From a virus, in the IMG/VR virus record IMGVR_UViG_3300031553_000354, positions 8,787 to 72,786 of that record: a stretch of DNA of 64,000 nt, one strand, 5' to 3'. A program made the position numbers and the translations under genes. Positions 1 to 64,000 of the stretch are shown here, piece after piece. The notes beneath the pieces are model-generated. The model was not told the origin of the DNA. It ran no database searches and saw only the letters and a program-made list of their open reading frames with translations. Each line of letters begins with the position of its first letter. Positions within the stretch are counted from its first letter, which is position 1.

Positions 1-183
1 GCATCTAAATTAATGATAAATGGAATTTTAGTGTTCCATGATGCTGGATTTGATGGACCAGCAAAAGTCATAAAATTAGTAGAAAATTCAAACACATTTG
101 GTGATAAAAAAGTTGGTTCAAATCATCCAATATCTGGATATACTGCATATTTTATAAAAATAAATAAGGAATCGAACAAATGA
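1..183 (+). CDS. Partial (5'-truncated) class I SAM-dependent methyltransferase, Methyltransf_24-like
   Basis: Frame 1 reads ...ASKLMINGILVFHDAGFDGPAKVI... to TGA at 181-183; GILVFHD resembles GWIYLHD of the MTase at 1122. Confidence 0.6.
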   Translation, partial: ASKLMINGILVFHDAGFDGPAKVIKLVENSNTFGDKKVGSNHPISGYTAYFIKINKESNK

Positions 184-1107
184 AAATTTCTATAATCACT
201 GTAATAGCCAATAGATTGAAGTATCTAAAGCCATTAATGTGGAATCTATTTAATTATCAAGATTTAGATAAATCTGAATTTGAACATATTATCGTTGATG
301 ATGGAGGCGTTGAAAATATTACATCATGGCTAATGGATAATTATCTTGGAAAAAACGTTCGATATATCAAAACCAATCGAAAAAAACGCCGAGGTATGCC
401 AAATGTTTCAGCCGGACGATCAATTCCAACCAACTTAGGTGTTAAATTTGCGAAAGGCGACATCATACTGATTTGCGATGCAGAAATGTATATGCTCGAA
501 TTTAATCATCTATCTACATTTTGTAGTAAAATTGGTCCAAAACAAATAATGGCGGCAATACCTATTTCGACCAGAAATGAATCAGATTTAATTTTTTATT
601 TAGCTAATTATAAAAATCCGGACGCATTTGAAAAATATTTGAAAGAAAATTATACTAATAATGGACTATGGAGTTTTCCAGTAGATGCGCCTTTGACTGT
701 TCCCGCTAAAATTAATCCTTATGGTCAAATTTATGCAAAGATTAATGGACAAATTCATTTTTTATATCGGGGTTCAGGATATTGGGCACAGCGCCGGGAA
801 GATTATATCAATATTGGCGGATTTGATGAAAAAGCGTGGGGAATGGCTGGAGATGATTATGAATTATCTTATCGTTTTGACGCTGATGGATTTTCATATT
901 CCTTCCCCATTGCACTTTGTACATAATTTTCATGGGAAAGGATTTGAAAGGCATTCTTGTGAAATTAATAAAGACTTACTTGAAGAAAGTAAAAAAATCA
1001 AATTAGATCTTTTTGAAAAAATTAATAACAAAACACTACCAATACATTTAAAATTTGATCCGCAATTTTATAATGGTGATATTTATATTGATTTATCGAA
1101 ACCATGA
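180..1107 (+). pseudogene. GT2 family glycosyltransferase interrupted by a +1 frameshift near 905-908
   Basis: MKISII, IIVDDG, ILICDAE, GGFDE...GDDYELSYR motifs; the C-terminal VHNFH segment continues in the +1 frame; removing one C from CCCC (905-908) fuses ORFs 180-926 and 721-1107. Confidence 0.75.
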
Positions 1108-1121
1108 ATGGAGAAAAATAA

Positions 1122-1721
1122 ATGAATATAGAGGAAACGAAAAAACTTAGATTACAATTTGGCAGTCAAGTTTCCGAAGCAGAATGCATTGAATTATATG
1201 ATAAAGTATTAAACACACCCGCTGGCGCAGTAGTTGAAGTTGGATCTGCCACAGGTGGCTCTATTATTTTTCTTATAGCTGCTGCTCAAGAAGTCGGAAA
1301 AATGGTATATTCAATTGATCCATATCCAGAAGATCTCGAAGATAAAGCTTATGGATATGGCCATGGCATGATGAAATCATGGAAGAATGCATTCAAAAAA
1401 AATATTTTGAATGGAAAATATGATAATATTGTTCAATACAATGAAGATGTGGCAGATTGCATTGATAAAATACCAGATGGTTTATCATTTGTATTCATTG
1501 ATGGTTGTCATGAATACGAATTTGTGAAAAATGATTTTGAACTATTAGTTCCAAAACTCATATCTGGTGGTTGGATTTATTTGCACGATGCTGGCTGGGA
1601 AGCTGGATCAATTTCAAGGGATCCCGAAAAAGGAGTAAATAAGATAGCCAAAAGAATTTGTCCTCCCAAATTCCAAGATTGTAAACCATGTGGTGTGATG
1701 TATGGCGGCAGAAAAACATAA
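1122..1721 (+). CDS. Class I SAM-dependent methyltransferase (Methyltransf_24-like)
   Basis: VVEVGSATGGS, YSIDPY, FVFIDGCHEYE, GGWIYLHD motifs; GGAG SD upstream. Confidence 0.85.
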   Translation: MNIEETKKLRLQFGSQVSEAECIELYDKVLNTPAGAVVEVGSATGGSIIFLIAAAQEVGKMVYSIDPYPEDLEDKAYGYGHGMMKSWKNAFKKNILNGKYDNIVQYNEDVADCIDKIPDGLSFVFIDGCHEYEFVKNDFELLVPKLISGGWIYLHDAGWEAGSISRDPEKGVNKIAKRICPPKFQDCKPCGVMYGGRKT

Positions 1722-1780
1722 AGAGCTGATAGGAAATTAATATGGCTTGGAGCAGAAAATATAATAAATTGGAGGAATAA

Positions 1781-2833
1781 ATGCGCATAAGTGTTTGTCT
1801 TTCGACTAGAAGATATGGCGGATTGCTTCGACAACTTGAATTTTTTAGGCATCAAACATTTCCATTGGATGAATTTGAAATCGTTATAGTTGATGGTTTA
1901 TATTGGAAACGTGAACAAGAAATAAGATCAAAAGCCGCTGAATGGGGACTTAACCTGAAATATTCTGCGCCTAGAAAACTCGACAGAAAAGTCTCAATTG
2001 ATCATCCATCAATGAGAAATGATGCTCTTGTTCTTGCCGGGGGGGAATTAATAGTATTTTTTGATGATTATCAAATACCGAGTCCACAATTGTTATCTGA
2101 ACATTGGAAAATTTATAAAAAGGGTTATTGTTGCCAAGGTAGACAATTCTATTTTGATATAGTAGATTTTGATAATCTACCGGCCGGGGCAAATTTATCT
2201 TTGAAAAAATCAAATAACGTTGATTTAGGATCTATTGAGCAAGAAGTATCATCAACAACGTTTTATACACACAATTGTTCTGCTCCATTGAATGAATTAA
2301 TCAAGATCAATGGTTTTGATGAAAGATATAATAGCGGCACTGGCGGAGAAGACTATGACTGTGGGATGCGACTTGGATTGATTGGAAATAGGATGATGTA
2401 TAATCCAAATGCATTGTGTTATCATATGGAGCACCATTCAATTAAAATATATCCAGCTGTCCCCGATATTTGTGGGTTCATACATGGGGCACAAACAAAA
2501 GAGAACTTTTTGAAATTATATCCGACTATGACCGAGGAAGATATTCAATGGATTGAGTGGAATAATATAAAAAAATATGCGCAAAATGGAGATAATCATA
2601 ATAGGAATTTAATTTATAACCATCCAAATTTTACTGGTAAATTTTCCACTGACACACTGGATACTTGGGATGAAAATGGATTGATATTTTGCAAATGCAA
2701 AATTTGCGGATGGGAAGGTATAATTGATAGCATACCCCTATTCCATTGGAATTCTGAAAATAAGAACAATGAAGCGCCCAAAGAATATTTTGATTTGGAT
2801 TTTGAAAGGCAAAAAATTGCGAAAAAAAATTAA
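1781..2833 (+). CDS. GT2 family glycosyltransferase
   Basis: EIVIVDG, RN..L..A.GELIVFFDD, INGFDERY..GTGGEDYD, LCYH motifs; GGAGG SD. Confidence 0.85.
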   Translation: MRISVCLSTRRYGGLLRQLEFFRHQTFPLDEFEIVIVDGLYWKREQEIRSKAAEWGLNLKYSAPRKLDRKVSIDHPSMRNDALVLAGGELIVFFDDYQIPSPQLLSEHWKIYKKGYCCQGRQFYFDIVDFDNLPAGANLSLKKSNNVDLGSIEQEVSSTTFYTHNCSAPLNELIKINGFDERYNSGTGGEDYDCGMRLGLIGNRMMYNPNALCYHMEHHSIKIYPAVPDICGFIHGAQTKENFLKLYPTMTEEDIQWIEWNNIKKYAQNGDNHNRNLIYNHPNFTGKFSTDTLDTWDENGLIFCKCKICGWEGIIDSIPLFHWNSENKNNEAPKEYFDLDFERQKIAKKN

Positions 2834-3347
2834 ATTCCTAAAAATAAAGAACTATACAAAATTGAATTTACCAATAGATCTTTGGCAAGAAATCCTGCAT
2901 CCATATGTAGTAAAAACAATTGATATTTTGGTTTATCCAGTTTCGATTATAATTCGTCCATCTTCTAAAAACAACGCATGGTATACTGGCAAACCGGAAA
3001 TTATTATCGAAGTATCCTCATCCATGACCCTTGAAGAATTGAATTGGACATTTATGCATGAATTTAGACATCATATGCAAGAAGATCCATTATTAAATGC
3101 GCAATTGATGAATTCAGATAGAGAATATTTAATCAAAATCCTTCAATCATGTGGGAAGTTAACTCGAAGAAAAGTACTTGAAAAATTTCATGATTTGATG
3201 CCAGAAGAAATAGATGCAAATATGTTTGCTACAGAGATTATGAAATATATTTTTAAACATCGGCGATTCTTACCGTATAGAGGCAAAACACAATATATTG
3301 ATAAAGTATATAGAAGAAAAGATTTGGTTGATTTTCCGGAAGGATAA
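2724..3347 (+). CDS. Zincin-like metallopeptidase (ImmA/IrrE-like); true start uncertain, probably downstream of 2724
   Basis: TFMHEFRHHMQ (HExxH) and downstream PEEIDANMFA (ExxAN) motif. Confidence 0.6.
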   Translation: MIAYPYSIGILKIRTMKRPKNILIWILKGKKLRKKIKFLKIKNYTKLNLPIDLWQEILHPYVVKTIDILVYPVSIIIRPSSKNNAWYTGKPEIIIEVSSSMTLEELNWTFMHEFRHHMQEDPLLNAQLMNSDREYLIKILQSCGKLTRRKVLEKFHDLMPEEIDANMFATEIMKYIFKHRRFLPYRGKTQYIDKVYRRKDLVDFPEG

Positions 3348-3348
3348 A

Positions 3349-3444
3349 ATGATGAATATTGTAATTTTTTGGCTATCGGCACTTATAGGGTGTGTAATTT
3401 TATATTTCTTATTTGGTAATCATAATTTGGATGATAAAAAATGA
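3349..3444 (+). CDS. Small single-pass membrane peptide (31 aa)
   Basis: MMNIVIFWLSALIGCVILYFLFGNHNLDDKK; AAGGA upstream; ATGA overlap with the next gene; absent from the ORF track because of size. Confidence 0.5.
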   Translation: MMNIVIFWLSALIGCVILYFLFGNHNLDDKK

Positions 3445-3911
3445 AAGAAAGTATCTTTGCGGGCGAAATGAAAAAAAGTTTATTGCACCATTATCCGGAA
3501 GCTTTGTACATTAAAATTCCCGATAGTATAGGTCAAAGATTCGGAACTGAAAAATTTTTTGATGCGCTTTTCTATATCAATGGACGATTCTTTGCCCTCG
3601 AATACAAGCAACACAAATCTCATAGAGCGTTCCCGCTATCAAAGATTCGACCCATACAGGAAGAATATTTGCAAAAAACAAAGAATAATCAGGGAGCCGC
3701 ATATTTCGTTTTTAATATTAGATATAAAGAGGCAAAACGTATTGATATAGCAATTTTCATAGATATAGATCGCTGGAACATATTGAAGCAAGAATTGGGT
3801 TCGAAAAAATCAATTCCCCTGGATATTTTGATGAACGCGGGAATTACAATTTCATATGAGCGCATCGATGGAAAAAAAATATGGCAAGTAAACCAAATCA
3901 TTCAGGAATGA
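3441..3911 (+). CDS. RecU-like Holliday junction resolvase (PD-(D/E)XK)
   Basis: KIPD...FFDALFYINGRFFALEYK and IRPIQEEYL match the RecU/phage resolvase pattern. Confidence 0.7.
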   Translation: MKESIFAGEMKKSLLHHYPEALYIKIPDSIGQRFGTEKFFDALFYINGRFFALEYKQHKSHRAFPLSKIRPIQEEYLQKTKNNQGAAYFVFNIRYKEAKRIDIAIFIDIDRWNILKQELGSKKSIPLDILMNAGITISYERIDGKKIWQVNQIIQE

Positions 3912-3946
3912 CATATGAGAAAACAAGTTGTGAAAAACGGATCTGA

Positions 3947-3957
3947 GATAAATAATA
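3947..3957 (+). promoter_or_regulatory. Candidate phage promoter motif GATAAATAATA (copy 1)
   Basis: Identical 11-mer in four intergenic gaps just upstream of genes. Confidence 0.5.
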
Positions 3958-3960
3958 AAC

Positions 3961-4440
3961 TTGGAAATGGCTCTTTGTCCACTTTGCTTATCAGAAACGT
4001 CAGATATTTTATGTAAGCTATGTAGTGCCAATTATTTATGGGACAAAAAATATAAAATATTCAGAAAAAAATTGAACGTGGTGGGCACAAGATATAAATC
4101 CCAACACTTGCTCTATGAAATTTGTAAATCACTATATGGCACAGTATTCGAAGAAGTTGCGTTCCCGCGATGTTATAGCAAAAAAGGGGCGCTTCTTCGT
4201 TTTGATATCTATATCCCAAAAAAGAAAATTTTGATAGAATACCAGGGTCGGTGTCATAATGTCTATATAAAACATTTTCATAAATCTATGAAACAGTTTA
4301 AAGAAGCCCAACATCGTGATTTGAGAAAAAAGATTTTTTGTTCAAAATTTGGTTATAATTTAATAGAATTTTTTCCTACTGATCGAATATTTGCCCATGA
4401 AGTAAAAATGAAGATAGATAACCCGGAAATGAAAATATGA
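3961..4440 (+). CDS. Zn-finger plus PD-(D/E)XK (Vsr/DUF559-like) endonuclease
   Basis: CPLC...CKLC N-terminus; LRFDIYIPKKKILIEYQG..H, RD..K..FC...GY.LI motifs. Confidence 0.7.
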   Translation: MEMALCPLCLSETSDILCKLCSANYLWDKKYKIFRKKLNVVGTRYKSQHLLYEICKSLYGTVFEEVAFPRCYSKKGALLRFDIYIPKKKILIEYQGRCHNVYIKHFHKSMKQFKEAQHRDLRKKIFCSKFGYNLIEFFPTDRIFAHEVKMKIDNPEMKI

Positions 4441-4892
4441 GCTTTCACAAAGGCCAATTCAAGGATCTGATAGAGCGTACTTTGATTTCTTATGAACCAA
4501 AGCTTTGCGTCGATGCCGCAATTAATCTTCTTTTAGGAACTGCCGCACAGGAAAGCCATTTTGGAACATATCTCCGCCAAATAGGTAGCGGACCAGCACT
4601 AGGCGTATTTCAAATGGAACCATCAACATTTATTTGGCTTAGAGATCATTATGCAAGAAGGCCGCCTTTTAATATGTCGAATCTCGGAGAACGGGTTGCC
4701 GAAGAACTTGAATGGGATCTTCGGTTAGCGACCATTATGGCTCGGCTCCGTTATTGGATTATACCTAAACCATTACCTGATGCAAATGATATTCAGGCTT
4801 TAGCCCAATATTGGAAAAACTATTATAATACTCGTTTTGGTCGAGGCACTATCGAAGAGTTCATTGAAAACTATCGGAAATTCGTAGAATAA
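4437..4892 (+). CDS. Lysozyme-like fold protein, putative endolysin/muramidase
   Basis: LLLGTAAQES (candidate catalytic Glu), GPALGVFQMEP, YWKNYYNT..G.G motifs. Confidence 0.6.
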   Translation: MSFHKGQFKDLIERTLISYEPKLCVDAAINLLLGTAAQESHFGTYLRQIGSGPALGVFQMEPSTFIWLRDHYARRPPFNMSNLGERVAEELEWDLRLATIMARLRYWIIPKPLPDANDIQALAQYWKNYYNTRFGRGTIEEFIENYRKFVE

Positions 4893-4902
4893 AGGAATCA
4901 CC

Positions 4903-6105
4903 ATGAAAGATGAATCCAAACGATTATATAAAGACATAATTAGTGATAAATCCATTGAGCCATTTAATAAGCATTTAAAAATTCCGGTTGATAATCAAAT
5001 AAGTATAGAACTGGAATTTCCTGGATTAAAAAGCATAATGGCTGCATTGGCTATGGAAAAATTGATTCCACATGCATCAAAGATTATAAGGTATGGCGAC
5101 AAAGGAGAGGAACTGAGACCGGTATATAAATCACTCTCCATTGATTATAAAAAAGAAAAAATATTGCCATGGATATTGAGTTTGCATGGAAAATTTGGAG
5201 ACACACCATATGTGGCATCTATTTCTCCTAATTGGAATGGATGTTCCATAATTTTTACATTCAATAAAGATTCAAAATTTCAAGCATTTATTGAAAAGTT
5301 CCGAAAATCTGTTCGAGCAAATAATATTTATAAAGGAAAAGTATTTTCTTCAAACGGAGCATTTATTCCAAGAAAGAATCTCACTCTCGATAATATTTAT
5401 TTGCCTTCGGAAATAAAAACACTGATTAAAAATAATATTTTGAATTTTTTTGATAAAAAGGAAATATTTGAAGCCAATGACATACCATTTCGGCGCGGGA
5501 TTCTTTTGATAGGCGCGCCCGGAACGGGAAAAACATATTTGGGCGGAATATTACATTCTATTATGAAAGATGTTAGTTTTATTTGGACAAAAGCTGCTGA
5601 TCTTGACTATAGAGGTAGTTTTTCATCTTTGGCGGCATTCGCATCTGATGTGAGTCCAAGCATATTATTTTTTGAGGATATAGATTATCTGGAACCTCAA
5701 AACCGCACCATCATGAGTGAATTTTTAAATGTATTGGATGGACAACCACCATTGGAAAATGTTCTTTTCATAACAACGTGCAATTCTGATAAATTGCCTC
5801 CCAATTTGGGCGACCGTCCTGGGAGAATCGATTGCAAAATCAACTTTCCTCTTCCGGAAGAGAGCGTCCGATTAAAATATCTGCGAGATCTTGCAAAAGC
5901 CAAAAATTTGATTCTCGATGATTCTGAATTGCAGGAATTGGCAAAAAATACTGAAGGATTTACTCCTGCTCATCTGAAAAATTTTATAGAATTTGCAATC
6001 TTAATGGCAATTAATGAAGATTCTATCCATGAAGATAAAACCGCGAAAATGACGAATGATATAGCAAAACGGGCGCTCAAAATAATAAAAAGCGGCAGGT
6101 CATGA
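4903..6105 (+). CDS. Classical-clade AAA+ ATPase
   Basis: Walker A GAPGTGKT, Walker B FFEDID, SRH DRPGRID, GFTPAHL. Confidence 0.9.
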   Translation: MKDESKRLYKDIISDKSIEPFNKHLKIPVDNQISIELEFPGLKSIMAALAMEKLIPHASKIIRYGDKGEELRPVYKSLSIDYKKEKILPWILSLHGKFGDTPYVASISPNWNGCSIIFTFNKDSKFQAFIEKFRKSVRANNIYKGKVFSSNGAFIPRKNLTLDNIYLPSEIKTLIKNNILNFFDKKEIFEANDIPFRRGILLIGAPGTGKTYLGGILHSIMKDVSFIWTKAADLDYRGSFSSLAAFASDVSPSILFFEDIDYLEPQNRTIMSEFLNVLDGQPPLENVLFITTCNSDKLPPNLGDRPGRIDCKINFPLPEESVRLKYLRDLAKAKNLILDDSELQELAKNTEGFTPAHLKNFIEFAILMAINEDSIHEDKTAKMTNDIAKRALKIIKSGRS

Positions 6106-6869
6106 TAAAATTTCCAATGGATTCCGCACATTCCGTAAAAATGGGCATATCTTCAATTGTAAAGATGGCAATATCTGGATGTAAGGAACTTGACTTTTTG
6201 AAAGATTACTTTCCGGAAGATTATTTCAACAATTATGTGATACCTAAAGAAAATCAAAAGAAATTGTTGATCCAATTAGAGAATATAACAAATTCCTTAT
6301 ACGGTGGGATCCCTGTAATTTGCGCTGGACCAAAATGCGAAATGAAACATATTTGTCCGTTTGATAAACAGGGAATCGCGCCGGTTGGTTATTCATGTCC
6401 ATTGGAAAGAATTTTTTTGGAAAAAACAATTAGAGAATATATTGAAAGTGAAAGTTTGAATACAAGCAATAAAGATGAAATGGAAAAGGCTAGGGAACTG
6501 GCTGAATGCGATTTATATATTAAATTTCGCACTCCTGCAATATTATCCAAAAAAGCTACTGCATTTCAAGAACTTTCAAAACGATATCATCCAGAAACCG
6601 GACAATTAATTGAAGAGAAAACAGAAGTTTCGAAAGCGCTGGAAGTGCGCATGAAGATGACGAAAAGGCGGGATCAAATCCTGGAAGAATTGGTATCTAC
6701 TCGAAAAGGAAAACTCAAGCATAAGCTTATTAAACCAGGCGATGATCCGGCAAAAGCGGCCGCTCGGTTATTAAAAAAACTGCAAGAATTAAAAATAAAC
6801 GCATCGGATGTAGAATTTGAAGTAATTGATGATGAAGATGATAAAAATAATGAAGTCGAAAAGAAATAA
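6102..6869 (+). CDS. Cys-motif helical protein, possible terminase small subunit
   Basis: C-x4-C-x5-CP...CP cluster followed by long charged helices and an acidic tail; upstream of the packaging genes; function is inference only. Confidence 0.3.
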   Translation: MIKFPMDSAHSVKMGISSIVKMAISGCKELDFLKDYFPEDYFNNYVIPKENQKKLLIQLENITNSLYGGIPVICAGPKCEMKHICPFDKQGIAPVGYSCPLERIFLEKTIREYIESESLNTSNKDEMEKARELAECDLYIKFRTPAILSKKATAFQELSKRYHPETGQLIEEKTEVSKALEVRMKMTKRRDQILEELVSTRKGKLKHKLIKPGDDPAKAAARLLKKLQELKINASDVEFEVIDDEDDKNNEVEKK

Positions 6870-6872
6870 ATT

Positions 6873-7199
6873 ATGAAATTAGCCGGAACATTAAAAGAAA
6901 TTGCTAAAGGAAAGCTACTCCAAACTATTCAAACGATTCATAATTTATCACCCGCGGCGAAACGAAAATTAGCAGTATATGGAGGAATTGCCGCAGGATT
7001 CGGAACAGTGGGTGTAATCAGTAGCTGGAGAATGAATCGTTACCGTGGTCAAATGACCCGGGATCAATATCAAAGATTTTTACAAAGTCAGGGATATGTC
7101 CAACGATTGTATAAAGATAGACGAAAATCCCATCTAATGGGCTCGAATCTCCAACAGGACCAACTTCAACGTTTATTTCAAAGTGGGGGCGCTCGATAA
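6873..7199 (+). CDS. Small basic protein with one hydrophobic Gly-rich segment
   Basis: LAVYGGIAAGFGTVGVISSW segment; Arg/Lys rich; tightly packed operon. Confidence 0.6.
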   Translation: MKLAGTLKEIAKGKLLQTIQTIHNLSPAAKRKLAVYGGIAAGFGTVGVISSWRMNRYRGQMTRDQYQRFLQSQGYVQRLYKDRRKSHLMGSNLQQDQLQRLFQSGGAR

Positions 7200-7792
7200 T
7201 GAGTTTACGCTCATCTGCAATCAAATCCATAGGATCTGTATTAAAATCGGCCAAATCCAAGGTTATTAAACCTTCCGCTCAAATTGTTAGTAAACCGAAT
7301 GAAATGAGATTTGCTCGCTATTTGAAAAATATGGAAGGGAAATTACCATTTAAAATTGAAGGAAATATTATAAGAACCGAAGGTCGAAATATTAAACTTG
7401 TTGAAAAACCAAGAGATTTTGGCGTGTTGGTAAAACGCAATGAAATGTGGCTTCCATCAAATGCTAGTCCGGCAGAACAGTTAATATCAGCCATGCATGA
7501 AATTGGTCACGTCAAAGATCCATATACAAATATTTATCCGAAAACTGCTTTGGGTTATAGATGGAGAGAATTAGCAGCATGGAAATGGACAAGTCAACTA
7601 TTGTTAAAAACGGGATTATTGAGTAATCCTGAGATTAAAACTGCGCTGATTCGCAGAACTAGGATTTCACTCAAAAGTTACGAGGCCGTAACGAAAGGTA
7701 TTCAATTATCGTATAAAGGTAAAGATAATATGCATGGTTTTATTATGCGACAAGCTAAAGCTAGATATAAAAGAATAGGGCAGGAAATTTAA
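7199..7792 (+). CDS. Basic protein with a zincin metallopeptidase motif
   Basis: AMHEIGHV (HExxH) plus downstream RELAAW third-ligand Glu. Confidence 0.6.
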   Translation: MSLRSSAIKSIGSVLKSAKSKVIKPSAQIVSKPNEMRFARYLKNMEGKLPFKIEGNIIRTEGRNIKLVEKPRDFGVLVKRNEMWLPSNASPAEQLISAMHEIGHVKDPYTNIYPKTALGYRWRELAAWKWTSQLLLKTGLLSNPEIKTALIRRTRISLKSYEAVTKGIQLSYKGKDNMHGFIMRQAKARYKRIGQEI

Positions 7793-8250
7793 TGGGTATA
7801 TTTGGACGATCAACAGTATCTGTATTTGGGGCAATGCAAAACCAACTGAGGCGAGGATATAGGAAAATTTTACCAATGCAGTCTGAATTTCCAAAATTGA
7901 TTGAAGAAAGTGTTAGAAAATTAGCAGCTACGAGAAGGATTCATCCATTTACTATGAGAAAAGGCGCGAGACGGACATATGGTCATGAAATTGCAAATTA
8001 TACGAAGCCGCCCACTGAAGATCGACTGGCTCATGCATTTGCTACTCATATAAATTTGATTAAGGGACGACCATTATATCGACGGCCGATGAATAATCCG
8101 GCCGCAATGGGGGGCCCATGGAGATTCAGAATGGAAAAATATATGAAATTTGGTCAGCATCTATTTCCAACGATGGGCACACATGTTCCTTTGAGTTCTG
8201 CTAGTCGTGTGCTACAGGGGAAGAAACCATTTGTAACAAAAACAGGATAA
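7792..8250 (+). CDS. Basic hypothetical protein
   Basis: 152-aa ORF with TAATG coupling; very Arg-rich. Confidence 0.6.
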   Translation: MGIFGRSTVSVFGAMQNQLRRGYRKILPMQSEFPKLIEESVRKLAATRRIHPFTMRKGARRTYGHEIANYTKPPTEDRLAHAFATHINLIKGRPLYRRPMNNPAAMGGPWRFRMEKYMKFGQHLFPTMGTHVPLSSASRVLQGKKPFVTKTG

Positions 8251-8254
8251 GTTT

Positions 8255-9280
8255 ATGAAAAGATTTAAACATAAGACGAAATCGGAAATTATTGAAATAT
8301 GTAAGTTATATACTGGTGGATCATCAGCAAATGCACTATCTAAACAATTTAATGTGGGTGTGCGCAGTATTAATAGAATTTTGCATAATAATGGAATATC
8401 AGCGCATTATCCGAAGAAATCGATTGATGAAATAAAATTGATATGCAGATTATATGAAAATGGCACGAAAACAAAATATTTGGCTAGAAAATTTAATGTA
8501 GTTCAATCAACCATAAGGCAAATTCTATATCGTAGTAATGTTCAAATTCGCCGGGATGATAAAACCCACGCTAAGAAATATGATATTGATGAACATTTTT
8601 TTGATATAATAAATTCACCAGAAAAGGCATATTTTTTGGGGTTACTTTATGCAGATGGATATAATAACGAATCCAAAAATACTGTTGCTGTCCAACTCAA
8701 GGAATCAGATAAGCAGATATTAATTGATCTGAAAAAATTAATCAAAACTAATCGACCGCTATATTATGTTGTTTCAAATACATCATATGGAATAGCAAAA
8801 TGTTGGAAATTAGTTATAACAAATAAACATATAAGCCAAAAATTGAACGAATTAGGATGTGTGCAAGCAAAAACATTTAAATTAACATTTCCTGAATGGC
8901 TTGAAGAAAATTTATATCCTCATTTCATTAGAGGATATTTTGACGGCGATGGGTCGATTGGAATTTACAGAAAAACTCTTCATTTTAGTATTGTTGGTAC
9001 CATTTCATTTTGTAATTTTTTGAAACAATTATTTGCTGGTAACTTCAAAGTAAATTGCTGCATTTCGAAACGACATAAAAATCGAGATAATAATATTAGA
9101 CAATTAGAAATTCAAGGCAATAGGCAAGCAATCAAAATTATGAATTGGCTTTATGATAATGCGACCATAAAATTAGAACGAAAATATCAAAAATATATTT
9201 CGATTTTTGATATGAGTATTGGAAAATATAGAGGAGAAAAATTATGTTCAGCCGCGATCTCAACAGTTGGAAAGCCATAG
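8255..9280 (+). CDS. Free-standing LAGLIDADG homing endonuclease with two N-terminal HTH repeats
   Basis: AYFLGLLYADG and HFIRGYFDGDG motifs; LSKQFNV/LARKFNV HTH repeats. Confidence 0.9.
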   Translation: MKRFKHKTKSEIIEICKLYTGGSSANALSKQFNVGVRSINRILHNNGISAHYPKKSIDEIKLICRLYENGTKTKYLARKFNVVQSTIRQILYRSNVQIRRDDKTHAKKYDIDEHFFDIINSPEKAYFLGLLYADGYNNESKNTVAVQLKESDKQILIDLKKLIKTNRPLYYVVSNTSYGIAKCWKLVITNKHISQKLNELGCVQAKTFKLTFPEWLEENLYPHFIRGYFDGDGSIGIYRKTLHFSIVGTISFCNFLKQLFAGNFKVNCCISKRHKNRDNNIRQLEIQGNRQAIKIMNWLYDNATIKLERKYQKYISIFDMSIGKYRGEKLCSAAISTVGKP

Positions 9281-9588
9281 GCCGCTTCGTAAGTAGATGG
9301 CTTGGACGACCCGCGGCGCAAGTTATGAAAGAAAAATGGCCGCGTCGCATGGTTGGATTGGGTGCATTTGGCGCTTGGGCGGGATACCGAGGAATGCGAG
9401 GAGTAGTTTCTGGTTACGATATGATGGTTCAAAGTCCAGAAGATATGGCGAATCGGGCAAGAAATTATGGACTTTACGGAGACGAACAGTTTTTCAGGCG
9501 ACAAGGGCGTATGCCATCGAACCATCTTGGCCATTCTGGTATAGGTCTTGCTTCTTGGAGATTAAGACACGGACGTCCATCATTATAA
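9244..9588 (+). CDS. Small basic Gly-rich protein
   Basis: 114 aa; AGGAG SD inside the HEG tail; MVGLGAFGAWAGY hydrophobic segment. Confidence 0.6.
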   Translation: MFSRDLNSWKAIGRFVSRWLGRPAAQVMKEKWPRRMVGLGAFGAWAGYRGMRGVVSGYDMMVQSPEDMANRARNYGLYGDEQFFRRQGRMPSNHLGHSGIGLASWRLRHGRPSL

Positions 9589-9629
9589 GGTAATGAATAT
9601 GAATCCACAATCTGATGAAGGATCAGACT

Positions 9630-9788
9630 ATGATAGATGGAATTATAATTGCCGCCGCAATAATTATCTGGGATATTACCCGAGATTGCATAATTGTTCC
9701 TCGCAGAGTGGACAAAAAAGTTGGAACACGTATAGAAAAACTGGAAACGAAAATGGATAAGATATTGAAGAAAATGGAGCTACATTAG
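9630..9788 (+). CDS. Small membrane-anchored coiled-coil protein (52 aa)
   Basis: MIDGIIIAAAIIIWD...RIEKLETKMDKILKKMELH; GAAGGA upstream; fills the intergenic gap. Confidence 0.5.
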   Translation: MIDGIIIAAAIIIWDITRDCIIVPRRVDKKVGTRIEKLETKMDKILKKMELH

Positions 9789-9797
9789 GAGATAATC

Positions 9798-10637
9798 ATG
9801 CTGGGATTTTTAGCGACGTCATTGATGTACATGAACTTGACGAAATCAAGATCACTTTTCAATACGGCCATGACTGGAAGTCCGGGAATTGTAGGAATGC
9901 GATGGCTCGGCGCCGGCAAATGGTATGATCCGCTCAAATACGCTAAAGGTCTTTTACTTCCTGGCGGGAAGCCGCGGACTGATATTTTTGCCATAAATCC
10001 AGAAGGTCGAATAGGAACAGTATTAACTAGGGGATTCGCCGGCTTAGCAGAACGATTTCCAAGTCCATGGAGTAGAGGCATGGCAACCATGACTGGGGCT
10101 CCAATTGGTGGAGGCCTCCGGTTTGGCGCATTTACCGGAGGAGGAATGATTTCTGCTGGAGAGGCGACAGCTGTCAGAACGGGTTTATCCAAAATGAATT
10201 ATAAACATTTACTAAAAATGACAGAGGCGGATGCTGGAAAATTATTAATGAGAACAGCGCCACATAGTCTTACAGTTGCTGGAGCAAAAGGATTGGCCCC
10301 ATCTTTAGTCAGCAGTGCCAAGATGGCTGGAAGATTGAAAATCGTAGGTGGGGTTGCCGCACCATTAAATTATTTAGTTTGGGGGTGGCTATTTGGCACA
10401 TTGGCATATGGCGTTGGTCGAGGAATTGGCGCTGTTGCTGGTGCAGTCCAAACATCAGCCGAACGAGCAGTTGGCCAAATCCGAAGCTTAGAATTTGGCG
10501 GAGGTGCGGCTCCAGCATTTCAAACCAGATTAGCGATTACTGAAAGACAAAGGGCAGTCCAAGAAATCGGAAGACATAATCTGAATGCAAGAAGACTTCT
10601 TGGGAATGAGGGACGACAAATGGCAGATATTTACTAA
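9798..10637 (+). CDS. Gly/Ala-rich basic protein with hydrophobic segments (possible internal virion/ejection protein)
   Basis: AGGAG SD; LNYLVWGWLFGTLAYGVGRGIGAVAG; function inferred. Confidence 0.55.
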   Translation: MLGFLATSLMYMNLTKSRSLFNTAMTGSPGIVGMRWLGAGKWYDPLKYAKGLLLPGGKPRTDIFAINPEGRIGTVLTRGFAGLAERFPSPWSRGMATMTGAPIGGGLRFGAFTGGGMISAGEATAVRTGLSKMNYKHLLKMTEADAGKLLMRTAPHSLTVAGAKGLAPSLVSSAKMAGRLKIVGGVAAPLNYLVWGWLFGTLAYGVGRGIGAVAGAVQTSAERAVGQIRSLEFGGGAAPAFQTRLAITERQRAVQEIGRHNLNARRLLGNEGRQMADIY

Positions 10638-10647
10638 TGAAATATAA

Positions 10648-10830
10648 TTACAAACTAAATCCAGATGGGAATTAAAAACCAACGGAAATAAACAAACTCG
10701 AGAAATTATGAATTGGCCATATTGCGATTCTATTTATTATCTTGCGAGGAAATATGATAAATATTTGCAATTCAAACGAAAGTTATTCATAAGGAGATTG
10801 TTATGCCACAAAATCTTGATCAAAAAATAA
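10648..10830 (+). pseudogene. C-terminal remnant of a LAGLIDADG homing endonuclease
   Basis: WELKTNGNKQTREIMNWPYCDSIYYLARKYDKY aligns with RQLEIQGNRQAIKIMNWLYDNATIKLERKYQKY of the HEG at 8255; in-frame stop just upstream and no catalytic motifs. Confidence 0.7.
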
Positions 10831-11654
10831 AACGGGCACATGACGAAGTGCTCTATCCCACTGTATTAGTTAGAACAAAAAATGCGAGTGGTTCGGGAAC
10901 CGTTCTTTATTCGAAACTAAAAGATGAATCTAAATCAGAATATGAAACATATGTTTTGACAAATCATCATGTTATTGATGATTGTATTAAAGTTTCGAAA
11001 GAATGGGATCCAATGTTGGAAGCGGAAATAAAAAAAGAAACTAGATCAACTGTCAATGTTGAATTTTATCGATATAAACATTATTCAAGATGCATTGGAA
11101 GGTTTTCCGTTGAAGGCGATATAGTTACCTATAATAAGGATTATGACGTTGCTTTGCTAAAACTGCGTTCAGTAGAAAAAGTAGCTTCCGTCGCGCATTT
11201 ATATTTGTCTGACATAAAAGATATTCATGTCTTTGATAAAGTCGTAGCTTGTGGCTGCCAATTAGCACATCCTCCAATCCATACTCGCGGAGAAATTATG
11301 TATATGGATGATGAAATTGAAAATTACAATTTTTGGCTTTCCAATGCCCAAATTATATTTGGTTCGAGTGGCGGAGGAATTTATCTTGACAAAAATGGTA
11401 AACATGAATTTATCGGAATTCCATCTCGCATAGCAATTAGTGGATGGGATGATGCTGTCACCCATATGGGATATTTTATTCCCATAGATCGAATATTTAG
11501 TTGGCTTAAAGAAGAATTTTATCATTTTATTTACGATTCGAAGGTAGATGCCAAAAAATGTGAAAAATTACGGGAAAAGAAAAAGTTGGCAATGAAGAAA
11601 TCATATCTGGAAAAGCAAAAATCGGAATTAAATGACGATGACGAAGATGAATAA
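10803..11654 (+). CDS. Trypsin-like serine protease (S1/HtrA-type catalytic domain, no PDZ)
   Basis: GSGTVL, VLTNHHVI (His), YDVALLKL (Asp), FGSSGGGIY (Ser). Confidence 0.9.
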   Translation: MPQNLDQKIKRAHDEVLYPTVLVRTKNASGSGTVLYSKLKDESKSEYETYVLTNHHVIDDCIKVSKEWDPMLEAEIKKETRSTVNVEFYRYKHYSRCIGRFSVEGDIVTYNKDYDVALLKLRSVEKVASVAHLYLSDIKDIHVFDKVVACGCQLAHPPIHTRGEIMYMDDEIENYNFWLSNAQIIFGSSGGGIYLDKNGKHEFIGIPSRIAISGWDDAVTHMGYFIPIDRIFSWLKEEFYHFIYDSKVDAKKCEKLREKKKLAMKKSYLEKQKSELNDDDEDE

Positions 11655-11863
11655 TGAAATTCAGATTTGCTAAAAGAATATGTAATTGGGAATTGCTAAC
11701 GATTGATGTCCCGGGTGAAAATTGTACGGTCGAAAAATTTTTTGATTCGCTCAATTTGTCTATTGAAGATTGGGATGTTTTCATAAATGGCTTACCAACA
11801 TCTCCTGAAAATATTTTAAAAGAAACAGATAATATTGTTTTGCTTTCAAAACTTGGTATATAA
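11654..11863 (+). CDS. Ubiquitin-like beta-grasp protein (ThiS/MoaD/SAMP-like) lacking terminal GG
   Basis: 69 aa; TVEKFFDSLNL helix, VFING, ILKETDNIVLL pattern; ends KLGI. Confidence 0.6.
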   Translation: MKFRFAKRICNWELLTIDVPGENCTVEKFFDSLNLSIEDWDVFINGLPTSPENILKETDNIVLLSKLGI

Positions 11864-13744
11864 ATGTCATTTGAAAAATCAGAAGCTAGAAAAAAATTAA
11901 CATTATTAAAAAGTTTAACTCCAGAACAATTAAAATCCGCGAAATTAACACAGCGCGATATAGATTATCTTGAAACATTGTTGGATCCAATAAAATGGGT
12001 AAAAACGAATCTTAAAAATCCAGAGGATCCGACCAAAAATTTTGTACCTTATGTGACCCAAGAATATATTATTTCAGAGGAAGCATCTAAAGTTGCAGTG
12101 CGAACTTCAAGGCGTACTGGAAAAACCGTAGGTATAGCAGCAAAAGCAATTTATTTAGCTTATACTGAACCCAATACTCCAATTTTATTTGTAGCTCCGT
12201 ATCAAGCTCAAATCCAAGAAATTTTTAGAGACATACAATTATTAATTTCGGATACACCTCTGCGAGATTCAGTAAAACGTTCCATAGAACATCCTTTCTA
12301 TCAAATTCATTTAAAAAATGGCTCTACTCTGTTTGGAATGACTGCTGGAGCCAAATCAAGCAGAAGAGGCACGGTTGTTCGAGGGCAAGGAGCAAAATAT
12401 CTTTTTCTTGATGAATTTGATTTTCTTCCGGAAGATGCCATTGCAGCAACATTGATCATTATGAAATCTAGAAAAGATTCTCATCTGTTTGTTACATCCA
12501 ATCCATCCGGAGCTCGTTCATATTTTTATCAATGGTGTACATTTCCGGAAAAGCATGGATTTGCCACCAGACATTTTGGAAAAAAATACATACCAAATTG
12601 GACTGAAGAAGATGATAAATTTTACAAGGAAAACTATTCCACAAATGCTTGGTATAGAGAGATCCTTGGAGAATTTGGCGAAGAAATGGTCGGAGTATTT
12701 CCACATCGATTTATAGACCTTTCATTGTTTGAATATGATCATAACATGTTGGCGTATAATCAACAAAACGCATATGTCTTAGGAGTAGATTGGAATGCAT
12801 CCCAAATAGGAACAAAAATAGTTATTTTGGAATATATCAAGAACAAAGTTCCAACTCAATCAGATAAATTATTTTTGAAAACTATTAATGGAACAAGGGA
12901 TGAATTAAATCGGCAGGAAAAAGTTAAAAAATACGACAGGCTATCTTGGGATTATTTTGTGAATAAATATCGCGTATTTAGAATATATTCAATTGAAGGC
13001 CAGCAGTACACGCAGACCGCCGCCGTTGATAAAATTCTTCGGTTATATAAAGAATATGATCCGGCATTTATCTATGTTGATCAAGGATATGGAGACGTCC
13101 AAATTGAATTATTGCTGAAAAAAGCTGTCGAATGGAAAGACAAAGCACTTGCAAAAAAGATTGTTGGATGCAATTTTAGCAGCACTATAGATGTCAAAGA
13201 TCCATGGTCAAATAAACCGGTGAAAAAACGCCTTAAAAATTTTATGGTTAACTTGTCCGTACGAACCCTCGAAGGATATCAACTTGCTCTTCCTTATTCG
13301 GAAGACAATAAAGGGCTATTGATCGGCCAAATGAGAGATTATCGTGTTACAAAAGAAGGTCCAACTCCAACATATTCTTCTGAAAATGATCATTATTTGG
13401 ATGCTCTTATGTTAGCAATTCTGGGATTTGAATCTAACTTTGGCGAACTTTCTTCTATTGGTAGAAAAAATGAACCAATTAAGATTCGAAAGTCGCGACT
13501 TCCTGTTATGGTACAGCCAAAACAAAAGGAAAATAAAATTATGTGCCCCGCCACTCATAGTGGGTTATTGAAACCGTTTGCTGATGAAATGGGGCTTCCA
13601 TATGAATATAAAGAAGGCACCATACCGGATCTCACATCAAAGCCACGATCAAAAACAAAAGTGAAACAATTTGCAAAACCATTTAGACGAAGATTCACGG
13701 GAATTCAAAGGAAAAAATGGCCACATTCTCGTTTAATGCCATAA
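11864..13744 (+). CDS. terL: Terminase large subunit
   Basis: Walker A RRTGKT, VRGQGA, Walker B LFLDEFD, coupling TSNP, RNase H-like GVDWN, IYVDQG, DHYLDA. Confidence 0.93.
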   Translation: MSFEKSEARKKLTLLKSLTPEQLKSAKLTQRDIDYLETLLDPIKWVKTNLKNPEDPTKNFVPYVTQEYIISEEASKVAVRTSRRTGKTVGIAAKAIYLAYTEPNTPILFVAPYQAQIQEIFRDIQLLISDTPLRDSVKRSIEHPFYQIHLKNGSTLFGMTAGAKSSRRGTVVRGQGAKYLFLDEFDFLPEDAIAATLIIMKSRKDSHLFVTSNPSGARSYFYQWCTFPEKHGFATRHFGKKYIPNWTEEDDKFYKENYSTNAWYREILGEFGEEMVGVFPHRFIDLSLFEYDHNMLAYNQQNAYVLGVDWNASQIGTKIVILEYIKNKVPTQSDKLFLKTINGTRDELNRQEKVKKYDRLSWDYFVNKYRVFRIYSIEGQQYTQTAAVDKILRLYKEYDPAFIYVDQGYGDVQIELLLKKAVEWKDKALAKKIVGCNFSSTIDVKDPWSNKPVKKRLKNFMVNLSVRTLEGYQLALPYSEDNKGLLIGQMRDYRVTKEGPTPTYSSENDHYLDALMLAILGFESNFGELSSIGRKNEPIKIRKSRLPVMVQPKQKENKIMCPATHSGLLKPFADEMGLPYEYKEGTIPDLTSKPRSKTKVKQFAKPFRRRFTGIQRKKWPHSRLMP

Positions 13745-15675
13745 TTAATGCGATTAAGTCTTTCAGAAAAGATCCGGAGTATAGAAAGAAAAATACTCTT
13801 GGAGAAGAATCTGAACGGAAAAAGCGAGTTACAGAAGGAAACAAAAAAGAAATTACCAGATTAATAAGTCCTTCTGTGAAAACTGTCCATTTGGGTATGG
13901 ACGAATCGCCGTCAGAAATAAATAAAAAGCGAGAAGCCGAAAAACGCACAGCCAAAATAAACACCGCTAAATGGCTAATCAAATCTATTGATGACAAATT
14001 TAGTGATATAGATAAGCTAATTAATGATAGCGTATCTTCTGAAGGTGCACAATTTTACATATTATTTGATTCTGATAAATATCCATTAGTATCTGATGCG
14101 GTTTCATTTTTCAGCGATGGACAAAAAAACAACTTTATTGACTGGGATATGTATAATAGAGCCAAAGACAATTATTTTATTGAATTAAGAAGGACCGGAA
14201 AGCAGTATTCGAAAGCAATGCGCGAGGGCGGTTCTACCGTGATGTCAATTACACAACAAAGCGATAAAATTAAAAAAACTAACGTGATATTATTGGCATT
14301 TAAAGTTTTATTGGAACATCTAGAAAAATGGTTTTGGGGACTTCCAATTGTCGAGCAAATATGTAAAATTAAAGTTGCGGGAAAGCGATTGTTTAAATGT
14401 GACAAAAAAAGAAGTGCATATACTGGGCGAAATGGACAATTATATATTCCAAAATCTTACGTTACAAGCACAAGTTTGCAAGACGCGGGATTACTTATTT
14501 CCAATGCCAAGTATATATTAGAATATGTGCGGGGCGCGGCTTCGGGAGATGAGCAATATATTGAAGCCGAATGGGGGAAAAATAAACAAGTTTTTTTAAT
14601 TAGTTATCTTCTTGAACCCACCAAAATGGTTTTTACCAATTCTGTTCATATAGCTTCTGGAATAACAGATGATGATCGAATAACTACTATTGGATCTCAA
14701 TCTTTATTTTATTCGCCGGAATTACAAAAAGCTACAGCCAAAATTTCCGCAGATACTAAGGATCTGGAATTGCTTTTGCATGGTGAATATTTAGAGGAAT
14801 TAGATAGAATATTGGGTAGAATTATCAAGATATTGCATGGATGGTATTTGGATCCGAGAACGTATTGTTGCCTAATTAATGCATTTGGCGGAATTAATCG
14901 AGCCGTGCCGGAATGGTTAAAGACTATTAAATATGTTTTAGTTGCCGGAATGGTTTTCTGTGAATTAGAAATGGACTTAAATGAAAAGAAGTTAACAAAT
15001 ATTCTGAATCTATTAGTTACAAGCGCGATTGGTTCTATAATTAATTCATTAGGGAATTTTCTCAAAGGTTGGGTCAAGAAAAATGAAGTAAAGTTTATGA
15101 AATCTTTTTTGGCCGAAAAATCAAAATTCATGAAATGTTTGCCATTTGATCAATTGATAACGGAATTCGGTTTTTTCTTTGATGAAATGATTAATGATTT
15201 GGAAAATCTTTTGAGACAATATACGGAATATCTTACAATTTCAAATCTAAATTTTGGAATTTATGTAAATGATATAGAACGAAAACAGCGGCTCCAAGTA
15301 TTGTACGAATTTGTAGATCGATTTATTAATGCATGGGATTGGGGTTATATATGTTCAGAGAATATTTCGAAATCGGATATAAGATCAACAATTGATAAAG
15401 AAAGATATGATCCTCCAAAAACCGAAGCCGATATAACAATATATGACAAAGATGCAGATGGAAATTTTACAGCCGAGAAAGCTGCGATACAGCCATTCGT
15501 ATCCAAACGCGAAGCAAATTATTTTCTAAAGCACGTTTTAAATATTGATCAAGCTGTGGTTGATGAAGTCATGGCAATATATGAAGATCCAGTTCAAATT
15601 GCGAAATGCATGGAGGGATGGACAGAAGGTGATGTCCAAGCTCTGAAAGCCCAATTGAATAAAATTATAAAATGA
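13717..15675 (+). CDS. Hypothetical helical protein between terminase and portal
   Basis: 652-aa ORF; no motif recognised. Confidence 0.7.
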   Translation: MATFSFNAIINAIKSFRKDPEYRKKNTLGEESERKKRVTEGNKKEITRLISPSVKTVHLGMDESPSEINKKREAEKRTAKINTAKWLIKSIDDKFSDIDKLINDSVSSEGAQFYILFDSDKYPLVSDAVSFFSDGQKNNFIDWDMYNRAKDNYFIELRRTGKQYSKAMREGGSTVMSITQQSDKIKKTNVILLAFKVLLEHLEKWFWGLPIVEQICKIKVAGKRLFKCDKKRSAYTGRNGQLYIPKSYVTSTSLQDAGLLISNAKYILEYVRGAASGDEQYIEAEWGKNKQVFLISYLLEPTKMVFTNSVHIASGITDDDRITTIGSQSLFYSPELQKATAKISADTKDLELLLHGEYLEELDRILGRIIKILHGWYLDPRTYCCLINAFGGINRAVPEWLKTIKYVLVAGMVFCELEMDLNEKKLTNILNLLVTSAIGSIINSLGNFLKGWVKKNEVKFMKSFLAEKSKFMKCLPFDQLITEFGFFFDEMINDLENLLRQYTEYLTISNLNFGIYVNDIERKQRLQVLYEFVDRFINAWDWGYICSENISKSDIRSTIDKERYDPPKTEADITIYDKDADGNFTAEKAAIQPFVSKREANYFLKHVLNIDQAVVDEVMAIYEDPVQIAKCMEGWTEGDVQALKAQLNKIIK

Positions 15676-15836
15676 ATAAATTTAATCAGGACAATAATCA
15701 AAATTATTATTTAAATTTTAAAGAAACAACACGATTTTTGTTGCGAAAGTGAATGATCTGTTAAATAATACTAATGAATTGACGAAAAATTGGTCTATTC
15801 AAATATTTGGTACCAAATTTGGAATAGGAGCCACGT

Positions 15837-17261
15837 ATTAAAAAATTCTTTGTTTTCAATCCAAAACAAAAAATCCGTGACAAAGTAAGAACGAGACAAT
15901 CTGCAGTCGGGAAATTTCTGTATGCTCTCGCAAACAGATTCCAGCGAACTAAATTTGAATCTCCAGAATATAATTTTTTTATCATTAGGGATGCTCTTAA
16001 TGAGGAAAGCTTGTTCCGGAGAGCTGTTGATAAATATCAAGAGCAAATCTGGAAAAATGGCTGGAAATTCACAGGGAAAAATTCAAGAACTCTCAAATTG
16101 GTAAAAAAGAGATTTCGGGAAATGGAAGTTGTCACCGGCATTTCCATTCAGGAATTATTTGAAAGAATAAGCCGGCAATTAATAACATTTTCGAATTGCA
16201 TGGTCATCAAGGTTAGAAACAAGAATTCTACCTCAGCTCACGCTTACAGAACATTTGATGGAAAATTGCGCCAACCGGTGGCCGCATATTTTGTTCAGCC
16301 TATGGAATATATGCAGATTCATCGGGACGAAGCAGGAAATATTAAGAAATATAGACTGGGTTCAGATCCTGACAAAGACTGGATACCAGAAGATGTTATA
16401 CATATATTAGTTCATAAACACGAAGGCTATGCATTCGGAACTCCGATGGTTGTCCCTGTGATGGATGATATCCTATCACTGAGACAAGTTGAAGAAAATC
16501 TTCAAGTCCTGGTGTTCCAGCACGCCATACCTCTTTATCATTTTATAATTGGCACCGAAGCGGAAGAAGGACATACTGATGAAATTGACGAACTGAACGC
16601 CCAAGTTGAGCAGATGCCCACTTATGGCTCTCTTACAACTACCAATAGAGTAAAGATTGATGTGTTAGGTGCGCGGCGGGAATCCATGGATTTAGAGCCC
16701 ATACTTGATTATTGGATGAATAGAGTTTTGGGTGGATTTGGAATGTCAAGTGTTTCTTTTGGTCGTCCTGATACCGCAAATAGAGGCACTGCAACCACTG
16801 TAATTAAAGAATTTCAAACGACCACCGCGATGTTTCAAAGAGCTATTAAACATGCGGTGGAATTTCATATAATCCGTGAAATCTTGGAAGAAGCCGGATA
16901 TAATTACTTAACTCTTAAGGATCGTGATAGAGTTGAACTTTATATACCGGAAGTGGACCTCGACGAACAAATAAAGAGAGAGGTTCATGAAGCATATAAA
17001 TACGAACATAATTCGATTAGCGAAGCCGAAATGCGAATTGGATTAGGGATGGATCCCATCGATGATGAGAATCGGAAATATATGTATACATGGCTCGTAA
17101 GAATTCCATTGGCATTGGTTGGCTCCGGAGATGAAACATTGGCATCTTACCCTAGTCTTGCCGAAATTTATGGACTTGGCTCGAAAGAGACCAATAATCT
17201 CGAATCCCCCTCTAACCAACATGGAACAAAACCCGTCAAGGGGAAGCCAAAAAATGATTGA
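15837..17261 (+). CDS. Portal protein (start extended to ATT at 15837)
   Basis: EDVIHI, GYAFGTP, TANRGTA, ISEAEMRIGLGMDPI portal motifs; frame open upstream of 16011 to TAG 15825-15827; AGGAG 6 nt before ATT. Confidence 0.85.
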   Translation: MKKFFVFNPKQKIRDKVRTRQSAVGKFLYALANRFQRTKFESPEYNFFIIRDALNEESLFRRAVDKYQEQIWKNGWKFTGKNSRTLKLVKKRFREMEVVTGISIQELFERISRQLITFSNCMVIKVRNKNSTSAHAYRTFDGKLRQPVAAYFVQPMEYMQIHRDEAGNIKKYRLGSDPDKDWIPEDVIHILVHKHEGYAFGTPMVVPVMDDILSLRQVEENLQVLVFQHAIPLYHFIIGTEAEEGHTDEIDELNAQVEQMPTYGSLTTTNRVKIDVLGARRESMDLEPILDYWMNRVLGGFGMSSVSFGRPDTANRGTATTVIKEFQTTTAMFQRAIKHAVEFHIIREILEEAGYNYLTLKDRDRVELYIPEVDLDEQIKREVHEAYKYEHNSISEAEMRIGLGMDPIDDENRKYMYTWLVRIPLALVGSGDETLASYPSLAEIYGLGSKETNNLESPSNQHGTKPVKGKPKND

Positions 17262-17315
17262 AAAACGAAACTCAAAAACAATTAACCTATTCTATTAAGG
17301 AGGTGAGATAGCGAA

Positions 17316-18890
17316 TTGTTTATCAGAGAATCTTACAGGTTTGGTAAGGATCACATTGTTCGTGCGAAATCCAGTGTTAAGGTAGCCGACGGGGTCTACC
17401 CGGATCGACTCCGAGTTAGGGTACCTGGCACTCATGGTGGATTCGTTAATAAAAATGGATATTTTTATAAAGTTGACGGCATGAAGGAGGCTTATAAATC
17501 TTGGGTGTCCCCATATAAAAAACCAGTATTAATTGGTCATGGTGATAATGAAGATCCAATAGGTCGAGTTGTTGCCGCCACACTAGTAGAAGATGATCCC
17601 ATGGATTATGTAAATAAATTTGGACGAACGGATAATATTCCTGCCGCCCATATAGATATGGAACTCGAAATTACAGATCAGGAAAGCATCAAAAAGATAT
17701 TGGATGGTATATATCTTACTGTTTCTCAAGGGGCGGATTGTGACGATGTAAGATGTTCAATTTGTGACCAAGATATTGCTGAAGAAGGCCCGTGCGACCA
17801 TAAAAGAGGAAAAGTCTATGACGGCGAATTAGCATATTGGGTTTTCGGACCTTTGAACTATCAAGAACTCAGTATTGTCAATGTCCCTTCTGACGAGTTT
17901 GCTATCCTGGAACCTGTAAAAAATACTAATATGGAAAAACACGAAGTTATGACATTTCAGCCATTAGCAATGGATATGAATTGCGGTTTGGAATTCATAA
18001 CGGTTAAAGATTCAAAGGAGGCCAAATCAGTGGCTAAGGAGACTCCGCGTTTCGATGATTGGACTGACGAAGATCTGAAGCTGTGCCAGGAAGTGTGGAA
18101 GCAGGTTGACGAATTCCTGATGGATGGTCTAGATGAGGAAGATAAGAAACTCACGACCGCCACAAGGAAGAAGTTGCCCGCCAATGTATTTTGCGGACCA
18201 GATAGATCTTTTCCAGTTAATGATTGCATTCACTATCGTGTGGCCAAAACATATCTCGGAAGATATAAAGGGCCCGGCGATAAGAAGAAAATCCTAGCTT
18301 GTATTGAACGACGTGGTAAACTCCTGGGCTGCGGAAAATGGGCAAAGAAAGATGAACTTTTGGATCAGGTCAATGAAGAAATAAGACCCTTTGTAGAAGA
18401 AAATTTCGTTGCGAAAGACGAACTGGTTGATCTGAATGAAAAGTTCGAGGATGTTTCCGCAAAACAAAAAGAGTCTACCAAAGAAGTAGAAACAAAACAA
18501 GCTAAGATTGAAGAATTCGAAAAACAGGTAGGCGAGTTCGAGGATAAGAAAAAGGAATATGAGTCCAAAGTCAAAGATTCCTTAGCTGGGAGGATTATAG
18601 ATATCCGAATTCTCTTTGGCGAGTATCAGTTTACCGAGGAAGACAAGAAAGAACAATATAAAACGTGGCGCGATGCCTTGTCAGAGAGAACTAATGAATC
18701 TTTGCAGGATACATTGATTGATCTACAAAATAAGATGTTTTCCGAAAAATTAGAGCCAGTTGTAGATCCCGGCGCTCATATTGTGGACAACAATGGCAAA
18801 CCTATCAAAAAAGTAGAAAAACCAAAACAATTTGATTCTAATCAAGATTTCCTACATTTTTATTTGTATGGAAAAAAACTAAAAGAATAA
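17316..18890 (+). CDS. Prohead protease-scaffold fusion
   Basis: KPVLIGH, PIGRV, YLTVSQG, CSIC...CDH, ELSIVNVPSD; C-terminal coiled-coil scaffold; AGGAGGTG SD with TTG start. Confidence 0.85.
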   Translation: MFIRESYRFGKDHIVRAKSSVKVADGVYPDRLRVRVPGTHGGFVNKNGYFYKVDGMKEAYKSWVSPYKKPVLIGHGDNEDPIGRVVAATLVEDDPMDYVNKFGRTDNIPAAHIDMELEITDQESIKKILDGIYLTVSQGADCDDVRCSICDQDIAEEGPCDHKRGKVYDGELAYWVFGPLNYQELSIVNVPSDEFAILEPVKNTNMEKHEVMTFQPLAMDMNCGLEFITVKDSKEAKSVAKETPRFDDWTDEDLKLCQEVWKQVDEFLMDGLDEEDKKLTTATRKKLPANVFCGPDRSFPVNDCIHYRVAKTYLGRYKGPGDKKKILACIERRGKLLGCGKWAKKDELLDQVNEEIRPFVEENFVAKDELVDLNEKFEDVSAKQKESTKEVETKQAKIEEFEKQVGEFEDKKKEYESKVKDSLAGRIIDIRILFGEYQFTEEDKKEQYKTWRDALSERTNESLQDTLIDLQNKMFSEKLEPVVDPGAHIVDNNGKPIKKVEKPKQFDSNQDFLHFYLYGKKLKE

Positions 18891-18921
18891 AATTTAATTA
18901 TTAAAAGGAGGAAAGCTAGTA

Positions 18922-20232
18922 ATGTCCTTACTCGATTTCCCAGGAAATAGATCAAGAAATATTCCTGCACGGCGAAGGCCAGATAAATATGCGGAAAGTC
19001 AGATACGTCCGAATATTTTGACTTCGCCTGGAATTTTTGCTGATCGCCCATTCCCTCCTTACAAATATCTGCCTGTGATGTTTAAAGACGTCACGACCGA
19101 AGATTATGTTGCAATACTCAAAGGAACTATTGTTTCTTGTTTGTCCAACATGAGTTCGGATCCGAAGTATAATTTTACGGATGAGGCGGGTTTGTCAGGG
19201 AAATTTGATCTCATGACACCATCTGGCTGTGCCGATGAAGGCCATATTTATACAGGCCTTGGTGCAAACAATGTCATGAGGCAAGCAGGCGTAGATAGTT
19301 CTTACTGGGGCTATGAGGACAGCATGGCTGGTTTACTCGTTCCTTGTAATGGAGGATTCAATTCCCAAACAGCGTATACTGCTGATGACGTTTTGGCCAC
19401 AAGTATTAATGTTTCTGGTACTGTGATCACCACGGTTAATGTCGCCGCTGAATATACACTTCCTTTGGAAGCCAATTTCCCAATCGGTGTTACATATCAG
19501 GATGTGTACGCAGATATTGATGGAAAATGGTTGAATTATGATTTGAATCCGAAATCAAATTGGGGCGTTGTATTCGATCATGTTATCTCAATTCCCTATG
19601 TGGATAACTATCAATTGATTCATGGTGAAGGCGCGAAGCCATCTTGGACCAGAAATTGCTATGTGAATGACCAGAATTTCGATGGATCATGGCCATGGCA
19701 AACTGATGCAGCAAATCCAACTTTGCATAATATCTATGAAAGTCTCAGACGGGAATTTGCATTCCTGTATTCTCCCCTTTTGAGTGACTACTTGCAGACT
19801 GATGATGCAGCGGAAACGGCATTGCTTTATAAGATGCTGCGTCCGGGAAGCGCATTGACCTCTGATAGATTTGGAAAGTTTGTCCTATTGGACTGTTATG
19901 GTACAGATGACGTTTCACGTACAGAAAGAGGTCCAAGGCCAGCCTTAGATTTTTATTTCTGTCCGCCTTATCACTTTGTTGGAAAGCTTATCACTACCGA
20001 TTGTAAATTTCCTAAATCCAGGTTGGATACTGTAGATACATATCCAGGTTCTGGCTTGACGGGAACTGAAACCGGTGGAATAGATTATCATCTATATCAA
20101 TTTGCATATACTATACTGACTGCGTGCATCTCTGCTAATAGTTTGAGTGAATCTCCGACTATTGAAGATGTCGTAAATTTCATAAAATGCGGTACTGTAG
20201 GCATGGCCTACATTAACCTTCAAGTAGCTTAA
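18922..20232 (+). CDS. Capsid-associated structural protein (decoration/minor capsid)
   Basis: Lies between protease and MCP; strong AGGAGG SD; PIGV motif seen in decoration-type proteins; inference. Confidence 0.5.
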   Translation: MSLLDFPGNRSRNIPARRRPDKYAESQIRPNILTSPGIFADRPFPPYKYLPVMFKDVTTEDYVAILKGTIVSCLSNMSSDPKYNFTDEAGLSGKFDLMTPSGCADEGHIYTGLGANNVMRQAGVDSSYWGYEDSMAGLLVPCNGGFNSQTAYTADDVLATSINVSGTVITTVNVAAEYTLPLEANFPIGVTYQDVYADIDGKWLNYDLNPKSNWGVVFDHVISIPYVDNYQLIHGEGAKPSWTRNCYVNDQNFDGSWPWQTDAANPTLHNIYESLRREFAFLYSPLLSDYLQTDDAAETALLYKMLRPGSALTSDRFGKFVLLDCYGTDDVSRTERGPRPALDFYFCPPYHFVGKLITTDCKFPKSRLDTVDTYPGSGLTGTETGGIDYHLYQFAYTILTACISANSLSESPTIEDVVNFIKCGTVGMAYINLQVA

Positions 20233-20246
20233 GGAGGCTAGCAATA

Positions 20247-21620
20247 ATGTCCATAAAGACATTAGATAAATTGATCCTTACTGACGATGAACGGAAACTG
20301 CTTGCCAAGGATCAAGAGATTACGGAGAATATATATCGCATCTTTACAAATGATGGATATATAGTTGATGCTGGCTTCTCTCAGAAGGTTACGATCAAAG
20401 ACCTTTTGACATTACCGGATGTCCAAAGGTTCGTACCTCAAGTTGTTATCAGAATTCTTCACGAAGCTCGGGAACCCGCGCTTGTTATTTCGACTATATT
20501 TGATAGGGTTCGACTTGAGAGAGGTCAGACTATTCAAATCGGAGCTATTGGCGCAATATCTGTTCACGAAGTGCCCGAAGGTGGAGAATACCAGCCATCT
20601 GATATCGTATATGACTCCGGGAATATGGTAGGACTTTCTGTCAGAAAATATGGAACTTTACTCCAGTTTACTGAGGAAATGTTCGAAGATTCCCAATGGG
20701 ATGTCATAGGACTTTGGTTGAGGGCAGCTGGTCGTGCTTTTGCTCGGAATAGAGAACAAAGGGCGTCTCTGCTTTTGAATGAACAGGGAGTTGTATATTT
20801 CGATAATCGCACACCTGGTACTGCTATTTCAGGCGTGACCCACGGTAGAAATATTGCGGGTGTCGCAAATGGTAGTGTTACAGCGAACGATGTATTCGAT
20901 ATGTATGCATTTCTTGCTATGAGAGGCTTTGTACCTGATACTCTTCTGATTCATCCGTTGGCTTGGGCGGTTTTCGCAACCGATCCTGAAATGAAAGAAG
21001 TGGTCCTGGAAAATGGACGGCTTACTTCTAGAAGGATGCCAGAAGGTGGACCAGATCCGGGTTGGGGAACAGAGTTGAATAAGCTTGGATGGAGAACCAC
21101 AGCCGAAGGTCTTGGTTTAGGTTCTACCACCGGAGCAGGCATTGCATATGCGGGTGCGCCCGCTGCTGCTAATGTTCCCCCAGGCCTTGCAGCGCTAGGA
21201 AAGATTGGATCTTATCCATATACTGCAAATTTAAGTGCCCTTGGGGCCACATTCAATGTCCAACCCCGCTATCTGCCCGGTCCTTTGACCGTTCTTGTAT
21301 CTCCATTTGTTCCGTTTACTGCATCGATCAGCGCAACTGGTAATGAGAATACTGTTCCTACATGTTCGCTGATCATGTTGGATTCCAGCGCAGTTGGCGC
21401 TTTCATCGAAAAAACTCCATTGACCACTGAAGAATTCAACGACCCATTGAGAGATACCCGGAGCATGAAGCTAAGAGAACGTTGGGGATTGGCACTCTAT
21501 GAGCAAGGTAAAGGCGTCGTGATTGCTAAGAATGTTGTTGTTACTAGACATTATAACTTCCAAAATACACATAATGTGACTTTGGGTGAAATCAACGACA
21601 GAACTGCAATCGTGTCATAA
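20247..21620 (+). CDS. Major capsid protein (HK97 fold)
   Basis: EVPEGGEY, KYGTLLQFTEEMFEDSQWDVI, PDTLLIHP, KLRERWG motifs; position; AAGGAGG SD. Confidence 0.9.
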   Translation: MSIKTLDKLILTDDERKLLAKDQEITENIYRIFTNDGYIVDAGFSQKVTIKDLLTLPDVQRFVPQVVIRILHEAREPALVISTIFDRVRLERGQTIQIGAIGAISVHEVPEGGEYQPSDIVYDSGNMVGLSVRKYGTLLQFTEEMFEDSQWDVIGLWLRAAGRAFARNREQRASLLLNEQGVVYFDNRTPGTAISGVTHGRNIAGVANGSVTANDVFDMYAFLAMRGFVPDTLLIHPLAWAVFATDPEMKEVVLENGRLTSRRMPEGGPDPGWGTELNKLGWRTTAEGLGLGSTTGAGIAYAGAPAAANVPPGLAALGKIGSYPYTANLSALGATFNVQPRYLPGPLTVLVSPFVPFTASISATGNENTVPTCSLIMLDSSAVGAFIEKTPLTTEEFNDPLRDTRSMKLRERWGLALYEQGKGVVIAKNVVVTRHYNFQNTHNVTLGEINDRTAIVS

Positions 21621-21634
21621 CCATAATGGTAATT

Positions 21635-21666
21635 GGGAGCGGGTTAATCAATACTCGCTCCCTCTT
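21635..21666 (+). terminator. Stem-loop after the MCP gene (likely intrinsic terminator)
   Basis: GGGAGCGGGT / ACTCGCTCCC stem followed by TCTT. Confidence 0.65.
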
Positions 21667-21695
21667 ATCAATAAAATGACTGGAGGAAAATAATT

Positions 21696-22163
21696 ATGGC
21701 GGAAGATATGAAACTTCAAGGAAAAACTATTCAGCTTAATACCCGGCGAGAAGGAACATTCTATGATCCCTTATCAGGAATTCAATTGGATATTTTTGAC
21801 AAAGGGACATATAAAACAATTCCTGAAGATATGGAAGAGGAAAAATTAGAAAATATTGAACGAGGACTACAGTTTGGTATTCTATTCTTAAGAGAAAATG
21901 CACCAAAAGTTGTTATTGAAGATGATGAAAAAAGGAAGCAACTGAGAGAAACGTTAACAATGAGCGTAGATGCAGTAAGGAATAGAATATATAAAATTAA
22001 TGATCAGAAACTTTTGGATTTCTTGATGCAAGAAGAAGAAGCCAATAAAAATAGAGTTTCCATCACTAAATTAATAAGACACAGGAAACAAACTTTGGCT
22101 GGTGGAAATATAACAAGCAGGAAAGAAGCAAAATTCCAAGTTAATAATATCGTAGAGAAATAA
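21696..22163 (+). CDS. Hypothetical head-associated protein
   Basis: 155 aa, GGAGG SD, follows MCP. Confidence 0.65.
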   Translation: MAEDMKLQGKTIQLNTRREGTFYDPLSGIQLDIFDKGTYKTIPEDMEEEKLENIERGLQFGILFLRENAPKVVIEDDEKRKQLRETLTMSVDAVRNRIYKINDQKLLDFLMQEEEANKNRVSITKLIRHRKQTLAGGNITSRKEAKFQVNNIVEK

Positions 22164-22168
22164 AAAAT

Positions 22169-23029
22169 ATGACCGAAGTATTATCCACGGCCCCAAGTGC
22201 TGGTGAAATAGATGTCCCATTAACTCAAATTGTCGAAATAAAATTCGACGAACCAATGGATCCGTCAACCATAAATGAATTGACGATCTTATTATATTAT
22301 GGGGATAATCTGGTTGTTCCCAGCGTAGTCAATTATTCAGGTTCCACAAAAATTGCATATTTGACACCATCAACATATTTACTTCCGAGTACGGAATATG
22401 GTGTGATGATAATTGGGGACTTTGGAGGATTAGGTTCCGGCGTTAGATCGATAGCGGGAGTTGGATTAGCTTCCAACTATTTATTTTCATTTACTACTGC
22501 TCCCGAATTGCCGGAAACTTCGGGTTTATATGTTGCAAATGTCGAATGTTGGATTGATACAACTGGCGTATATGGCACAGGATTATCTTGTAATCCGACT
22601 GATGGTTTATTTGATTCGGATTGGGAAAATTTTTATGCAAATATTGATATTTCCCCATTGGGCATTGGCGACCATTTAGTTTACGTTCATGGTCAAGATT
22701 CGTTTGCCAATTGGGGAATGATGCAATCAATTCCGTTCACGGCAACATCTGGAAGTTATCAAAGTAGTCATACTCAAACGGATTATGATCCTAATTATGA
22801 AGGGCCATTTGTATTTGGATTAACTGTGACGCCGACTCCTACGGCTGGTGCACCAACGCTCAGTCTTGTTGGAACTGCTACCACAAGGACGGCCTATTGG
22901 GAACCTCCAGTAGAGCCAGAAACTGAACGAAGTGGATATTTACAAATACAATCTGTAAGTCCAGAAGAATACGATAGCCAAGTTTCACCATATGTTTCAA
23001 TAACAATTATATTCAGTGATAATTTGTAA
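22169..23029 (+). CDS. Ig-like (Big_5-type) virion protein
   Basis: VLSTAP...VEIKFDEPMDPSTI...YLTPSTYL...YLFSFTT; ends with the start of a second Ig domain. Confidence 0.75.
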   Translation: MTEVLSTAPSAGEIDVPLTQIVEIKFDEPMDPSTINELTILLYYGDNLVVPSVVNYSGSTKIAYLTPSTYLLPSTEYGVMIIGDFGGLGSGVRSIAGVGLASNYLFSFTTAPELPETSGLYVANVECWIDTTGVYGTGLSCNPTDGLFDSDWENFYANIDISPLGIGDHLVYVHGQDSFANWGMMQSIPFTATSGSYQSSHTQTDYDPNYEGPFVFGLTVTPTPTAGAPTLSLVGTATTRTAYWEPPVEPETERSGYLQIQSVSPEEYDSQVSPYVSITIIFSDNL

Positions 23030-23031
23030 TC

Positions 23032-23358
23032 ATGAATAATAACGAATTAGATGTAATTTTATCGAAGCTTAATGATCTTAAGGATTATACGACCGAAAAG
23101 ATCGATCAACTTAAAGAATTTTATACAGATGCCAGACTTAACATGCGAGGGGACATTGCAGAGATTAAAAAATCCAATGATGACTTATCAGAACAATTGA
23201 ATACATATATGTTTAATCATCAGAAGCATCACAATAAAATTCTTAAATGGCAAACTAAAATTATAATTGCCATTGCCATAATTGGATTTCTTGCGTCAAT
23301 TGGAAATCCTTATGTATTGCCAATAATTATGAAACTTATTTTTGGAATAGCAATATAA
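23032..23358 (+). CDS. Coiled-coil protein with C-terminal transmembrane segment (holin/XhlA-like architecture)
   Basis: N-terminal heptads; IIIAIAIIGFLASIG...LPIIMKLIFGIAI. Confidence 0.5.
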   Translation: MNNNELDVILSKLNDLKDYTTEKIDQLKEFYTDARLNMRGDIAEIKKSNDDLSEQLNTYMFNHQKHHNKILKWQTKIIIAIAIIGFLASIGNPYVLPIIMKLIFGIAI

Positions 23359-23363
23359 TATCT

Positions 23364-24119
23364 ATGAATTACCAAGATTATATATCAATCAAACAGTATG
23401 GTGTTTTGACGGGAATTTATGAGAATGATGTTTCCGGAACATTTTCCCTCGTTGGAAGCATTGTCACATTTACACCTGCTTGCCCGTGGTCATATAATAA
23501 AGAAATACACATTATTGTTGAAGCGGGTTTAGAAGGCGCAAGTACAAATGCTTTGCAATCTGATTATGAAAGCATTTTTACCACCACATTCTATCCAATG
23601 TATTCCAGCGCCATACTTGTAAAAATGACTGGTGGCGCCTTGTTGGATTCTATGAAGGAAGATCCAATTAATAGACTCATCCTTGAGCATTCAATCATAA
23701 TGCAAAATTTGTGGTATGAGGATATTGATGATTGTGACATTCCCTGGTTTATTACTCGGTATATTACTTGTAAAGTTGCATATGAGATATTATCCGGAAA
23801 TATTCAGCAATATGTTGGAACTGCAATATCAAAACGGCTGGGCGATTTTGAAATTGAAGGAATTCGAGATGTGCCGGGTCTTGTCAGACCCAAATTGCAA
23901 GAATTAGATGCTTGTATTTCTTCAACTATGGCTTTTATCTTGAATCAGGGTAGTTTGCATGCTTCTCCAAAATGGAGCGCTAGGGCAAAACAGGCTCTTG
24001 AATCAACTGCACATCTCAATAGAGTTCCATTTAGACAGCCAAGTACAAGAGATATGAAAGATATTAGTTCAGAAAAATACTACACAGATGGTGCAGGTCC
24101 TAAGCGCCTGCGATTCTAA
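23364..24119 (+). CDS. Head-tail adaptor-like protein with an N-terminal partial Ig domain
   Basis: VSGTFS...VTFTP...YESIFTT Ig half; ITRYITC...SKRLGDFEI resembles adaptor motifs; position. Confidence 0.55.
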   Translation: MNYQDYISIKQYGVLTGIYENDVSGTFSLVGSIVTFTPACPWSYNKEIHIIVEAGLEGASTNALQSDYESIFTTTFYPMYSSAILVKMTGGALLDSMKEDPINRLILEHSIIMQNLWYEDIDDCDIPWFITRYITCKVAYEILSGNIQQYVGTAISKRLGDFEIEGIRDVPGLVRPKLQELDACISSTMAFILNQGSLHASPKWSARAKQALESTAHLNRVPFRQPSTRDMKDISSEKYYTDGAGPKRLRF

Positions 24120-24131
24120 GAAAGAAATAAT

Positions 24132-24644
24132 ATGTTTACAAGATATAGTTCACGATACCATCCATTTAAACAATTTAAAGCGGGATTAATCAATTTACGT
24201 GCTGAATTGAAGAAACTTTTTGAAATTGATAAAACTGCGCATTGGGTGATTTTAAGGCAATTTGATAAAACCAAGAAAACTGAACATTGGAATGAATTAA
24301 CTCAGGAAGCGGTTGGGGGTCCCGCATGGGAATATAGTGATCAGTTAATTCTTGCTAGGAAATCTTCGGGTAGGCAAGTTTTTTTCCCAGGAAGTCAAGA
24401 AGCATTCATTCCAATGGGATTAATGGATAACACTGGATATAGATTTTATTTGACTTCTGATATTATACCGCATTTGGATGATGTAATTTATGAAATTGAA
24501 TATCAAGGAAATAAAAAACCAACTATTATTGATTTACCATTTGTAGCTAAATGGAATATCATAACTATAGTACCTATGCGTGACCAGGAATATGGCCGCA
24601 TAGAATACTTTATATGTTTCGTAGAATCTGAAAAACATAAATAA
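24132..24644 (+). CDS. Head closure/neck protein (putative)
   Basis: Position; FYL...DVIYEI...GRIEY beta-rich pattern. Confidence 0.5.
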   Translation: MFTRYSSRYHPFKQFKAGLINLRAELKKLFEIDKTAHWVILRQFDKTKKTEHWNELTQEAVGGPAWEYSDQLILARKSSGRQVFFPGSQEAFIPMGLMDNTGYRFYLTSDIIPHLDDVIYEIEYQGNKKPTIIDLPFVAKWNIITIVPMRDQEYGRIEYFICFVESEKHK

Positions 24645-24660
24645 AAAAGGACTTTATCCT

Positions 24661-25353
24661 ATGAGTTATAGAGAATATTTATATAATTTTTTAGTTAAAC
24701 CGATATTATCAGACGAAGCTCTCACCACAACACAAGCTGCAAATATTATTGATCCGGGACGTTTGCGACTTGGTCAAAGTGGGGGAATTCATGATTTTTT
24801 TGCGATTTTCTATTCTATTATGAAACTAGATTCTCCAACTATTGTAACGTGCCCAGCATATCCGGACACGATTATACAGAATAAAAACTTTAATCCTAGT
24901 TTGGATAATCCGGTTCCAAAAATACCTGCAATGATCACTTGGAAAGTTGTTCGAAGGGCTCCTGCAGCGATCCGGGGGAAGCCATTCAATTCACAACGAC
25001 AAATGAGACCGCGGGTAATGGAAGAGATTGCAAAAAATGAAAGATATTCTTATATGTCATCTGTAATTCAAGATTTTGATAATATTGTGCAATTTGATTG
25101 CTGGGAAAAAACCCACTATCAAGCGGAAATTCTGGCTGATTACATTGAACATAGCATGGTTATTTATGCTCCACTATTCAAAGAATTTGGAGTCAAAGAA
25201 GTGTTTTTCAGTGAAAGGCCGGAAGATGAAATATTAAGAGATTTTAAAATTCCAGTAATCCCAATGCGCTACTACGTAAAAACTGAAACTATATATAAAT
25301 TAGAACAACATAAAATTGAAGAAGTAAGATTAAAATTAACTACCAATTCGTAA
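24661..25353 (+). CDS. Tail terminator/neck protein (putative)
   Basis: PAMITW...VQFDCW...AEILADYIE pattern; immediately precedes the sheath. Confidence 0.5.
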   Translation: MSYREYLYNFLVKPILSDEALTTTQAANIIDPGRLRLGQSGGIHDFFAIFYSIMKLDSPTIVTCPAYPDTIIQNKNFNPSLDNPVPKIPAMITWKVVRRAPAAIRGKPFNSQRQMRPRVMEEIAKNERYSYMSSVIQDFDNIVQFDCWEKTHYQAEILADYIEHSMVIYAPLFKEFGVKEVFFSERPEDEILRDFKIPVIPMRYYVKTETIYKLEQHKIEEVRLKLTTNS

Positions 25354-25369
25354 TAAGGAGGTTTGATTA

Positions 25370-28087
25370 ATGCCTTTTAACGATAGCTCGCTGAATCGAA
25401 TAGGTTCGAATCTAATCGATTTCAATCTTCGAGTTACTGCTCAGGCTGATATTGGAAAGAGTTTGTTGATTATCGGCACATCTAGCGATGGCCCAGTTAA
25501 TGTTCCAGTTAGAATAGCTGAAATAGGTGGACTAGGTGTCGCAGTTGATGTGTTTGGTGACGTTAGCAAAGGTTCTCTTTTACACACAGCCATGGAAGCT
25601 AATCGTGCGAACAGGCGCGCAAAAGATATCCGTCTCATGAGAATTAGTAATGGAAATCAAGCAGAATTATGCTTTAAGGAAGTTACTATTTCTGGTGAAT
25701 ATGGGACATCTCCTCCAGCGAAAAGTGTTGACGAGGAATCTTATTATTGCACATCAGTTCCAGCAATTCAAATGGTAGACGTGCTATGTTTAACTGCAAA
25801 ATATCCGGGCCAGATTTATAATCAGGTTTCGGTCAGAGCTGAAACAGGTGATGGCGATTTACATCCGGCATCTCAATATGTCGTGATTTATAATCCGAAA
25901 ACCGCGAAGGAATCTTGGTTTTCTTACAATTATGTGGATTTCGACGCAATTGTTGATTGCCACACCGTTGAAGATTTAGCTAGTGCTATTAATGCTGATT
26001 CGAATTTGAATAGCATAATTACAGCAACAGTTAAAGATCTGAGAGCAATTTTTGAGCTCACCGTTTCTGATCCAACTGACCCAGCAAACACCAGATGTGA
26101 TAGGGGCATTTCGTATGACAGTAATGGATATTTAAAGATTCAACTTAGCGAAATAACTCCAGTGTTTTATAATGACAATGCGAACTGTTGTATAGCGAAT
26201 GTTACCACCACTGGTGGAACATGCAACGTGCCTACGGCTGGTGATTTGATTGTGCAATTTAATGAGCTTTATGAGATTCGCGAATACAAAGAATCAAATA
26301 AAACGCTTAAAGGATTTACTAACTGCATTCTTGATCACATTCCTGTAAAAGGTGTTGCTACAATTCCAACAACTACTCTGATTAAATATCGGAGTCTTAC
26401 CGATAATGAATATGCAACTCCGCAAATTGTGTTGCATTATCGAGGAATTGTTATAGCAACTATAACTGATACGGGAACTTTGGCTTTTGAATTTGCATCT
26501 GAAATTTGTCCAGACGATGGTCGTGTAACTGACCTTTATTGTGATGCGACCGACAGCATGTATAGAATGAATCATGCACAAGTTGGTGCTGATCGCTCTA
26601 ATGTTCAATTGGATGATCTTCAAAGTTCATTTCATTTGTATGGAACAAAAAGTAGTTTGAAATATGAAATTCCATCTGGATATTACAAATGCGATTATGA
26701 TTATGCGAATGAAATAGTCACTGTGACTTTTTGTTCCGGAGACGTTTTGCCCGCAGTTGGAACTATATTAAGTTGCGATTATGATTCTTGTATCGAAGAT
26801 TTGTCGTCAGAAGCTGGTACTTTGACCGCTTGTTTGAACAGCAATGATTGGCACACATGGTTTGTGAGCGGAAAGACACTAACATTCGGTAAATCTCTTC
26901 CTGGAAATGCGTCTTTTAGATATAGATACAAAAATAAATTAGAAGAGGGAGCCGATTTTGTTATTACAAGTTCGACTGGAAGAAAGAATGACGTCATTCA
27001 ATTCACAAGTTTCGAAACTCAGCCAGATCTGAGTGGAGCTATGGACACTTCCGGAATATTGCTTGGATTTGATTATATTTATCTTCCGGAATGGATAGAT
27101 GTCGGCGCAGTTGAAACACTCACCGGTGGCACGAATGGAATCGATATGAACAATTTTGAGAAATATGAAGTTTTGAATGAAGCTCTTGAAGTTATTCAAG
27201 ATTATCCAGTGTCGTATATAGTTTTGGCTGGAATGTATTTCGATGATATCAAAACAGTATACGATCCGGAAACCGGCACACCATTGGAAACTAGTGCTGG
27301 ATTTCATACATTACTTCATAATCATCTTGAGGAATTAACAGGATCGACAAGCGAAACCATTGGAATTATGTCGGTTAAACCCGCTGATGGAAATACTCCT
27401 GCAGATATCAAAGCTTGGGTTGAAAAACTCACAGTAACAGATGCTAGTGATCCGAATCGGGCAGCTAATATCTTATCGAGCTTTGGAAGTAAATATATGA
27501 CCATTGTTGCTGGAGAATTAATTTTCTCCAATGAAGCGGCATATATTCCTTATGCAAATACTGCTGACGGCTTGTATGGAGGTTTGCTTTCTGCATTGCC
27601 AGTAAACACGGCTCCGAGCAATAAGACAGTATTTGGGGTAACAAATGTAAGATATTTGATGTCCGGCGGAGAAAATGGCCAATTGGATCGATTGACAAAA
27701 GCCAGATTGGTAACATTTAGACAAAAACAGGATGGCGATATTGCAATCGTTTCCGGAATTACTGCGGCACCATCAGGAAGTGATTACCAACGTGAAATGA
27801 CCAGAAACACCGTGTTTGAATCGATGGCATTGATCCGTGCGGTTTGCGAACCATTTTTGGGCGAAGGTAATAGTCCACAAATTCGAGCTGCTATGGAAAC
27901 TGCCATTAATTCAGCACTTCAAAAAATGGTTGAAATGAATCCCCCAGCTCTTAGAGAATATGATTTTACTATAAGATCTACCGCTGCTGATCAAGTATTA
28001 GGAATTTTAAACATTGATCTCGTGCTCGTTCCTGTGTTCGAGCTCAGAGAGATTCGCGTAACTGTAAAGTTGCAAACTGAATTATAA
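25370..28087 (+). CDS. Contractile tail sheath protein with a large insertion domain
   Basis: LLIIGTSSDGPVNVPV, LTAKYPG, LTGGTNG, C-terminal PFLGEGN...LVPVFELREIRVTV. Confidence 0.9.
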   Translation: MPFNDSSLNRIGSNLIDFNLRVTAQADIGKSLLIIGTSSDGPVNVPVRIAEIGGLGVAVDVFGDVSKGSLLHTAMEANRANRRAKDIRLMRISNGNQAELCFKEVTISGEYGTSPPAKSVDEESYYCTSVPAIQMVDVLCLTAKYPGQIYNQVSVRAETGDGDLHPASQYVVIYNPKTAKESWFSYNYVDFDAIVDCHTVEDLASAINADSNLNSIITATVKDLRAIFELTVSDPTDPANTRCDRGISYDSNGYLKIQLSEITPVFYNDNANCCIANVTTTGGTCNVPTAGDLIVQFNELYEIREYKESNKTLKGFTNCILDHIPVKGVATIPTTTLIKYRSLTDNEYATPQIVLHYRGIVIATITDTGTLAFEFASEICPDDGRVTDLYCDATDSMYRMNHAQVGADRSNVQLDDLQSSFHLYGTKSSLKYEIPSGYYKCDYDYANEIVTVTFCSGDVLPAVGTILSCDYDSCIEDLSSEAGTLTACLNSNDWHTWFVSGKTLTFGKSLPGNASFRYRYKNKLEEGADFVITSSTGRKNDVIQFTSFETQPDLSGAMDTSGILLGFDYIYLPEWIDVGAVETLTGGTNGIDMNNFEKYEVLNEALEVIQDYPVSYIVLAGMYFDDIKTVYDPETGTPLETSAGFHTLLHNHLEELTGSTSETIGIMSVKPADGNTPADIKAWVEKLTVTDASDPNRAANILSSFGSKYMTIVAGELIFSNEAAYIPYANTADGLYGGLLSALPVNTAPSNKTVFGVTNVRYLMSGGENGQLDRLTKARLVTFRQKQDGDIAIVSGITAAPSGSDYQREMTRNTVFESMALIRAVCEPFLGEGNSPQIRAAMETAINSALQKMVEMNPPALREYDFTIRSTAADQVLGILNIDLVLVPVFELREIRVTVKLQTEL

Positions 28088-28105
28088 TAAGGAGGTTAAT
28101 AAATT

Positions 28106-28759
28106 ATGCCAGTTGGATTAGAAACTAGTTCAGTAACACGCACATACACGACTTTCACGGGCGCGGATCTTAAAGCAGTCTTCCATAATATCGTAATTGC
28201 CGAACTCATCGGCATTTCCTATACTATTACTAGGGAAATTGCTCCTATCTATACCTGTGGCAATCCAGATCCCAGAAGCTTTAGCAAAGGCAAAAGGGGA
28301 ATAGCTGGAACTATGGTGATGCATAATTTTGATAGACATGCATTGCGGCGCATCATGGATAAAGCAATTTACGTAGCCAAAAATGACGATTTTCAGAGTA
28401 TAGGTTGGAAACCAGTAGATGAGATTAGCGGAGTTGCTGATGAAGGAAGATTGGGAGTCAGGCTTGCAAATCCAATATATGTTGATCAAATTCCGCCATT
28501 TGATATCACTATCACATATGTGAATGAAGTGGGACAAATGGCAACTGAGAGATTGCTGGCGGTGCAAATTCTGAATGAAGGTCATGGAATTTCTATTGAC
28601 GATTTAACGAATGAAACCAATATGACCTTTGTGTGCAGACACGTTCAGGGTATGATACCGGCGGAAACCGTTAGCCCGTCAACTCAAGACCTGGAAAGGC
28701 CTAATTACAGCCCTTGGGAAAATTTGGGAACTGAGGCATTTAAAGGTCCTGGAGCGTAA
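28106..28759 (+). CDS. Tail tube protein
   Basis: Directly after sheath; TFTGADL, ISYTITRE, GKRGIAGT, DQIPPFDI. Confidence 0.8.
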   Translation: MPVGLETSSVTRTYTTFTGADLKAVFHNIVIAELIGISYTITREIAPIYTCGNPDPRSFSKGKRGIAGTMVMHNFDRHALRRIMDKAIYVAKNDDFQSIGWKPVDEISGVADEGRLGVRLANPIYVDQIPPFDITITYVNEVGQMATERLLAVQILNEGHGISIDDLTNETNMTFVCRHVQGMIPAETVSPSTQDLERPNYSPWENLGTEAFKGPGA

Positions 28760-28765
28760 CTATTT

Positions 28766-28854
28766 GGAGGTATTGTGATAAAAAGAAGAAACATTTCATA
28801 GCCCTCCAGCCAAAGTTGCAGGGGGGGCTAATTTCCCACAGCCCCTCTGCAACT
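28766..28854 (+). terminator. Tandem hairpins after the tube gene
   Basis: GGAGG..TTGTGA/TCATAG..CCTCC (28766-28807) and AGTTGCAG..GGGGCT/AGCCCCTCTGCAACT (28814-28854); no clear U-tract. Confidence 0.5.
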
Positions 28855-28898
28855 GAAATAAAATTATGAAAAAAATGGTTTAAAAAATATAATAATTT

Positions 28899-29777
28899 AT
28901 GAAAACACAACGAAGACAATATGGAAAAGTAGGGAACTTAAATCCTGCATCATATGGATCGCCCCAATCTATAACTACATTTACCGGAGCGGATATTACA
29001 GCGGTTGCATATATTCATGATCAACTCAAAGTATTGGGCGAATTGCAAACAATTTCGTATTCAATTCACCGGGAAAAAAGCGCTGTTATGCTTTTAGGAA
29101 GAATAGATCCGCCATGTTTTACCCGGGGACCAAGAACCATAGCTGGATCATTGATTTTCACAGTTTTTGAGCGGGAAGTATTAGAGGAACTTATTAATAC
29201 ATATCCAGACGATACCGTCGATAATGATTTCAGTACGATCTTATTGGATCAGATTCCCCCATTTGATGTAACAATTTCATTTATGAATGAAGATGGATAT
29301 TTATCTTCCATGGTTATTTATGGATTAGAAATCGTTGATGATGGGCAAGTTATGTCAATCAACGATATGATTATAGAGAATGTCAAATCATATAAAGCTC
29401 GCGGCATCGATCTGATGTATAAAAAGTCTGGAGGAGTTTGGACTCCGGCCAGAAAATTCAATCCGTCTGCTCGATTTGAATCTCTGAATCCAATGAAAGT
29501 CAGGAACATCGAAGGAGATTATACAAAATATATTGAAGAATTACAAGGCCAAATTGATGATTTATATGCACAAACGATAGTGTTTAGTTCTGAAAATGCC
29601 AAACTTGAACTTACAGAAGGAAATCAAAATAAAATCGACGCAAATAAATTAGAAATTGCGAAGTTGGAAGCTCAAATTGAAGATTTAAAAAGAGAAAAGA
29701 AGTCTATGGAAATTAAACTTGGAATTGAAAAAAGGAGGGAAGATTTGGGACTATTGGGAACGAGCCGGTCTTTGTAA
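28899..29777 (+). CDS. Tail tube paralogue 2 with C-terminal coiled coil
   Basis: TFTGADI, ISYSIHRE, GPRTIAGS, DQIPPFDV shared with 28106. Confidence 0.75.
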   Translation: MKTQRRQYGKVGNLNPASYGSPQSITTFTGADITAVAYIHDQLKVLGELQTISYSIHREKSAVMLLGRIDPPCFTRGPRTIAGSLIFTVFEREVLEELINTYPDDTVDNDFSTILLDQIPPFDVTISFMNEDGYLSSMVIYGLEIVDDGQVMSINDMIIENVKSYKARGIDLMYKKSGGVWTPARKFNPSARFESLNPMKVRNIEGDYTKYIEELQGQIDDLYAQTIVFSSENAKLELTEGNQNKIDANKLEIAKLEAQIEDLKREKKSMEIKLGIEKRREDLGLLGTSRSL

Positions 29778-29810
29778 ATTTATAACTTATTCATATTCAA
29801 CGATTTATTA

Positions 29811-29843
29811 GGTGGATACAAATTTTGGTATCCGCCATTTTTT
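29811..29843 (+). terminator. Intrinsic terminator
   Basis: GGTGGATAC/GTATCCGCC stem followed by a T-run. Confidence 0.75.
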
Positions 29844-29872
29844 ATTCTTTTTGTGGGGAATTTGGTAATTTT

Positions 29873-29883
29873 GATAAATAATA
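29873..29883 (+). promoter_or_regulatory. Candidate promoter motif GATAAATAATA (copy 2)
   Basis: Lies between the terminator and gene 29903. Confidence 0.55.
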
Positions 29884-29902
29884 TTCATTAGAGGTATAAA
29901 TC

Positions 29903-31225
29903 ATGACTAATATCTATAAATCTGGAGAGACCAAATCATCCGTTGATATAACCAGCGAACGCAAGTTCGAACTTAGCCAAATTCAACTTCGTCAACTTCG
30001 AAAAATGCGTGAATATTACACCGAATTCTATTCTGGACAGCAAGTTCAAGTATATATCAATGATGTTCTTCTTGATTTGGTAGCTATTGGTTGGAATGCT
30101 ACACAAAATAAAATGCCAGTATATGGATTTGCGTCGCAAATTTATGATGCAGTTGCAGAAGGAACTTTTCTTATTAATGGAGAATTCACTCTTGCATTTA
30201 AAGATGTTGCGATGATGCATTTCATTAGTCGGCATATTAAGGGACAAGAATATGACGCTGAAACTCATGCGGCAAACATTAAAAAATTGAGAGCACTTCC
30301 TAGTGCCTCGGTCATATATGAAATGGGACCAGGATCCATTGGACTTACGCCAGTAGTTGCTCGAACTCAAGAACTTACAGTAGACGAAGAAGGAAATGTT
30401 GTGTCTGATGGAACCAAAGGCAAGATATATGTATCAAAAAATAGGATAGAAGATCTATTTGGCGGATCAGATAATTTTGATGACTTATGTGATGCATTAG
30501 AAGATTCTATTTGGGGAATCGGGGATTATTATAAAAACAAATATAAAAGGGCGGACGAAACCGATAAAGAACAGAAACATGATTCATATGGAATAAGTCA
30601 TGATGTTGCAGGAAAAGGATTTAATTTGTTGATAACTTATGGAAATCCAAATAATTCCGAATCTGAACACACAATGAAAGTTCTAAATGACGTGCATATT
30701 CTGAGCAGCGCCCAATCTATAGATCCGAATGCCGGATTTATTATTGAAACTTTTTCATTCTTTGCAAGAAATATGGATCAGCCCGCATCCAATTATAAGG
30801 GATTCGATAAGCCAAATATTCCTACTGATAGAATTGGAAGAAATGCAACTGTTCTTAGCTTTACAATTCCTCTTACTACATTTGACCATTGCAATAGGAA
30901 ATTTTTTGAAGAACCAACAAGTATGGTTTTATCCATAAAAGATAAAATTCGAACTTTGACGAATGAAGACAAGAATGCATTAACTTATTATGTAAAATCG
31001 GAAATATTAATTCCAAGCGATTGGATTACTGATAGTGTCGAAAATGAGACTAGAATTATTGAAAAAGGTCCAATTGTTAGAAAAAATCTCCTCAATTATT
31101 TTGCCAGCAAAATACATGAAATTATCAAATCTGCAGCGGGGGCAACAGATACTACTTTTTCCTTCGTTACTAATACATCTTCATCTCTCAAAGAAAATTT
31201 TGTTATTAACTTTATGGTCGAATAA
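29903..31225 (+). CDS. Tail tube-fold paralogue 3 (tube initiator-like)
   Basis: FYSGQQVQVYI, KMPVYGFAS, GTFLINGEF, FNLLITYG, FSFFAR align with the tube pattern. Confidence 0.6.
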   Translation: MTNIYKSGETKSSVDITSERKFELSQIQLRQLRKMREYYTEFYSGQQVQVYINDVLLDLVAIGWNATQNKMPVYGFASQIYDAVAEGTFLINGEFTLAFKDVAMMHFISRHIKGQEYDAETHAANIKKLRALPSASVIYEMGPGSIGLTPVVARTQELTVDEEGNVVSDGTKGKIYVSKNRIEDLFGGSDNFDDLCDALEDSIWGIGDYYKNKYKRADETDKEQKHDSYGISHDVAGKGFNLLITYGNPNNSESEHTMKVLNDVHILSSAQSIDPNAGFIIETFSFFARNMDQPASNYKGFDKPNIPTDRIGRNATVLSFTIPLTTFDHCNRKFFEEPTSMVLSIKDKIRTLTNEDKNALTYYVKSEILIPSDWITDSVENETRIIEKGPIVRKNLLNYFASKIHEIIKSAAGATDTTFSFVTNTSSSLKENFVINFMVE

Positions 31226-31803
31226 TGCCGGATAGAATCGCAGAGCTTCAAAAAAAGTATAAAGATATTTATTTATTGAATTTGCGCGATAAGACTTATA
31301 TCTTTAGGGACCCAACTTTAGATGAATGGATGAGATTGGAAAAATTTGAATTTTCAAAACTAAATGCCAGCTCATATTTGGTTGAAACTTTATTGCTTTA
31401 TCCTCCAAAAGAAAATTTATTGGCTGGGGAAATTTTATCATTGGGAAATGAAATTTATAAAGTTGCTTCTAAATTTGCAGATGATAACATAATTGCAAAA
31501 TCCCTTGATACAATATCAAGAGATTTAGATAGTGGAGATAGCATAGAGAGCGTTGTCATGGTTATTTGTTCTGCATTCCCATCTTATAAGCCCGAAGATA
31601 TATATGAATTTAATTTCGATAGGTTAATGACAAGGTTGGCTCAGGCTAAAAAGATTCTTTCTCCCACAGAAGCTCCTGGGACTTTATCTTCACAGACGAT
31701 GGGAATTGATGCATCGAGAAATAATTTGCAAGCTGAATTAGCAAAGCATAGACAAGAAATAAAAAAATTCAAACCATTTAAAGATTCGAAAAAGGGGGAA
31801 TGA
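31225..31803 (+). CDS. Tail assembly chaperone-like protein A
   Basis: KKYKDIY...YIFR, LLYP, G.I..L..EI; paralogue of 32318; position before the tape-measure gene. Confidence 0.55.
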   Translation: MPDRIAELQKKYKDIYLLNLRDKTYIFRDPTLDEWMRLEKFEFSKLNASSYLVETLLLYPPKENLLAGEILSLGNEIYKVASKFADDNIIAKSLDTISRDLDSGDSIESVVMVICSAFPSYKPEDIYEFNFDRLMTRLAQAKKILSPTEAPGTLSSQTMGIDASRNNLQAELAKHRQEIKKFKPFKDSKKGE

Positions 31804-31804
31804 G

Positions 31805-32074
31805 ATGAGTTTTCAGAAATGTCATGGATGTGGAGGGAAAGGATATGTGATACTAAAAGATAAAGATGGGAATGAAATCATGAATAAATGTGTAATTTGC
31901 AATGGCGCGGGTGTAGTTCTCATTCCTAAGATTCGGACTCCATGGGAATGTCCTCATGATTCAAATGGAACGCCAGCTTATCCTAATGTTCAGTTTAGTG
32001 CAAATGATGTGATAAATTGGGGACTTTGCGATCTATATGGTGCAAATGCCTACGTCCAGATGCCAATGCGATAA
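31805..32074 (+). CDS. Small DnaJ-type zinc-finger protein
   Basis: CHGCGGKG and CVICNGAG (CxxCxGxG repeats). Confidence 0.65.
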   Translation: MSFQKCHGCGGKGYVILKDKDGNEIMNKCVICNGAGVVLIPKIRTPWECPHDSNGTPAYPNVQFSANDVINWGLCDLYGANAYVQMPMR

Positions 32075-32087
32075 AGGAGACGAAATT

Positions 32088-32318
32088 ATGGATTTACGAA
32101 TTGGAATGTGCTATTATAATTTAAAAGAAAAAAGAAACTACCTATGCGTTGGAATTGATAAGCATCCACAATGGTGCGAACCGGAAAAGCACGCCGTGGA
32201 CGAAGTGCTTTATTCATTTATGAGATGCATAAAAGATAGTATTGCAGTTAAAAATGACGAAATCCGCAGTTGGATATCCGATAAACAATGGCTCAATCAA
32301 TTAAGGAGGGTGAAATAA
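32088..32318 (+). CDS. Hypothetical protein
   Basis: AAGGAG SD before ATG 32088 (MDLRIG...). Confidence 0.55.
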   Translation: MDLRIGMCYYNLKEKRNYLCVGIDKHPQWCEPEKHAVDEVLYSFMRCIKDSIAVKNDEIRSWISDKQWLNQLRRVK

Positions 32319-32722
32319 TGGACGGGATTCAAGATGTAGAACAAACAGAATGGCTATATCCATTTACCAAAGAACAAATGGATGGCTGGAAAGCAAAATT
32401 TCAAGATGTTTTTTGTCTCAAAATTAACGACAAATTTTATGTTTATAAACCTCTGAGCGTGGGAGAGCTCAGGGAATTGCAAGTCGCGGAAATGAAAACA
32501 ATTAGGGAATTAGAGACGAACAACAAATTGGATGATGACCAAAAAATGGCTCTTGTGCAAAGTGCATCGATGGAACGAACGGTCGCTACTTGTGTGCTTT
32601 GGCCAGAAAATTTTAGTTCACAGCTAAATAATGTACCGTGTGGAGTTGTTGATAGGTTGAATGCGGAAATATTTAAAGTTTCCGGCTATGAGGAAGCTAC
32701 AGAATCGCCGATGAAACTATAA
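32318..32722 (+). CDS. Tail assembly chaperone-like protein B
   Basis: AAGGAGG SD before ATG 32318; WKAKFQDVF...YVYKPL, CVLWP, GVVDRLNAEIFKVSG. Confidence 0.6.
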   Translation: MDGIQDVEQTEWLYPFTKEQMDGWKAKFQDVFCLKINDKFYVYKPLSVGELRELQVAEMKTIRELETNNKLDDDQKMALVQSASMERTVATCVLWPENFSSQLNNVPCGVVDRLNAEIFKVSGYEEATESPMKL

Positions 32723-32816
32723 TGGATAGAAAACCGGCGGAACTTTTTAAAGGAAATTCTCGATCACGGAAAAAATTATCTTCGCTTTAATCTGCCATCC
32801 CATGGTATAAAATTAT

Positions 32817-32850
32817 GGCGGGAGAATTATACGAATTTCCCGCCTTTTTT
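32817..32850 (+). terminator. Intrinsic terminator
   Basis: GGCGGGA/TCCCGCC stem followed by TTTTTT. Confidence 0.7.
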
Positions 32851-32867
32851 CTTATTGGAGGGATCAT

Positions 32868-33380
32868 ATGCCCAGTGGAATATATGATCATAAAAAATTG
32901 AAAGAATTTTGGAAATCTTGGAGTCGTTGGTCAAGAAAATATCCACGTTGTCAAAAATGCGGAACAACTAAAATTCGGCATCATTCCAAAGGACTATGCC
33001 AAAAATGCTATTCTGCAGAATATCTACAATCTGATACATACAAAAATTATTATGAAAAAAGCAAGTATTGTAGATGGAGTAAACATACTCTTAGGGGACA
33101 TAGATTGCATGGTTATATAATTGATATTTCCATAAATGAACTTGAAGAAATAGCCAAAATTGCAACTCATTGTCCAATTTGTGGGCGCGAATTAAGTTGG
33201 AATAATTCCAAACTTTTACCAAATTCTCCGAGTTTAGATCGGAAGAATAATGGAAAAATTATTGATAAAAGTTCAATTTGGATTATTTGCCATTTATGCA
33301 ATGCCACAAAACAAAATAGAACTTTTAAGCAATTTATTGAATATTGTGAAATGGTATCTCAAAAATTTATAGGGAAATAA
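32868..33380 (+). CDS. HNH/endonuclease VII-like homing endonuclease
   Basis: CQKC..H..GLC..C, HCPICG, PSLDRKNN, ICHLCNATK. Confidence 0.75.
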   Translation: MPSGIYDHKKLKEFWKSWSRWSRKYPRCQKCGTTKIRHHSKGLCQKCYSAEYLQSDTYKNYYEKSKYCRWSKHTLRGHRLHGYIIDISINELEEIAKIATHCPICGRELSWNNSKLLPNSPSLDRKNNGKIIDKSSIWIICHLCNATKQNRTFKQFIEYCEMVSQKFIGK

Positions 33381-33393
33381 ACTAAAAAGTAGC

Positions 33394-36300
33394 ATGTATC
33401 AAAATTATTCATACGAACAAAGAGAAAATCTAGATTATAGGGATCGACAACTGCCCAGTCCTTTGAAAACTATAGGAGCTGGAGCATTTTCGCTTTTGGC
33501 TTTTGTAGTTATCAGAGGAGCTGCAATTCGTGGTTCTTCTGCTGCGAGTAAAGCTCTGTCTCGCAACTTGGGAAGAGTAGTAAGGTCGGTTGAAGGTGTG
33601 GCTTGGACAAAATCTTATAGAAATTTAAGAGCCGCCGCACTAACGAATGCCCGGGCTGAGGCTAGGCAATTCGGAGTATTAACTCCAAAAGATGTTGGAA
33701 TTGCTGCTACGGTTAAAGAAATACCTTTAATTCAAAGAGCTCGAGCTAAATTCACAACTACTTTTGCTAAACAATTCAAAGCTAGACGGCAATATTATTA
33801 TAGAGATTTAGGTCTGCGAGAAAAAGAATTATACGCAGCTCTAAAAGATGGTTATCATCCAAGAGCGCTTGATCAAAGACTGAAAGCATTAAAAACATTT
33901 ATGAAGCCTGATGGAGCATTTTCTGCTCGTTTCATGGCTGCGGCTGGAAAATGGGGCGAGCGGTATGCGAAAATGATCCCAGGATTTTACGTTGCAGATC
34001 AAGCATTGGGATTGTTCGAAAAAGAAAGACCGGAACATCCAAAGCCGGCATGGTATAACATACCTGGACATGTTGCCGGAATGGTTAGATTTGGAATAGG
34101 ATTTGCACCAATTGATTTGGCATTTTGTGGCGCTCTTCGTTTTTTCAGATATGGTAGAGCTGTGGCGGCAAAAAGTGCTCAATTAGGAGTTCGTGAATTT
34201 CCACACGTAAGAGAAGGATTTACAAAAGCCGTTGAAACATTGCACGTAAAGGGTGCTCAATGGCATGCATCCATTTCCAAACATTGGGCCGCCCGCAGAC
34301 ATGGAGCTTGGCCTTCGATTCAAGAACTCAAACGGAGTATTAAAGAACGCAAAGCTCCGCATTCAATGGATATTGCTAGGCTGTATTCTGATATTGTGAA
34401 AGATGCTAAGGTCCAAAGGAAACCATATTTCCGAATGGAACAGCAGCTCAATCAAATTCTTGGCGTTCTTGGTATGAGAAAAGATCCCGAATTGCTTCGC
34501 GAAATGGCAGGAAGTACTGAAATCAAAAAAGCATTTCATGAAGTCCTTGGCAAATATGAGCGCCGTCCAACCCAAACATTTATAGAATATGCTCTTAAAA
34601 CTCCACAACGCCCGGCAGATTGGGGCCCACGTAGGCTTTCAACTACGGCGCACATTAAAAGATATGCAAAGGAGGCTCATTGGGATCCGGAAACCACAAA
34701 TAATGCTTTAAAACTGCTTGGAGGGAAAGAATTATATTATGGTAAGAACATTCTTAGGAAGGGCAACTTTTCAATGTTCAATGCCAGTTTTACCGCTGGT
34801 AAGATAATAGATGTAATGGGGAAATGGAAGATGCCATTTATTAATTGGCATCCTTTCGAACGAATGATGATTACCGGAATTCCCAAGATAGGAATTCCGA
34901 GCAAAGGTTCCGCATTTAGGATTCTTGATGAAAAACAATCTGCATTAATGGCCGAAGCAGCCATCGGTGCCGATTTAAATGTTACCAGATCTCCGCAACT
35001 TAAAATTGGGGAATATTTTATGAGGATTGGAGATCATGTTTTTAGATTTAGTCCTGAAAAACTTATTAAACGAATTAGCGGACATTGGAAAGTTAGCGTT
35101 GATACAATTACTGCTGGAGAAAGAAGACATTTCCAAGGTTTGGTTGAAAGCCAAACCGATTATAAACATACTGGCTGGCTAGGACATTTACGTCAAAAAT
35201 TTGAATTAGGTCAATCCCCCCATTTCATAGGACGACGACTTAAAGAGTTTGTGATCCAAGATTTTAACCCCGAAAGTCCGCATGTATTGATGAATGAAAA
35301 AGGAAAATTTGTGAATATGCTCAAGCAGCTCCAAGGAGATAAGATCCTTAGTCCCAGGGAGCAAAAAGAATTCATAAATTATTCAAGGGCAGTGGGTCGG
35401 CATTTATATGGATCAGAACAAACAGCTTTAGAAATTTTCCATAATAATCAAGGTCTTAGAGGAAAAGTTCTTGATGTCTTAGGTGGCGTTGATGCAAAGA
35501 AAGCTAAAAAGATTTTAAATGATACAAATATAGATAAGGTAATTGATGATTTATCGCTATTTGATTATGCTTTGCCGGAAACATATTCCCAAAGAACTGT
35601 TCAGGAAGTGCGTAGAGCTCTCCATGATGTACAAAATCTCGTAGGGGCTGATCGAGAATTTTTATTGAGATCAAGAGCAACAGTTGTTGGTCAGGCTAGC
35701 AATTTGACTGTGCAAGATTATCTTATGGGACAATATTTTAAAAAAACATTAGAAAATTATAGTCAGGTCGGAAAAATTACCGAAGGCATGTATGATAAGA
35801 TTTTCAAGTCAATTGATGATGCATTCATATCTAAAACAGAAAAGTCTAAGGCGAAATCACTGTTTGTTAGTATGAAAATTAATCATCCCATGGCTGATTA
35901 TTTGAATCAAGAAGTTATCAATAGTTTGGATACTGTTGGACATCTTAAAGATATCATTGCTCCAAATGAAAATTTGCTTAGAGAAGTATTTAAACTGGAT
36001 TATAAATCTCTTCGGGAATCTGTCAAGATAAATAGATTTATGCGGGATACTCTTATTCCTCTTGAAGTCCGAGGATATATGGGTCCCATAAATGAAATAT
36101 GGAGAGTTCACGGCCGTGGAGCTCCATCTGCTCCGAAAGATCTTTTTGGTGCAGCCCCAGGATTCGGGGACATGATCAAAAGTGATTTTAAGAAATTTTT
36201 TAAAATTTCTGACTCCGCAACCCAAATAAATTATGAACCATATATTACTAAACAAAGTATGCTTCTCAATCGATGGGCAATTAGGCCATTCAATATGACA

Positions 36301-39300
36301 TTAGGATGGATTGGTCTGGATTTACAATATAGGTCAAACGCTGAATTTATGAAAAAATTCCTGTGGAAACGCGCTTTGGCTATTCCCGCTGCTATTTATG
36401 GTTACCGCGCTATTGATACTTTCCTAACCGTAAATCCACTTTTAGACCATACCATCTTTGATGACGGATTGACATCTGCTGGAGCCCAGGCAATTGGAAA
36501 AGCAAATATTGCAAGAGCCGAAGTATTTGATACATTGGGAATAACAGATTTTGCCCAATATATGGAAGGCCTCATGCCTGGATCCGTGGAATCTCCTGCC
36601 GCAAAATTAATCAGAGGAGCCGTCCTTCCAATTTTGGGGAGAAGATTTGGTGGGGGACCAGGGCTTATGATTGGATTAGGAGCTTCTGCTGCAACAGGAT
36701 TTGGGCTTCCCGATTTGACAAACACGGCAGATGAACTTCGAGATATATATTCAGGAAGAAAGCTAACCCCGGTTCGCAGCGGCAGGTTCTGGGAAACTTC
36801 CAAGCTATCTTATTTTGGAGGAAGAATATCGTCATTCCAGCCATCGTGGTACACAAAGATTGTAAGCCAATATAAATATACGGACGCCGCATTGGGAACC
36901 AAATTGGAATCACTGCTTTATACCGGCCCATTGCAAGTATTAACTGATCCATATCATTATGAACGTTGCGTTACGCAGGATGCGAAAATTGTTATGGATG
37001 ATGGAATTCCCAAACCAATAAAAAAATTAGATATTGGTGATTATGTTTTGTCTCATGATGGCTATCCACATAAAATATTGAACATTTGGGATGCCAATAT
37101 TGATGAACAAATAATCAAAATTGTTACACATGGAGCCTGCAAATATCCAATATGTTCAACGAATGAACATCGGTATCTTACTATTAGAACGAAACAATGT
37201 CCGAAACGAAATAACAGAATTGCTTATTGTAAAAAGCAATCATGGACAAAATGTAAAAATTGTAAATATAAATATTTTGAAAATTATGAAGTTCAATGGC
37301 TGCGCGCAGACGAATTAAAATGTGGCGATTATTTAGCATATCCAAAACCTAAATTGTCGGAAAATTTATTTGAATTAGACATACCAAAGTTGCATAAACA
37401 TTGGAATGGTCGGGCATGGATTCGTCCCCGGCAAAAATATGATATTCCAAACAAAGTTAAAATTACTCCAGAATTGTTTCGTCTATTTGGATATTATTTG
37501 GCTGAAGGTTGTATACAACAAAAACGTACTATAAAATTTTCGCTATGCATAGATGAAATGGATATTGTCAAGGATATTGACAATATTTGCAATAAATTAT
37601 TTGGACTTAATATAACTTATAGGAATACACCAGAACATAAAAGAATAGATGTATATCTAAGTAATTCTAGATTAGCAAAATGGTTTGAAATGTTTGGCCG
37701 TGGCGCAATCAATAAATCCATACCATCTGATTTGCTCAATGCGCCCAAAGATTGTTTGGAACAATTTATCGTGGGATTTTATCGTGGAGACGGAACATAT
37801 AAAGGACATAATATATCAATTTCTGCTGCTACAATATCTGAACAACTCATAATGCAATTACGATATATCTTATTAGGTTTGGGGTATGTTCCCCACCTTA
37901 ATGGCGCCAACGCAAATTCCAATAGTCGACCAAATAATATATATATGCTGGAAATTCATGGACAAGATGCCAATAAATTACGACAAATTATTGGCTGGCC
38001 AATCTCAAAAAATCCAATGCCGGATAAATATCATTGGTCGGATGAAAACTATATTTATTTTAAAATCAAAAATGTTGAACATATTGATTATATCGGTAAA
38101 ATTTATGATTTAAAAATTGAAAATTCTCATTCATTTGTTTCTGTAAATGCCATATTACATAATACCCATTACTACGACCGACCATACCCAACAACGGCAC
38201 CATTGTTTAGCGATATTCCGGTTGTCGGATCGCTCGCGGATATGACGATTGGTAGACTTTTAAAACCGCAGACCATGATGCACGAAGATGAATTAGAAGC
38301 GGCCCAGATGGGATTTGATGTAGAAACGAAAGATCGGATTCTGCCCGGATATAATAGAAATACGATGCCACCGCTTCATGAAGCGCGTCCAGGCTATTTT
38401 GCTCCAAGACATACGGTTCCATCAGTAAGTATGAAAGGAATGCTGGGAGAATCATTTTATAGACTTACTGAAGGTGCTGGATTGCGTGGGTTTATGACCC
38501 AATCATTGTTGGGAGTTGAAGGAATTGGCCAATATGCGCCGGTGTATGACGACGCATCTGCAATTACCAGTTTTGGACATCAATTTTGGGACATGCAGAT
38601 TGGCGGAGGTTTGGCCACAGAAGCTTGGCGTCGTTTATATCCGCGGGAAAGATTTAAAAATTTGGTGAATCCGATCAGGAACCTCATGCCCACATGGTTA
38701 CCCGAAGACTTTCATTTTGGTGATCCATTCACTAAGATTAAAGGTGGATTAATCTTACTTCCTTCCCGAGCCCATGAAAAAATGTATAGAGTGAAGCGCG
38801 ATTTTCCCATTTCTTTGGAATATTTTGGATATGAGCCAGGGGAAGCAGCCGGAAGACTATTGAAGTTAATTAGACCGGAAAGAGAAGAAGAATATCATTA
38901 TTCATTTATTAAAGAATTGGTTCAAAAACAATTATTAATGAATCGGCAATTACTTACCAAAGATGTTCCACTTTTTGACCCTTGGTCCAAGTTGGAAGGG
39001 GCCGTTGATGCAGTAATCATGAATCAAAGCGGGCAACCAGAATTGATGCAAATAAAAGCAACAACTGCAGAAAAACTTGGATTTATGCAGCAGCCAAAAC
39101 CGGCACATGTGTCTCAACTCAATTTTGCTATGAGGCAAATGAAGAAGCGATATGGTCAAATACTTTATGTCGCTGCAGATAATCCGGAATTGACTCAATC
39201 TTTTTATGTGGAATATAGTGCGGAACGATTTCATAATGATATGTTAAGAATGAATGAAGCCCGAAAATTAGCATCAGATATGCTACTTAAGGGAATTGGG

Positions 39301-40605
39301 CAAGTTGGTGAATCTTATTCCTATCCCGATAGGTTGCAAGTGCTTGCGAATACGGCGCCATGGTCAGACGAATACAAAAAAGTTTTGAAACAATGTAAAT
39401 TATTAAAAAGGCACGGCCTATTAGATGAAGAAGACCAGGTTAAAGTGGATGAATCTCAGAGACAACATGATGCAATTATGAGAAAATATGATTTTTATGA
39501 ACACCGATTTTCCCACAGCAAATGGCTAACTCCTAGTTCCGAATATAATTTAATGTCCCAAAATGAAAATATTAAAGCCGCCGCAAAATATAATATTGTT
39601 GAAAGATTAATGGGCGCGGCATGGGAACGACTACAAGAATTTAAAATGCCCGTTATATCTAGCAAACTTTTTCCATATTATACAAGTGAAGAAATGTACG
39701 AGCGTCAAATTGGAGGTAGTTTTTCTGGAAATTGGTCTAGACCCATTCATGATTATATAAGACCATGGTGGCATAGTTTTTTGCTATCAACGGGTCCTGT
39801 CGAATCTGCAGCGAAACTCGGATTCGCAGGAGGAATGTTTGGGGGACCCCCAGGTGCTGCTATTGGTGTAGGGGCGGGACTGTTGTATGGCGCTGGAAGA
39901 AGTGCTACCGGAGCGGGCACTTGGGTTCCAGGAGAAGTTAAAAGAATTCGGGAAATTGATGAATATTTCGATGCTTTAGAATATATAAAAAATCAACAAT
40001 TGTATGAACAAACCGGAGATCCGGAATATCTTAAACGCTCAAGAGAAACAATTTATGGCGTTACTCCAATGAGCACTCCGGCGGAATTTTATAGATCAGC
40101 CCCATATATGGAACGACCATTTTTCTGGTCATTTGCTTCCGTTCGAGACAAAACTCAACAAGATAGAATTAAACAAAGAGTTTCGCCAACTATGAGAAAA
40201 CTTTTAGAATTTTATTGGTCTGGAGATAAGAAATTTACCAATCCCATGATAGAAGATTACAATCCAGGATTTCGAATGCCAGCAGAAGATTGGATGGGAT
40301 GGAGAGAAGATATCCCATTGGAAGATATCCAGGTTAAAACTGTTAAAATGGAGGGCTACGATGCCCACGATTTTGGATTGGGATGGAAGCCTCAAGAATT
40401 AAGAATGCATAATTCTCCATATGCGATCAAGCCAATAGATATTTCCAGTCCTTCGGGGATTTCTTATGGCCAAGAAAATTTGGATGCCATTGATATAAAG
40501 AATTTCATTCAGAATGTTTTACAGAGATATGGCATAACGAATGCAAATATAACTGTTACAAAATCACAAGGCAAAGGCGCCACCATTTCTTTGAATATTA
40601 GTTAA
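33394..40605 (+). CDS. Giant tape-measure-position/internal virion protein containing an intein and a Cas4/RecB-like domain
   Basis: 2403 aa after tail chaperones; Gly-rich hydrophobic patches (GGPPGAAIGVGAGLLYG); intein and PD-(D/E)XK-like motifs. Confidence 0.7.
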   Translation: MYQNYSYEQRENLDYRDRQLPSPLKTIGAGAFSLLAFVVIRGAAIRGSSAASKALSRNLGRVVRSVEGVAWTKSYRNLRAAALTNARAEARQFGVLTPKDVGIAATVKEIPLIQRARAKFTTTFAKQFKARRQYYYRDLGLREKELYAALKDGYHPRALDQRLKALKTFMKPDGAFSARFMAAAGKWGERYAKMIPGFYVADQALGLFEKERPEHPKPAWYNIPGHVAGMVRFGIGFAPIDLAFCGALRFFRYGRAVAAKSAQLGVREFPHVREGFTKAVETLHVKGAQWHASISKHWAARRHGAWPSIQELKRSIKERKAPHSMDIARLYSDIVKDAKVQRKPYFRMEQQLNQILGVLGMRKDPELLREMAGSTEIKKAFHEVLGKYERRPTQTFIEYALKTPQRPADWGPRRLSTTAHIKRYAKEAHWDPETTNNALKLLGGKELYYGKNILRKGNFSMFNASFTAGKIIDVMGKWKMPFINWHPFERMMITGIPKIGIPSKGSAFRILDEKQSALMAEAAIGADLNVTRSPQLKIGEYFMRIGDHVFRFSPEKLIKRISGHWKVSVDTITAGERRHFQGLVESQTDYKHTGWLGHLRQKFELGQSPHFIGRRLKEFVIQDFNPESPHVLMNEKGKFVNMLKQLQGDKILSPREQKEFINYSRAVGRHLYGSEQTALEIFHNNQGLRGKVLDVLGGVDAKKAKKILNDTNIDKVIDDLSLFDYALPETYSQRTVQEVRRALHDVQNLVGADREFLLRSRATVVGQASNLTVQDYLMGQYFKKTLENYSQVGKITEGMYDKIFKSIDDAFISKTEKSKAKSLFVSMKINHPMADYLNQEVINSLDTVGHLKDIIAPNENLLREVFKLDYKSLRESVKINRFMRDTLIPLEVRGYMGPINEIWRVHGRGAPSAPKDLFGAAPGFGDMIKSDFKKFFKISDSATQINYEPYITKQSMLLNRWAIRPFNMTLGWIGLDLQYRSNAEFMKKFLWKRALAIPAAIYGYRAIDTFLTVNPLLDHTIFDDGLTSAGAQAIGKANIARAEVFDTLGITDFAQYMEGLMPGSVESPAAKLIRGAVLPILGRRFGGGPGLMIGLGASAATGFGLPDLTNTADELRDIYSGRKLTPVRSGRFWETSKLSYFGGRISSFQPSWYTKIVSQYKYTDAALGTKLESLLYTGPLQVLTDPYHYERCVTQDAKIVMDDGIPKPIKKLDIGDYVLSHDGYPHKILNIWDANIDEQIIKIVTHGACKYPICSTNEHRYLTIRTKQCPKRNNRIAYCKKQSWTKCKNCKYKYFENYEVQWLRADELKCGDYLAYPKPKLSENLFELDIPKLHKHWNGRAWIRPRQKYDIPNKVKITPELFRLFGYYLAEGCIQQKRTIKFSLCIDEMDIVKDIDNICNKLFGLNITYRNTPEHKRIDVYLSNSRLAKWFEMFGRGAINKSIPSDLLNAPKDCLEQFIVGFYRGDGTYKGHNISISAATISEQLIMQLRYILLGLGYVPHLNGANANSNSRPNNIYMLEIHGQDANKLRQIIGWPISKNPMPDKYHWSDENYIYFKIKNVEHIDYIGKIYDLKIENSHSFVSVNAILHNTHYYDRPYPTTAPLFSDIPVVGSLADMTIGRLLKPQTMMHEDELEAAQMGFDVETKDRILPGYNRNTMPPLHEARPGYFAPRHTVPSVSMKGMLGESFYRLTEGAGLRGFMTQSLLGVEGIGQYAPVYDDASAITSFGHQFWDMQIGGGLATEAWRRLYPRERFKNLVNPIRNLMPTWLPEDFHFGDPFTKIKGGLILLPSRAHEKMYRVKRDFPISLEYFGYEPGEAAGRLLKLIRPEREEEYHYSFIKELVQKQLLMNRQLLTKDVPLFDPWSKLEGAVDAVIMNQSGQPELMQIKATTAEKLGFMQQPKPAHVSQLNFAMRQMKKRYGQILYVAADNPELTQSFYVEYSAERFHNDMLRMNEARKLASDMLLKGIGQVGESYSYPDRLQVLANTAPWSDEYKKVLKQCKLLKRHGLLDEEDQVKVDESQRQHDAIMRKYDFYEHRFSHSKWLTPSSEYNLMSQNENIKAAAKYNIVERLMGAAWERLQEFKMPVISSKLFPYYTSEEMYERQIGGSFSGNWSRPIHDYIRPWWHSFLLSTGPVESAAKLGFAGGMFGGPPGAAIGVGAGLLYGAGRSATGAGTWVPGEVKRIREIDEYFDALEYIKNQQLYEQTGDPEYLKRSRETIYGVTPMSTPAEFYRSAPYMERPFFWSFASVRDKTQQDRIKQRVSPTMRKLLEFYWSGDKKFTNPMIEDYNPGFRMPAEDWMGWREDIPLEDIQVKTVKMEGYDAHDFGLGWKPQELRMHNSPYAIKPIDISSPSGISYGQENLDAIDIKNFIQNVLQRYGITNANITVTKSQGKGATISLNIS
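36967..38163 (+). mobile_element. Intein with LAGLIDADG endonuclease (399 aa)
   Basis: Starts CVTQDAKIV; block B TNEHRY; LFGYYLAEG and FIVGFYRGDG; ends IYDLKIENSHSFV...LHN followed by Thr. Confidence 0.93.
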
Positions 40606-40607
40606 TT

Positions 40608-43600
40608 ATGCCAATTATTTACGATTCAGAAGAAGACCAGTTTCACGACAGGCATGGATATCTATTTCCATCTGTCTTATTGGGTGGCGGGTTCATGGCG
40701 TGGAAAAAATATTATGGATCTCCACAGCTTGGAAGAAAATTTTCTCCCCGCGCATTCATAGGATTTGTCAAAGATCTAAGCCCCCAAGATTATATGAGGA
40801 AATATCTTACAAGGCCGGATAAACCAGAGCTCCCACTTCAACGCAGGCTGGTGGAAACAGCAGTAGAATACGAAAAAAGCAAATCGGTAGTGGAGTTTCT
40901 TACCGACGCGGATTTGAAAACTATTCGCGAAATCGGCAAAGCCATACCAACTCCAATTAAAGCAGAGGAGATGGAATTTAAACGCCAAGTAATTAGGCGA
41001 TTTAATCCAGCAACTTATGATTTGGTAAGAACTAATTTGGAAAAAACTCAGGAAGTTTTTAATGAATTGCTCGAAAATGTCGAAGAATCTAAACATTTGC
41101 AAAGTGTTCTCAAACAACAACTTGAGCGATATAGATTTAGAAAATCCCGCCTACTTATACATTCAAAATTTTCTGAAATTATTAATCCAGAAATGTTGAA
41201 AAGCGAAGCAGAACAAGCAGTTTTGATGAGACAATTGCAGGATACGCAAAAGAAACAAACTCAGGAAGCTAGAAGGCTCGCACAAATACTTCAAAGGGAA
41301 TCTCCAGAAACTATAGTAAATCTAAAAATTCCAAAAGTTTTGGAGCGAGTTGATCCAGCTATTATGATAGATGAAAGACGAGCAAGATTCCAACCTGCAG
41401 GTAAAACAATTAGTGATACGGGTGTTAAATTATCTTATACAGGATATAAATCATTTCTTCAGAAGCTCAGAAGGGCAAGAGTTGATTCCAAAGCTATCGC
41501 CGCAATTGAAACTATAGATCCGCTATTGAAACAGCATTTAAATGAGCTTGCTCACACAAAAGCCCAAATTACATATGCATTGCGAGATAATGCGTTCAAT
41601 TTGCAAGCTGTAATCAAATTATCTATTCAGGTCAAAGAAGAAGGCAAAAGAGAAGTTGTTAATTTGAAAATCCCCCTTACTCGCGGCGGAAGATTAAGAA
41701 TCAATGGGACGGGCTATATCCCCCAAAGATATAAGGGCATTAGGCCACTCATTCCTGAAATAGAACGAATTGAATCCGATATTTATGAATCGATGATTCG
41801 CAATTTGAATAAAAGATTTAAAAGCGAAGTTTGGCATAAAGTAATGGAAGGAGATGTTCAGGGTGGAGAGCGATCTATTAATGCATTAATTAAAGAACCA
41901 ATTGGTGAAAGATTAATCATGGAATCTGGGCGTCCGGCGCACGATTTTATTGAACAAAATATAGTTCAGGATGCTAGGCTCGGCTACCTATCACAACAAT
42001 TTGGAAATGACGAACATATTGTTCTTGATCGGTTCAAAAAAATGCAAAAACTTAAATTGCTTTTATTGGAAGGCGATGGAAAATTAAAACTGCCAAATAG
42101 ATATGCATTTATAGATTTTGAAACATTTGGAACGAAAACAAATTTCCTTCCGCATCAAGTGACTGTGGGCATAATCGAAAATGGTGCAGTTGTTGATTGG
42201 TATACAGGAAAAATTGATCCTCGAAGTATTAATATCAATTATACTTTCCCGGAAGTTGATTTAAAACTATCATTCAAAGGAAAAACAAGAGAACAGGTCA
42301 TAAAAGAATTTACCGAAATGGGTCAACCCATTAGCAAAGTTCGAAGAGATTTAGAGGATTTTTTAAAAAAACATGCAAAAGGGGGAAAGCTTCCAGTTGC
42401 TGCATGGAATGCCGGATTTGATGTTGATAGAGTGATGGGTCAGCAATTTTTAGGAGCCAAAGCATATTTAGGAGAAACTTGGGATCCAATGGATCTCCAA
42501 AAAGCTATTGATCCAGATGTCCAAGCCTCGGTTTCTCTTAAATCTGTTGGACAGTCGCGAAAAATCTTTATTCCAATTTCCTCAAAAAAAGATTTGACTC
42601 TTAATAAGAAAATTATTGAATTATTTAAAAAAGATCATAATCTGATGTCCATTTTAAAAGATAAGGATCCCGGATTTCATGGTAAATTAATGAAAGCAGT
42701 TTCCGAGAAACAGATAAGAAATATAGTGATGCATGAAGCATCAATTGATGTACTTATAGCAAACAAAGTTTTCCAAGATATTACGAAAGACATTAATTTG
42801 CATTCCGCTGTGGTGATGCGCGATTTGAATGCAATGTTATTGACTTATCATCGGGCGCTAACCCATTCAATAAATCCCATAGATATTAATCATTGGACTA
42901 CCAGAGCATTGGGACATAATTTTCTATCTCTTTCCCCTCGTCAAATTTTACAAGGTAAATTTACGAAGTTTGATGTCAGAGATTTAGCTCCTCTTTCAAG
43001 ATTAGGTATAGATCCAACCCGGCCATTTTATCAGCAATGGGCATCTGCACATTTGATCACCAAAGATGTTCCTGATCTAGTTACAAAAACTTATAAGAAA
43101 ATTGCCGATAAATATGGCGAGCTCTTCAAATCGATGGATACGCTGACAATTTTTAATCCATTAACTGCAGAAAATGCTGGATTAATAGATTTTCAGACCG
43201 CAGATGAAATGGCAATCAAAACCGGAACAAAAGTCGTTAGAATCCCCCATACAGGCAAATTGAAACTCATACCGGAACTCAAAGAAGCCTTTGAGCAAAT
43301 AAAATCGGCAAAGACTCCGAGAGGTCGCGAAATAGTTTTATCGAAGTTAAGACAGAAGATGGCAAAAAGCTACCAAAAGGGATTTCATTTTAAAGAATGG
43401 CTGCCGGGATTTACTTTACTTGGAGAAGCAGAAGGATTTACATTTAATACTTCAACGCCGATGATGTCGACAATTGAAAATATCGAATATAATAATGAAA
43501 ATAAAGAAATAGCTATACGCCTTCAAACCGCCAGCCGTCCTGAAAAATATGGGCATCCGATGAAAGTTTTTGCATATCCATACAAAGGGATGTTAACTCC

Positions 43601-46600
43601 CATAGAGGGATTAAGATCGATTACTTGGGTTGACGCTGTCCTTCGCAAGGATCTTGCGAAGCGCGGCAGAATGTCAGTCATGTTGGGCCAAATTCAAAGG
43701 TTAACTAGGAATTTCCAGGCTATTCATTCGAAGTTAACCCCAGCTCAAACATTCCAGTTTTTTGAAACAGTTAAAACTTTTGTGGATAAAATAAATTCTA
43801 TGGGTGGCATCAAACTAAATTGGCAAATCAACAAAGGTATGCTTCAATTTATAGATGAAATAACTGGCAAAGAATGGCAAAAATTGGATGTCGGAAAGAT
43901 TGAAAAAAATTGGTTGCAATTTTCTGACGGTGAATGGGTCAAATTCATGAAAGAATATTCTCAAAAAATCCGCCATATGATGATTTCATTTGGGATTAAA
44001 TATTCCAGGCATGATCCTCGCTTGCCTTATTGGACTCAAGGTCAAATCGAATCAATGTTATCAACTGAATGGGGTCGACGGTATCCCAAAAAATTAGTAT
44101 TTGCTGATTTGTCTCGGGCTGAACAAAATTTATTCCGGGAAAGAATAGAAGTAGAAATGCATGAACAGTTATCAAAAAGTGAATTATCCAAATTTTTCAC
44201 CAAAACGGAATTGGAGCGTTGGAAATCGGGAACGTTAATGAAAGGCCATCTTTCTTTGATTCAGCTCTTTGGTGGTTCTTGGGGAATATTGGAAGTTACT
44301 CCAGCATCAAGAGCATATGAAGCTGGGGAATTATATGCTAAAGGTGCAGATATAAAAGTTCCCCGATTGGATGAACTAGTTGTGTCGGGGCCAATAGCCC
44401 AGAGAATCGCGCGCACATTTACGGGCGAACAGCGCGATATGATGAACTATATGTCAAATATCCAACCGCTTTTGAGATATGGAGTTTTGCCGGAATCTCA
44501 TTATCCAATCATAAAAGCTTCAGAAATAAAACTTGATCCCATAACTACTCATTTAGGATTTAGAGAAGAAATCGGCATAATAGAAGATAAATCATTTAGA
44601 ATTAAATGTGTTGAAACTGGTGAAATTTTTAATTCTCTTGAGGAAGTTCCGGATCGTTATTTGAAACAATATACATTAAGACCTATGGGAATGAACGCTT
44701 ACATGCATCCTAAAACTTTAGAAACGATGTATGGACAGCAACCATCCATAGTAGAATTCAATATAGGAAAAAAGAAAATTTATCTTCCTAGGCCGGCATT
44801 ATCATTTATTAGGGGAGCTCCGGCAAAGGTCACGAAAAGTGGTGATCCCTATACCATAGTTGGAAAAGAGATTCAAACGTTTAAAAACCTATTAGTTGAA
44901 GCCGCAGATTACGAGAAGATTAAGGGGGATGAGGCTAAACGCCTATTTGAAAGAAAGTTCTTTTCAAGAGTTGAAGATTATAAAAATATGATATTAACAG
45001 ATAAAGCCGCATATATAAAAATGACCCAACCAACGATTCCTGGAGTTCAAGGCAAGATTTCCATGGCATTTGCCCCAGGAATGGCTAAATCACTGGGACT
45101 GCCACAAGATATGTTTAGTCATATAACTACAGGATTTGGAGTGCAAGGGGTATCTGTAGAATCGATGGGCGAAGAATATTTTAGTAAAGCCATGGATGCC
45201 CATCAGGTGAAAGAAGGAGTAAGTATTGGAAAATATAGGGGCGCCACTGGATCGATTTATCTGGATAAATTGGCATTTAGGGAAGCTCTTCTCGAAGGTA
45301 AAGAATTACTTGCAGGAACTATTATTAGAACTCCCGCAGAAAACCGATTCGCATTTTTTGATACGTTAGTCACTGTGAAGAAAGATCAAGCGGCTGGAAT
45401 GCGACTCCAACTTAGAGAAGCGATTACAACTCATTATGATTATGATGGAGACATAGGGCGTTTAGTATTTGCAGATTTTTCTCCCCAGGAACAAGAGCAG
45501 GGTTTGAAAGATCTTATGAATAAACAACACATTGATCGAGAAACCCATGCTACATTAGCTAAAAGAATTAAAAAGCTTCAGGAAAATGTTCTTGAATATG
45601 AAACTGGCAAAGACGCAGCAACCAAAAAACATATTGTCAAAGAACTTGAACAAATTCAAGAACTTGAAAAAACAATGAATGTCAATGTCTATGGTCAAGG
45701 TATTTGGGTAAGGGAAGCCAGACCAGCAGCAACTCCAAAAGAAATTAAATTGGGAATCGGCGATGAAATGAGATTTCGGAAAATGAATTTGCATCAATTT
45801 ATGAAGGAATTGCCATCTATTGATCTTCCAGAAAGATTAATCAAATTGCCCGGCGAAGAATTGAGGCAACATCTTTCTAATATGCTTACGAAAACTGCCA
45901 CAGCTTACTCCTATCGAAAAGCAATGACAATGCGGGCAGCTACTAAATTATTTGGCGGGAAATTAACTGAAAAATATTTGGATTTATATAATGAACTAGT
46001 TGGAAAAGTTACTGCATTCAAAAAAGTTCCATATGAAAAAGCAGAGCAAATTACTCGGGCATTGTTAGAACCAGAAGCTGGAGAATCAAAGAAAATTATG
46101 GGGGAAGTTTTAAATAAGGATGCAGAACAGCTTTGGCCCCAATTTAAAGAATGGCATGCCGCATTGAATCGCAGCATGATGAGGAAAGAAGTTAATGACC
46201 TAATTAGTTCTGGAATGAAACGCTCTCCAATTACTGGTGGACAATTGGCATTATGGGGCCCAAGTGTAGAACTTCCCGGAACAAAGAGTCGCGCGATTTT
46301 AGATTTTTGGGGCAAAGAAAAATTCCTCGATAGCTTTAAGCGGCATGGAAAAAAAGGCGGCCTTGCAATAGCATTGGCCGCTCTTGTTGCGCCAATTTTT
46401 TTGCCACATGATAATTCATATGATAAAGAAGGATATCCGATAATACCGACCAGCTTCAATGTGGCCCAGCCGGTATTTCCAGCACCTATTCACGTAGTAC
46501 CAAATGATCCAACAACTTATCCCGTAAGGACATTTAAACCTCAGATTGTAGATCCGCTACTTATTAACTTTGGTTCTGACAATAATTTAACAACGAGACG

Positions 46601-46640
46601 AAATAGTGGTCGATATCCAAATAAGTTGAAAAATTACTGA
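40608..46640 (+). CDS. Putative single-chain two-barrel RNA polymerase fused to a DEDDh exonuclease (candidate virion RNAP)
   Basis: FIDFET, WNAGFD, HEASID exonuclease motifs; MKVFAYPYKG...VDAVL (beta-like); IIRTP...DYDGD (beta-prime-like). Confidence 0.7.
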   Translation: MPIIYDSEEDQFHDRHGYLFPSVLLGGGFMAWKKYYGSPQLGRKFSPRAFIGFVKDLSPQDYMRKYLTRPDKPELPLQRRLVETAVEYEKSKSVVEFLTDADLKTIREIGKAIPTPIKAEEMEFKRQVIRRFNPATYDLVRTNLEKTQEVFNELLENVEESKHLQSVLKQQLERYRFRKSRLLIHSKFSEIINPEMLKSEAEQAVLMRQLQDTQKKQTQEARRLAQILQRESPETIVNLKIPKVLERVDPAIMIDERRARFQPAGKTISDTGVKLSYTGYKSFLQKLRRARVDSKAIAAIETIDPLLKQHLNELAHTKAQITYALRDNAFNLQAVIKLSIQVKEEGKREVVNLKIPLTRGGRLRINGTGYIPQRYKGIRPLIPEIERIESDIYESMIRNLNKRFKSEVWHKVMEGDVQGGERSINALIKEPIGERLIMESGRPAHDFIEQNIVQDARLGYLSQQFGNDEHIVLDRFKKMQKLKLLLLEGDGKLKLPNRYAFIDFETFGTKTNFLPHQVTVGIIENGAVVDWYTGKIDPRSININYTFPEVDLKLSFKGKTREQVIKEFTEMGQPISKVRRDLEDFLKKHAKGGKLPVAAWNAGFDVDRVMGQQFLGAKAYLGETWDPMDLQKAIDPDVQASVSLKSVGQSRKIFIPISSKKDLTLNKKIIELFKKDHNLMSILKDKDPGFHGKLMKAVSEKQIRNIVMHEASIDVLIANKVFQDITKDINLHSAVVMRDLNAMLLTYHRALTHSINPIDINHWTTRALGHNFLSLSPRQILQGKFTKFDVRDLAPLSRLGIDPTRPFYQQWASAHLITKDVPDLVTKTYKKIADKYGELFKSMDTLTIFNPLTAENAGLIDFQTADEMAIKTGTKVVRIPHTGKLKLIPELKEAFEQIKSAKTPRGREIVLSKLRQKMAKSYQKGFHFKEWLPGFTLLGEAEGFTFNTSTPMMSTIENIEYNNENKEIAIRLQTASRPEKYGHPMKVFAYPYKGMLTPIEGLRSITWVDAVLRKDLAKRGRMSVMLGQIQRLTRNFQAIHSKLTPAQTFQFFETVKTFVDKINSMGGIKLNWQINKGMLQFIDEITGKEWQKLDVGKIEKNWLQFSDGEWVKFMKEYSQKIRHMMISFGIKYSRHDPRLPYWTQGQIESMLSTEWGRRYPKKLVFADLSRAEQNLFRERIEVEMHEQLSKSELSKFFTKTELERWKSGTLMKGHLSLIQLFGGSWGILEVTPASRAYEAGELYAKGADIKVPRLDELVVSGPIAQRIARTFTGEQRDMMNYMSNIQPLLRYGVLPESHYPIIKASEIKLDPITTHLGFREEIGIIEDKSFRIKCVETGEIFNSLEEVPDRYLKQYTLRPMGMNAYMHPKTLETMYGQQPSIVEFNIGKKKIYLPRPALSFIRGAPAKVTKSGDPYTIVGKEIQTFKNLLVEAADYEKIKGDEAKRLFERKFFSRVEDYKNMILTDKAAYIKMTQPTIPGVQGKISMAFAPGMAKSLGLPQDMFSHITTGFGVQGVSVESMGEEYFSKAMDAHQVKEGVSIGKYRGATGSIYLDKLAFREALLEGKELLAGTIIRTPAENRFAFFDTLVTVKKDQAAGMRLQLREAITTHYDYDGDIGRLVFADFSPQEQEQGLKDLMNKQHIDRETHATLAKRIKKLQENVLEYETGKDAATKKHIVKELEQIQELEKTMNVNVYGQGIWVREARPAATPKEIKLGIGDEMRFRKMNLHQFMKELPSIDLPERLIKLPGEELRQHLSNMLTKTATAYSYRKAMTMRAATKLFGGKLTEKYLDLYNELVGKVTAFKKVPYEKAEQITRALLEPEAGESKKIMGEVLNKDAEQLWPQFKEWHAALNRSMMRKEVNDLISSGMKRSPITGGQLALWGPSVELPGTKSRAILDFWGKEKFLDSFKRHGKKGGLAIALAALVAPIFLPHDNSYDKEGYPIIPTSFNVAQPVFPAPIHVVPNDPTTYPVRTFKPQIVDPLLINFGSDNNLTTRRNSGRYPNKLKNY

Positions 46641-46644
46641 AAAA

Positions 46645-46655
46645 GATAAATAATA
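46645..46655 (+). promoter_or_regulatory. Candidate promoter motif GATAAATAATA (copy 3)
   Basis: Intergenic; 8 nt before ATG 46664. Confidence 0.5.
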
Positions 46656-46663
46656 ATATCACG

Positions 46664-46861
46664 ATGCTGTATCGCATACAAATTTCAGGAAAATTTACTA
46701 AACCCATTGATATTCAAGGACTTGAGAGCAATCTCGAATCCCTATTTAAAAATCTAACTGGAGAAAATGTAACCATTTTCAATAATAGTTCTCCCGCTCC
46801 TAAGAAAAACTGGAAAAACCCATCCCCCATTGGGATACAATTGAATCCATTGGGAAAATAA
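46664..46861 (+). CDS. Small hypothetical protein
   Basis: 65-aa ORF filling the gap between two giant genes. Confidence 0.5.
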   Translation: MLYRIQISGKFTKPIDIQGLESNLESLFKNLTGENVTIFNNSSPAPKKNWKNPSPIGIQLNPLGK

Positions 46862-46863
46862 TT

Positions 46864-49800
46864 ATGAAAACATATCATCCACTTGAATTTGCTCCTGGAG
46901 TACATGGCGGTTATGATAACCCCGATGATGCTAGAGATATAGTTCAGCCCCTTCTTGACCTATTAAATTATTTGAATCGATGGTGCCAAGATCAAGGGAT
47001 GAATCATATTATTATTACCTCTGGAAAACGGGGGGCAGAATATAATGCTCGCATTGGAGGGAGTCTAACAAGTTATCACCTAACAGGACATGCAGCAGAT
47101 ATTGCAGTAATTGGGCGATATAATAGATGGGAACAAGCAATAATTTATAATTGGTTGCATACTTTATATACTAAACAGCTTGCCCAAGTTATATATCATG
47201 GCACTGGTGGCAATTATCATCTGCATATAGGAATTCGCAAGGGATCTGAAGGAATGGGCCCGCTTTTGGAAACTGAAAGCAAAAGTGAAGGAATTATTGA
47301 AGAAAAAAAGCCTGGAACCAATCCTTGTAGCATTGTAAGTGATAATATCACGGGATATACTGAAATAATTGCAACTCAAATACCGCTTGATATTTATAAA
47401 ACAAGCTATAAATTGCTTCAGGATGTTACTGAAGAAGAAAAAACTGATCCATTGCTTGCATTGGCGCAGAAGCCGGGATCATTTAAATTTGGAACCATCT
47501 GGGTGACTGTGCCTCCTACATCAATTGCTTTTACCGAACAAAACAACATTGTTGGAATTCCAACTCTTCGCACCAAGGGCAACGTATATTGGAGAACCGG
47601 CACCAATTCAATAAACATAGATCTTGAATTTTTATTTCCAGGACTGATTCAGATTAATGATGAATTGAGACACATAGTCGCCCAAATTAAAAGGTGTCCA
47701 TTTTTACCTTTCGAAAATTATTATTTGCATTCATTAATATTTCCAGAATTAAAATCTGCTGAGCCCCAACCAGATATTCCATACGAATTTACCACGGAAG
47801 AAAAACCGCAATATGAAAAACAAACTGGCACCCAAGATAGACTTCAGCAGCAGCAATGGCGATTGAAGAACAAAAAGATCATGGATATAGTCAAATCCGG
47901 TGATGAAAAAAGCTTGAAAGAATTTATTGAAAATGGCAAAAAACATGGATATTTTACTCAAGATACTGAATCCCAAGAAGATAGAAAAAGAAGGACCGAA
48001 CAGCTCGAAAAGCTTCAAGAATGGATGAAAAAATATAGGCATATTGACGTAGATGATACTAGTGGATTGAGCTATAGAGATCAACAAATGATAGCAGCGA
48101 TACGGTCAATATCGATTTCTTCCGTTCCGGGATTTCCCAAAACCCTTCAAATGAATTGTTCCTGCGATATTTTTAATTATTTTCCTTATACATCTGCATT
48201 TAGTTTTATAGAAGATGAAACAAAAAAAGACACTCCAGTTTTCAATATTTCCAAAAGCGCCCTGTTTGGGAAATATTACAAAGGAATGCTTACCAGGAAT
48301 AATGCGCAAGAATTTAAAACCGCATTTGAATCGACAACGAAATTGGAAGCAGTTGGGTCTGATGAGCGCATGGATTATCTGTATTTAAGATATATTTATT
48401 CTGAGGAAATAAAAAATCGATCAATATTGGCCCAGAGAGCAATATTAGAATATATACAGGCGATTAAAAATTTCGGAGAAAGCTATGAGGCAGCCCCGGC
48501 CGCAGAATTATATCAAAATCTTTTTATATTTCTTACGCATCCCAGCTTCGGGGGCTGGCAAAATTTGGCTGATGTGCCCGGGAATGTGGTAGATGCTGTA
48601 AAAGAATTAGGAGAAGATGCCGTAATTGCAGGAAAAAGTATTATTGCTGTAATAAAATTTTATCAAGATTCCTTTGGAGAATATTTACTTGGAATAAGCG
48701 CGAACGATGAAATATATGTCATAGGTACCAGAAAAGGAAGAGAATATTTCCTTCCGCTTAAAGATGCAGTTAGAAATCCTCAATATCGGGCGAAATTATT
48801 ATCTTATATTAAAGAATATTCAGTTAAAATCAGTTCGTTACAATATAATCAGCGGGATTTAAAATTTGGAGATCAGGATTCTCAGATAGTTGGAATTTCG
48901 GCATCAACGCAAACGAAGCTTGTGCCCATGAATATATTGGCATTTACAAAGCCTACTTTTCAACATCTCGGAAATTCAGAATGGGTCGTCACATTGACAA
49001 TTGAAACATCAAGTCCAAATTTGATAAGAGAACTCCGCATGATGACCGAACGGCTTAATCAAACTGCATTATCACAGATTGCAGTATTGCCGGAAATTCG
49101 GGATTATGCAGATCTTTCTGCGCAAATTGTTGAAGGTCCATTTTTCAAACTTCTAGGAATAGAAAATGTAATTCCTGGCAATTTTAGATATTCGACGGTG
49201 GAAGGAAAGCCGGGCATATTTCATATTCAAATCGATTTTGTACAATCTGATTTGCAATTGAAAACATATGAAGCGCTTCAAGTTCCAGCATATTTCCCAT
49301 CTGATTTTATTAAGCATTTTATTAAGCTGATTCCAACTTCAGTGCTTAATCATATTTCTTCAAAGCTTGAAACTGATTGGGATAATTACCACATGGTTCA
49401 CGAATATAAAGTTGGTATTCGTCCCTTATCTCAAGCATTAGAAAGTTATCCAAGATGGTCCAAATTTTTATTTTACCTGTGTAAACCGATTCCAAAATCT
49501 TTATGTTCAGAATCAATTCCGGTATATAAATTTATTCTTAATAATATAGATTCTGAATTGCTTGCGAAAAAACAAGAAGAAGATTTATTTAAATGGGATT
49601 ATAAAGATATTCTTGCTTATGCTGGTACATATTTTGTTGCAAAATTCAAAGAAGGCCCAGGTCCCATCGCAGACATAAAGGCTCATTCAAGCGCATTGGC
49701 GGCAAAATTCACATTTACAAATTTGCTCAATACTACAATATTTGCAGCATATAAAGGGGCCGTTGGGCGCCAATTAAAAGCAATATTAAATGAAGCTTTA

Positions 49801-52800
49801 AATAAAGAAAATGTTCCACCTCAATTAGAAATTGATTCAACAGAAAACGGTCAAAGGCTTCTTGAACTATTGCGAGAATATCAAAACCGGCTTCATATTA
49901 GGAATTCGACGTATCCAGATCTAGAACTCCCAGTTGTTGCAGATTCTCCCGATTTTTGGTTTTTCCGAGAGCCATTATATAATGACACCATTCAAGAATT
50001 TGCCAATGCCATAGTCGATATACATGAAGATACAGCTCTTGAATTAGCAGAACTGAATTCTGCTAATAAACGTGGAAAAGCAACGATGCATTCGGCTAAA
50101 TTAAGACAAATAGCTAAAGAAGCTAAAGTCGGAGAAATTTTAGTTTCACAAAGACTTAAAAAAGTCCTACTGGACTATTTGGGAGACGCGAATGAAGACT
50201 TGCAATTCAATATGGAACGATCTAAAGATCTTAAAGAAAATGCAAATCTTATGATGGAAATAAAAAAGAGCGAATCCCAAAAATATTTAGGACGGGCGGA
50301 TGAAGCAACGCTACGGAGCAGATTGGCAAGAATCGAAGACGATATGAGATATTATGATGAATCAATAGGTGTTATCAATATAAAAGAATTGGATGATGTA
50401 GATTTCAATAATCCGGGTGATTTGTTGGATGTGGCAACAACTTTGGCAAAAACCTGGGGCATTTATACTCCAAGAGATGCTCAGCTTGAACGACAGATGC
50501 TTCAAGACGCTATGAAACTTGATGAAAATAAAACCTTAAGACTAGGGCGAGCATTCCCAACCTTTAAATTATATTTCATAGAAAAAGATAAAGAAGAATG
50601 GTTACTATTCGATGATTTTTATGGATATGATGCAGTGAAGGAAATTCAAATTAGAAAGACCCGAAAATCTCCGATTCACACTGCGATAGTTACGTTGTCG
50701 AATATCACAAATGTGCTTCAAGATATTCATGCCCCAAGGAGTGAAAATATTTCAAAATCAGAAACTGCGGAAGAACAGCCAAATGTTGATTCTATGATGC
50801 TTCAAGAAGGCTGTGAAATCATGATCAAAATGGGTTATGAAAATGATTCCAACAAATTAAAAATTGTGTTTCAAGGATCTATCGTGAGCATACAGCCCGG
50901 CCCGGAACTGCAATTTATTGCACAAGGATGGGGTGCGGAGCTTGCTCAGCCAATTCAGAATTTCAGTGTTGGAAAATGGAGCACAATAAGAGACTTCGGA
51001 GATGTATCAACCGCAATCTTAAATAAAGTTTCTGGATTAAGACATTTTGGAACAACGTATAATTTAGTGGAAATATTTGATGATTTGCCAAATGTTCAAT
51101 ATAATTCTGATCATCGGGAAACATATGTTGGTAGATTGAAGAATTGGTCACTTCAAGGATTGGGATTAAATCCACTGCTTGATCATAGAGACGATAATAT
51201 TTGGCTGCCATATCATACTCCTCCGACAATTTGGCCGCTGGTCCACATCATAGAGGGAAAAGGATTTGCATTTGATTGGAGAGTATATAATAAAACTGGT
51301 TGGGAGGCACTTGATGAGGTATTAAAGTACATGCCAGGATATATTATGAAAATTTTGCCTTATAATGAAGAGAATTTGCAATCTGCCAGATGCACATTAT
51401 ATATAGGTCCAAGAGATGGTTATTATATGGCAACGGATGATTCAGAAATTGTCGAAAGAACATCGGAACATGATAAATATCAAGAAGGAAGAAATAGATG
51501 GTATATACGTATTAAGGGCGTGAAAGCCCCAACAAAGCAGGAATTAATAATCAAATTAAAAAAGTTTAATGTAGATTATGAAGGCAGTGTACTTTTTAAA
51601 AAATTTGTGGATCGAAATATTGTTTGCCAAAATGGCGAATGTAGTTTGATGAAAGCAACTCCATTTAATCCGATAGTTGCTTATTGGAGCGAAGCACTAC
51701 TTGGGGGAGGAGAAGAATGCCCCAGGATCAATCAGGCCTATTTTGCAAGAGAATATTTTGATATTTTACAAGGATCTGGAATAATGCGTGGCATTATGAT
51801 ATATGACGCTTATGACAAACTTCATTTCGGAGATTTTAAAAGAGTCTATGGCAAAGCTAGCCTTTTTGAACGAATGACTGAAGGAGTAGAAAGATTTACC
51901 TATGGGAAAGATGATAATCCTAAAAGGTTGGCTGGAAAACATGGTTGGAAGCGCGCATGCAAAACTCATTTTATTGATAGTTATCATCATATAATTGAAA
52001 ATAATATGAAAGCTTCGCGCGAAAATATGTACAATAAAGTTCATTTAATTTATCCAAAGGGCGAACCTCAGATGGCAGCATTTGAAACGCAATTTTCAGC
52101 TGGAGATTTATCTGAATTCGAAATGCTTGCGGATGATAACATAAAGCCTGATATGATAAGAACCCATAAACTATTTTTTACAAACATAGACGTTGATCGA
52201 ACAAGAAATTTTGTGGATTCAATCAAAGCCATTCTTAAAGGCATCGGAGAAACCGTTGGACTTAATAGTCGCGGTAATTTTCCTGATATTCCGCCATATG
52301 CTGTAGTTGCGAATACAATACTCGCTGAAGATCTTAAAGATATGTATGACGGAGAAATTATCATATTACTCGATCCAAATATTGATGTACATGATGCCGT
52401 TTATATATATGATGATGTAAATGAAATTTATGGCCCAGTTGGGGTGAAAGAAGTTTACCATTACTTTTCCATGGAGCATGGGGCTTATACTGTGATTGTG
52501 CCGGATCTTATGTCATATCCCAGCAATCTAGAACAAACTGTTGAATTGGGCTATGCTTCAGCATTATATGCCGCATTAGTTAAAATAGTTCTTGGTGGAA
52601 TCATATTTGGCGGAGGGGCTTCACTTCTTGCTGGACAATTACTTGGACCATGGACTGGAATAGGAGTTGCAGGGTTTACTGCAACTTTTACATATAAATT
52701 AGCTTCATCCATAGGTTCTGGTGGGATAAATAAACTTATGGGAAGAGAAGGATCGGAATTTGTGCCAATATGGAGAAAAGGTGCCCCATTTCTTGCGGGA

Positions 52801-52962
52801 ATGGATGGATACAGAAAAGATGATCTTGTGGTTCATTATATGGATAAAATTACTCGAATAAGTGGAACATTTAAACAATTGAGTGCAAGTTTGATGGGAT
52901 TAAGGGATAAGCCGGAAGGCACCCAAATGCCATTGCCGCTTCTTGACTATAGGAGGGAATAA
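46864..52962 (+). CDS. Baseplate hub-like giant protein with an N-terminal Peptidase M15 (cell-wall peptidase) domain
   Basis: ITSGKR..YNARIGGSLTSYHLTGHAADI...HLHIG; C-terminal IKMGY, VFQGSI, FIAQGWG, GEIIILLDP.I...D.VYI hub-like motifs. Confidence 0.7.
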   Translation: MKTYHPLEFAPGVHGGYDNPDDARDIVQPLLDLLNYLNRWCQDQGMNHIIITSGKRGAEYNARIGGSLTSYHLTGHAADIAVIGRYNRWEQAIIYNWLHTLYTKQLAQVIYHGTGGNYHLHIGIRKGSEGMGPLLETESKSEGIIEEKKPGTNPCSIVSDNITGYTEIIATQIPLDIYKTSYKLLQDVTEEEKTDPLLALAQKPGSFKFGTIWVTVPPTSIAFTEQNNIVGIPTLRTKGNVYWRTGTNSINIDLEFLFPGLIQINDELRHIVAQIKRCPFLPFENYYLHSLIFPELKSAEPQPDIPYEFTTEEKPQYEKQTGTQDRLQQQQWRLKNKKIMDIVKSGDEKSLKEFIENGKKHGYFTQDTESQEDRKRRTEQLEKLQEWMKKYRHIDVDDTSGLSYRDQQMIAAIRSISISSVPGFPKTLQMNCSCDIFNYFPYTSAFSFIEDETKKDTPVFNISKSALFGKYYKGMLTRNNAQEFKTAFESTTKLEAVGSDERMDYLYLRYIYSEEIKNRSILAQRAILEYIQAIKNFGESYEAAPAAELYQNLFIFLTHPSFGGWQNLADVPGNVVDAVKELGEDAVIAGKSIIAVIKFYQDSFGEYLLGISANDEIYVIGTRKGREYFLPLKDAVRNPQYRAKLLSYIKEYSVKISSLQYNQRDLKFGDQDSQIVGISASTQTKLVPMNILAFTKPTFQHLGNSEWVVTLTIETSSPNLIRELRMMTERLNQTALSQIAVLPEIRDYADLSAQIVEGPFFKLLGIENVIPGNFRYSTVEGKPGIFHIQIDFVQSDLQLKTYEALQVPAYFPSDFIKHFIKLIPTSVLNHISSKLETDWDNYHMVHEYKVGIRPLSQALESYPRWSKFLFYLCKPIPKSLCSESIPVYKFILNNIDSELLAKKQEEDLFKWDYKDILAYAGTYFVAKFKEGPGPIADIKAHSSALAAKFTFTNLLNTTIFAAYKGAVGRQLKAILNEALNKENVPPQLEIDSTENGQRLLELLREYQNRLHIRNSTYPDLELPVVADSPDFWFFREPLYNDTIQEFANAIVDIHEDTALELAELNSANKRGKATMHSAKLRQIAKEAKVGEILVSQRLKKVLLDYLGDANEDLQFNMERSKDLKENANLMMEIKKSESQKYLGRADEATLRSRLARIEDDMRYYDESIGVINIKELDDVDFNNPGDLLDVATTLAKTWGIYTPRDAQLERQMLQDAMKLDENKTLRLGRAFPTFKLYFIEKDKEEWLLFDDFYGYDAVKEIQIRKTRKSPIHTAIVTLSNITNVLQDIHAPRSENISKSETAEEQPNVDSMMLQEGCEIMIKMGYENDSNKLKIVFQGSIVSIQPGPELQFIAQGWGAELAQPIQNFSVGKWSTIRDFGDVSTAILNKVSGLRHFGTTYNLVEIFDDLPNVQYNSDHRETYVGRLKNWSLQGLGLNPLLDHRDDNIWLPYHTPPTIWPLVHIIEGKGFAFDWRVYNKTGWEALDEVLKYMPGYIMKILPYNEENLQSARCTLYIGPRDGYYMATDDSEIVERTSEHDKYQEGRNRWYIRIKGVKAPTKQELIIKLKKFNVDYEGSVLFKKFVDRNIVCQNGECSLMKATPFNPIVAYWSEALLGGGEECPRINQAYFAREYFDILQGSGIMRGIMIYDAYDKLHFGDFKRVYGKASLFERMTEGVERFTYGKDDNPKRLAGKHGWKRACKTHFIDSYHHIIENNMKASRENMYNKVHLIYPKGEPQMAAFETQFSAGDLSEFEMLADDNIKPDMIRTHKLFFTNIDVDRTRNFVDSIKAILKGIGETVGLNSRGNFPDIPPYAVVANTILAEDLKDMYDGEIIILLDPNIDVHDAVYIYDDVNEIYGPVGVKEVYHYFSMEHGAYTVIVPDLMSYPSNLEQTVELGYASALYAALVKIVLGGIIFGGGASLLAGQLLGPWTGIGVAGFTATFTYKLASSIGSGGINKLMGREGSEFVPIWRKGAPFLAGMDGYRKDDLVVHYMDKITRISGTFKQLSASLMGLRDKPEGTQMPLPLLDYRRE

Positions 52963-52966
52963 TCAT

Positions 52967-53545
52967 ATGATAAAGTTTTTTTCTCACATTGAGGAATTCG
53001 ATGGGAAAACCAATCAGATTAAAGTGAAAGACGAAAAGGGAATTACTTATGTGGTTCCTCTTGCATTTGACGGCAATATGATAAGAATCGATAAAAATAC
53101 TCCTGTGATTGTTATAATGTCAGATCAAGCAATGAGTGATATTGATTTTGATACTGAACAAAGAATTAGAATTGACGCAGTTGCAATTCCAATTTATAAT
53201 AAAGAAAGATTAAATCCTGATGAAATTACTAATACTCGAAAGCAAATTGGAAAAATAGCTAATGGAAAAATCGAATCTTATGTAGAAACTGGGAAGTCGA
53301 TCCATATACATTCTGGTCATGTTGGAAATCAAACTTTGACTGTTACTGGTAATCAAACCATAGTCGAAGATGCCAAATTTATGAATCCAGATTTTTCCTA
53401 TGGCGATTTTGCTGCGCCTGAAAATTTTCTATTAAGATTCCGCCCAGATTTTCCATATATATTACCTGAGCTATTGCCAAATGCAGATATATTTAAAAAA
53501 GCTGCGAAATTGGGAAAAGCCCTGGTTAAATTAATGAGGAGTTAA
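52967..53545 (+). CDS. Putative baseplate spike/assembly protein
   Basis: AGGAGG SD before ATG 52967; beta-rich N-terminus; lies between hub and gp25-like gene. Confidence 0.4.
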   Translation: MIKFFSHIEEFDGKTNQIKVKDEKGITYVVPLAFDGNMIRIDKNTPVIVIMSDQAMSDIDFDTEQRIRIDAVAIPIYNKERLNPDEITNTRKQIGKIANGKIESYVETGKSIHIHSGHVGNQTLTVTGNQTIVEDAKFMNPDFSYGDFAAPENFLLRFRPDFPYILPELLPNADIFKKAAKLGKALVKLMRS

Positions 53546-53546
53546 A

Positions 53547-54017
53547 ATGGATACAGATATTTGTTTGTCGTATCAAGGCGGAGGGATTATTACAGATGAT
53601 GGGGATTTAAAGTTGACGCAAGATTTGGATGCCCTATCAAGAGAAGTTAGCAGAATAGTGCGAACGATTAATCCCGCATGGAAAATATATCCCAATATTG
53701 GCGCGGGACTAGAAGAATTTGTTGGAGAACCAAACATTCGCGGAACCGCTTTGGAGATTACGAAGCGTTTGAATTATATATTAAATCAAAATCAAATAGC
53801 GTATCCCGGGCGTTTATTTGCCCGAGTGGTTCCATCTGGAGATGAATCGCTATTAGTTTTCATTTTTTTGAAAGATAGCAAGGGAATAGTTCTTATTGAT
53901 CAAGAAGTATTTAATTTTACGGATGGTGTGGCCGGGCATATTTATGATCCGAGTGAGGTCAAAGAAATTGTGCCCAATACAAGACACGCTGTCCCGAAAA
54001 ATCCATACTTAAAGTAA
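53547..54017 (+). CDS. Baseplate wedge/sheath initiator (gp25/W-like)
   Basis: DGDLKL, RT...W..YP.IGAGLEEFVGEPN; precedes baseplate J. Confidence 0.75.
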   Translation: MDTDICLSYQGGGIITDDGDLKLTQDLDALSREVSRIVRTINPAWKIYPNIGAGLEEFVGEPNIRGTALEITKRLNYILNQNQIAYPGRLFARVVPSGDESLLVFIFLKDSKGIVLIDQEVFNFTDGVAGHIYDPSEVKEIVPNTRHAVPKNPYLK

Positions 54018-54026
54018 GGAGGTGAT

Positions 54027-55265
54027 TTGATGCGATTTTTAACCAAAACTCGCGACCAGTTGATGCAAGAATCCAAAAATTATTTGGTTGAAAACACCGA
54101 ACTTAGAAATTTCAAACCAGGCAGCGTAATCCGATCAATTTTAGAATCTATAAATGATCACATTGCGGAACAATATGAAATTATGACAATGAATTTGCTG
54201 CAAACATATGTAACAACTGCAGTGGGTGATGCGCTTGATGAAATTGGAGTCCTATTTGGTTTAACCAGAAATGAATCCCAACGAGCTGTAGATATGTCAC
54301 ATAATAATTTTAAATTTTATATCGATACATTAACTGGTTACATGGCTCAAACGTTGGCTTCTGAACAATATACCGCAAATCAAAATTCGGAAATTTCAGA
54401 AATATATGTGCATGAAAATAGCTTTACCATTCCTGCTGGAACTACAATATTTGCTGGTGACATTACATATAAAACTACTGAAGATGCAACATTTTCTGGA
54501 TCAATTACCGAAGTATATGTGCCAATTGTAGCATCTGGATATGGTCCAGCTTTTAATATTCCAGCGTATCGGTTGAAATCTTATACGTTAGGTGTGGAAT
54601 TTTCCATAATTTCAAAATATTTATATTGCGAAAATATTCAAACTGTAAATTCTGGTAAATTTCAAGAAAGCGATGACGAATTCAGATATAGAATAATTCA
54701 TGCTCACATAGATAGTGCCAAAGCTAATGAAACAAGTGTACGTTTGGCCGCCTTATCCATCCCAGGTGTAGTTGACGTGATTCTTCGGGAATATGCCGCC
54801 GGCATTGGAACATTCGCGGTTCATATTATTGCAGAGTCTCCCATCCCAAATGCTGGGCTGCTAAGTGCAGTTCAGCAGGCGGTCGATTCTGCAAGAGCAT
54901 TTGGAATTAAAGCATTAGTTCAATATCCAGATTATAAAGGATTTGAAGGAACATTTAAATTGAGATTTGTTCCTGAAACGAGCGCGGATGAAAAAGTTTT
55001 AATTATGCAGCAAGTTAGGATTGCAGCAGAATTATACATAAATAATTTAGGATTTGGTGGAGAAGTCATAGCTAATGAATTAATCCAGAGAATTATGGAA
55101 ATTAATGATAAAATTAAGGATGTTTCTGTTGTCGCGTTCGGCGCCGGAGATTACAATCCCATAACTGGAATTAATGAAAATTACAATCCATTGATTTTTA
55201 TGAATCAGACTTGTGATCAAGATGAAATATGTATCGCTACCCCTGGGGGCATCACTATTTGCTAA
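54027..55265 (+). CDS. Baseplate J-like wedge protein
   Basis: PGSVIRSI, TAVGDALD, IPAGT, ESDDEFRYRI, IPGV. Confidence 0.88.
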   Translation: MMRFLTKTRDQLMQESKNYLVENTELRNFKPGSVIRSILESINDHIAEQYEIMTMNLLQTYVTTAVGDALDEIGVLFGLTRNESQRAVDMSHNNFKFYIDTLTGYMAQTLASEQYTANQNSEISEIYVHENSFTIPAGTTIFAGDITYKTTEDATFSGSITEVYVPIVASGYGPAFNIPAYRLKSYTLGVEFSIISKYLYCENIQTVNSGKFQESDDEFRYRIIHAHIDSAKANETSVRLAALSIPGVVDVILREYAAGIGTFAVHIIAESPIPNAGLLSAVQQAVDSARAFGIKALVQYPDYKGFEGTFKLRFVPETSADEKVLIMQQVRIAAELYINNLGFGGEVIANELIQRIMEINDKIKDVSVVAFGAGDYNPITGINENYNPLIFMNQTCDQDEICIATPGGITIC

Positions 55266-55276
55266 AGAAAATATAA

Positions 55277-57079
55277 ATGTTTGAAATTTATAAAATATTA
55301 ATTGATAAACATTTTGAATATCCGCGTTGGATGAATGTGGGAAATAATCCAAAGGATCCAATCTATCAAGCTATAGATATACATAAAAATCTATCTCTTC
55401 ATATGACGTCGCAAGTGCAGCCACTGCTTGATATATTTCATTGGAACGAACCTGAATTCCAAACTATTGTTAATGAGTCTGGGAATTTTTTTGGAGATGG
55501 TTGGGAAATTGAAAATGTGATAGATTATTCCGATTATGAAACTGACATTCCCACAAATTTAGAATATGTATTGACATTTTCTGGAAAATTTCCTCCAAAT
55601 ATATATGAGGAAAATTTACACTCAATTTGCTATGTGGATGATCTATCCGGTTTCTTTTATGTTGCGGGCACTAGCGGCATCTATTCCATGGATTTGAGTG
55701 GTTCAATATATGATTCATATTATTATAATTCGCGCGCGGTTGAAGCGAAATTGAATATATTGGATGGAATGGCAGAATTAGATTGCGCGCCCATATCTGG
55801 CTCTTTCCACTTGTATAATATTTATGATCTTGATGCATTTGATAACGCAATTGAAGTGGATAAAAATCAGTATATTTTATCAGGTAATTATGTTTATGTC
55901 CCCAATATTAGCGGGGTTTATTTAGCTGAATATGCGTGTTACTTATATCAGCCGCCAATAAATTTGAAAACAAAGAAAAAACCATGGTGCCATTATTCAG
56001 ATAGTGGATTTTTAATATTTGGAAATTCATATGAATATGATGGTACACAGGTACATCTTGAAGATTGTGACATAGAATTGGGAGCAGACCGAGTATTTTC
56101 AGTTGTCCCATTTAATTGTAGACCATGGAAATCGTTGGAAATCTGCTACGAATATATAAGGCAATATTATGTTTCCTGGGATTCTTCCACGCGATTAATA
56201 ATACAACCGGTTTCAGGAGAAAGTTTTTATCCAAATCCTTCGGCGTTTTCTCAAACATTAAAAAGTGAAATAAATGCGTATTATTATGACGGGAAACTAT
56301 ATGGAGATTATATTCCTGGAAGTTCGATATATTATAAATTTGAAATCAGCGGAGATTATTCTGAAGAACTATTAGATATTTATCCAGTAAATGGCGGAAT
56401 TTTAGATCTTTTTTATTGGACGCATGGAAATATCTGTTATTCAGTATCTGGACACCATGCTTTAGAATATTCTGAATCTGGAGATATAGATAATTATGTA
56501 ATGGCTGGAAATCATTATGTTCCATCTACAATTGTTCAATTTTATGTAGATGACGAATTTAAAGAACAAGTTCGATCTGCACCCCTTAGTCGATTTTCTG
56601 CAAAGAAATTCATATATTGTGAAGGCATGACCAAATATTTTGATAAAATGTTTTTCTTGACCGATGAATTGATAATATATGATGACCATGGGAATCGTTA
56701 TTATATATTGACACAGGAACCAGAAATACATTATATTATTGATGAAAGTGGAAATATTTATAATCGATCATATATGCATTTAGAATATAATCCGGAAATT
56801 AAAGTAGTTGGATTGACGTCGGTTGGAGATTATTTGGTTATTGGTTTATATTATAAAAGATTTATGTTGATTTATTATAATCCAAGGACCGGAGAAAAAA
56901 TCGGCTACGAATTCCAATTCGAAGTGAATGATCCAAAAGATTTTACCATTGGATATGATCGATTATATGTTTTGGATGATAATAAAGTACATGAAATCAA
57001 ATTAAGGCATGATTATAGCATATACGTGAATAATGCGACATATCTACGAGAAAATTATAACAGAATATGGAAAGTTTAA
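55277..57079 (+). CDS. Baseplate/tail-associated structural protein, Ser-Gly rich
   Basis: Follows baseplate J; acidic and Tyr-rich; 14 SG dipeptides counted. Confidence 0.6.
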   Translation: MFEIYKILIDKHFEYPRWMNVGNNPKDPIYQAIDIHKNLSLHMTSQVQPLLDIFHWNEPEFQTIVNESGNFFGDGWEIENVIDYSDYETDIPTNLEYVLTFSGKFPPNIYEENLHSICYVDDLSGFFYVAGTSGIYSMDLSGSIYDSYYYNSRAVEAKLNILDGMAELDCAPISGSFHLYNIYDLDAFDNAIEVDKNQYILSGNYVYVPNISGVYLAEYACYLYQPPINLKTKKKPWCHYSDSGFLIFGNSYEYDGTQVHLEDCDIELGADRVFSVVPFNCRPWKSLEICYEYIRQYYVSWDSSTRLIIQPVSGESFYPNPSAFSQTLKSEINAYYYDGKLYGDYIPGSSIYYKFEISGDYSEELLDIYPVNGGILDLFYWTHGNICYSVSGHHALEYSESGDIDNYVMAGNHYVPSTIVQFYVDDEFKEQVRSAPLSRFSAKKFIYCEGMTKYFDKMFFLTDELIIYDDHGNRYYILTQEPEIHYIIDESGNIYNRSYMHLEYNPEIKVVGLTSVGDYLVIGLYYKRFMLIYYNPRTGEKIGYEFQFEVNDPKDFTIGYDRLYVLDDNKVHEIKLRHDYSIYVNNATYLRENYNRIWKV

Positions 57080-57082
57080 ATT

Positions 57083-57505
57083 ATGGCCGATGCCATTTTA
57101 GATTTCAGCTGGCATTATAACAATTATACTGGTGATTACGAATTGTCTTGGATACACACCTCTGGAGCCGGAGCATTATCTATTGGCATATCTGACAGTC
57201 AATTTTTGGATTTTGCAGATTGCGACAATATTGGAAATGCAACCTCTTATATATTTAGTGGCGATTTGAATGCATATTATATTGCAATTTATAAACCAGC
57301 TACTGATGGGGTCACAAAAATTAAAATTTATCCTCCTGGATTATTAATGCGTGGATATCAAGATGCCACCATTGGGAAGGATAACATTTTATATATCGCA
57401 TATGGTACGTGTTTATTAAAAATACAATTAAGATTTGATTTTTGCAAAGTTATTAATGGAAAGGTATATACAAAAGAATTATATAATCGGCTGGGAGTAT
57501 TTTAA
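57083..57505 (+). CDS. Structural protein; C-terminus paralogous to that of 55277
   Basis: KIQLRFDF...VYTKELYNRL vs EIKLRHDY...TYLRENYNRI. Confidence 0.55.
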   Translation: MADAILDFSWHYNNYTGDYELSWIHTSGAGALSIGISDSQFLDFADCDNIGNATSYIFSGDLNAYYIAIYKPATDGVTKIKIYPPGLLMRGYQDATIGKDNILYIAYGTCLLKIQLRFDFCKVINGKVYTKELYNRLGVF

Positions 57506-57507
57506 TA

Positions 57508-57990
57508 ATGATAGAATTTTATGATCCCAGTAGTGGAAATCTCATAACTATTTCCGGAATTGTATTTAGTGGAATAGAAGGAATAGATTGTCAAGTGCCA
57601 AATGGGGAATTTCAATCTAGAACCTACGACGGCGATGGATCGGAATTGAACAATACCAAATATATAAATAAATATTTTGCAGAATCTAATAGATCAATAA
57701 ATAGAAAGCTGACTGAGTTTGAAACTGAATATACGACAATTAAAATTACTGGTCTAGATGGGAATGAATATATTACCGCACATGGGGAAACCCAAACAGA
57801 GCCCCCGGCTGGAAGCGGAAATGCGGCGGTATATGCATTTTGTCCAGGATTTGAAGAATGGTATGAATTAGATAATTGTGCTGGAAAATCTATGAAATTA
57901 GATGTTAATGGCGGAATAACTTATATAGGTTTGTCTGTAAAGTTAATAAGAAACACAGATAATCCTATAATTAATTTTTTGATTTATTGA
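57508..57990 (+). CDS. Hypothetical structural protein
   Basis: 160-aa ORF in the baseplate operon. Confidence 0.55.
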   Translation: MIEFYDPSSGNLITISGIVFSGIEGIDCQVPNGEFQSRTYDGDGSELNNTKYINKYFAESNRSINRKLTEFETEYTTIKITGLDGNEYITAHGETQTEPPAGSGNAAVYAFCPGFEEWYELDNCAGKSMKLDVNGGITYIGLSVKLIRNTDNPIINFLIY

Positions 57991-58817
57991 TGAATACAAC
58001 TCTTAATACATTACTTGATAAGTATCCTTCATGGATGCGACTGCGAAAATCAGGAGATCCTATTCGGGGGATTTTCGAGTCTTTAGGAATTCATTTACTT
58101 AATCTTGAAAGAGGAAATAGGCGATCATATTACAGCAGTTTTTTGGTCACAAGCGATGTAGATGCTGATTCCAATTATAACATGTATTATGTTCTTTCGG
58201 GCGACATCAATGAACTGAGTATAATTTCAGGTTATTATGATACTATGGATGCAACTGGCGAAATAGACCTTGTGGAACTAAATGAGGATGAAACCGAAAA
58301 TTATTATCCCACTCGCGGATTTGCGATGGAAAAAATTCCATTGTCGGAATCTGGATATATCCTGGGACTTTGCTATTTGGATGAGATCATATCAGGCACA
58401 TTGTTAATTAGCTATGATCAATGCTATTCAATATATTCTTTAGATGAAAATTATGATTCTTTTGATAGTGTTTCATATTGCCTGGCTACAGCGGAATTTT
58501 ATCCGGAATTTGAGCCGCTTTCTGGAGATTTATATAAAGCCAATTTATTTCATAAACCATTAACTTATGAATTCAAAGATATATACGATAAAGATGTTCC
58601 AATTAGTGGTATTTTTGTAGAAGGGCAACATGCATTTATTTTTGAAAATGATTTACAAGGTTATGGTAGAATCTTGGCCCATATGACTTATGAACTATGT
58701 GCATGTCCTTATCGAATTAAAACTGATATGTATCGATGGCAGTATTTCCTAGAATCTGAAATGCCGGATATATTGCTGGCTAATTACATAGCGATTTCGG
58801 GGTCAGAATTATGTTAG
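57987..58817 (+). CDS. Structural protein paralogous to the N-terminal half of 55277
   Basis: LLDKYPSWM vs LIDKHFEYPRWM; LCYLDEIISG vs ICYVDDLSG. Confidence 0.55.
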   Translation: MMNTTLNTLLDKYPSWMRLRKSGDPIRGIFESLGIHLLNLERGNRRSYYSSFLVTSDVDADSNYNMYYVLSGDINELSIISGYYDTMDATGEIDLVELNEDETENYYPTRGFAMEKIPLSESGYILGLCYLDEIISGTLLISYDQCYSIYSLDENYDSFDSVSYCLATAEFYPEFEPLSGDLYKANLFHKPLTYEFKDIYDKDVPISGIFVEGQHAFIFENDLQGYGRILAHMTYELCACPYRIKTDMYRWQYFLESEMPDILLANYIAISGSELC

Positions 58818-59785
58818 AAAGTGGCGTATATTTAACCTGGAACAGAATATCATTTGAATTTTCAAACACCATTTCAGGAGATTACATTTATTTAAAATGT
58901 GATCCATATGATGTTTTGCCAGAAGAAGTTGCAAAGGTGGAATTTGATTATCAAACATTCCATTGCGAACAACATATTGGCGGAGAAGTTCATATTTTTG
59001 CTGATAATCTTCTTGAAGATTCTGTAAGATGTTTTATTCCAAATCCAAATAGTAATAATCCGATTTTTTATCAGCCGGAACTTAATTTTGTATATGATTC
59101 TGATGTTTCCGGATCAATTCCATTATACCCAATTGAATTTTCTGGAAGCTATTATCCGGATGACATGTATTTATATTTGCCAAATGATATTGATACGCAT
59201 TATATTACATACTATACTCAGGATTCCAAAACATATTATCCTAGAGGGAAATCGTCACATAAAGTTTGGCCGGATGTTGATTATACTTGGAATGCAGATT
59301 ATGAATTAAGGAATGGAATCGTATATCCTTCAACGATTTTGACCCTATGTGATCCAGATGAACATATAAATCGGATACTCACTTCAAGTCCGCAAAGCGC
59401 ATTTACAGTATATCAGCAAATCTATTTTTGCGGATCTGCGTTCGATATTAGAAATAGCAAATTTTTATTTATTAATCATAAAGGCCTGTTAGCGAGTGAA
59501 AGTGGAAAAAAATGGTATATCCGATATCCAGAAAAAGAAACAAGAACCGCGATTTTGAATTCTCAATCCGAGCAGACAATAAATGGAAAAGCGGCAGAAC
59601 TTAAAGAACTGCGGTGCTTTGAACCAAATTGGGATATCACTTTCCGAAGTATGGTTAATTATCAAAATTATGTTTTACTGGTGGGCGACTACGACGGAAA
59701 ATTATATTTGTTCATATTGGACCCAACCCAACTCCCCAAAATTATTAAGTGCATAGAGATCAGCAATTTAAGTAATGTTATATAA
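58811..59785 (+). CDS. Structural protein paralogous to the C-terminal half of 55277
   Basis: KCDPY vs NCRPW; KKWYIRYPE vs NRYYILTQE; YLFILDP vs MLIYYNP. Confidence 0.5.
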   Translation: MLESGVYLTWNRISFEFSNTISGDYIYLKCDPYDVLPEEVAKVEFDYQTFHCEQHIGGEVHIFADNLLEDSVRCFIPNPNSNNPIFYQPELNFVYDSDVSGSIPLYPIEFSGSYYPDDMYLYLPNDIDTHYITYYTQDSKTYYPRGKSSHKVWPDVDYTWNADYELRNGIVYPSTILTLCDPDEHINRILTSSPQSAFTVYQQIYFCGSAFDIRNSKFLFINHKGLLASESGKKWYIRYPEKETRTAILNSQSEQTINGKAAELKELRCFEPNWDITFRSMVNYQNYVLLVGDYDGKLYLFILDPTQLPKIIKCIEISNLSNVI

Positions 59786-59816
59786 AATGAAATTTGATTG
59801 GAAAAATGTGGGATTT

Positions 59817-59827
59817 GATAAATAATA
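59817..59827 (+). promoter_or_regulatory. Candidate promoter motif GATAAATAATA (copy 4)
   Basis: Intergenic; just upstream of the 59832/59838 start. Confidence 0.5.
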
Positions 59828-59831
59828 ATTA

Positions 59832-61520
59832 TTGAAAATGCAAGAAATAAATAGCTTTATTAAAGTTCCTATTTGGAACAGTTTTGACGAATTCGGTCTT
59901 CTTTTAGGCCTAGAACGGCTTCCTGGGGAAACTAATCGGGAATTTAGGATTAGGATTTATAATGTTGGTAAATACTTTGGTTCTCCCACAAAGCAAGGGA
60001 TAATCAATGCCGTCAGTGCTGAATTAGACTTAACTCGCTACTGTGCAACAGATAAGACTTTTTTCTTTCTCACATATCAACCACTTTTATGGGATCCGGA
60101 TACCAGGGAATCGCTGCCATTTAGAGTTTGGATAAATGGAGAGGAATGGCAAGATTATGATACAGATCCTTCATTAGATCGATATTTTAGGCTTTGGAAA
60201 TTGCCTAATGGAGAACCCACGAAGGTCGTAGAAATCAGTGAAGGATTTGTTAATGGCTGTAGCGTCAAAAGCGTTTATTATAGAATAGAAGACGATTCTG
60301 CTGCGCGCTGGGTTGATGAATCTGTTTATCCGAATGATAAAAAGTTTATTGCATATTATGAAGAAATCCCGGCATCTGGGCAAATTGAATTATTCGAATT
60401 AAATGATCCGGATTTTAAAAATGAGCATCTTTTAGATGAAAATGGTAATCCAAACCAAATTTATAAATCTCTTGTTGAAGAAATTCATCGGATTTATCCA
60501 ATATTATGGAATAAATTTATTTGGGATTATACAACATTTGATTGCGGCGATGAAAAGGTAACTGGACTTGAACATTTGCCATCAAGATTTGATGCATTGA
60601 GAACATATATAATGTCCGGAGATTTTATTTCCGGTGTAGGATATGGAACCGATTGCGCGACCCATGATAGCATTACACATATTGATTATGAACAAAAGGT
60701 TTTAATTCATCCCGGATATTTTACGTTATGTGATTATGAATTTTATTTATTTGGCTATAAATGTAGAGAACTGCCACCTATTACTGGGGGCGTTGAATTA
60801 TTTGAATTTAATGATCCAATAATCATAACTAATGTATCTGGACAATGCTATTGGAACGACAATTTTGCTGAACCTTGGACTGATTATAACATTGATGCCC
60901 ATTATTTGCATGTTCAAGATTTATCTGGATGTATCAGCGGCGATTGGGATCCCAATATGTGGGATGTGCCTTGGTTTACAATCGACAATTCAGGCGCCAT
61001 TGAAATAAGTGGAGATATACCATATGAGGATCATTATATTGAATATGGATGCTTGAGTGGAGATTATGAATGTGACATTGATTTTAATCCTTGCCATTTT
61101 GCAAATTTTACTGATAATTTCCTTGTAATTAGAACAGGACCGCTGGTTCCTGACACAATTGAAGTAACATATGCTGATTGGTATATAAAACGCAAATCTA
61201 ATGAATATGATACAAATACCAGCGGATGCTATCCAGATAATGATATTACTATCAGAGCCGATATATATGATAAATGGAGAGCTCCAATCAATGATCCATT
61301 TTATTCAGTAGAATTTTCTATATATTATAATGGTGGAGAAATTGACAATGCTACGGAAAATTTGTCAGATGATGGAAGCTGTTGGCATACATTTCATGAT
61401 TTAACAGAGCGAAATTTAGTAGACCCCCATGATTTCTTGGTGACTGTGACACTATTAAAGGATGCAGTTGCCACGAGTCTTAAAGGGTATCTAAATATAC
61501 CATTTGGGGTGGAAGCATAG
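59832..61520 (+). CDS. Baseplate wedge-type protein (tail protein I/gp7-like N-terminus)
   Basis: FDEFGLLLGLERLPGETNREFRIRI...PTKQGIINAV. Confidence 0.6.
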   Translation: MKMQEINSFIKVPIWNSFDEFGLLLGLERLPGETNREFRIRIYNVGKYFGSPTKQGIINAVSAELDLTRYCATDKTFFFLTYQPLLWDPDTRESLPFRVWINGEEWQDYDTDPSLDRYFRLWKLPNGEPTKVVEISEGFVNGCSVKSVYYRIEDDSAARWVDESVYPNDKKFIAYYEEIPASGQIELFELNDPDFKNEHLLDENGNPNQIYKSLVEEIHRIYPILWNKFIWDYTTFDCGDEKVTGLEHLPSRFDALRTYIMSGDFISGVGYGTDCATHDSITHIDYEQKVLIHPGYFTLCDYEFYLFGYKCRELPPITGGVELFEFNDPIIITNVSGQCYWNDNFAEPWTDYNIDAHYLHVQDLSGCISGDWDPNMWDVPWFTIDNSGAIEISGDIPYEDHYIEYGCLSGDYECDIDFNPCHFANFTDNFLVIRTGPLVPDTIEVTYADWYIKRKSNEYDTNTSGCYPDNDITIRADIYDKWRAPINDPFYSVEFSIYYNGGEIDNATENLSDDGSCWHTFHDLTERNLVDPHDFLVTVTLLKDAVATSLKGYLNIPFGVEA

Positions 61521-61531
61521 GGAGATTAATT

Positions 61532-61726
61532 GTGAAAAAAGAAACAATGCAGACTGTTACAATTAGCAAACATTGTAAGGTAATCTGGCCGATTGGAAAA
61601 CCTGGGCCACTTCATATTTGTGGGACCGATGAATATGGTAATTCCGAATGCATATTATTGACCGCTAAAGACGCAATCGAATTGAAAAATTTACTTATTA
61701 AACTGAAATGGCGTTTGAAGAAATAA
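61532..61726 (+). CDS. Small hypothetical protein
   Basis: GGGAG SD, GTG start, 64 aa. Confidence 0.5.
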   Translation: MKKETMQTVTISKHCKVIWPIGKPGPLHICGTDEYGNSECILLTAKDAIELKNLLIKLKWRLKK

Positions 61727-61738
61727 TTGTGAGATATA

Positions 61739-62884
61739 ATGTCAAATAGTTGCCCCATAATTACAGTTCAGGAAAAAGTTGAAAGAACGTGCATGGTCCC
61801 ATTAGCATTTGTATCGGGTGGCGAAGCGGTTCCTGGAACATCATCGTTTGGAATGGATCATACTAATGAAATATTTCAAAATGTTTCAGAAAAAACTGGG
61901 TTTTTTACTCTCGAAGCTATATTAGGACAATATATGGAATTGCCATATGATCAATATGGAGAACTGTTGGGCAAAAATTATCTTAATATGTTTATATTCA
62001 CTCCATATGCCATATTTGAAGGAGTAGAATATTCTGATGAATATAACAAGGTGATGCTCCCATATAAATATGAATTGCGGTATGATCATTTGGCTCGAAG
62101 TAAAAGTCCAGCCGCACACATTCGCATTTTCGATCATAATGGCAAAGAAATACCGAAAGAATATTATTTAATTTTGGTATTTAGTTCCCAACATTTTTCA
62201 GTATCGCCAGGTTCATTGGATCCGCGATCTTATGGCCCATTTATAACAGAAAAATCCCAAGTTGATTGTGCGAAAGCGCGAGCATGTCAGGGCAAAAATA
62301 TTTGGGGTGAAGATTGGGACACAAGTTCATATAGAGAACGCAGACTTTGGGAATATGCGCATCCGGAACTTGAAAGACCCCCAATAAGTGGAAACTTTCC
62401 TGCTGATGAGGCCGAAGGTTATTGGAATAGAATGGATGATGGTCGATATTCCGAAGCAGAATTTGAAGATATGTATGTTTCTGAAGATGGATATTGGGGG
62501 CAAATAATATCTGGAGATCATGTTATATATAATGGCATATATGACCGGGGTTCGGCAATATATCCCAATGCTTCAGGTCAAATCGGATATTTAACTTCAT
62601 ACAAATATCTTAGCGGAGATGATTATTACGAAGACAATACACCATACCGGATAATTTTATTACTACCAGAATTTTTATGCTTTCAAGATGGTTTGACAAT
62701 ATGGGTCGAATATAATAAATTTGTAAAATATAATGACGATGAAAAATTTGTTGAATTTTTCCATCCGGGTTATAGAGAAATCGTCAATCCGGAATTAATT
62801 ATTAAGCATAATATAGATTACACTTTTGCAATTGTTGATGGAAAATTAAGTGTTATTTGGAATAAAGAGGAATTTATAATATAA
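61739..62884 (+). CDS. Hypothetical structural protein
   Basis: 381-aa ORF in the tail operon. Confidence 0.6.
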   Translation: MSNSCPIITVQEKVERTCMVPLAFVSGGEAVPGTSSFGMDHTNEIFQNVSEKTGFFTLEAILGQYMELPYDQYGELLGKNYLNMFIFTPYAIFEGVEYSDEYNKVMLPYKYELRYDHLARSKSPAAHIRIFDHNGKEIPKEYYLILVFSSQHFSVSPGSLDPRSYGPFITEKSQVDCAKARACQGKNIWGEDWDTSSYRERRLWEYAHPELERPPISGNFPADEAEGYWNRMDDGRYSEAEFEDMYVSEDGYWGQIISGDHVIYNGIYDRGSAIYPNASGQIGYLTSYKYLSGDDYYEDNTPYRIILLLPEFLCFQDGLTIWVEYNKFVKYNDDEKFVEFFHPGYREIVNPELIIKHNIDYTFAIVDGKLSVIWNKEEFII

Positions 62885-62894
62885 TAGGAATCTG

Positions 62895-64000
62895 ATGGCT
62901 ACTTATTTCGTTCGAAAATCAATGGGTTCAGATGGCAATGACGGACAATCAAAAGAGCAGGCCTGGAAAACGCTAATCCGCGCACATGCTACAGTCTGCG
63001 CCGATGACACTGTTTATGTGGGAGCTGGAGATTATACCCTGTCTGGCGAAGCTGAAGATTTTGTTTGGATTGAATGTGGAACATGGGCCAATCCAGTTTA
63101 TTATATTGGAGATTATGATGGCGCCCAAACGGGAGATGCGGGAGAAATAAAAGCTGCATACGCATGTTTGGAGGGCGCTTGGGGAATCGTTGAAAATTTT
63201 GATTTTTGTGAATATCTCCAAGAAGGCATTATGTATTTTGGCACAATATATAATGGCGATGATGGAAAAGATCCAGATGATTGTAGAGGAAAATTCAAGG
63301 CATGCAAGATAGCAGAAAGATGTTATATCAATTCGGTCAGCACAATATTTGAAAATTGTTATATTGGTTATAAAGAAGCAGGAATAGAGTGCATATATGT
63401 AATAAATAATACAGCTTTTGATAAGGATATAACATTGACATTGAAGCATTGCACGGTAATTTCAACTGGTGCAAATCCAAATATTAGCTTTGCCGCAACT
63501 GATGGAGCATATCTATATTCAAAAAATAATTTATTTATCAATTTTAATCCGAACCCAGTTCCTTGGAGTGAGGGCATATATCGTTCACATAGTGCCAATT
63601 CGATTGTGTCCTATTCTGATTATAACCATTTTGAACATTATAGAGCGCTTCATTATTGGGTTAGGGCCCCTGGTTGGTATTATTCAGACTTGAAACATTG
63701 GCAGGATCGGACGGGGCACGATACGCATAGTACTGAAGGATGGGCATATCTGATGTCTTTCACTACATTCCCTGATGGATATAAATTGAAAGACGTGTCT
63801 CCATGTATTGGTACTGCTGCTGGCGGACTTTTATATGACGATATAGAAGGAAATGTTCGGGATGGCAGTGCTCCAGATAAAGGATGTTATGAATGGCAAG
63901 ATGAGCCGCTTAATTATATCAAAACATATTTCGTTAGGAAATCTGGGAATGATGCAAATGATGGGCTTTCTAAGGAAAATGCATTCCAGACATTGCTAGC
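62895..64000 (+). CDS. Partial right-handed beta-helix (pectin lyase-like) repeat protein, probable tail spike/depolymerase
   Basis: Open frame from ATG 62895 to the window end (not in the ORF track); MATYFVRKS.GSDGNDG..KEQAWKTL...DTVYVGAGDY; SPCIG...DIEGNVR...PDKGCYE; second TYFVRKSGNDANDG unit near 63925. Confidence 0.75.
   Translation, partial: MATYFVRKSMGSDGNDGQSKEQAWKTLIRAHATVCADDTVYVGAGDYTLSGEAEDFVWIECGTWANPVYYIGDYDGAQTGDAGEIKAAYACLEGAWGIVENFDFCEYLQEGIMYFGTIYNGDDGKDPDDCRGKFKACKIAERCYINSVSTIFENCYIGYKEAGIECIYVINNTAFDKDITLTLKHCTVISTGANPNISFAATDGAYLYSKNNLFINFNPNPVPWSEGIYRSHSANSIVSYSDYNHFEHYRALHYWVRAPGWYYSDLKHWQDRTGHDTHSTEGWAYLMSFTTFPDGYKLKDVSPCIGTAAGGLLYDDIEGNVRDGSAPDKGCYEWQDEPLNYIKTYFVRKSGNDANDGLSKENAFQTLL

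What the first reader, a model, noticed from the sequence alone, without database searches (positions are those of the whole stretch)
40608..46640. Single-chain two-barrel RNA polymerase fused to an intact DEDDh exonuclease in the tail module
Seen: R1574-T-P lies 37 residues before D1611-Y-D-G-D1615 (45438-45452). In the E. coli beta-prime subunit the equivalent RxP and NADFDGD are 35 apart. Upstream, MK986-VFAYPY-K993-GML followed by VDAVL...KRGRM mimics the beta-subunit GDK...KG and VDIVLNP...SRM motifs. Also seen is a complete DnaQ-like set: D503/E505 (FIDFET), D605 (NAGFD), H709/D714 (HEASID). Known: single-polypeptide two-barrel RNAPs exist (SPbeta YonO, crAss-like phage phi14:2 virion RNAP gp66). 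Inference: the position between the tape-measure-like and hub genes, plus hydrophobic termini, suggests a virion-packaged, co-ejected RNAP. A covalently attached 3'-5' exonuclease (proofreading, RNA 3'-end trimming or DNA-end processing) is not a feature I know of in characterised RNAPs.
Basis: partly seen in the sequence, partly recalled or inferred. Interest (0 to 1): 0.92.

Follow-up and report, generated by a model that had tools for sequence, protein, structure and literature searches.

The report
Giant phage protein: exonuclease plus polymerase-like motifs
A 2010-residue protein in the tail gene block of an uncultured contractile-tailed phage has a well-supported DnaQ-type 3'-5' exonuclease domain and, further on, the conserved catalytic signature of two-barrel RNA polymerases, so it may be an injected RNA polymerase with a built-in nuclease, although the polymerase fold could not be shown.

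Summary

The exonuclease half is well supported.
- D503, E505, H709 and D714 are invariant in 7 of 7 family members. D605 is Glu in the three distant ones.

The RNA-polymerase half is plausible but not shown.
- R1574-x-P1576, D1611-x-D-G-D1615, K986 and K993 are invariant in 7 of 7.
- The R-to-D spacing is 37. It is 35-39 in E. coli beta-prime, phi14:2 gp66 and P23-45 gp96/gp64.
- This gives 7 of the 8 residues that define two-barrel RNAPs, plus one Glu in place of Asp.
- No profile method found significant similarity.
- The model of aa 860-1900 failed at pLDDT 39.9.

The family is tiny: 6 hits in 1.84 billion representatives. The gene always lies between two other giant genes.

Closest precedents are the tape-measure-fused vRNAP of P23-45 and the crAss-like gp66. 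An exonuclease fusion did not turn up in my three literature searches. Verdict: partly supported, a new variant of a known kind if the polymerase is real.

The parts
40608..46640 (+). Whole ORF, 2010 aa (P0001)
   Evidence: Open frame. Relatives are 85-90% identical (P0002-4) and 27-30% identical (P0005, P0006, L005 ORF) over the full length.
40656..40700 (+). N-terminal hydrophobic stretch, aa 17-31
   Evidence: Second most hydrophobic 15-mer of the protein. An equivalent stretch at aa ~10-31 is present in 7 of 7 members.
42087..42800 (+). DnaQ-like DEDDh 3'-5' exonuclease domain, aa ~494-731
42108..42125 (+). Exo I motif FIDFET (D503, E505)
   Evidence: Position. Invariant in 7 of 7. Lies at the end of model strand 29-38.
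42408..42422 (+). Exo II motif NAGFD (D605)
   Evidence: Position. Asp in the 4 close members and Glu in the 3 distant ones. Lies at the start of model helix 133-144.
42732..42749 (+). Exo III motif HEASID (H709, D714)
   Evidence: Position. Invariant in 7 of 7. Lies at the start of model helix 242-262.
43467..43673 (+). Candidate beta-like barrel (DPBB-B) signature, aa 954-1022: E957, P984, K986, K993, D1009, K1018, R1019, R1021
   Evidence: All are invariant in 7 of 7. Fragment P0007 keeps E957, K986, K993, D1009, R1019 and R1021. Assignment to a barrel is inferred. hhalign of a crop against the beta crop aligns these motifs at P=0.023 only.
45327..45470 (+). Candidate beta-prime-like barrel (DPBB-A) signature, aa 1574-1621: R1574-x-P1576-x-E1578 ... 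H1609-x-D1611-x-D1613-G-D1615
   Evidence: Invariant in 7 of 7. R-to-D spacing is 37, against 35 (E. coli beta-prime), 38 (gp96, gp64) and 39 (gp66). The fold is not shown.
45438..45452 (+). DYDGD putative metal-binding loop
   Evidence: Position. Unique D.DGD in the six-frame translation of the window. The distant members read DFDGD, DPDGD or DADGD.
45876..45950 (+). Bridge-helix-like stretch, aa 1757-1781 (LTKTATAYSYR...R1776)
   Evidence: T1761, K1762 and R1776 are invariant in 7 of 7. Fragments P0008 and P0009 keep TK. The likeness to E. coli LKTANSGY is weak, hhalign P=0.24. Inference only.
46359..46403 (+). C-terminal hydrophobic stretch, aa 1918-1932 (GLAIALAALVAPIFL)
   Evidence: Most hydrophobic 15-mer in 7 of 7 members.
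33394..40605 (+). Upstream giant gene (2403 aa), syntenic partner
   Evidence: Carries an intein with LAGLIDADG at aa ~1187-1592 and PD-(D/E)xK/Cas4-like hits at aa 1849-1961. Its C-terminal 640 aa are 45% identical to the ORF upstream of the distant homologue in L004.
46864..52962 (+). Downstream giant gene (2032 aa), syntenic partner
   Evidence: Peptidase_M15_3 at aa 28-94 and phrog_20474. 34% identical to the giant downstream of the L004 homologue.

Best explanation
The gene encodes a giant multidomain protein of a large contractile-tailed phage. It is most likely carried in the virion and delivered with the DNA.

Its domains, in order:
- a short hydrophobic N-terminus;
- about 470 residues of unknown fold;
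- an intact DnaQ-type (DEDDh) 3'-5' exonuclease at aa ~494-731;
- about 1000 residues (aa ~930-1900) that I read as a highly divergent single-chain two-barrel nucleotide polymerase;
- a C-terminal hydrophobic stretch.

In the polymerase reading, K986 and K993 (with E957) come from the beta-like barrel. R1574, P1576 and D1611-x-D-G-D1615 come from the beta-prime-like barrel.

Proposed working: after ejection the polymerase transcribes the first phage genes independently of the host enzyme, as P23-45 gp96 and phi14:2 gp66 do. The attached exonuclease acts on a 3' end. It may resect the entering DNA end to expose single-stranded template, or trim or proofread the RNA 3' end.

What is shown and what is inferred:
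- Shown: the ORF, the motifs and their conservation, the exonuclease fold, and the conserved three-giant gene block.
- Inferred: the barrel folds, polymerase activity, RNA rather than DNA as product, packaging and ejection, and any coupling between the two activities.
For: Exonuclease:
- The model has pLDDT 82.
- Foldseek gave 38 PDB hits at E<=0.001 and 29 BFVD hits at E<=0.001.
- Pfam Rv2179c-like matches 5 of 7 members, best E 4.6e-5.
- ERI1 is the top PDB sequence hit of the domain profile, though only at E 0.8.
- D503, E505, H709 and D714 are invariant.

Polymerase:
- Ruprich-Robert and Thuriaux define eight residues invariant in all two-barrel RNAPs: DxDxD, R-x-P, two basic residues and one Asp (PMC2919709, sections 8 and 9 read).
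- Seven of these are present and invariant in 7 of 7 members. The eighth position may be E957. It lies 29 residues before K986, and QDE-1 D709 lies 29 before R738.
- R-to-D spacing is 37, against 35-39 in four reference enzymes.
- The only invariant R-x-P in 2010 residues is the one before the only invariant DxDxD.
- A core HMM built only from Thermus-phage gp96/gp64 ranks the window protein 9th-10th of 4789 ORFs, with E 0.087. It sits among crAss RNAPs and RpoC, above the first non-RNAP ORF at rank 95.
- DYDGDIG-x-(V/L)-F is shared with gp64.

Context:
- The gene lies in the tail block of a myovirus-like fragment. Sheath is at 25370 and baseplate wedge at 54027.
- It is the middle one of three giant genes, a block kept in a relative only 30% identical. 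In phi14:2 the vRNAP gp66 is likewise the middle of three giant virion genes.
- P23-45 gp96 was recognised by its DFDGD motif alone and then proven biochemically.
Against: No sequence or profile method detects an RNAP.
- Pfam, PHROGs and NCBIfam gave none.
- PF00623 searched in six frames of the record gave none at E<=10.
- PDB sequence and profile searches gave none.
- tblastn against 50,697 phage records gave none.
- The family profile against the phi14:2, P23-45 and E. coli records gave no RNAP hit.
- hhalign against gp66, beta-prime and beta found unrelated stretches.
- Unbiased hhalign of reference DPBB-A profiles against the whole family gave P=0.021 (Thermus) at the DxDGD site. The 'all' and crAss profiles preferred the exonuclease motif II, at P=0.066 and 0.11.
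- A 980-residue crAss profile gave nothing.

The Thermus HMM signal is not robust. Only 3 of 7 distinct members (window, P0002, P0003) rank above the decoys. P0004, P0005 and the L005 ORF rank 153-351, and P0006 was not listed. The crAss, 'noEc' and 'all' core HMMs rank the family below decoys.

Other points against:
- The model of aa 860-1900 is unusable (pLDDT 39.9, pTM 0.24), with the motif region below 50.
- The eighth defining residue is Glu, not Asp.
- K993 to R1574 is 581 residues, longer than the 219 of QDE-1.
- Packaging is not shown, and the record is only about 36% of a genome.
- For the window protein, Pfam Rv2179c-like scores 20.5 bits, under its 27-bit cut-off.
Confidence: 0.5

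Rival explanations
1. A giant ejected or tail-lumen 'polyvalent' effector or structural protein. Its only enzyme is the DEDDh nuclease, which degrades host or signalling nucleic acids or processes DNA ends. The conserved DxDGD with R-x-P is a metal-binding (for example Ca2+) or other catalytic site unrelated to two-barrel polymerases.
For: - Only the exonuclease is supported by fold and family searches.
- All RNAP-directed profile tests are insignificant or inconsistent across the family.
- Acidic motifs match easily. The reference RNAP profile aligned better to the exonuclease motif AGFDVD than to DYDGD.
- Large injected multidomain proteins are a known theme in phages (PMC5512222 and PMC7824862, passages seen).
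- The neighbouring giants carry a nuclease-like region and a peptidase.
Against: - The unique invariant R-x-P sits 37 residues before the unique invariant DxDxD, inside the 35-39 range of known enzymes.
- An invariant basic pair lies N-terminal to it in the right order.
- About 1000 conserved residues would remain unexplained.
Confidence: 0.33
2. A two-barrel polymerase that makes DNA rather than RNA, working like archaeal PolD. The DEDDh domain would be its proofreading exonuclease, used for repair or first-strand synthesis on the entering genome.
For: - PolD shares both barrels with RNAPs (PMC10770324 section 11).
- The residue two before the first Asp is His1609, not the Asn of beta-prime NADFDGD.
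Against: - No similarity to PolD was detected in any search.
- The position in the tail block, and the precedents gp96 and gp66, point to early transcription.
- The best structural matches to the exonuclease include as many RNases (Orn, REXO2, ERI, RNase T) as DNA-polymerase exonucleases.
Confidence: 0.07
3. Mainly a structural tail protein (part of a split tape measure or hub) whose enzyme-like motifs are relics.
For: - It lies between the sheath/tube genes and the baseplate genes.
- It has conserved hydrophobic stretches at both ends, like those in the flanking giants.
Against: - The catalytic residues of the exonuclease and the DxDGD/R-x-P set are invariant between members only 27-30% identical. 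That argues for selection on activity.
- The exonuclease model is complete.
Confidence: 0.1

Closest known systems
Thermus phage P23-45 gp96 (tape-measure-fused virion RNAP) and its paralogue gp64 (non-virion RNAP)
   Same: - Both are single-chain proteins in the tail gene block with a DxDGD loop (DFDGD 779-783 in gp96).
- R-x-P lies 38 residues upstream, against 37 here.
- gp64 shares DYDGDIG-x-V-F.
- gp96 also had no detectable sequence similarity to RNAPs outside the motif.
- gp96 combines the RNAP with membrane and metallopeptidase parts. Here a hydrophobic stretch is in the same protein and an M15 peptidase is in the next gene.
   Different: - There is no detectable homology beyond the loop. 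hhalign gives P=0.021, and the HMM signal is seen in 3 of 7 members.
- gp96 belongs to a long-tailed phage whose record annotates no sheath; this phage encodes a tail sheath.
- In gp96 the polymerase is N-terminal in a 5002-aa tape measure. Here the candidate is C-terminal in a separate 2010-aa protein.
- I saw no exonuclease mentioned in the gp96 text that I read.
Cellulophaga phage phi14:2 gp66 and crAss-like virion RNAPs
   Same: - Both are giant proteins: 2180 aa for gp66, against 2010 here.
- Each is the middle gene of three giant virion genes.
- R-x-P lies 39 residues before DFDID.
- The local patterns are alike: R-(I/V/T)-P-T-(Q/E) against R-T-P-A-E, and (Q)-P-(L/I)-K against (H/Q)-P-(M/I)-K.
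- Relatives are often fused to other domains in proteins of more than 3000 aa.
   Different: - No homology was detected by tblastn, hhalign or HMM.
- crAss-like phages belong to the order Crassvirales, and I recall them as short-tailed; this phage encodes a tail sheath.
- The loop is DFD(I/V)D there and DxDGD here.
- No record that I fetched annotates a DEDDh domain there.
Neurospora QDE-1 and YonO-like single-chain two-barrel RNAPs
   Same: - The same DYDGD loop (QDE-1 1007-1011), with R-x-P upstream and a basic pair plus one acidic residue in the first barrel.
- The acid-to-first-base spacing is 29 in both.
   Different: - QDE-1 has R-to-D 45 and a basic pair 5 apart. Here the values are 37 and 7.
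- The acidic residue is Asp in all known members and Glu here.
- No sequence of these was compared here; the residue numbers come from the paper.
DnaQ-like DEDDh exonucleases (Pol III epsilon, oligoribonuclease/REXO2, ERI1/3'hExo, RNase T, Cas2-DnaQ domain)
   Same: - Exo I (D-x-E), Exo II (D) and Exo III (H-x4-D) are all present and fall at the expected secondary-structure elements.
   Different: - It is embedded in a 2010-aa phage protein.
- There are about 100 residues between Exo II and Exo III, with extra helices.
- Exo II is Glu in the distant members.
- Sequence similarity is below Pfam's threshold.

Membership tests
Two-barrel (double-psi beta-barrel) RNA polymerase superfamily | DxDxD metal-binding loop (Rpb1 DFDGD; QDE-1 D1007, D1009, D1011) | tested here: met
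   D1611, D1613 and D1615 are invariant in 7 of 7. Definition from PMC2919709 sections 8-9.
Two-barrel (double-psi beta-barrel) RNA polymerase superfamily | Invariant Arg and Pro (R-x-P) upstream of the loop (Rpb1 R446/P448; QDE-1 R962/P964) | tested here: met
   R1574 and P1576 are invariant in 7 of 7. It is the only invariant R-x-P in the protein. Spacing is 37, against 35, 38, 38 and 39 in beta-prime, gp96, gp64 and gp66.
Two-barrel (double-psi beta-barrel) RNA polymerase superfamily | Two invariant basic residues from the second barrel (Rpb2 K979/K987; QDE-1 R738/K743) | tested here: inconclusive
   K986 and K993 are invariant in 7 of 7 and kept in fragment P0007. They are 7 apart, or 6 in P0006. 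Whether they lie in a barrel next to the Asp loop is not shown. With 32 invariant K/R residues, one such pair is not improbable by chance.
Two-barrel (double-psi beta-barrel) RNA polymerase superfamily | Invariant Asp of the second barrel (Rpb2 D837; QDE-1 D709) | tested here: inconclusive
   There is no invariant Asp N-terminal to K986 within aa 860-985. The invariant E957 lies 29 residues before K986, the same spacing as QDE-1 D709 to R738. A Glu in place of the Asp is not described in the text that I read.
Two-barrel (double-psi beta-barrel) RNA polymerase superfamily | Two double-psi beta-barrel folds | tested here: inconclusive
   The AlphaFold2 model of aa 860-1900 from a 5-row alignment has pLDDT 39.9 and pTM 0.24. 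Foldseek on it gave 0 matches at E<=0.001, which says nothing for such a model.
Two-barrel (double-psi beta-barrel) RNA polymerase superfamily | Significant sequence or profile similarity to a known member | tested here: not met
   None was found by Pfam, PHROGs, NCBIfam, PDB or the phage database. hhalign P is 0.016-0.24 on motif-centred crops, and 0.021 at best in an unbiased scan. The HMM test is inconsistent across the family. gp96 also lacked such similarity.
DnaQ-like DEDDh 3'-5' exonuclease | RNase H-like DnaQ fold | tested here: met
   [not shown]
DnaQ-like DEDDh 3'-5' exonuclease | Exo I D-x-E, Exo II D, Exo III H-x4-D (motif names recalled) | tested here: met
   D503, E505, D605, H709 and D714 are all present in the window protein. 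Four are invariant in 7 of 7. D605 is Glu in the 3 distant members.
DnaQ-like DEDDh 3'-5' exonuclease | Score above Pfam's curated cut-off for a DEDD family | tested here: not met
   PF16473 Rv2179c-like scores 20.5 bits against a cut-off of 27 for the window protein. It matches 5 of 7 members at E<=10, best 4.6e-5.
crAss-like virion RNAP (phi14:2 gp66 family) | Homology to gp66 | tested here: not met
   tblastn of P0001 against the phage records gave no match, while gp66 itself finds 141 records. hhalign and the crAss core HMM gave nothing.
P23-45 gp96/gp64 RNAP family | Homology to gp96 or gp64 | tested here: inconclusive
   With the Thermus core HMM, the window protein has E 0.087 and ranks above all decoys. 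Only 3 of 7 distinct members do so. hhalign gives P=0.021.
Virion-packaged, ejected protein | Presence in virions and entry into the host | not testable with these tools
   Only gene position and analogy to gp66 and gp96 bear on this.

The most novel reading that the evidence does not exclude
This would be a new, very rare family of virion-delivered single-chain two-barrel RNA polymerases in large contractile-tailed phages. It carries a covalently attached, active DEDDh 3'-5' exonuclease that works together with the polymerase. The exonuclease would either resect the incoming genome end to create the single-stranded template the polymerase needs, or remove misincorporated or backtracked RNA 3' ends. 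That would be the first dedicated proofreading or processing nuclease domain on a two-barrel RNAP.
Probability: 0.3. Interest if true: 0.85.

Novelty: new variant of a known kind. Interest (0 to 1): 0.62.

Why it matters
Phage-encoded two-barrel RNAPs that travel with the DNA are known from three designs only:
- the split multisubunit enzymes of phiKZ-like phages;
- the gp66 cargo protein of crAss-like phages;
- the tape-measure-fused gp96 of P23-45.

All of them were hard to see by sequence. A fourth design would widen the known routes by which phages escape dependence on host transcription. Here it would be in a contractile-tailed phage, as a separate giant protein inside a conserved block of three giant enzyme-bearing proteins.

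The attached DnaQ-type exonuclease would be the more surprising part. Two-barrel RNAPs cleave RNA with their own active site, helped by factors. A fused 3'-5' exonuclease would point to a different solution for template preparation or transcript-end control.

Even if the polymerase reading fails, a conserved injected-type giant protein with an intact DEDDh nuclease is a useful lead for early host takeover or counter-defence.

Tried and rejected
Sequence searches that found no RNAP:
- Pfam, PHROGs and NCBIfam.
- phmmer and profile searches of PDB sequences.
- tblastn against the phage records.
- PF00623 on the phage record, and PF00940 on three related records. In that last search the control genomes did not ring either, so it says nothing.
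- The family profile against the phi14:2, P23-45 and E. coli records.

Widening the family:
- The search for homologous proteins found only the three close relatives, twice.
- The exhaustive representative search gave 6 hits.
- Two viral-contig scans found only the two close loci.
- Metagenome contigs gave the two distant loci.
- Genome contigs gave none.
- No paralogue turned up in the two related viral records that are held; L004 and L005 were not searchable.

hhalign and HMM tests:
- The full family against gp66, beta-prime and beta as single sequences aligned unrelated stretches.
- I also ran crops against proteobacterial RpoC/RpoB alignments, reference DPBB-A profiles against the full family, and a 980-residue crAss profile. 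None was significant.
- HMM ranking against 4789 ORFs was inconsistent. My class label wrongly counted the crAss RNAP ORF of L096 as a decoy. It is a true RNAP.
- hhalign of the exonuclease alignment against E. coli DnaQ as a single sequence misaligned Exo III with Exo II, so I ignored it.

Structure:
- The model of aa 860-1900 failed, and Foldseek on it was empty at E<=0.001.
- Complex prediction was run with aa 1470-1840, aa 930-1160 and Mg. The verdict was 'no answer' (score 0.00, mark 0.32, partner fold uncertain). This is neither for nor against.

ESM Atlas: the best scores were 0.87 and 0.82, in the range of chance. The LPD39-bearing clusters are a lead only.

Considered and rejected:
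- A Toprim-type DxD site: the Gly after the second Asp is not in register, and G1617 is not conserved. The Toprim motif itself is recalled.
- The DxDGD protein as a crAss-like phage gene: this phage encodes a tail sheath.
- The upstream giant as the real RNAP: it has no D.D.D.

Literature:
- Three searches listed no paper describing a DEDDh-fused phage two-barrel RNAP. That holds for those term sets and that library only.
Supplementary Data 3 of PMC10770324 (alignments of 23 RNAP families) and Data S1/S2 of PMC2919709 could have allowed a proper profile comparison, and they may already contain a related family.
- What I saw of each paper. PMC10770324: outline, sections 6, 11 and 12, and passages. 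PMC2919709: outline and sections 8 and 9. PMC7824862 and PMC5512222: passages only. All others: search listing only.

Full report
What is there.
The window is part of a 72,786-base viral record judged about 36% complete. Its genes almost all run on the + strand. They include a large terminase (11864), portal (16011), head protease-like and major head proteins, a 905-aa tail sheath (25370) and a baseplate wedge protein (54027). It is therefore a fragment of a large contractile-tailed phage.

Between the sheath/tube region and the baseplate genes lie three very long ORFs in a row, of 2403, 2010 and 2032 aa. The finding is the middle one, 40608-46640.

Checking the observation.
Translation gives 2010 residues without a stop. 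The comparison values for E. coli are also right: beta-prime R425 to D460 is 35 residues, and beta has K1065, K1073, VDIVLNP and SRM.

D.DGD occurs once in the six-frame translation of the whole window. The hydrophobic ends are modest but conserved. In 7 of 7 family members the two most hydrophobic 15-residue windows lie at aa ~10-31 and about 90 residues from the C-terminus.

Relatives.
The family is very small.
- A word-indexed search of 5.8 billion proteins found three relatives of 85-90% identity.
- An exhaustive HMMER scan of 1.84 billion representatives with aa 850-2010 found six proteins. These were one close relative, two full-length distant ones (P0005 at 33% and P0006 at 28% over that part) and three fragments.
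- Scans of contig collections added the loci of two close relatives (L002, L003) and two distant ones (L004 = P0005, and L005, a further member).
- No relative was found in 185,579 species genomes or in 50,697 phage records.

In the seven-sequence alignment, 274 of 2010 columns are invariant. In L004 and L005 the gene again lies between long ORFs. In L004 these are homologues of the window's two flanking giants, at 45% and 34% identity. The three-gene block is therefore an old unit.

The exonuclease.
- Pfam gave one weak hit, Rv2179c-like 3'-5' exoribonuclease, at aa 500-607 (E 4e-4, 20.5 bits, cut-off 27). The same family is hit in 5 of 7 members.
- PHROGs gave 'DNA polymerase exonuclease subunit' at E 6e-4.
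- A profile of aa 470-760 put ERI1 first among PDB sequences, but only at E 0.8.
- The second structure job used aa 470-760 with a seven-row alignment. It gave a confident model, with pLDDT 82 and pTM 0.82.
- Foldseek found 38 PDB chains at E<=0.001. The top rows are all DnaQ-like enzymes or their fold relatives: a Cas-associated DnaQ domain, TREX2, PolC exonuclease, exonuclease I, oligoribonuclease, RNase T, 3'hExo and Maelstrom.
- BFVD gave 29 viral proteins at E<=0.001, mostly phage exonucleases.

The catalytic residues fall where they do in this fold. D503 and E505 lie at the end of the first strand. D605 lies at the start of a helix. H709 and D714 lie at the start of the last long helix. 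D503, E505, H709 and D714 are invariant. D605 is Glu in the three distant members, so an acid is always kept.

I regard the DEDDh exonuclease domain as established at the level of fold and active-site residues. Activity and substrate are not known. The structural neighbours include RNases and DNases alike.

The polymerase question.
The definition I used comes from Ruprich-Robert and Thuriaux (PMC2919709, sections 8 and 9). All two-barrel RNAPs share eight invariant residues: the three Asp of DxDxD, an Arg and a Pro upstream of them, two basic residues, and one Asp from the other barrel.

In this family the following are invariant in all seven sequences:
- D1611, D1613 and D1615;
- R1574 and P1576;
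- K986 and K993.

Fragment P0007 also keeps the two lysines. The eighth residue has no Asp candidate. An invariant Glu (E957) lies 29 residues before K986, the same distance as D709 to R738 in QDE-1.

The R-to-D distance is 37. In sequences that I fetched it is 35 in E. coli beta-prime, 38 in P23-45 gp96 and gp64, and 39 in phi14:2 gp66. The invariant R-x-P is the only one in the protein. The local sequence resembles gp64 (DYDGDIGYVF against DYDGDIGRLVF) and the crAss pattern R-(I/V)-P-T-(Q/E). Invariant R1019/R1021 after D1009, and an invariant T-K-T/S-A stretch at 1761, recall the beta SRM and beta-prime bridge-helix motifs. These likenesses are weak.

Against this, nothing beyond the motifs could be shown.
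- No library or database search reports an RNAP.
- Crops centred on the motifs align to the expected E. coli motifs at P=0.016, 0.023 and 0.24. The crops were chosen by the motifs, so this is circular.
- In unbiased scans of the whole family profile, a Thermus-phage DPBB-A profile put the DxDGD site first at P=0.021. The combined and the crAss profiles preferred the exonuclease motif II.
- A 980-residue crAss profile found nothing.
- A core HMM made only from gp96/gp64 ranked the window protein 9th-10th among 4789 ORFs. It sat among true RNAPs of other families and above the first non-RNAP ORF at rank 95.
- Only three of seven distinct members behave so. The other three listed rank 153-351, and one was not listed. 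The crAss and combined HMMs rank the family below decoys.
- The structure job on aa 860-1900 gave pLDDT 39.9, with the motif region under 50, so it says nothing about barrels.

The polymerase reading therefore rests on three things: a complete, invariant and correctly spaced catalytic signature, the gene's context, and precedent. The precedent is relevant. gp96 of P23-45 was found by looking for DxDxD in virion proteins, had no other detectable similarity to RNAPs, and proved to be an active two-barrel RNAP (PMC10770324 section 6).

Context and mechanism.
- The upstream giant has an N-terminal membrane-like segment and Gly-rich hydrophobic stretches. It also has an intein with a LAGLIDADG endonuclease and a PD-(D/E)xK/Cas4-like region.
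- The downstream giant starts with an M15 peptidase and has a hydrophobic stretch near its end.
- Together the three proteins carry the kinds of parts that P23-45 unites in one 5002-aa tape measure: polymerase, membrane segments and metallopeptidase.
- The arrangement of three giants with the RNAP candidate in the middle mirrors gp67-gp66-gp65 of phi14:2.

I therefore think the most likely role is an ejected early-transcription enzyme. The exonuclease would act on a 3' end, either of the entering DNA or of the transcript. None of this is shown. Packaging, activity, product and coupling are all inferences.

Novelty.
If the polymerase is real, this is a new and very rare family within a known kind: phage virion two-barrel RNAPs in the structural gene block. 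It would have a new feature, the fused DEDDh exonuclease. My three literature searches did not list such a fusion. Fusions of RNAP parts with other hydrolases are known, such as an HD domain on a jumbo-phage beta-like subunit (PMC7824862 passage).

If the polymerase is not real, the finding reduces to a giant tail-block protein with an intact DnaQ-type nuclease and an unexplained conserved acidic site.

My estimates:
- about 0.9 for the exonuclease domain;
- about 0.55-0.6 for a two-barrel polymerase;
- about 0.5 for the combined reading given as best explanation.

Noticed in passing
window 33394-40605 (aa ~1187-1592 of the 2403-aa product): The upstream giant gene carries an intein with a LAGLIDADG homing endonuclease. 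Pfam gives Intein_splicing, LAGLIDADG_3 and Hint. The sequence starts with C after ...YHYER and ends ...ILHN|T. The extein has no known family.
   Followed up: partly
L004 2-2146, compared with window aa ~1761-1770 of the upstream giant: The distant homologue of the upstream giant shows an intein-like end (..LLHN|SQ) directly before the conserved PTWLP motif. This is a different insertion site from the window's intein, which suggests two separate functionally important sites in that protein.
   Followed up: no
window 33394-40605, aa 1849-1961: This region hits PHROG families labelled CRISPR/Cas-associated (Cas4-like) and exonuclease. It has a D...E-x-K pattern (VDAVIM...ELMQIK), so it is a possible PD-(D/E)xK nuclease in the same block as the DEDDh domain.
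   Followed up: no
window 46864-52962: The downstream giant starts with a Peptidase_M15_3 domain (aa 28-94). It matches a 1954-position PHROG labelled endolysin, and has a Gly-rich hydrophobic stretch at aa 1895-1927. It is probably a cell-wall-cutting tail or ejection protein.
   Followed up: partly
window 32868-33380: A 170-aa HNH/endonuclease VII-like ORF sits directly upstream of the intein-bearing giant gene.
   Followed up: no
window 28106-28759 and 28899-29777: Two adjacent paralogous ORFs after the sheath gene both match phrog_9206, which is labelled major head protein. From their position they are more likely tube-like tail proteins, so the label looks doubtful.
   Followed up: no
L002 (record G001, 108,870 bases): The closest related viral record is classed as a provirus by its source, with an estimated completeness of 53%. 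This hints that phages of this group may integrate, or that the contig includes host DNA.
   Followed up: no
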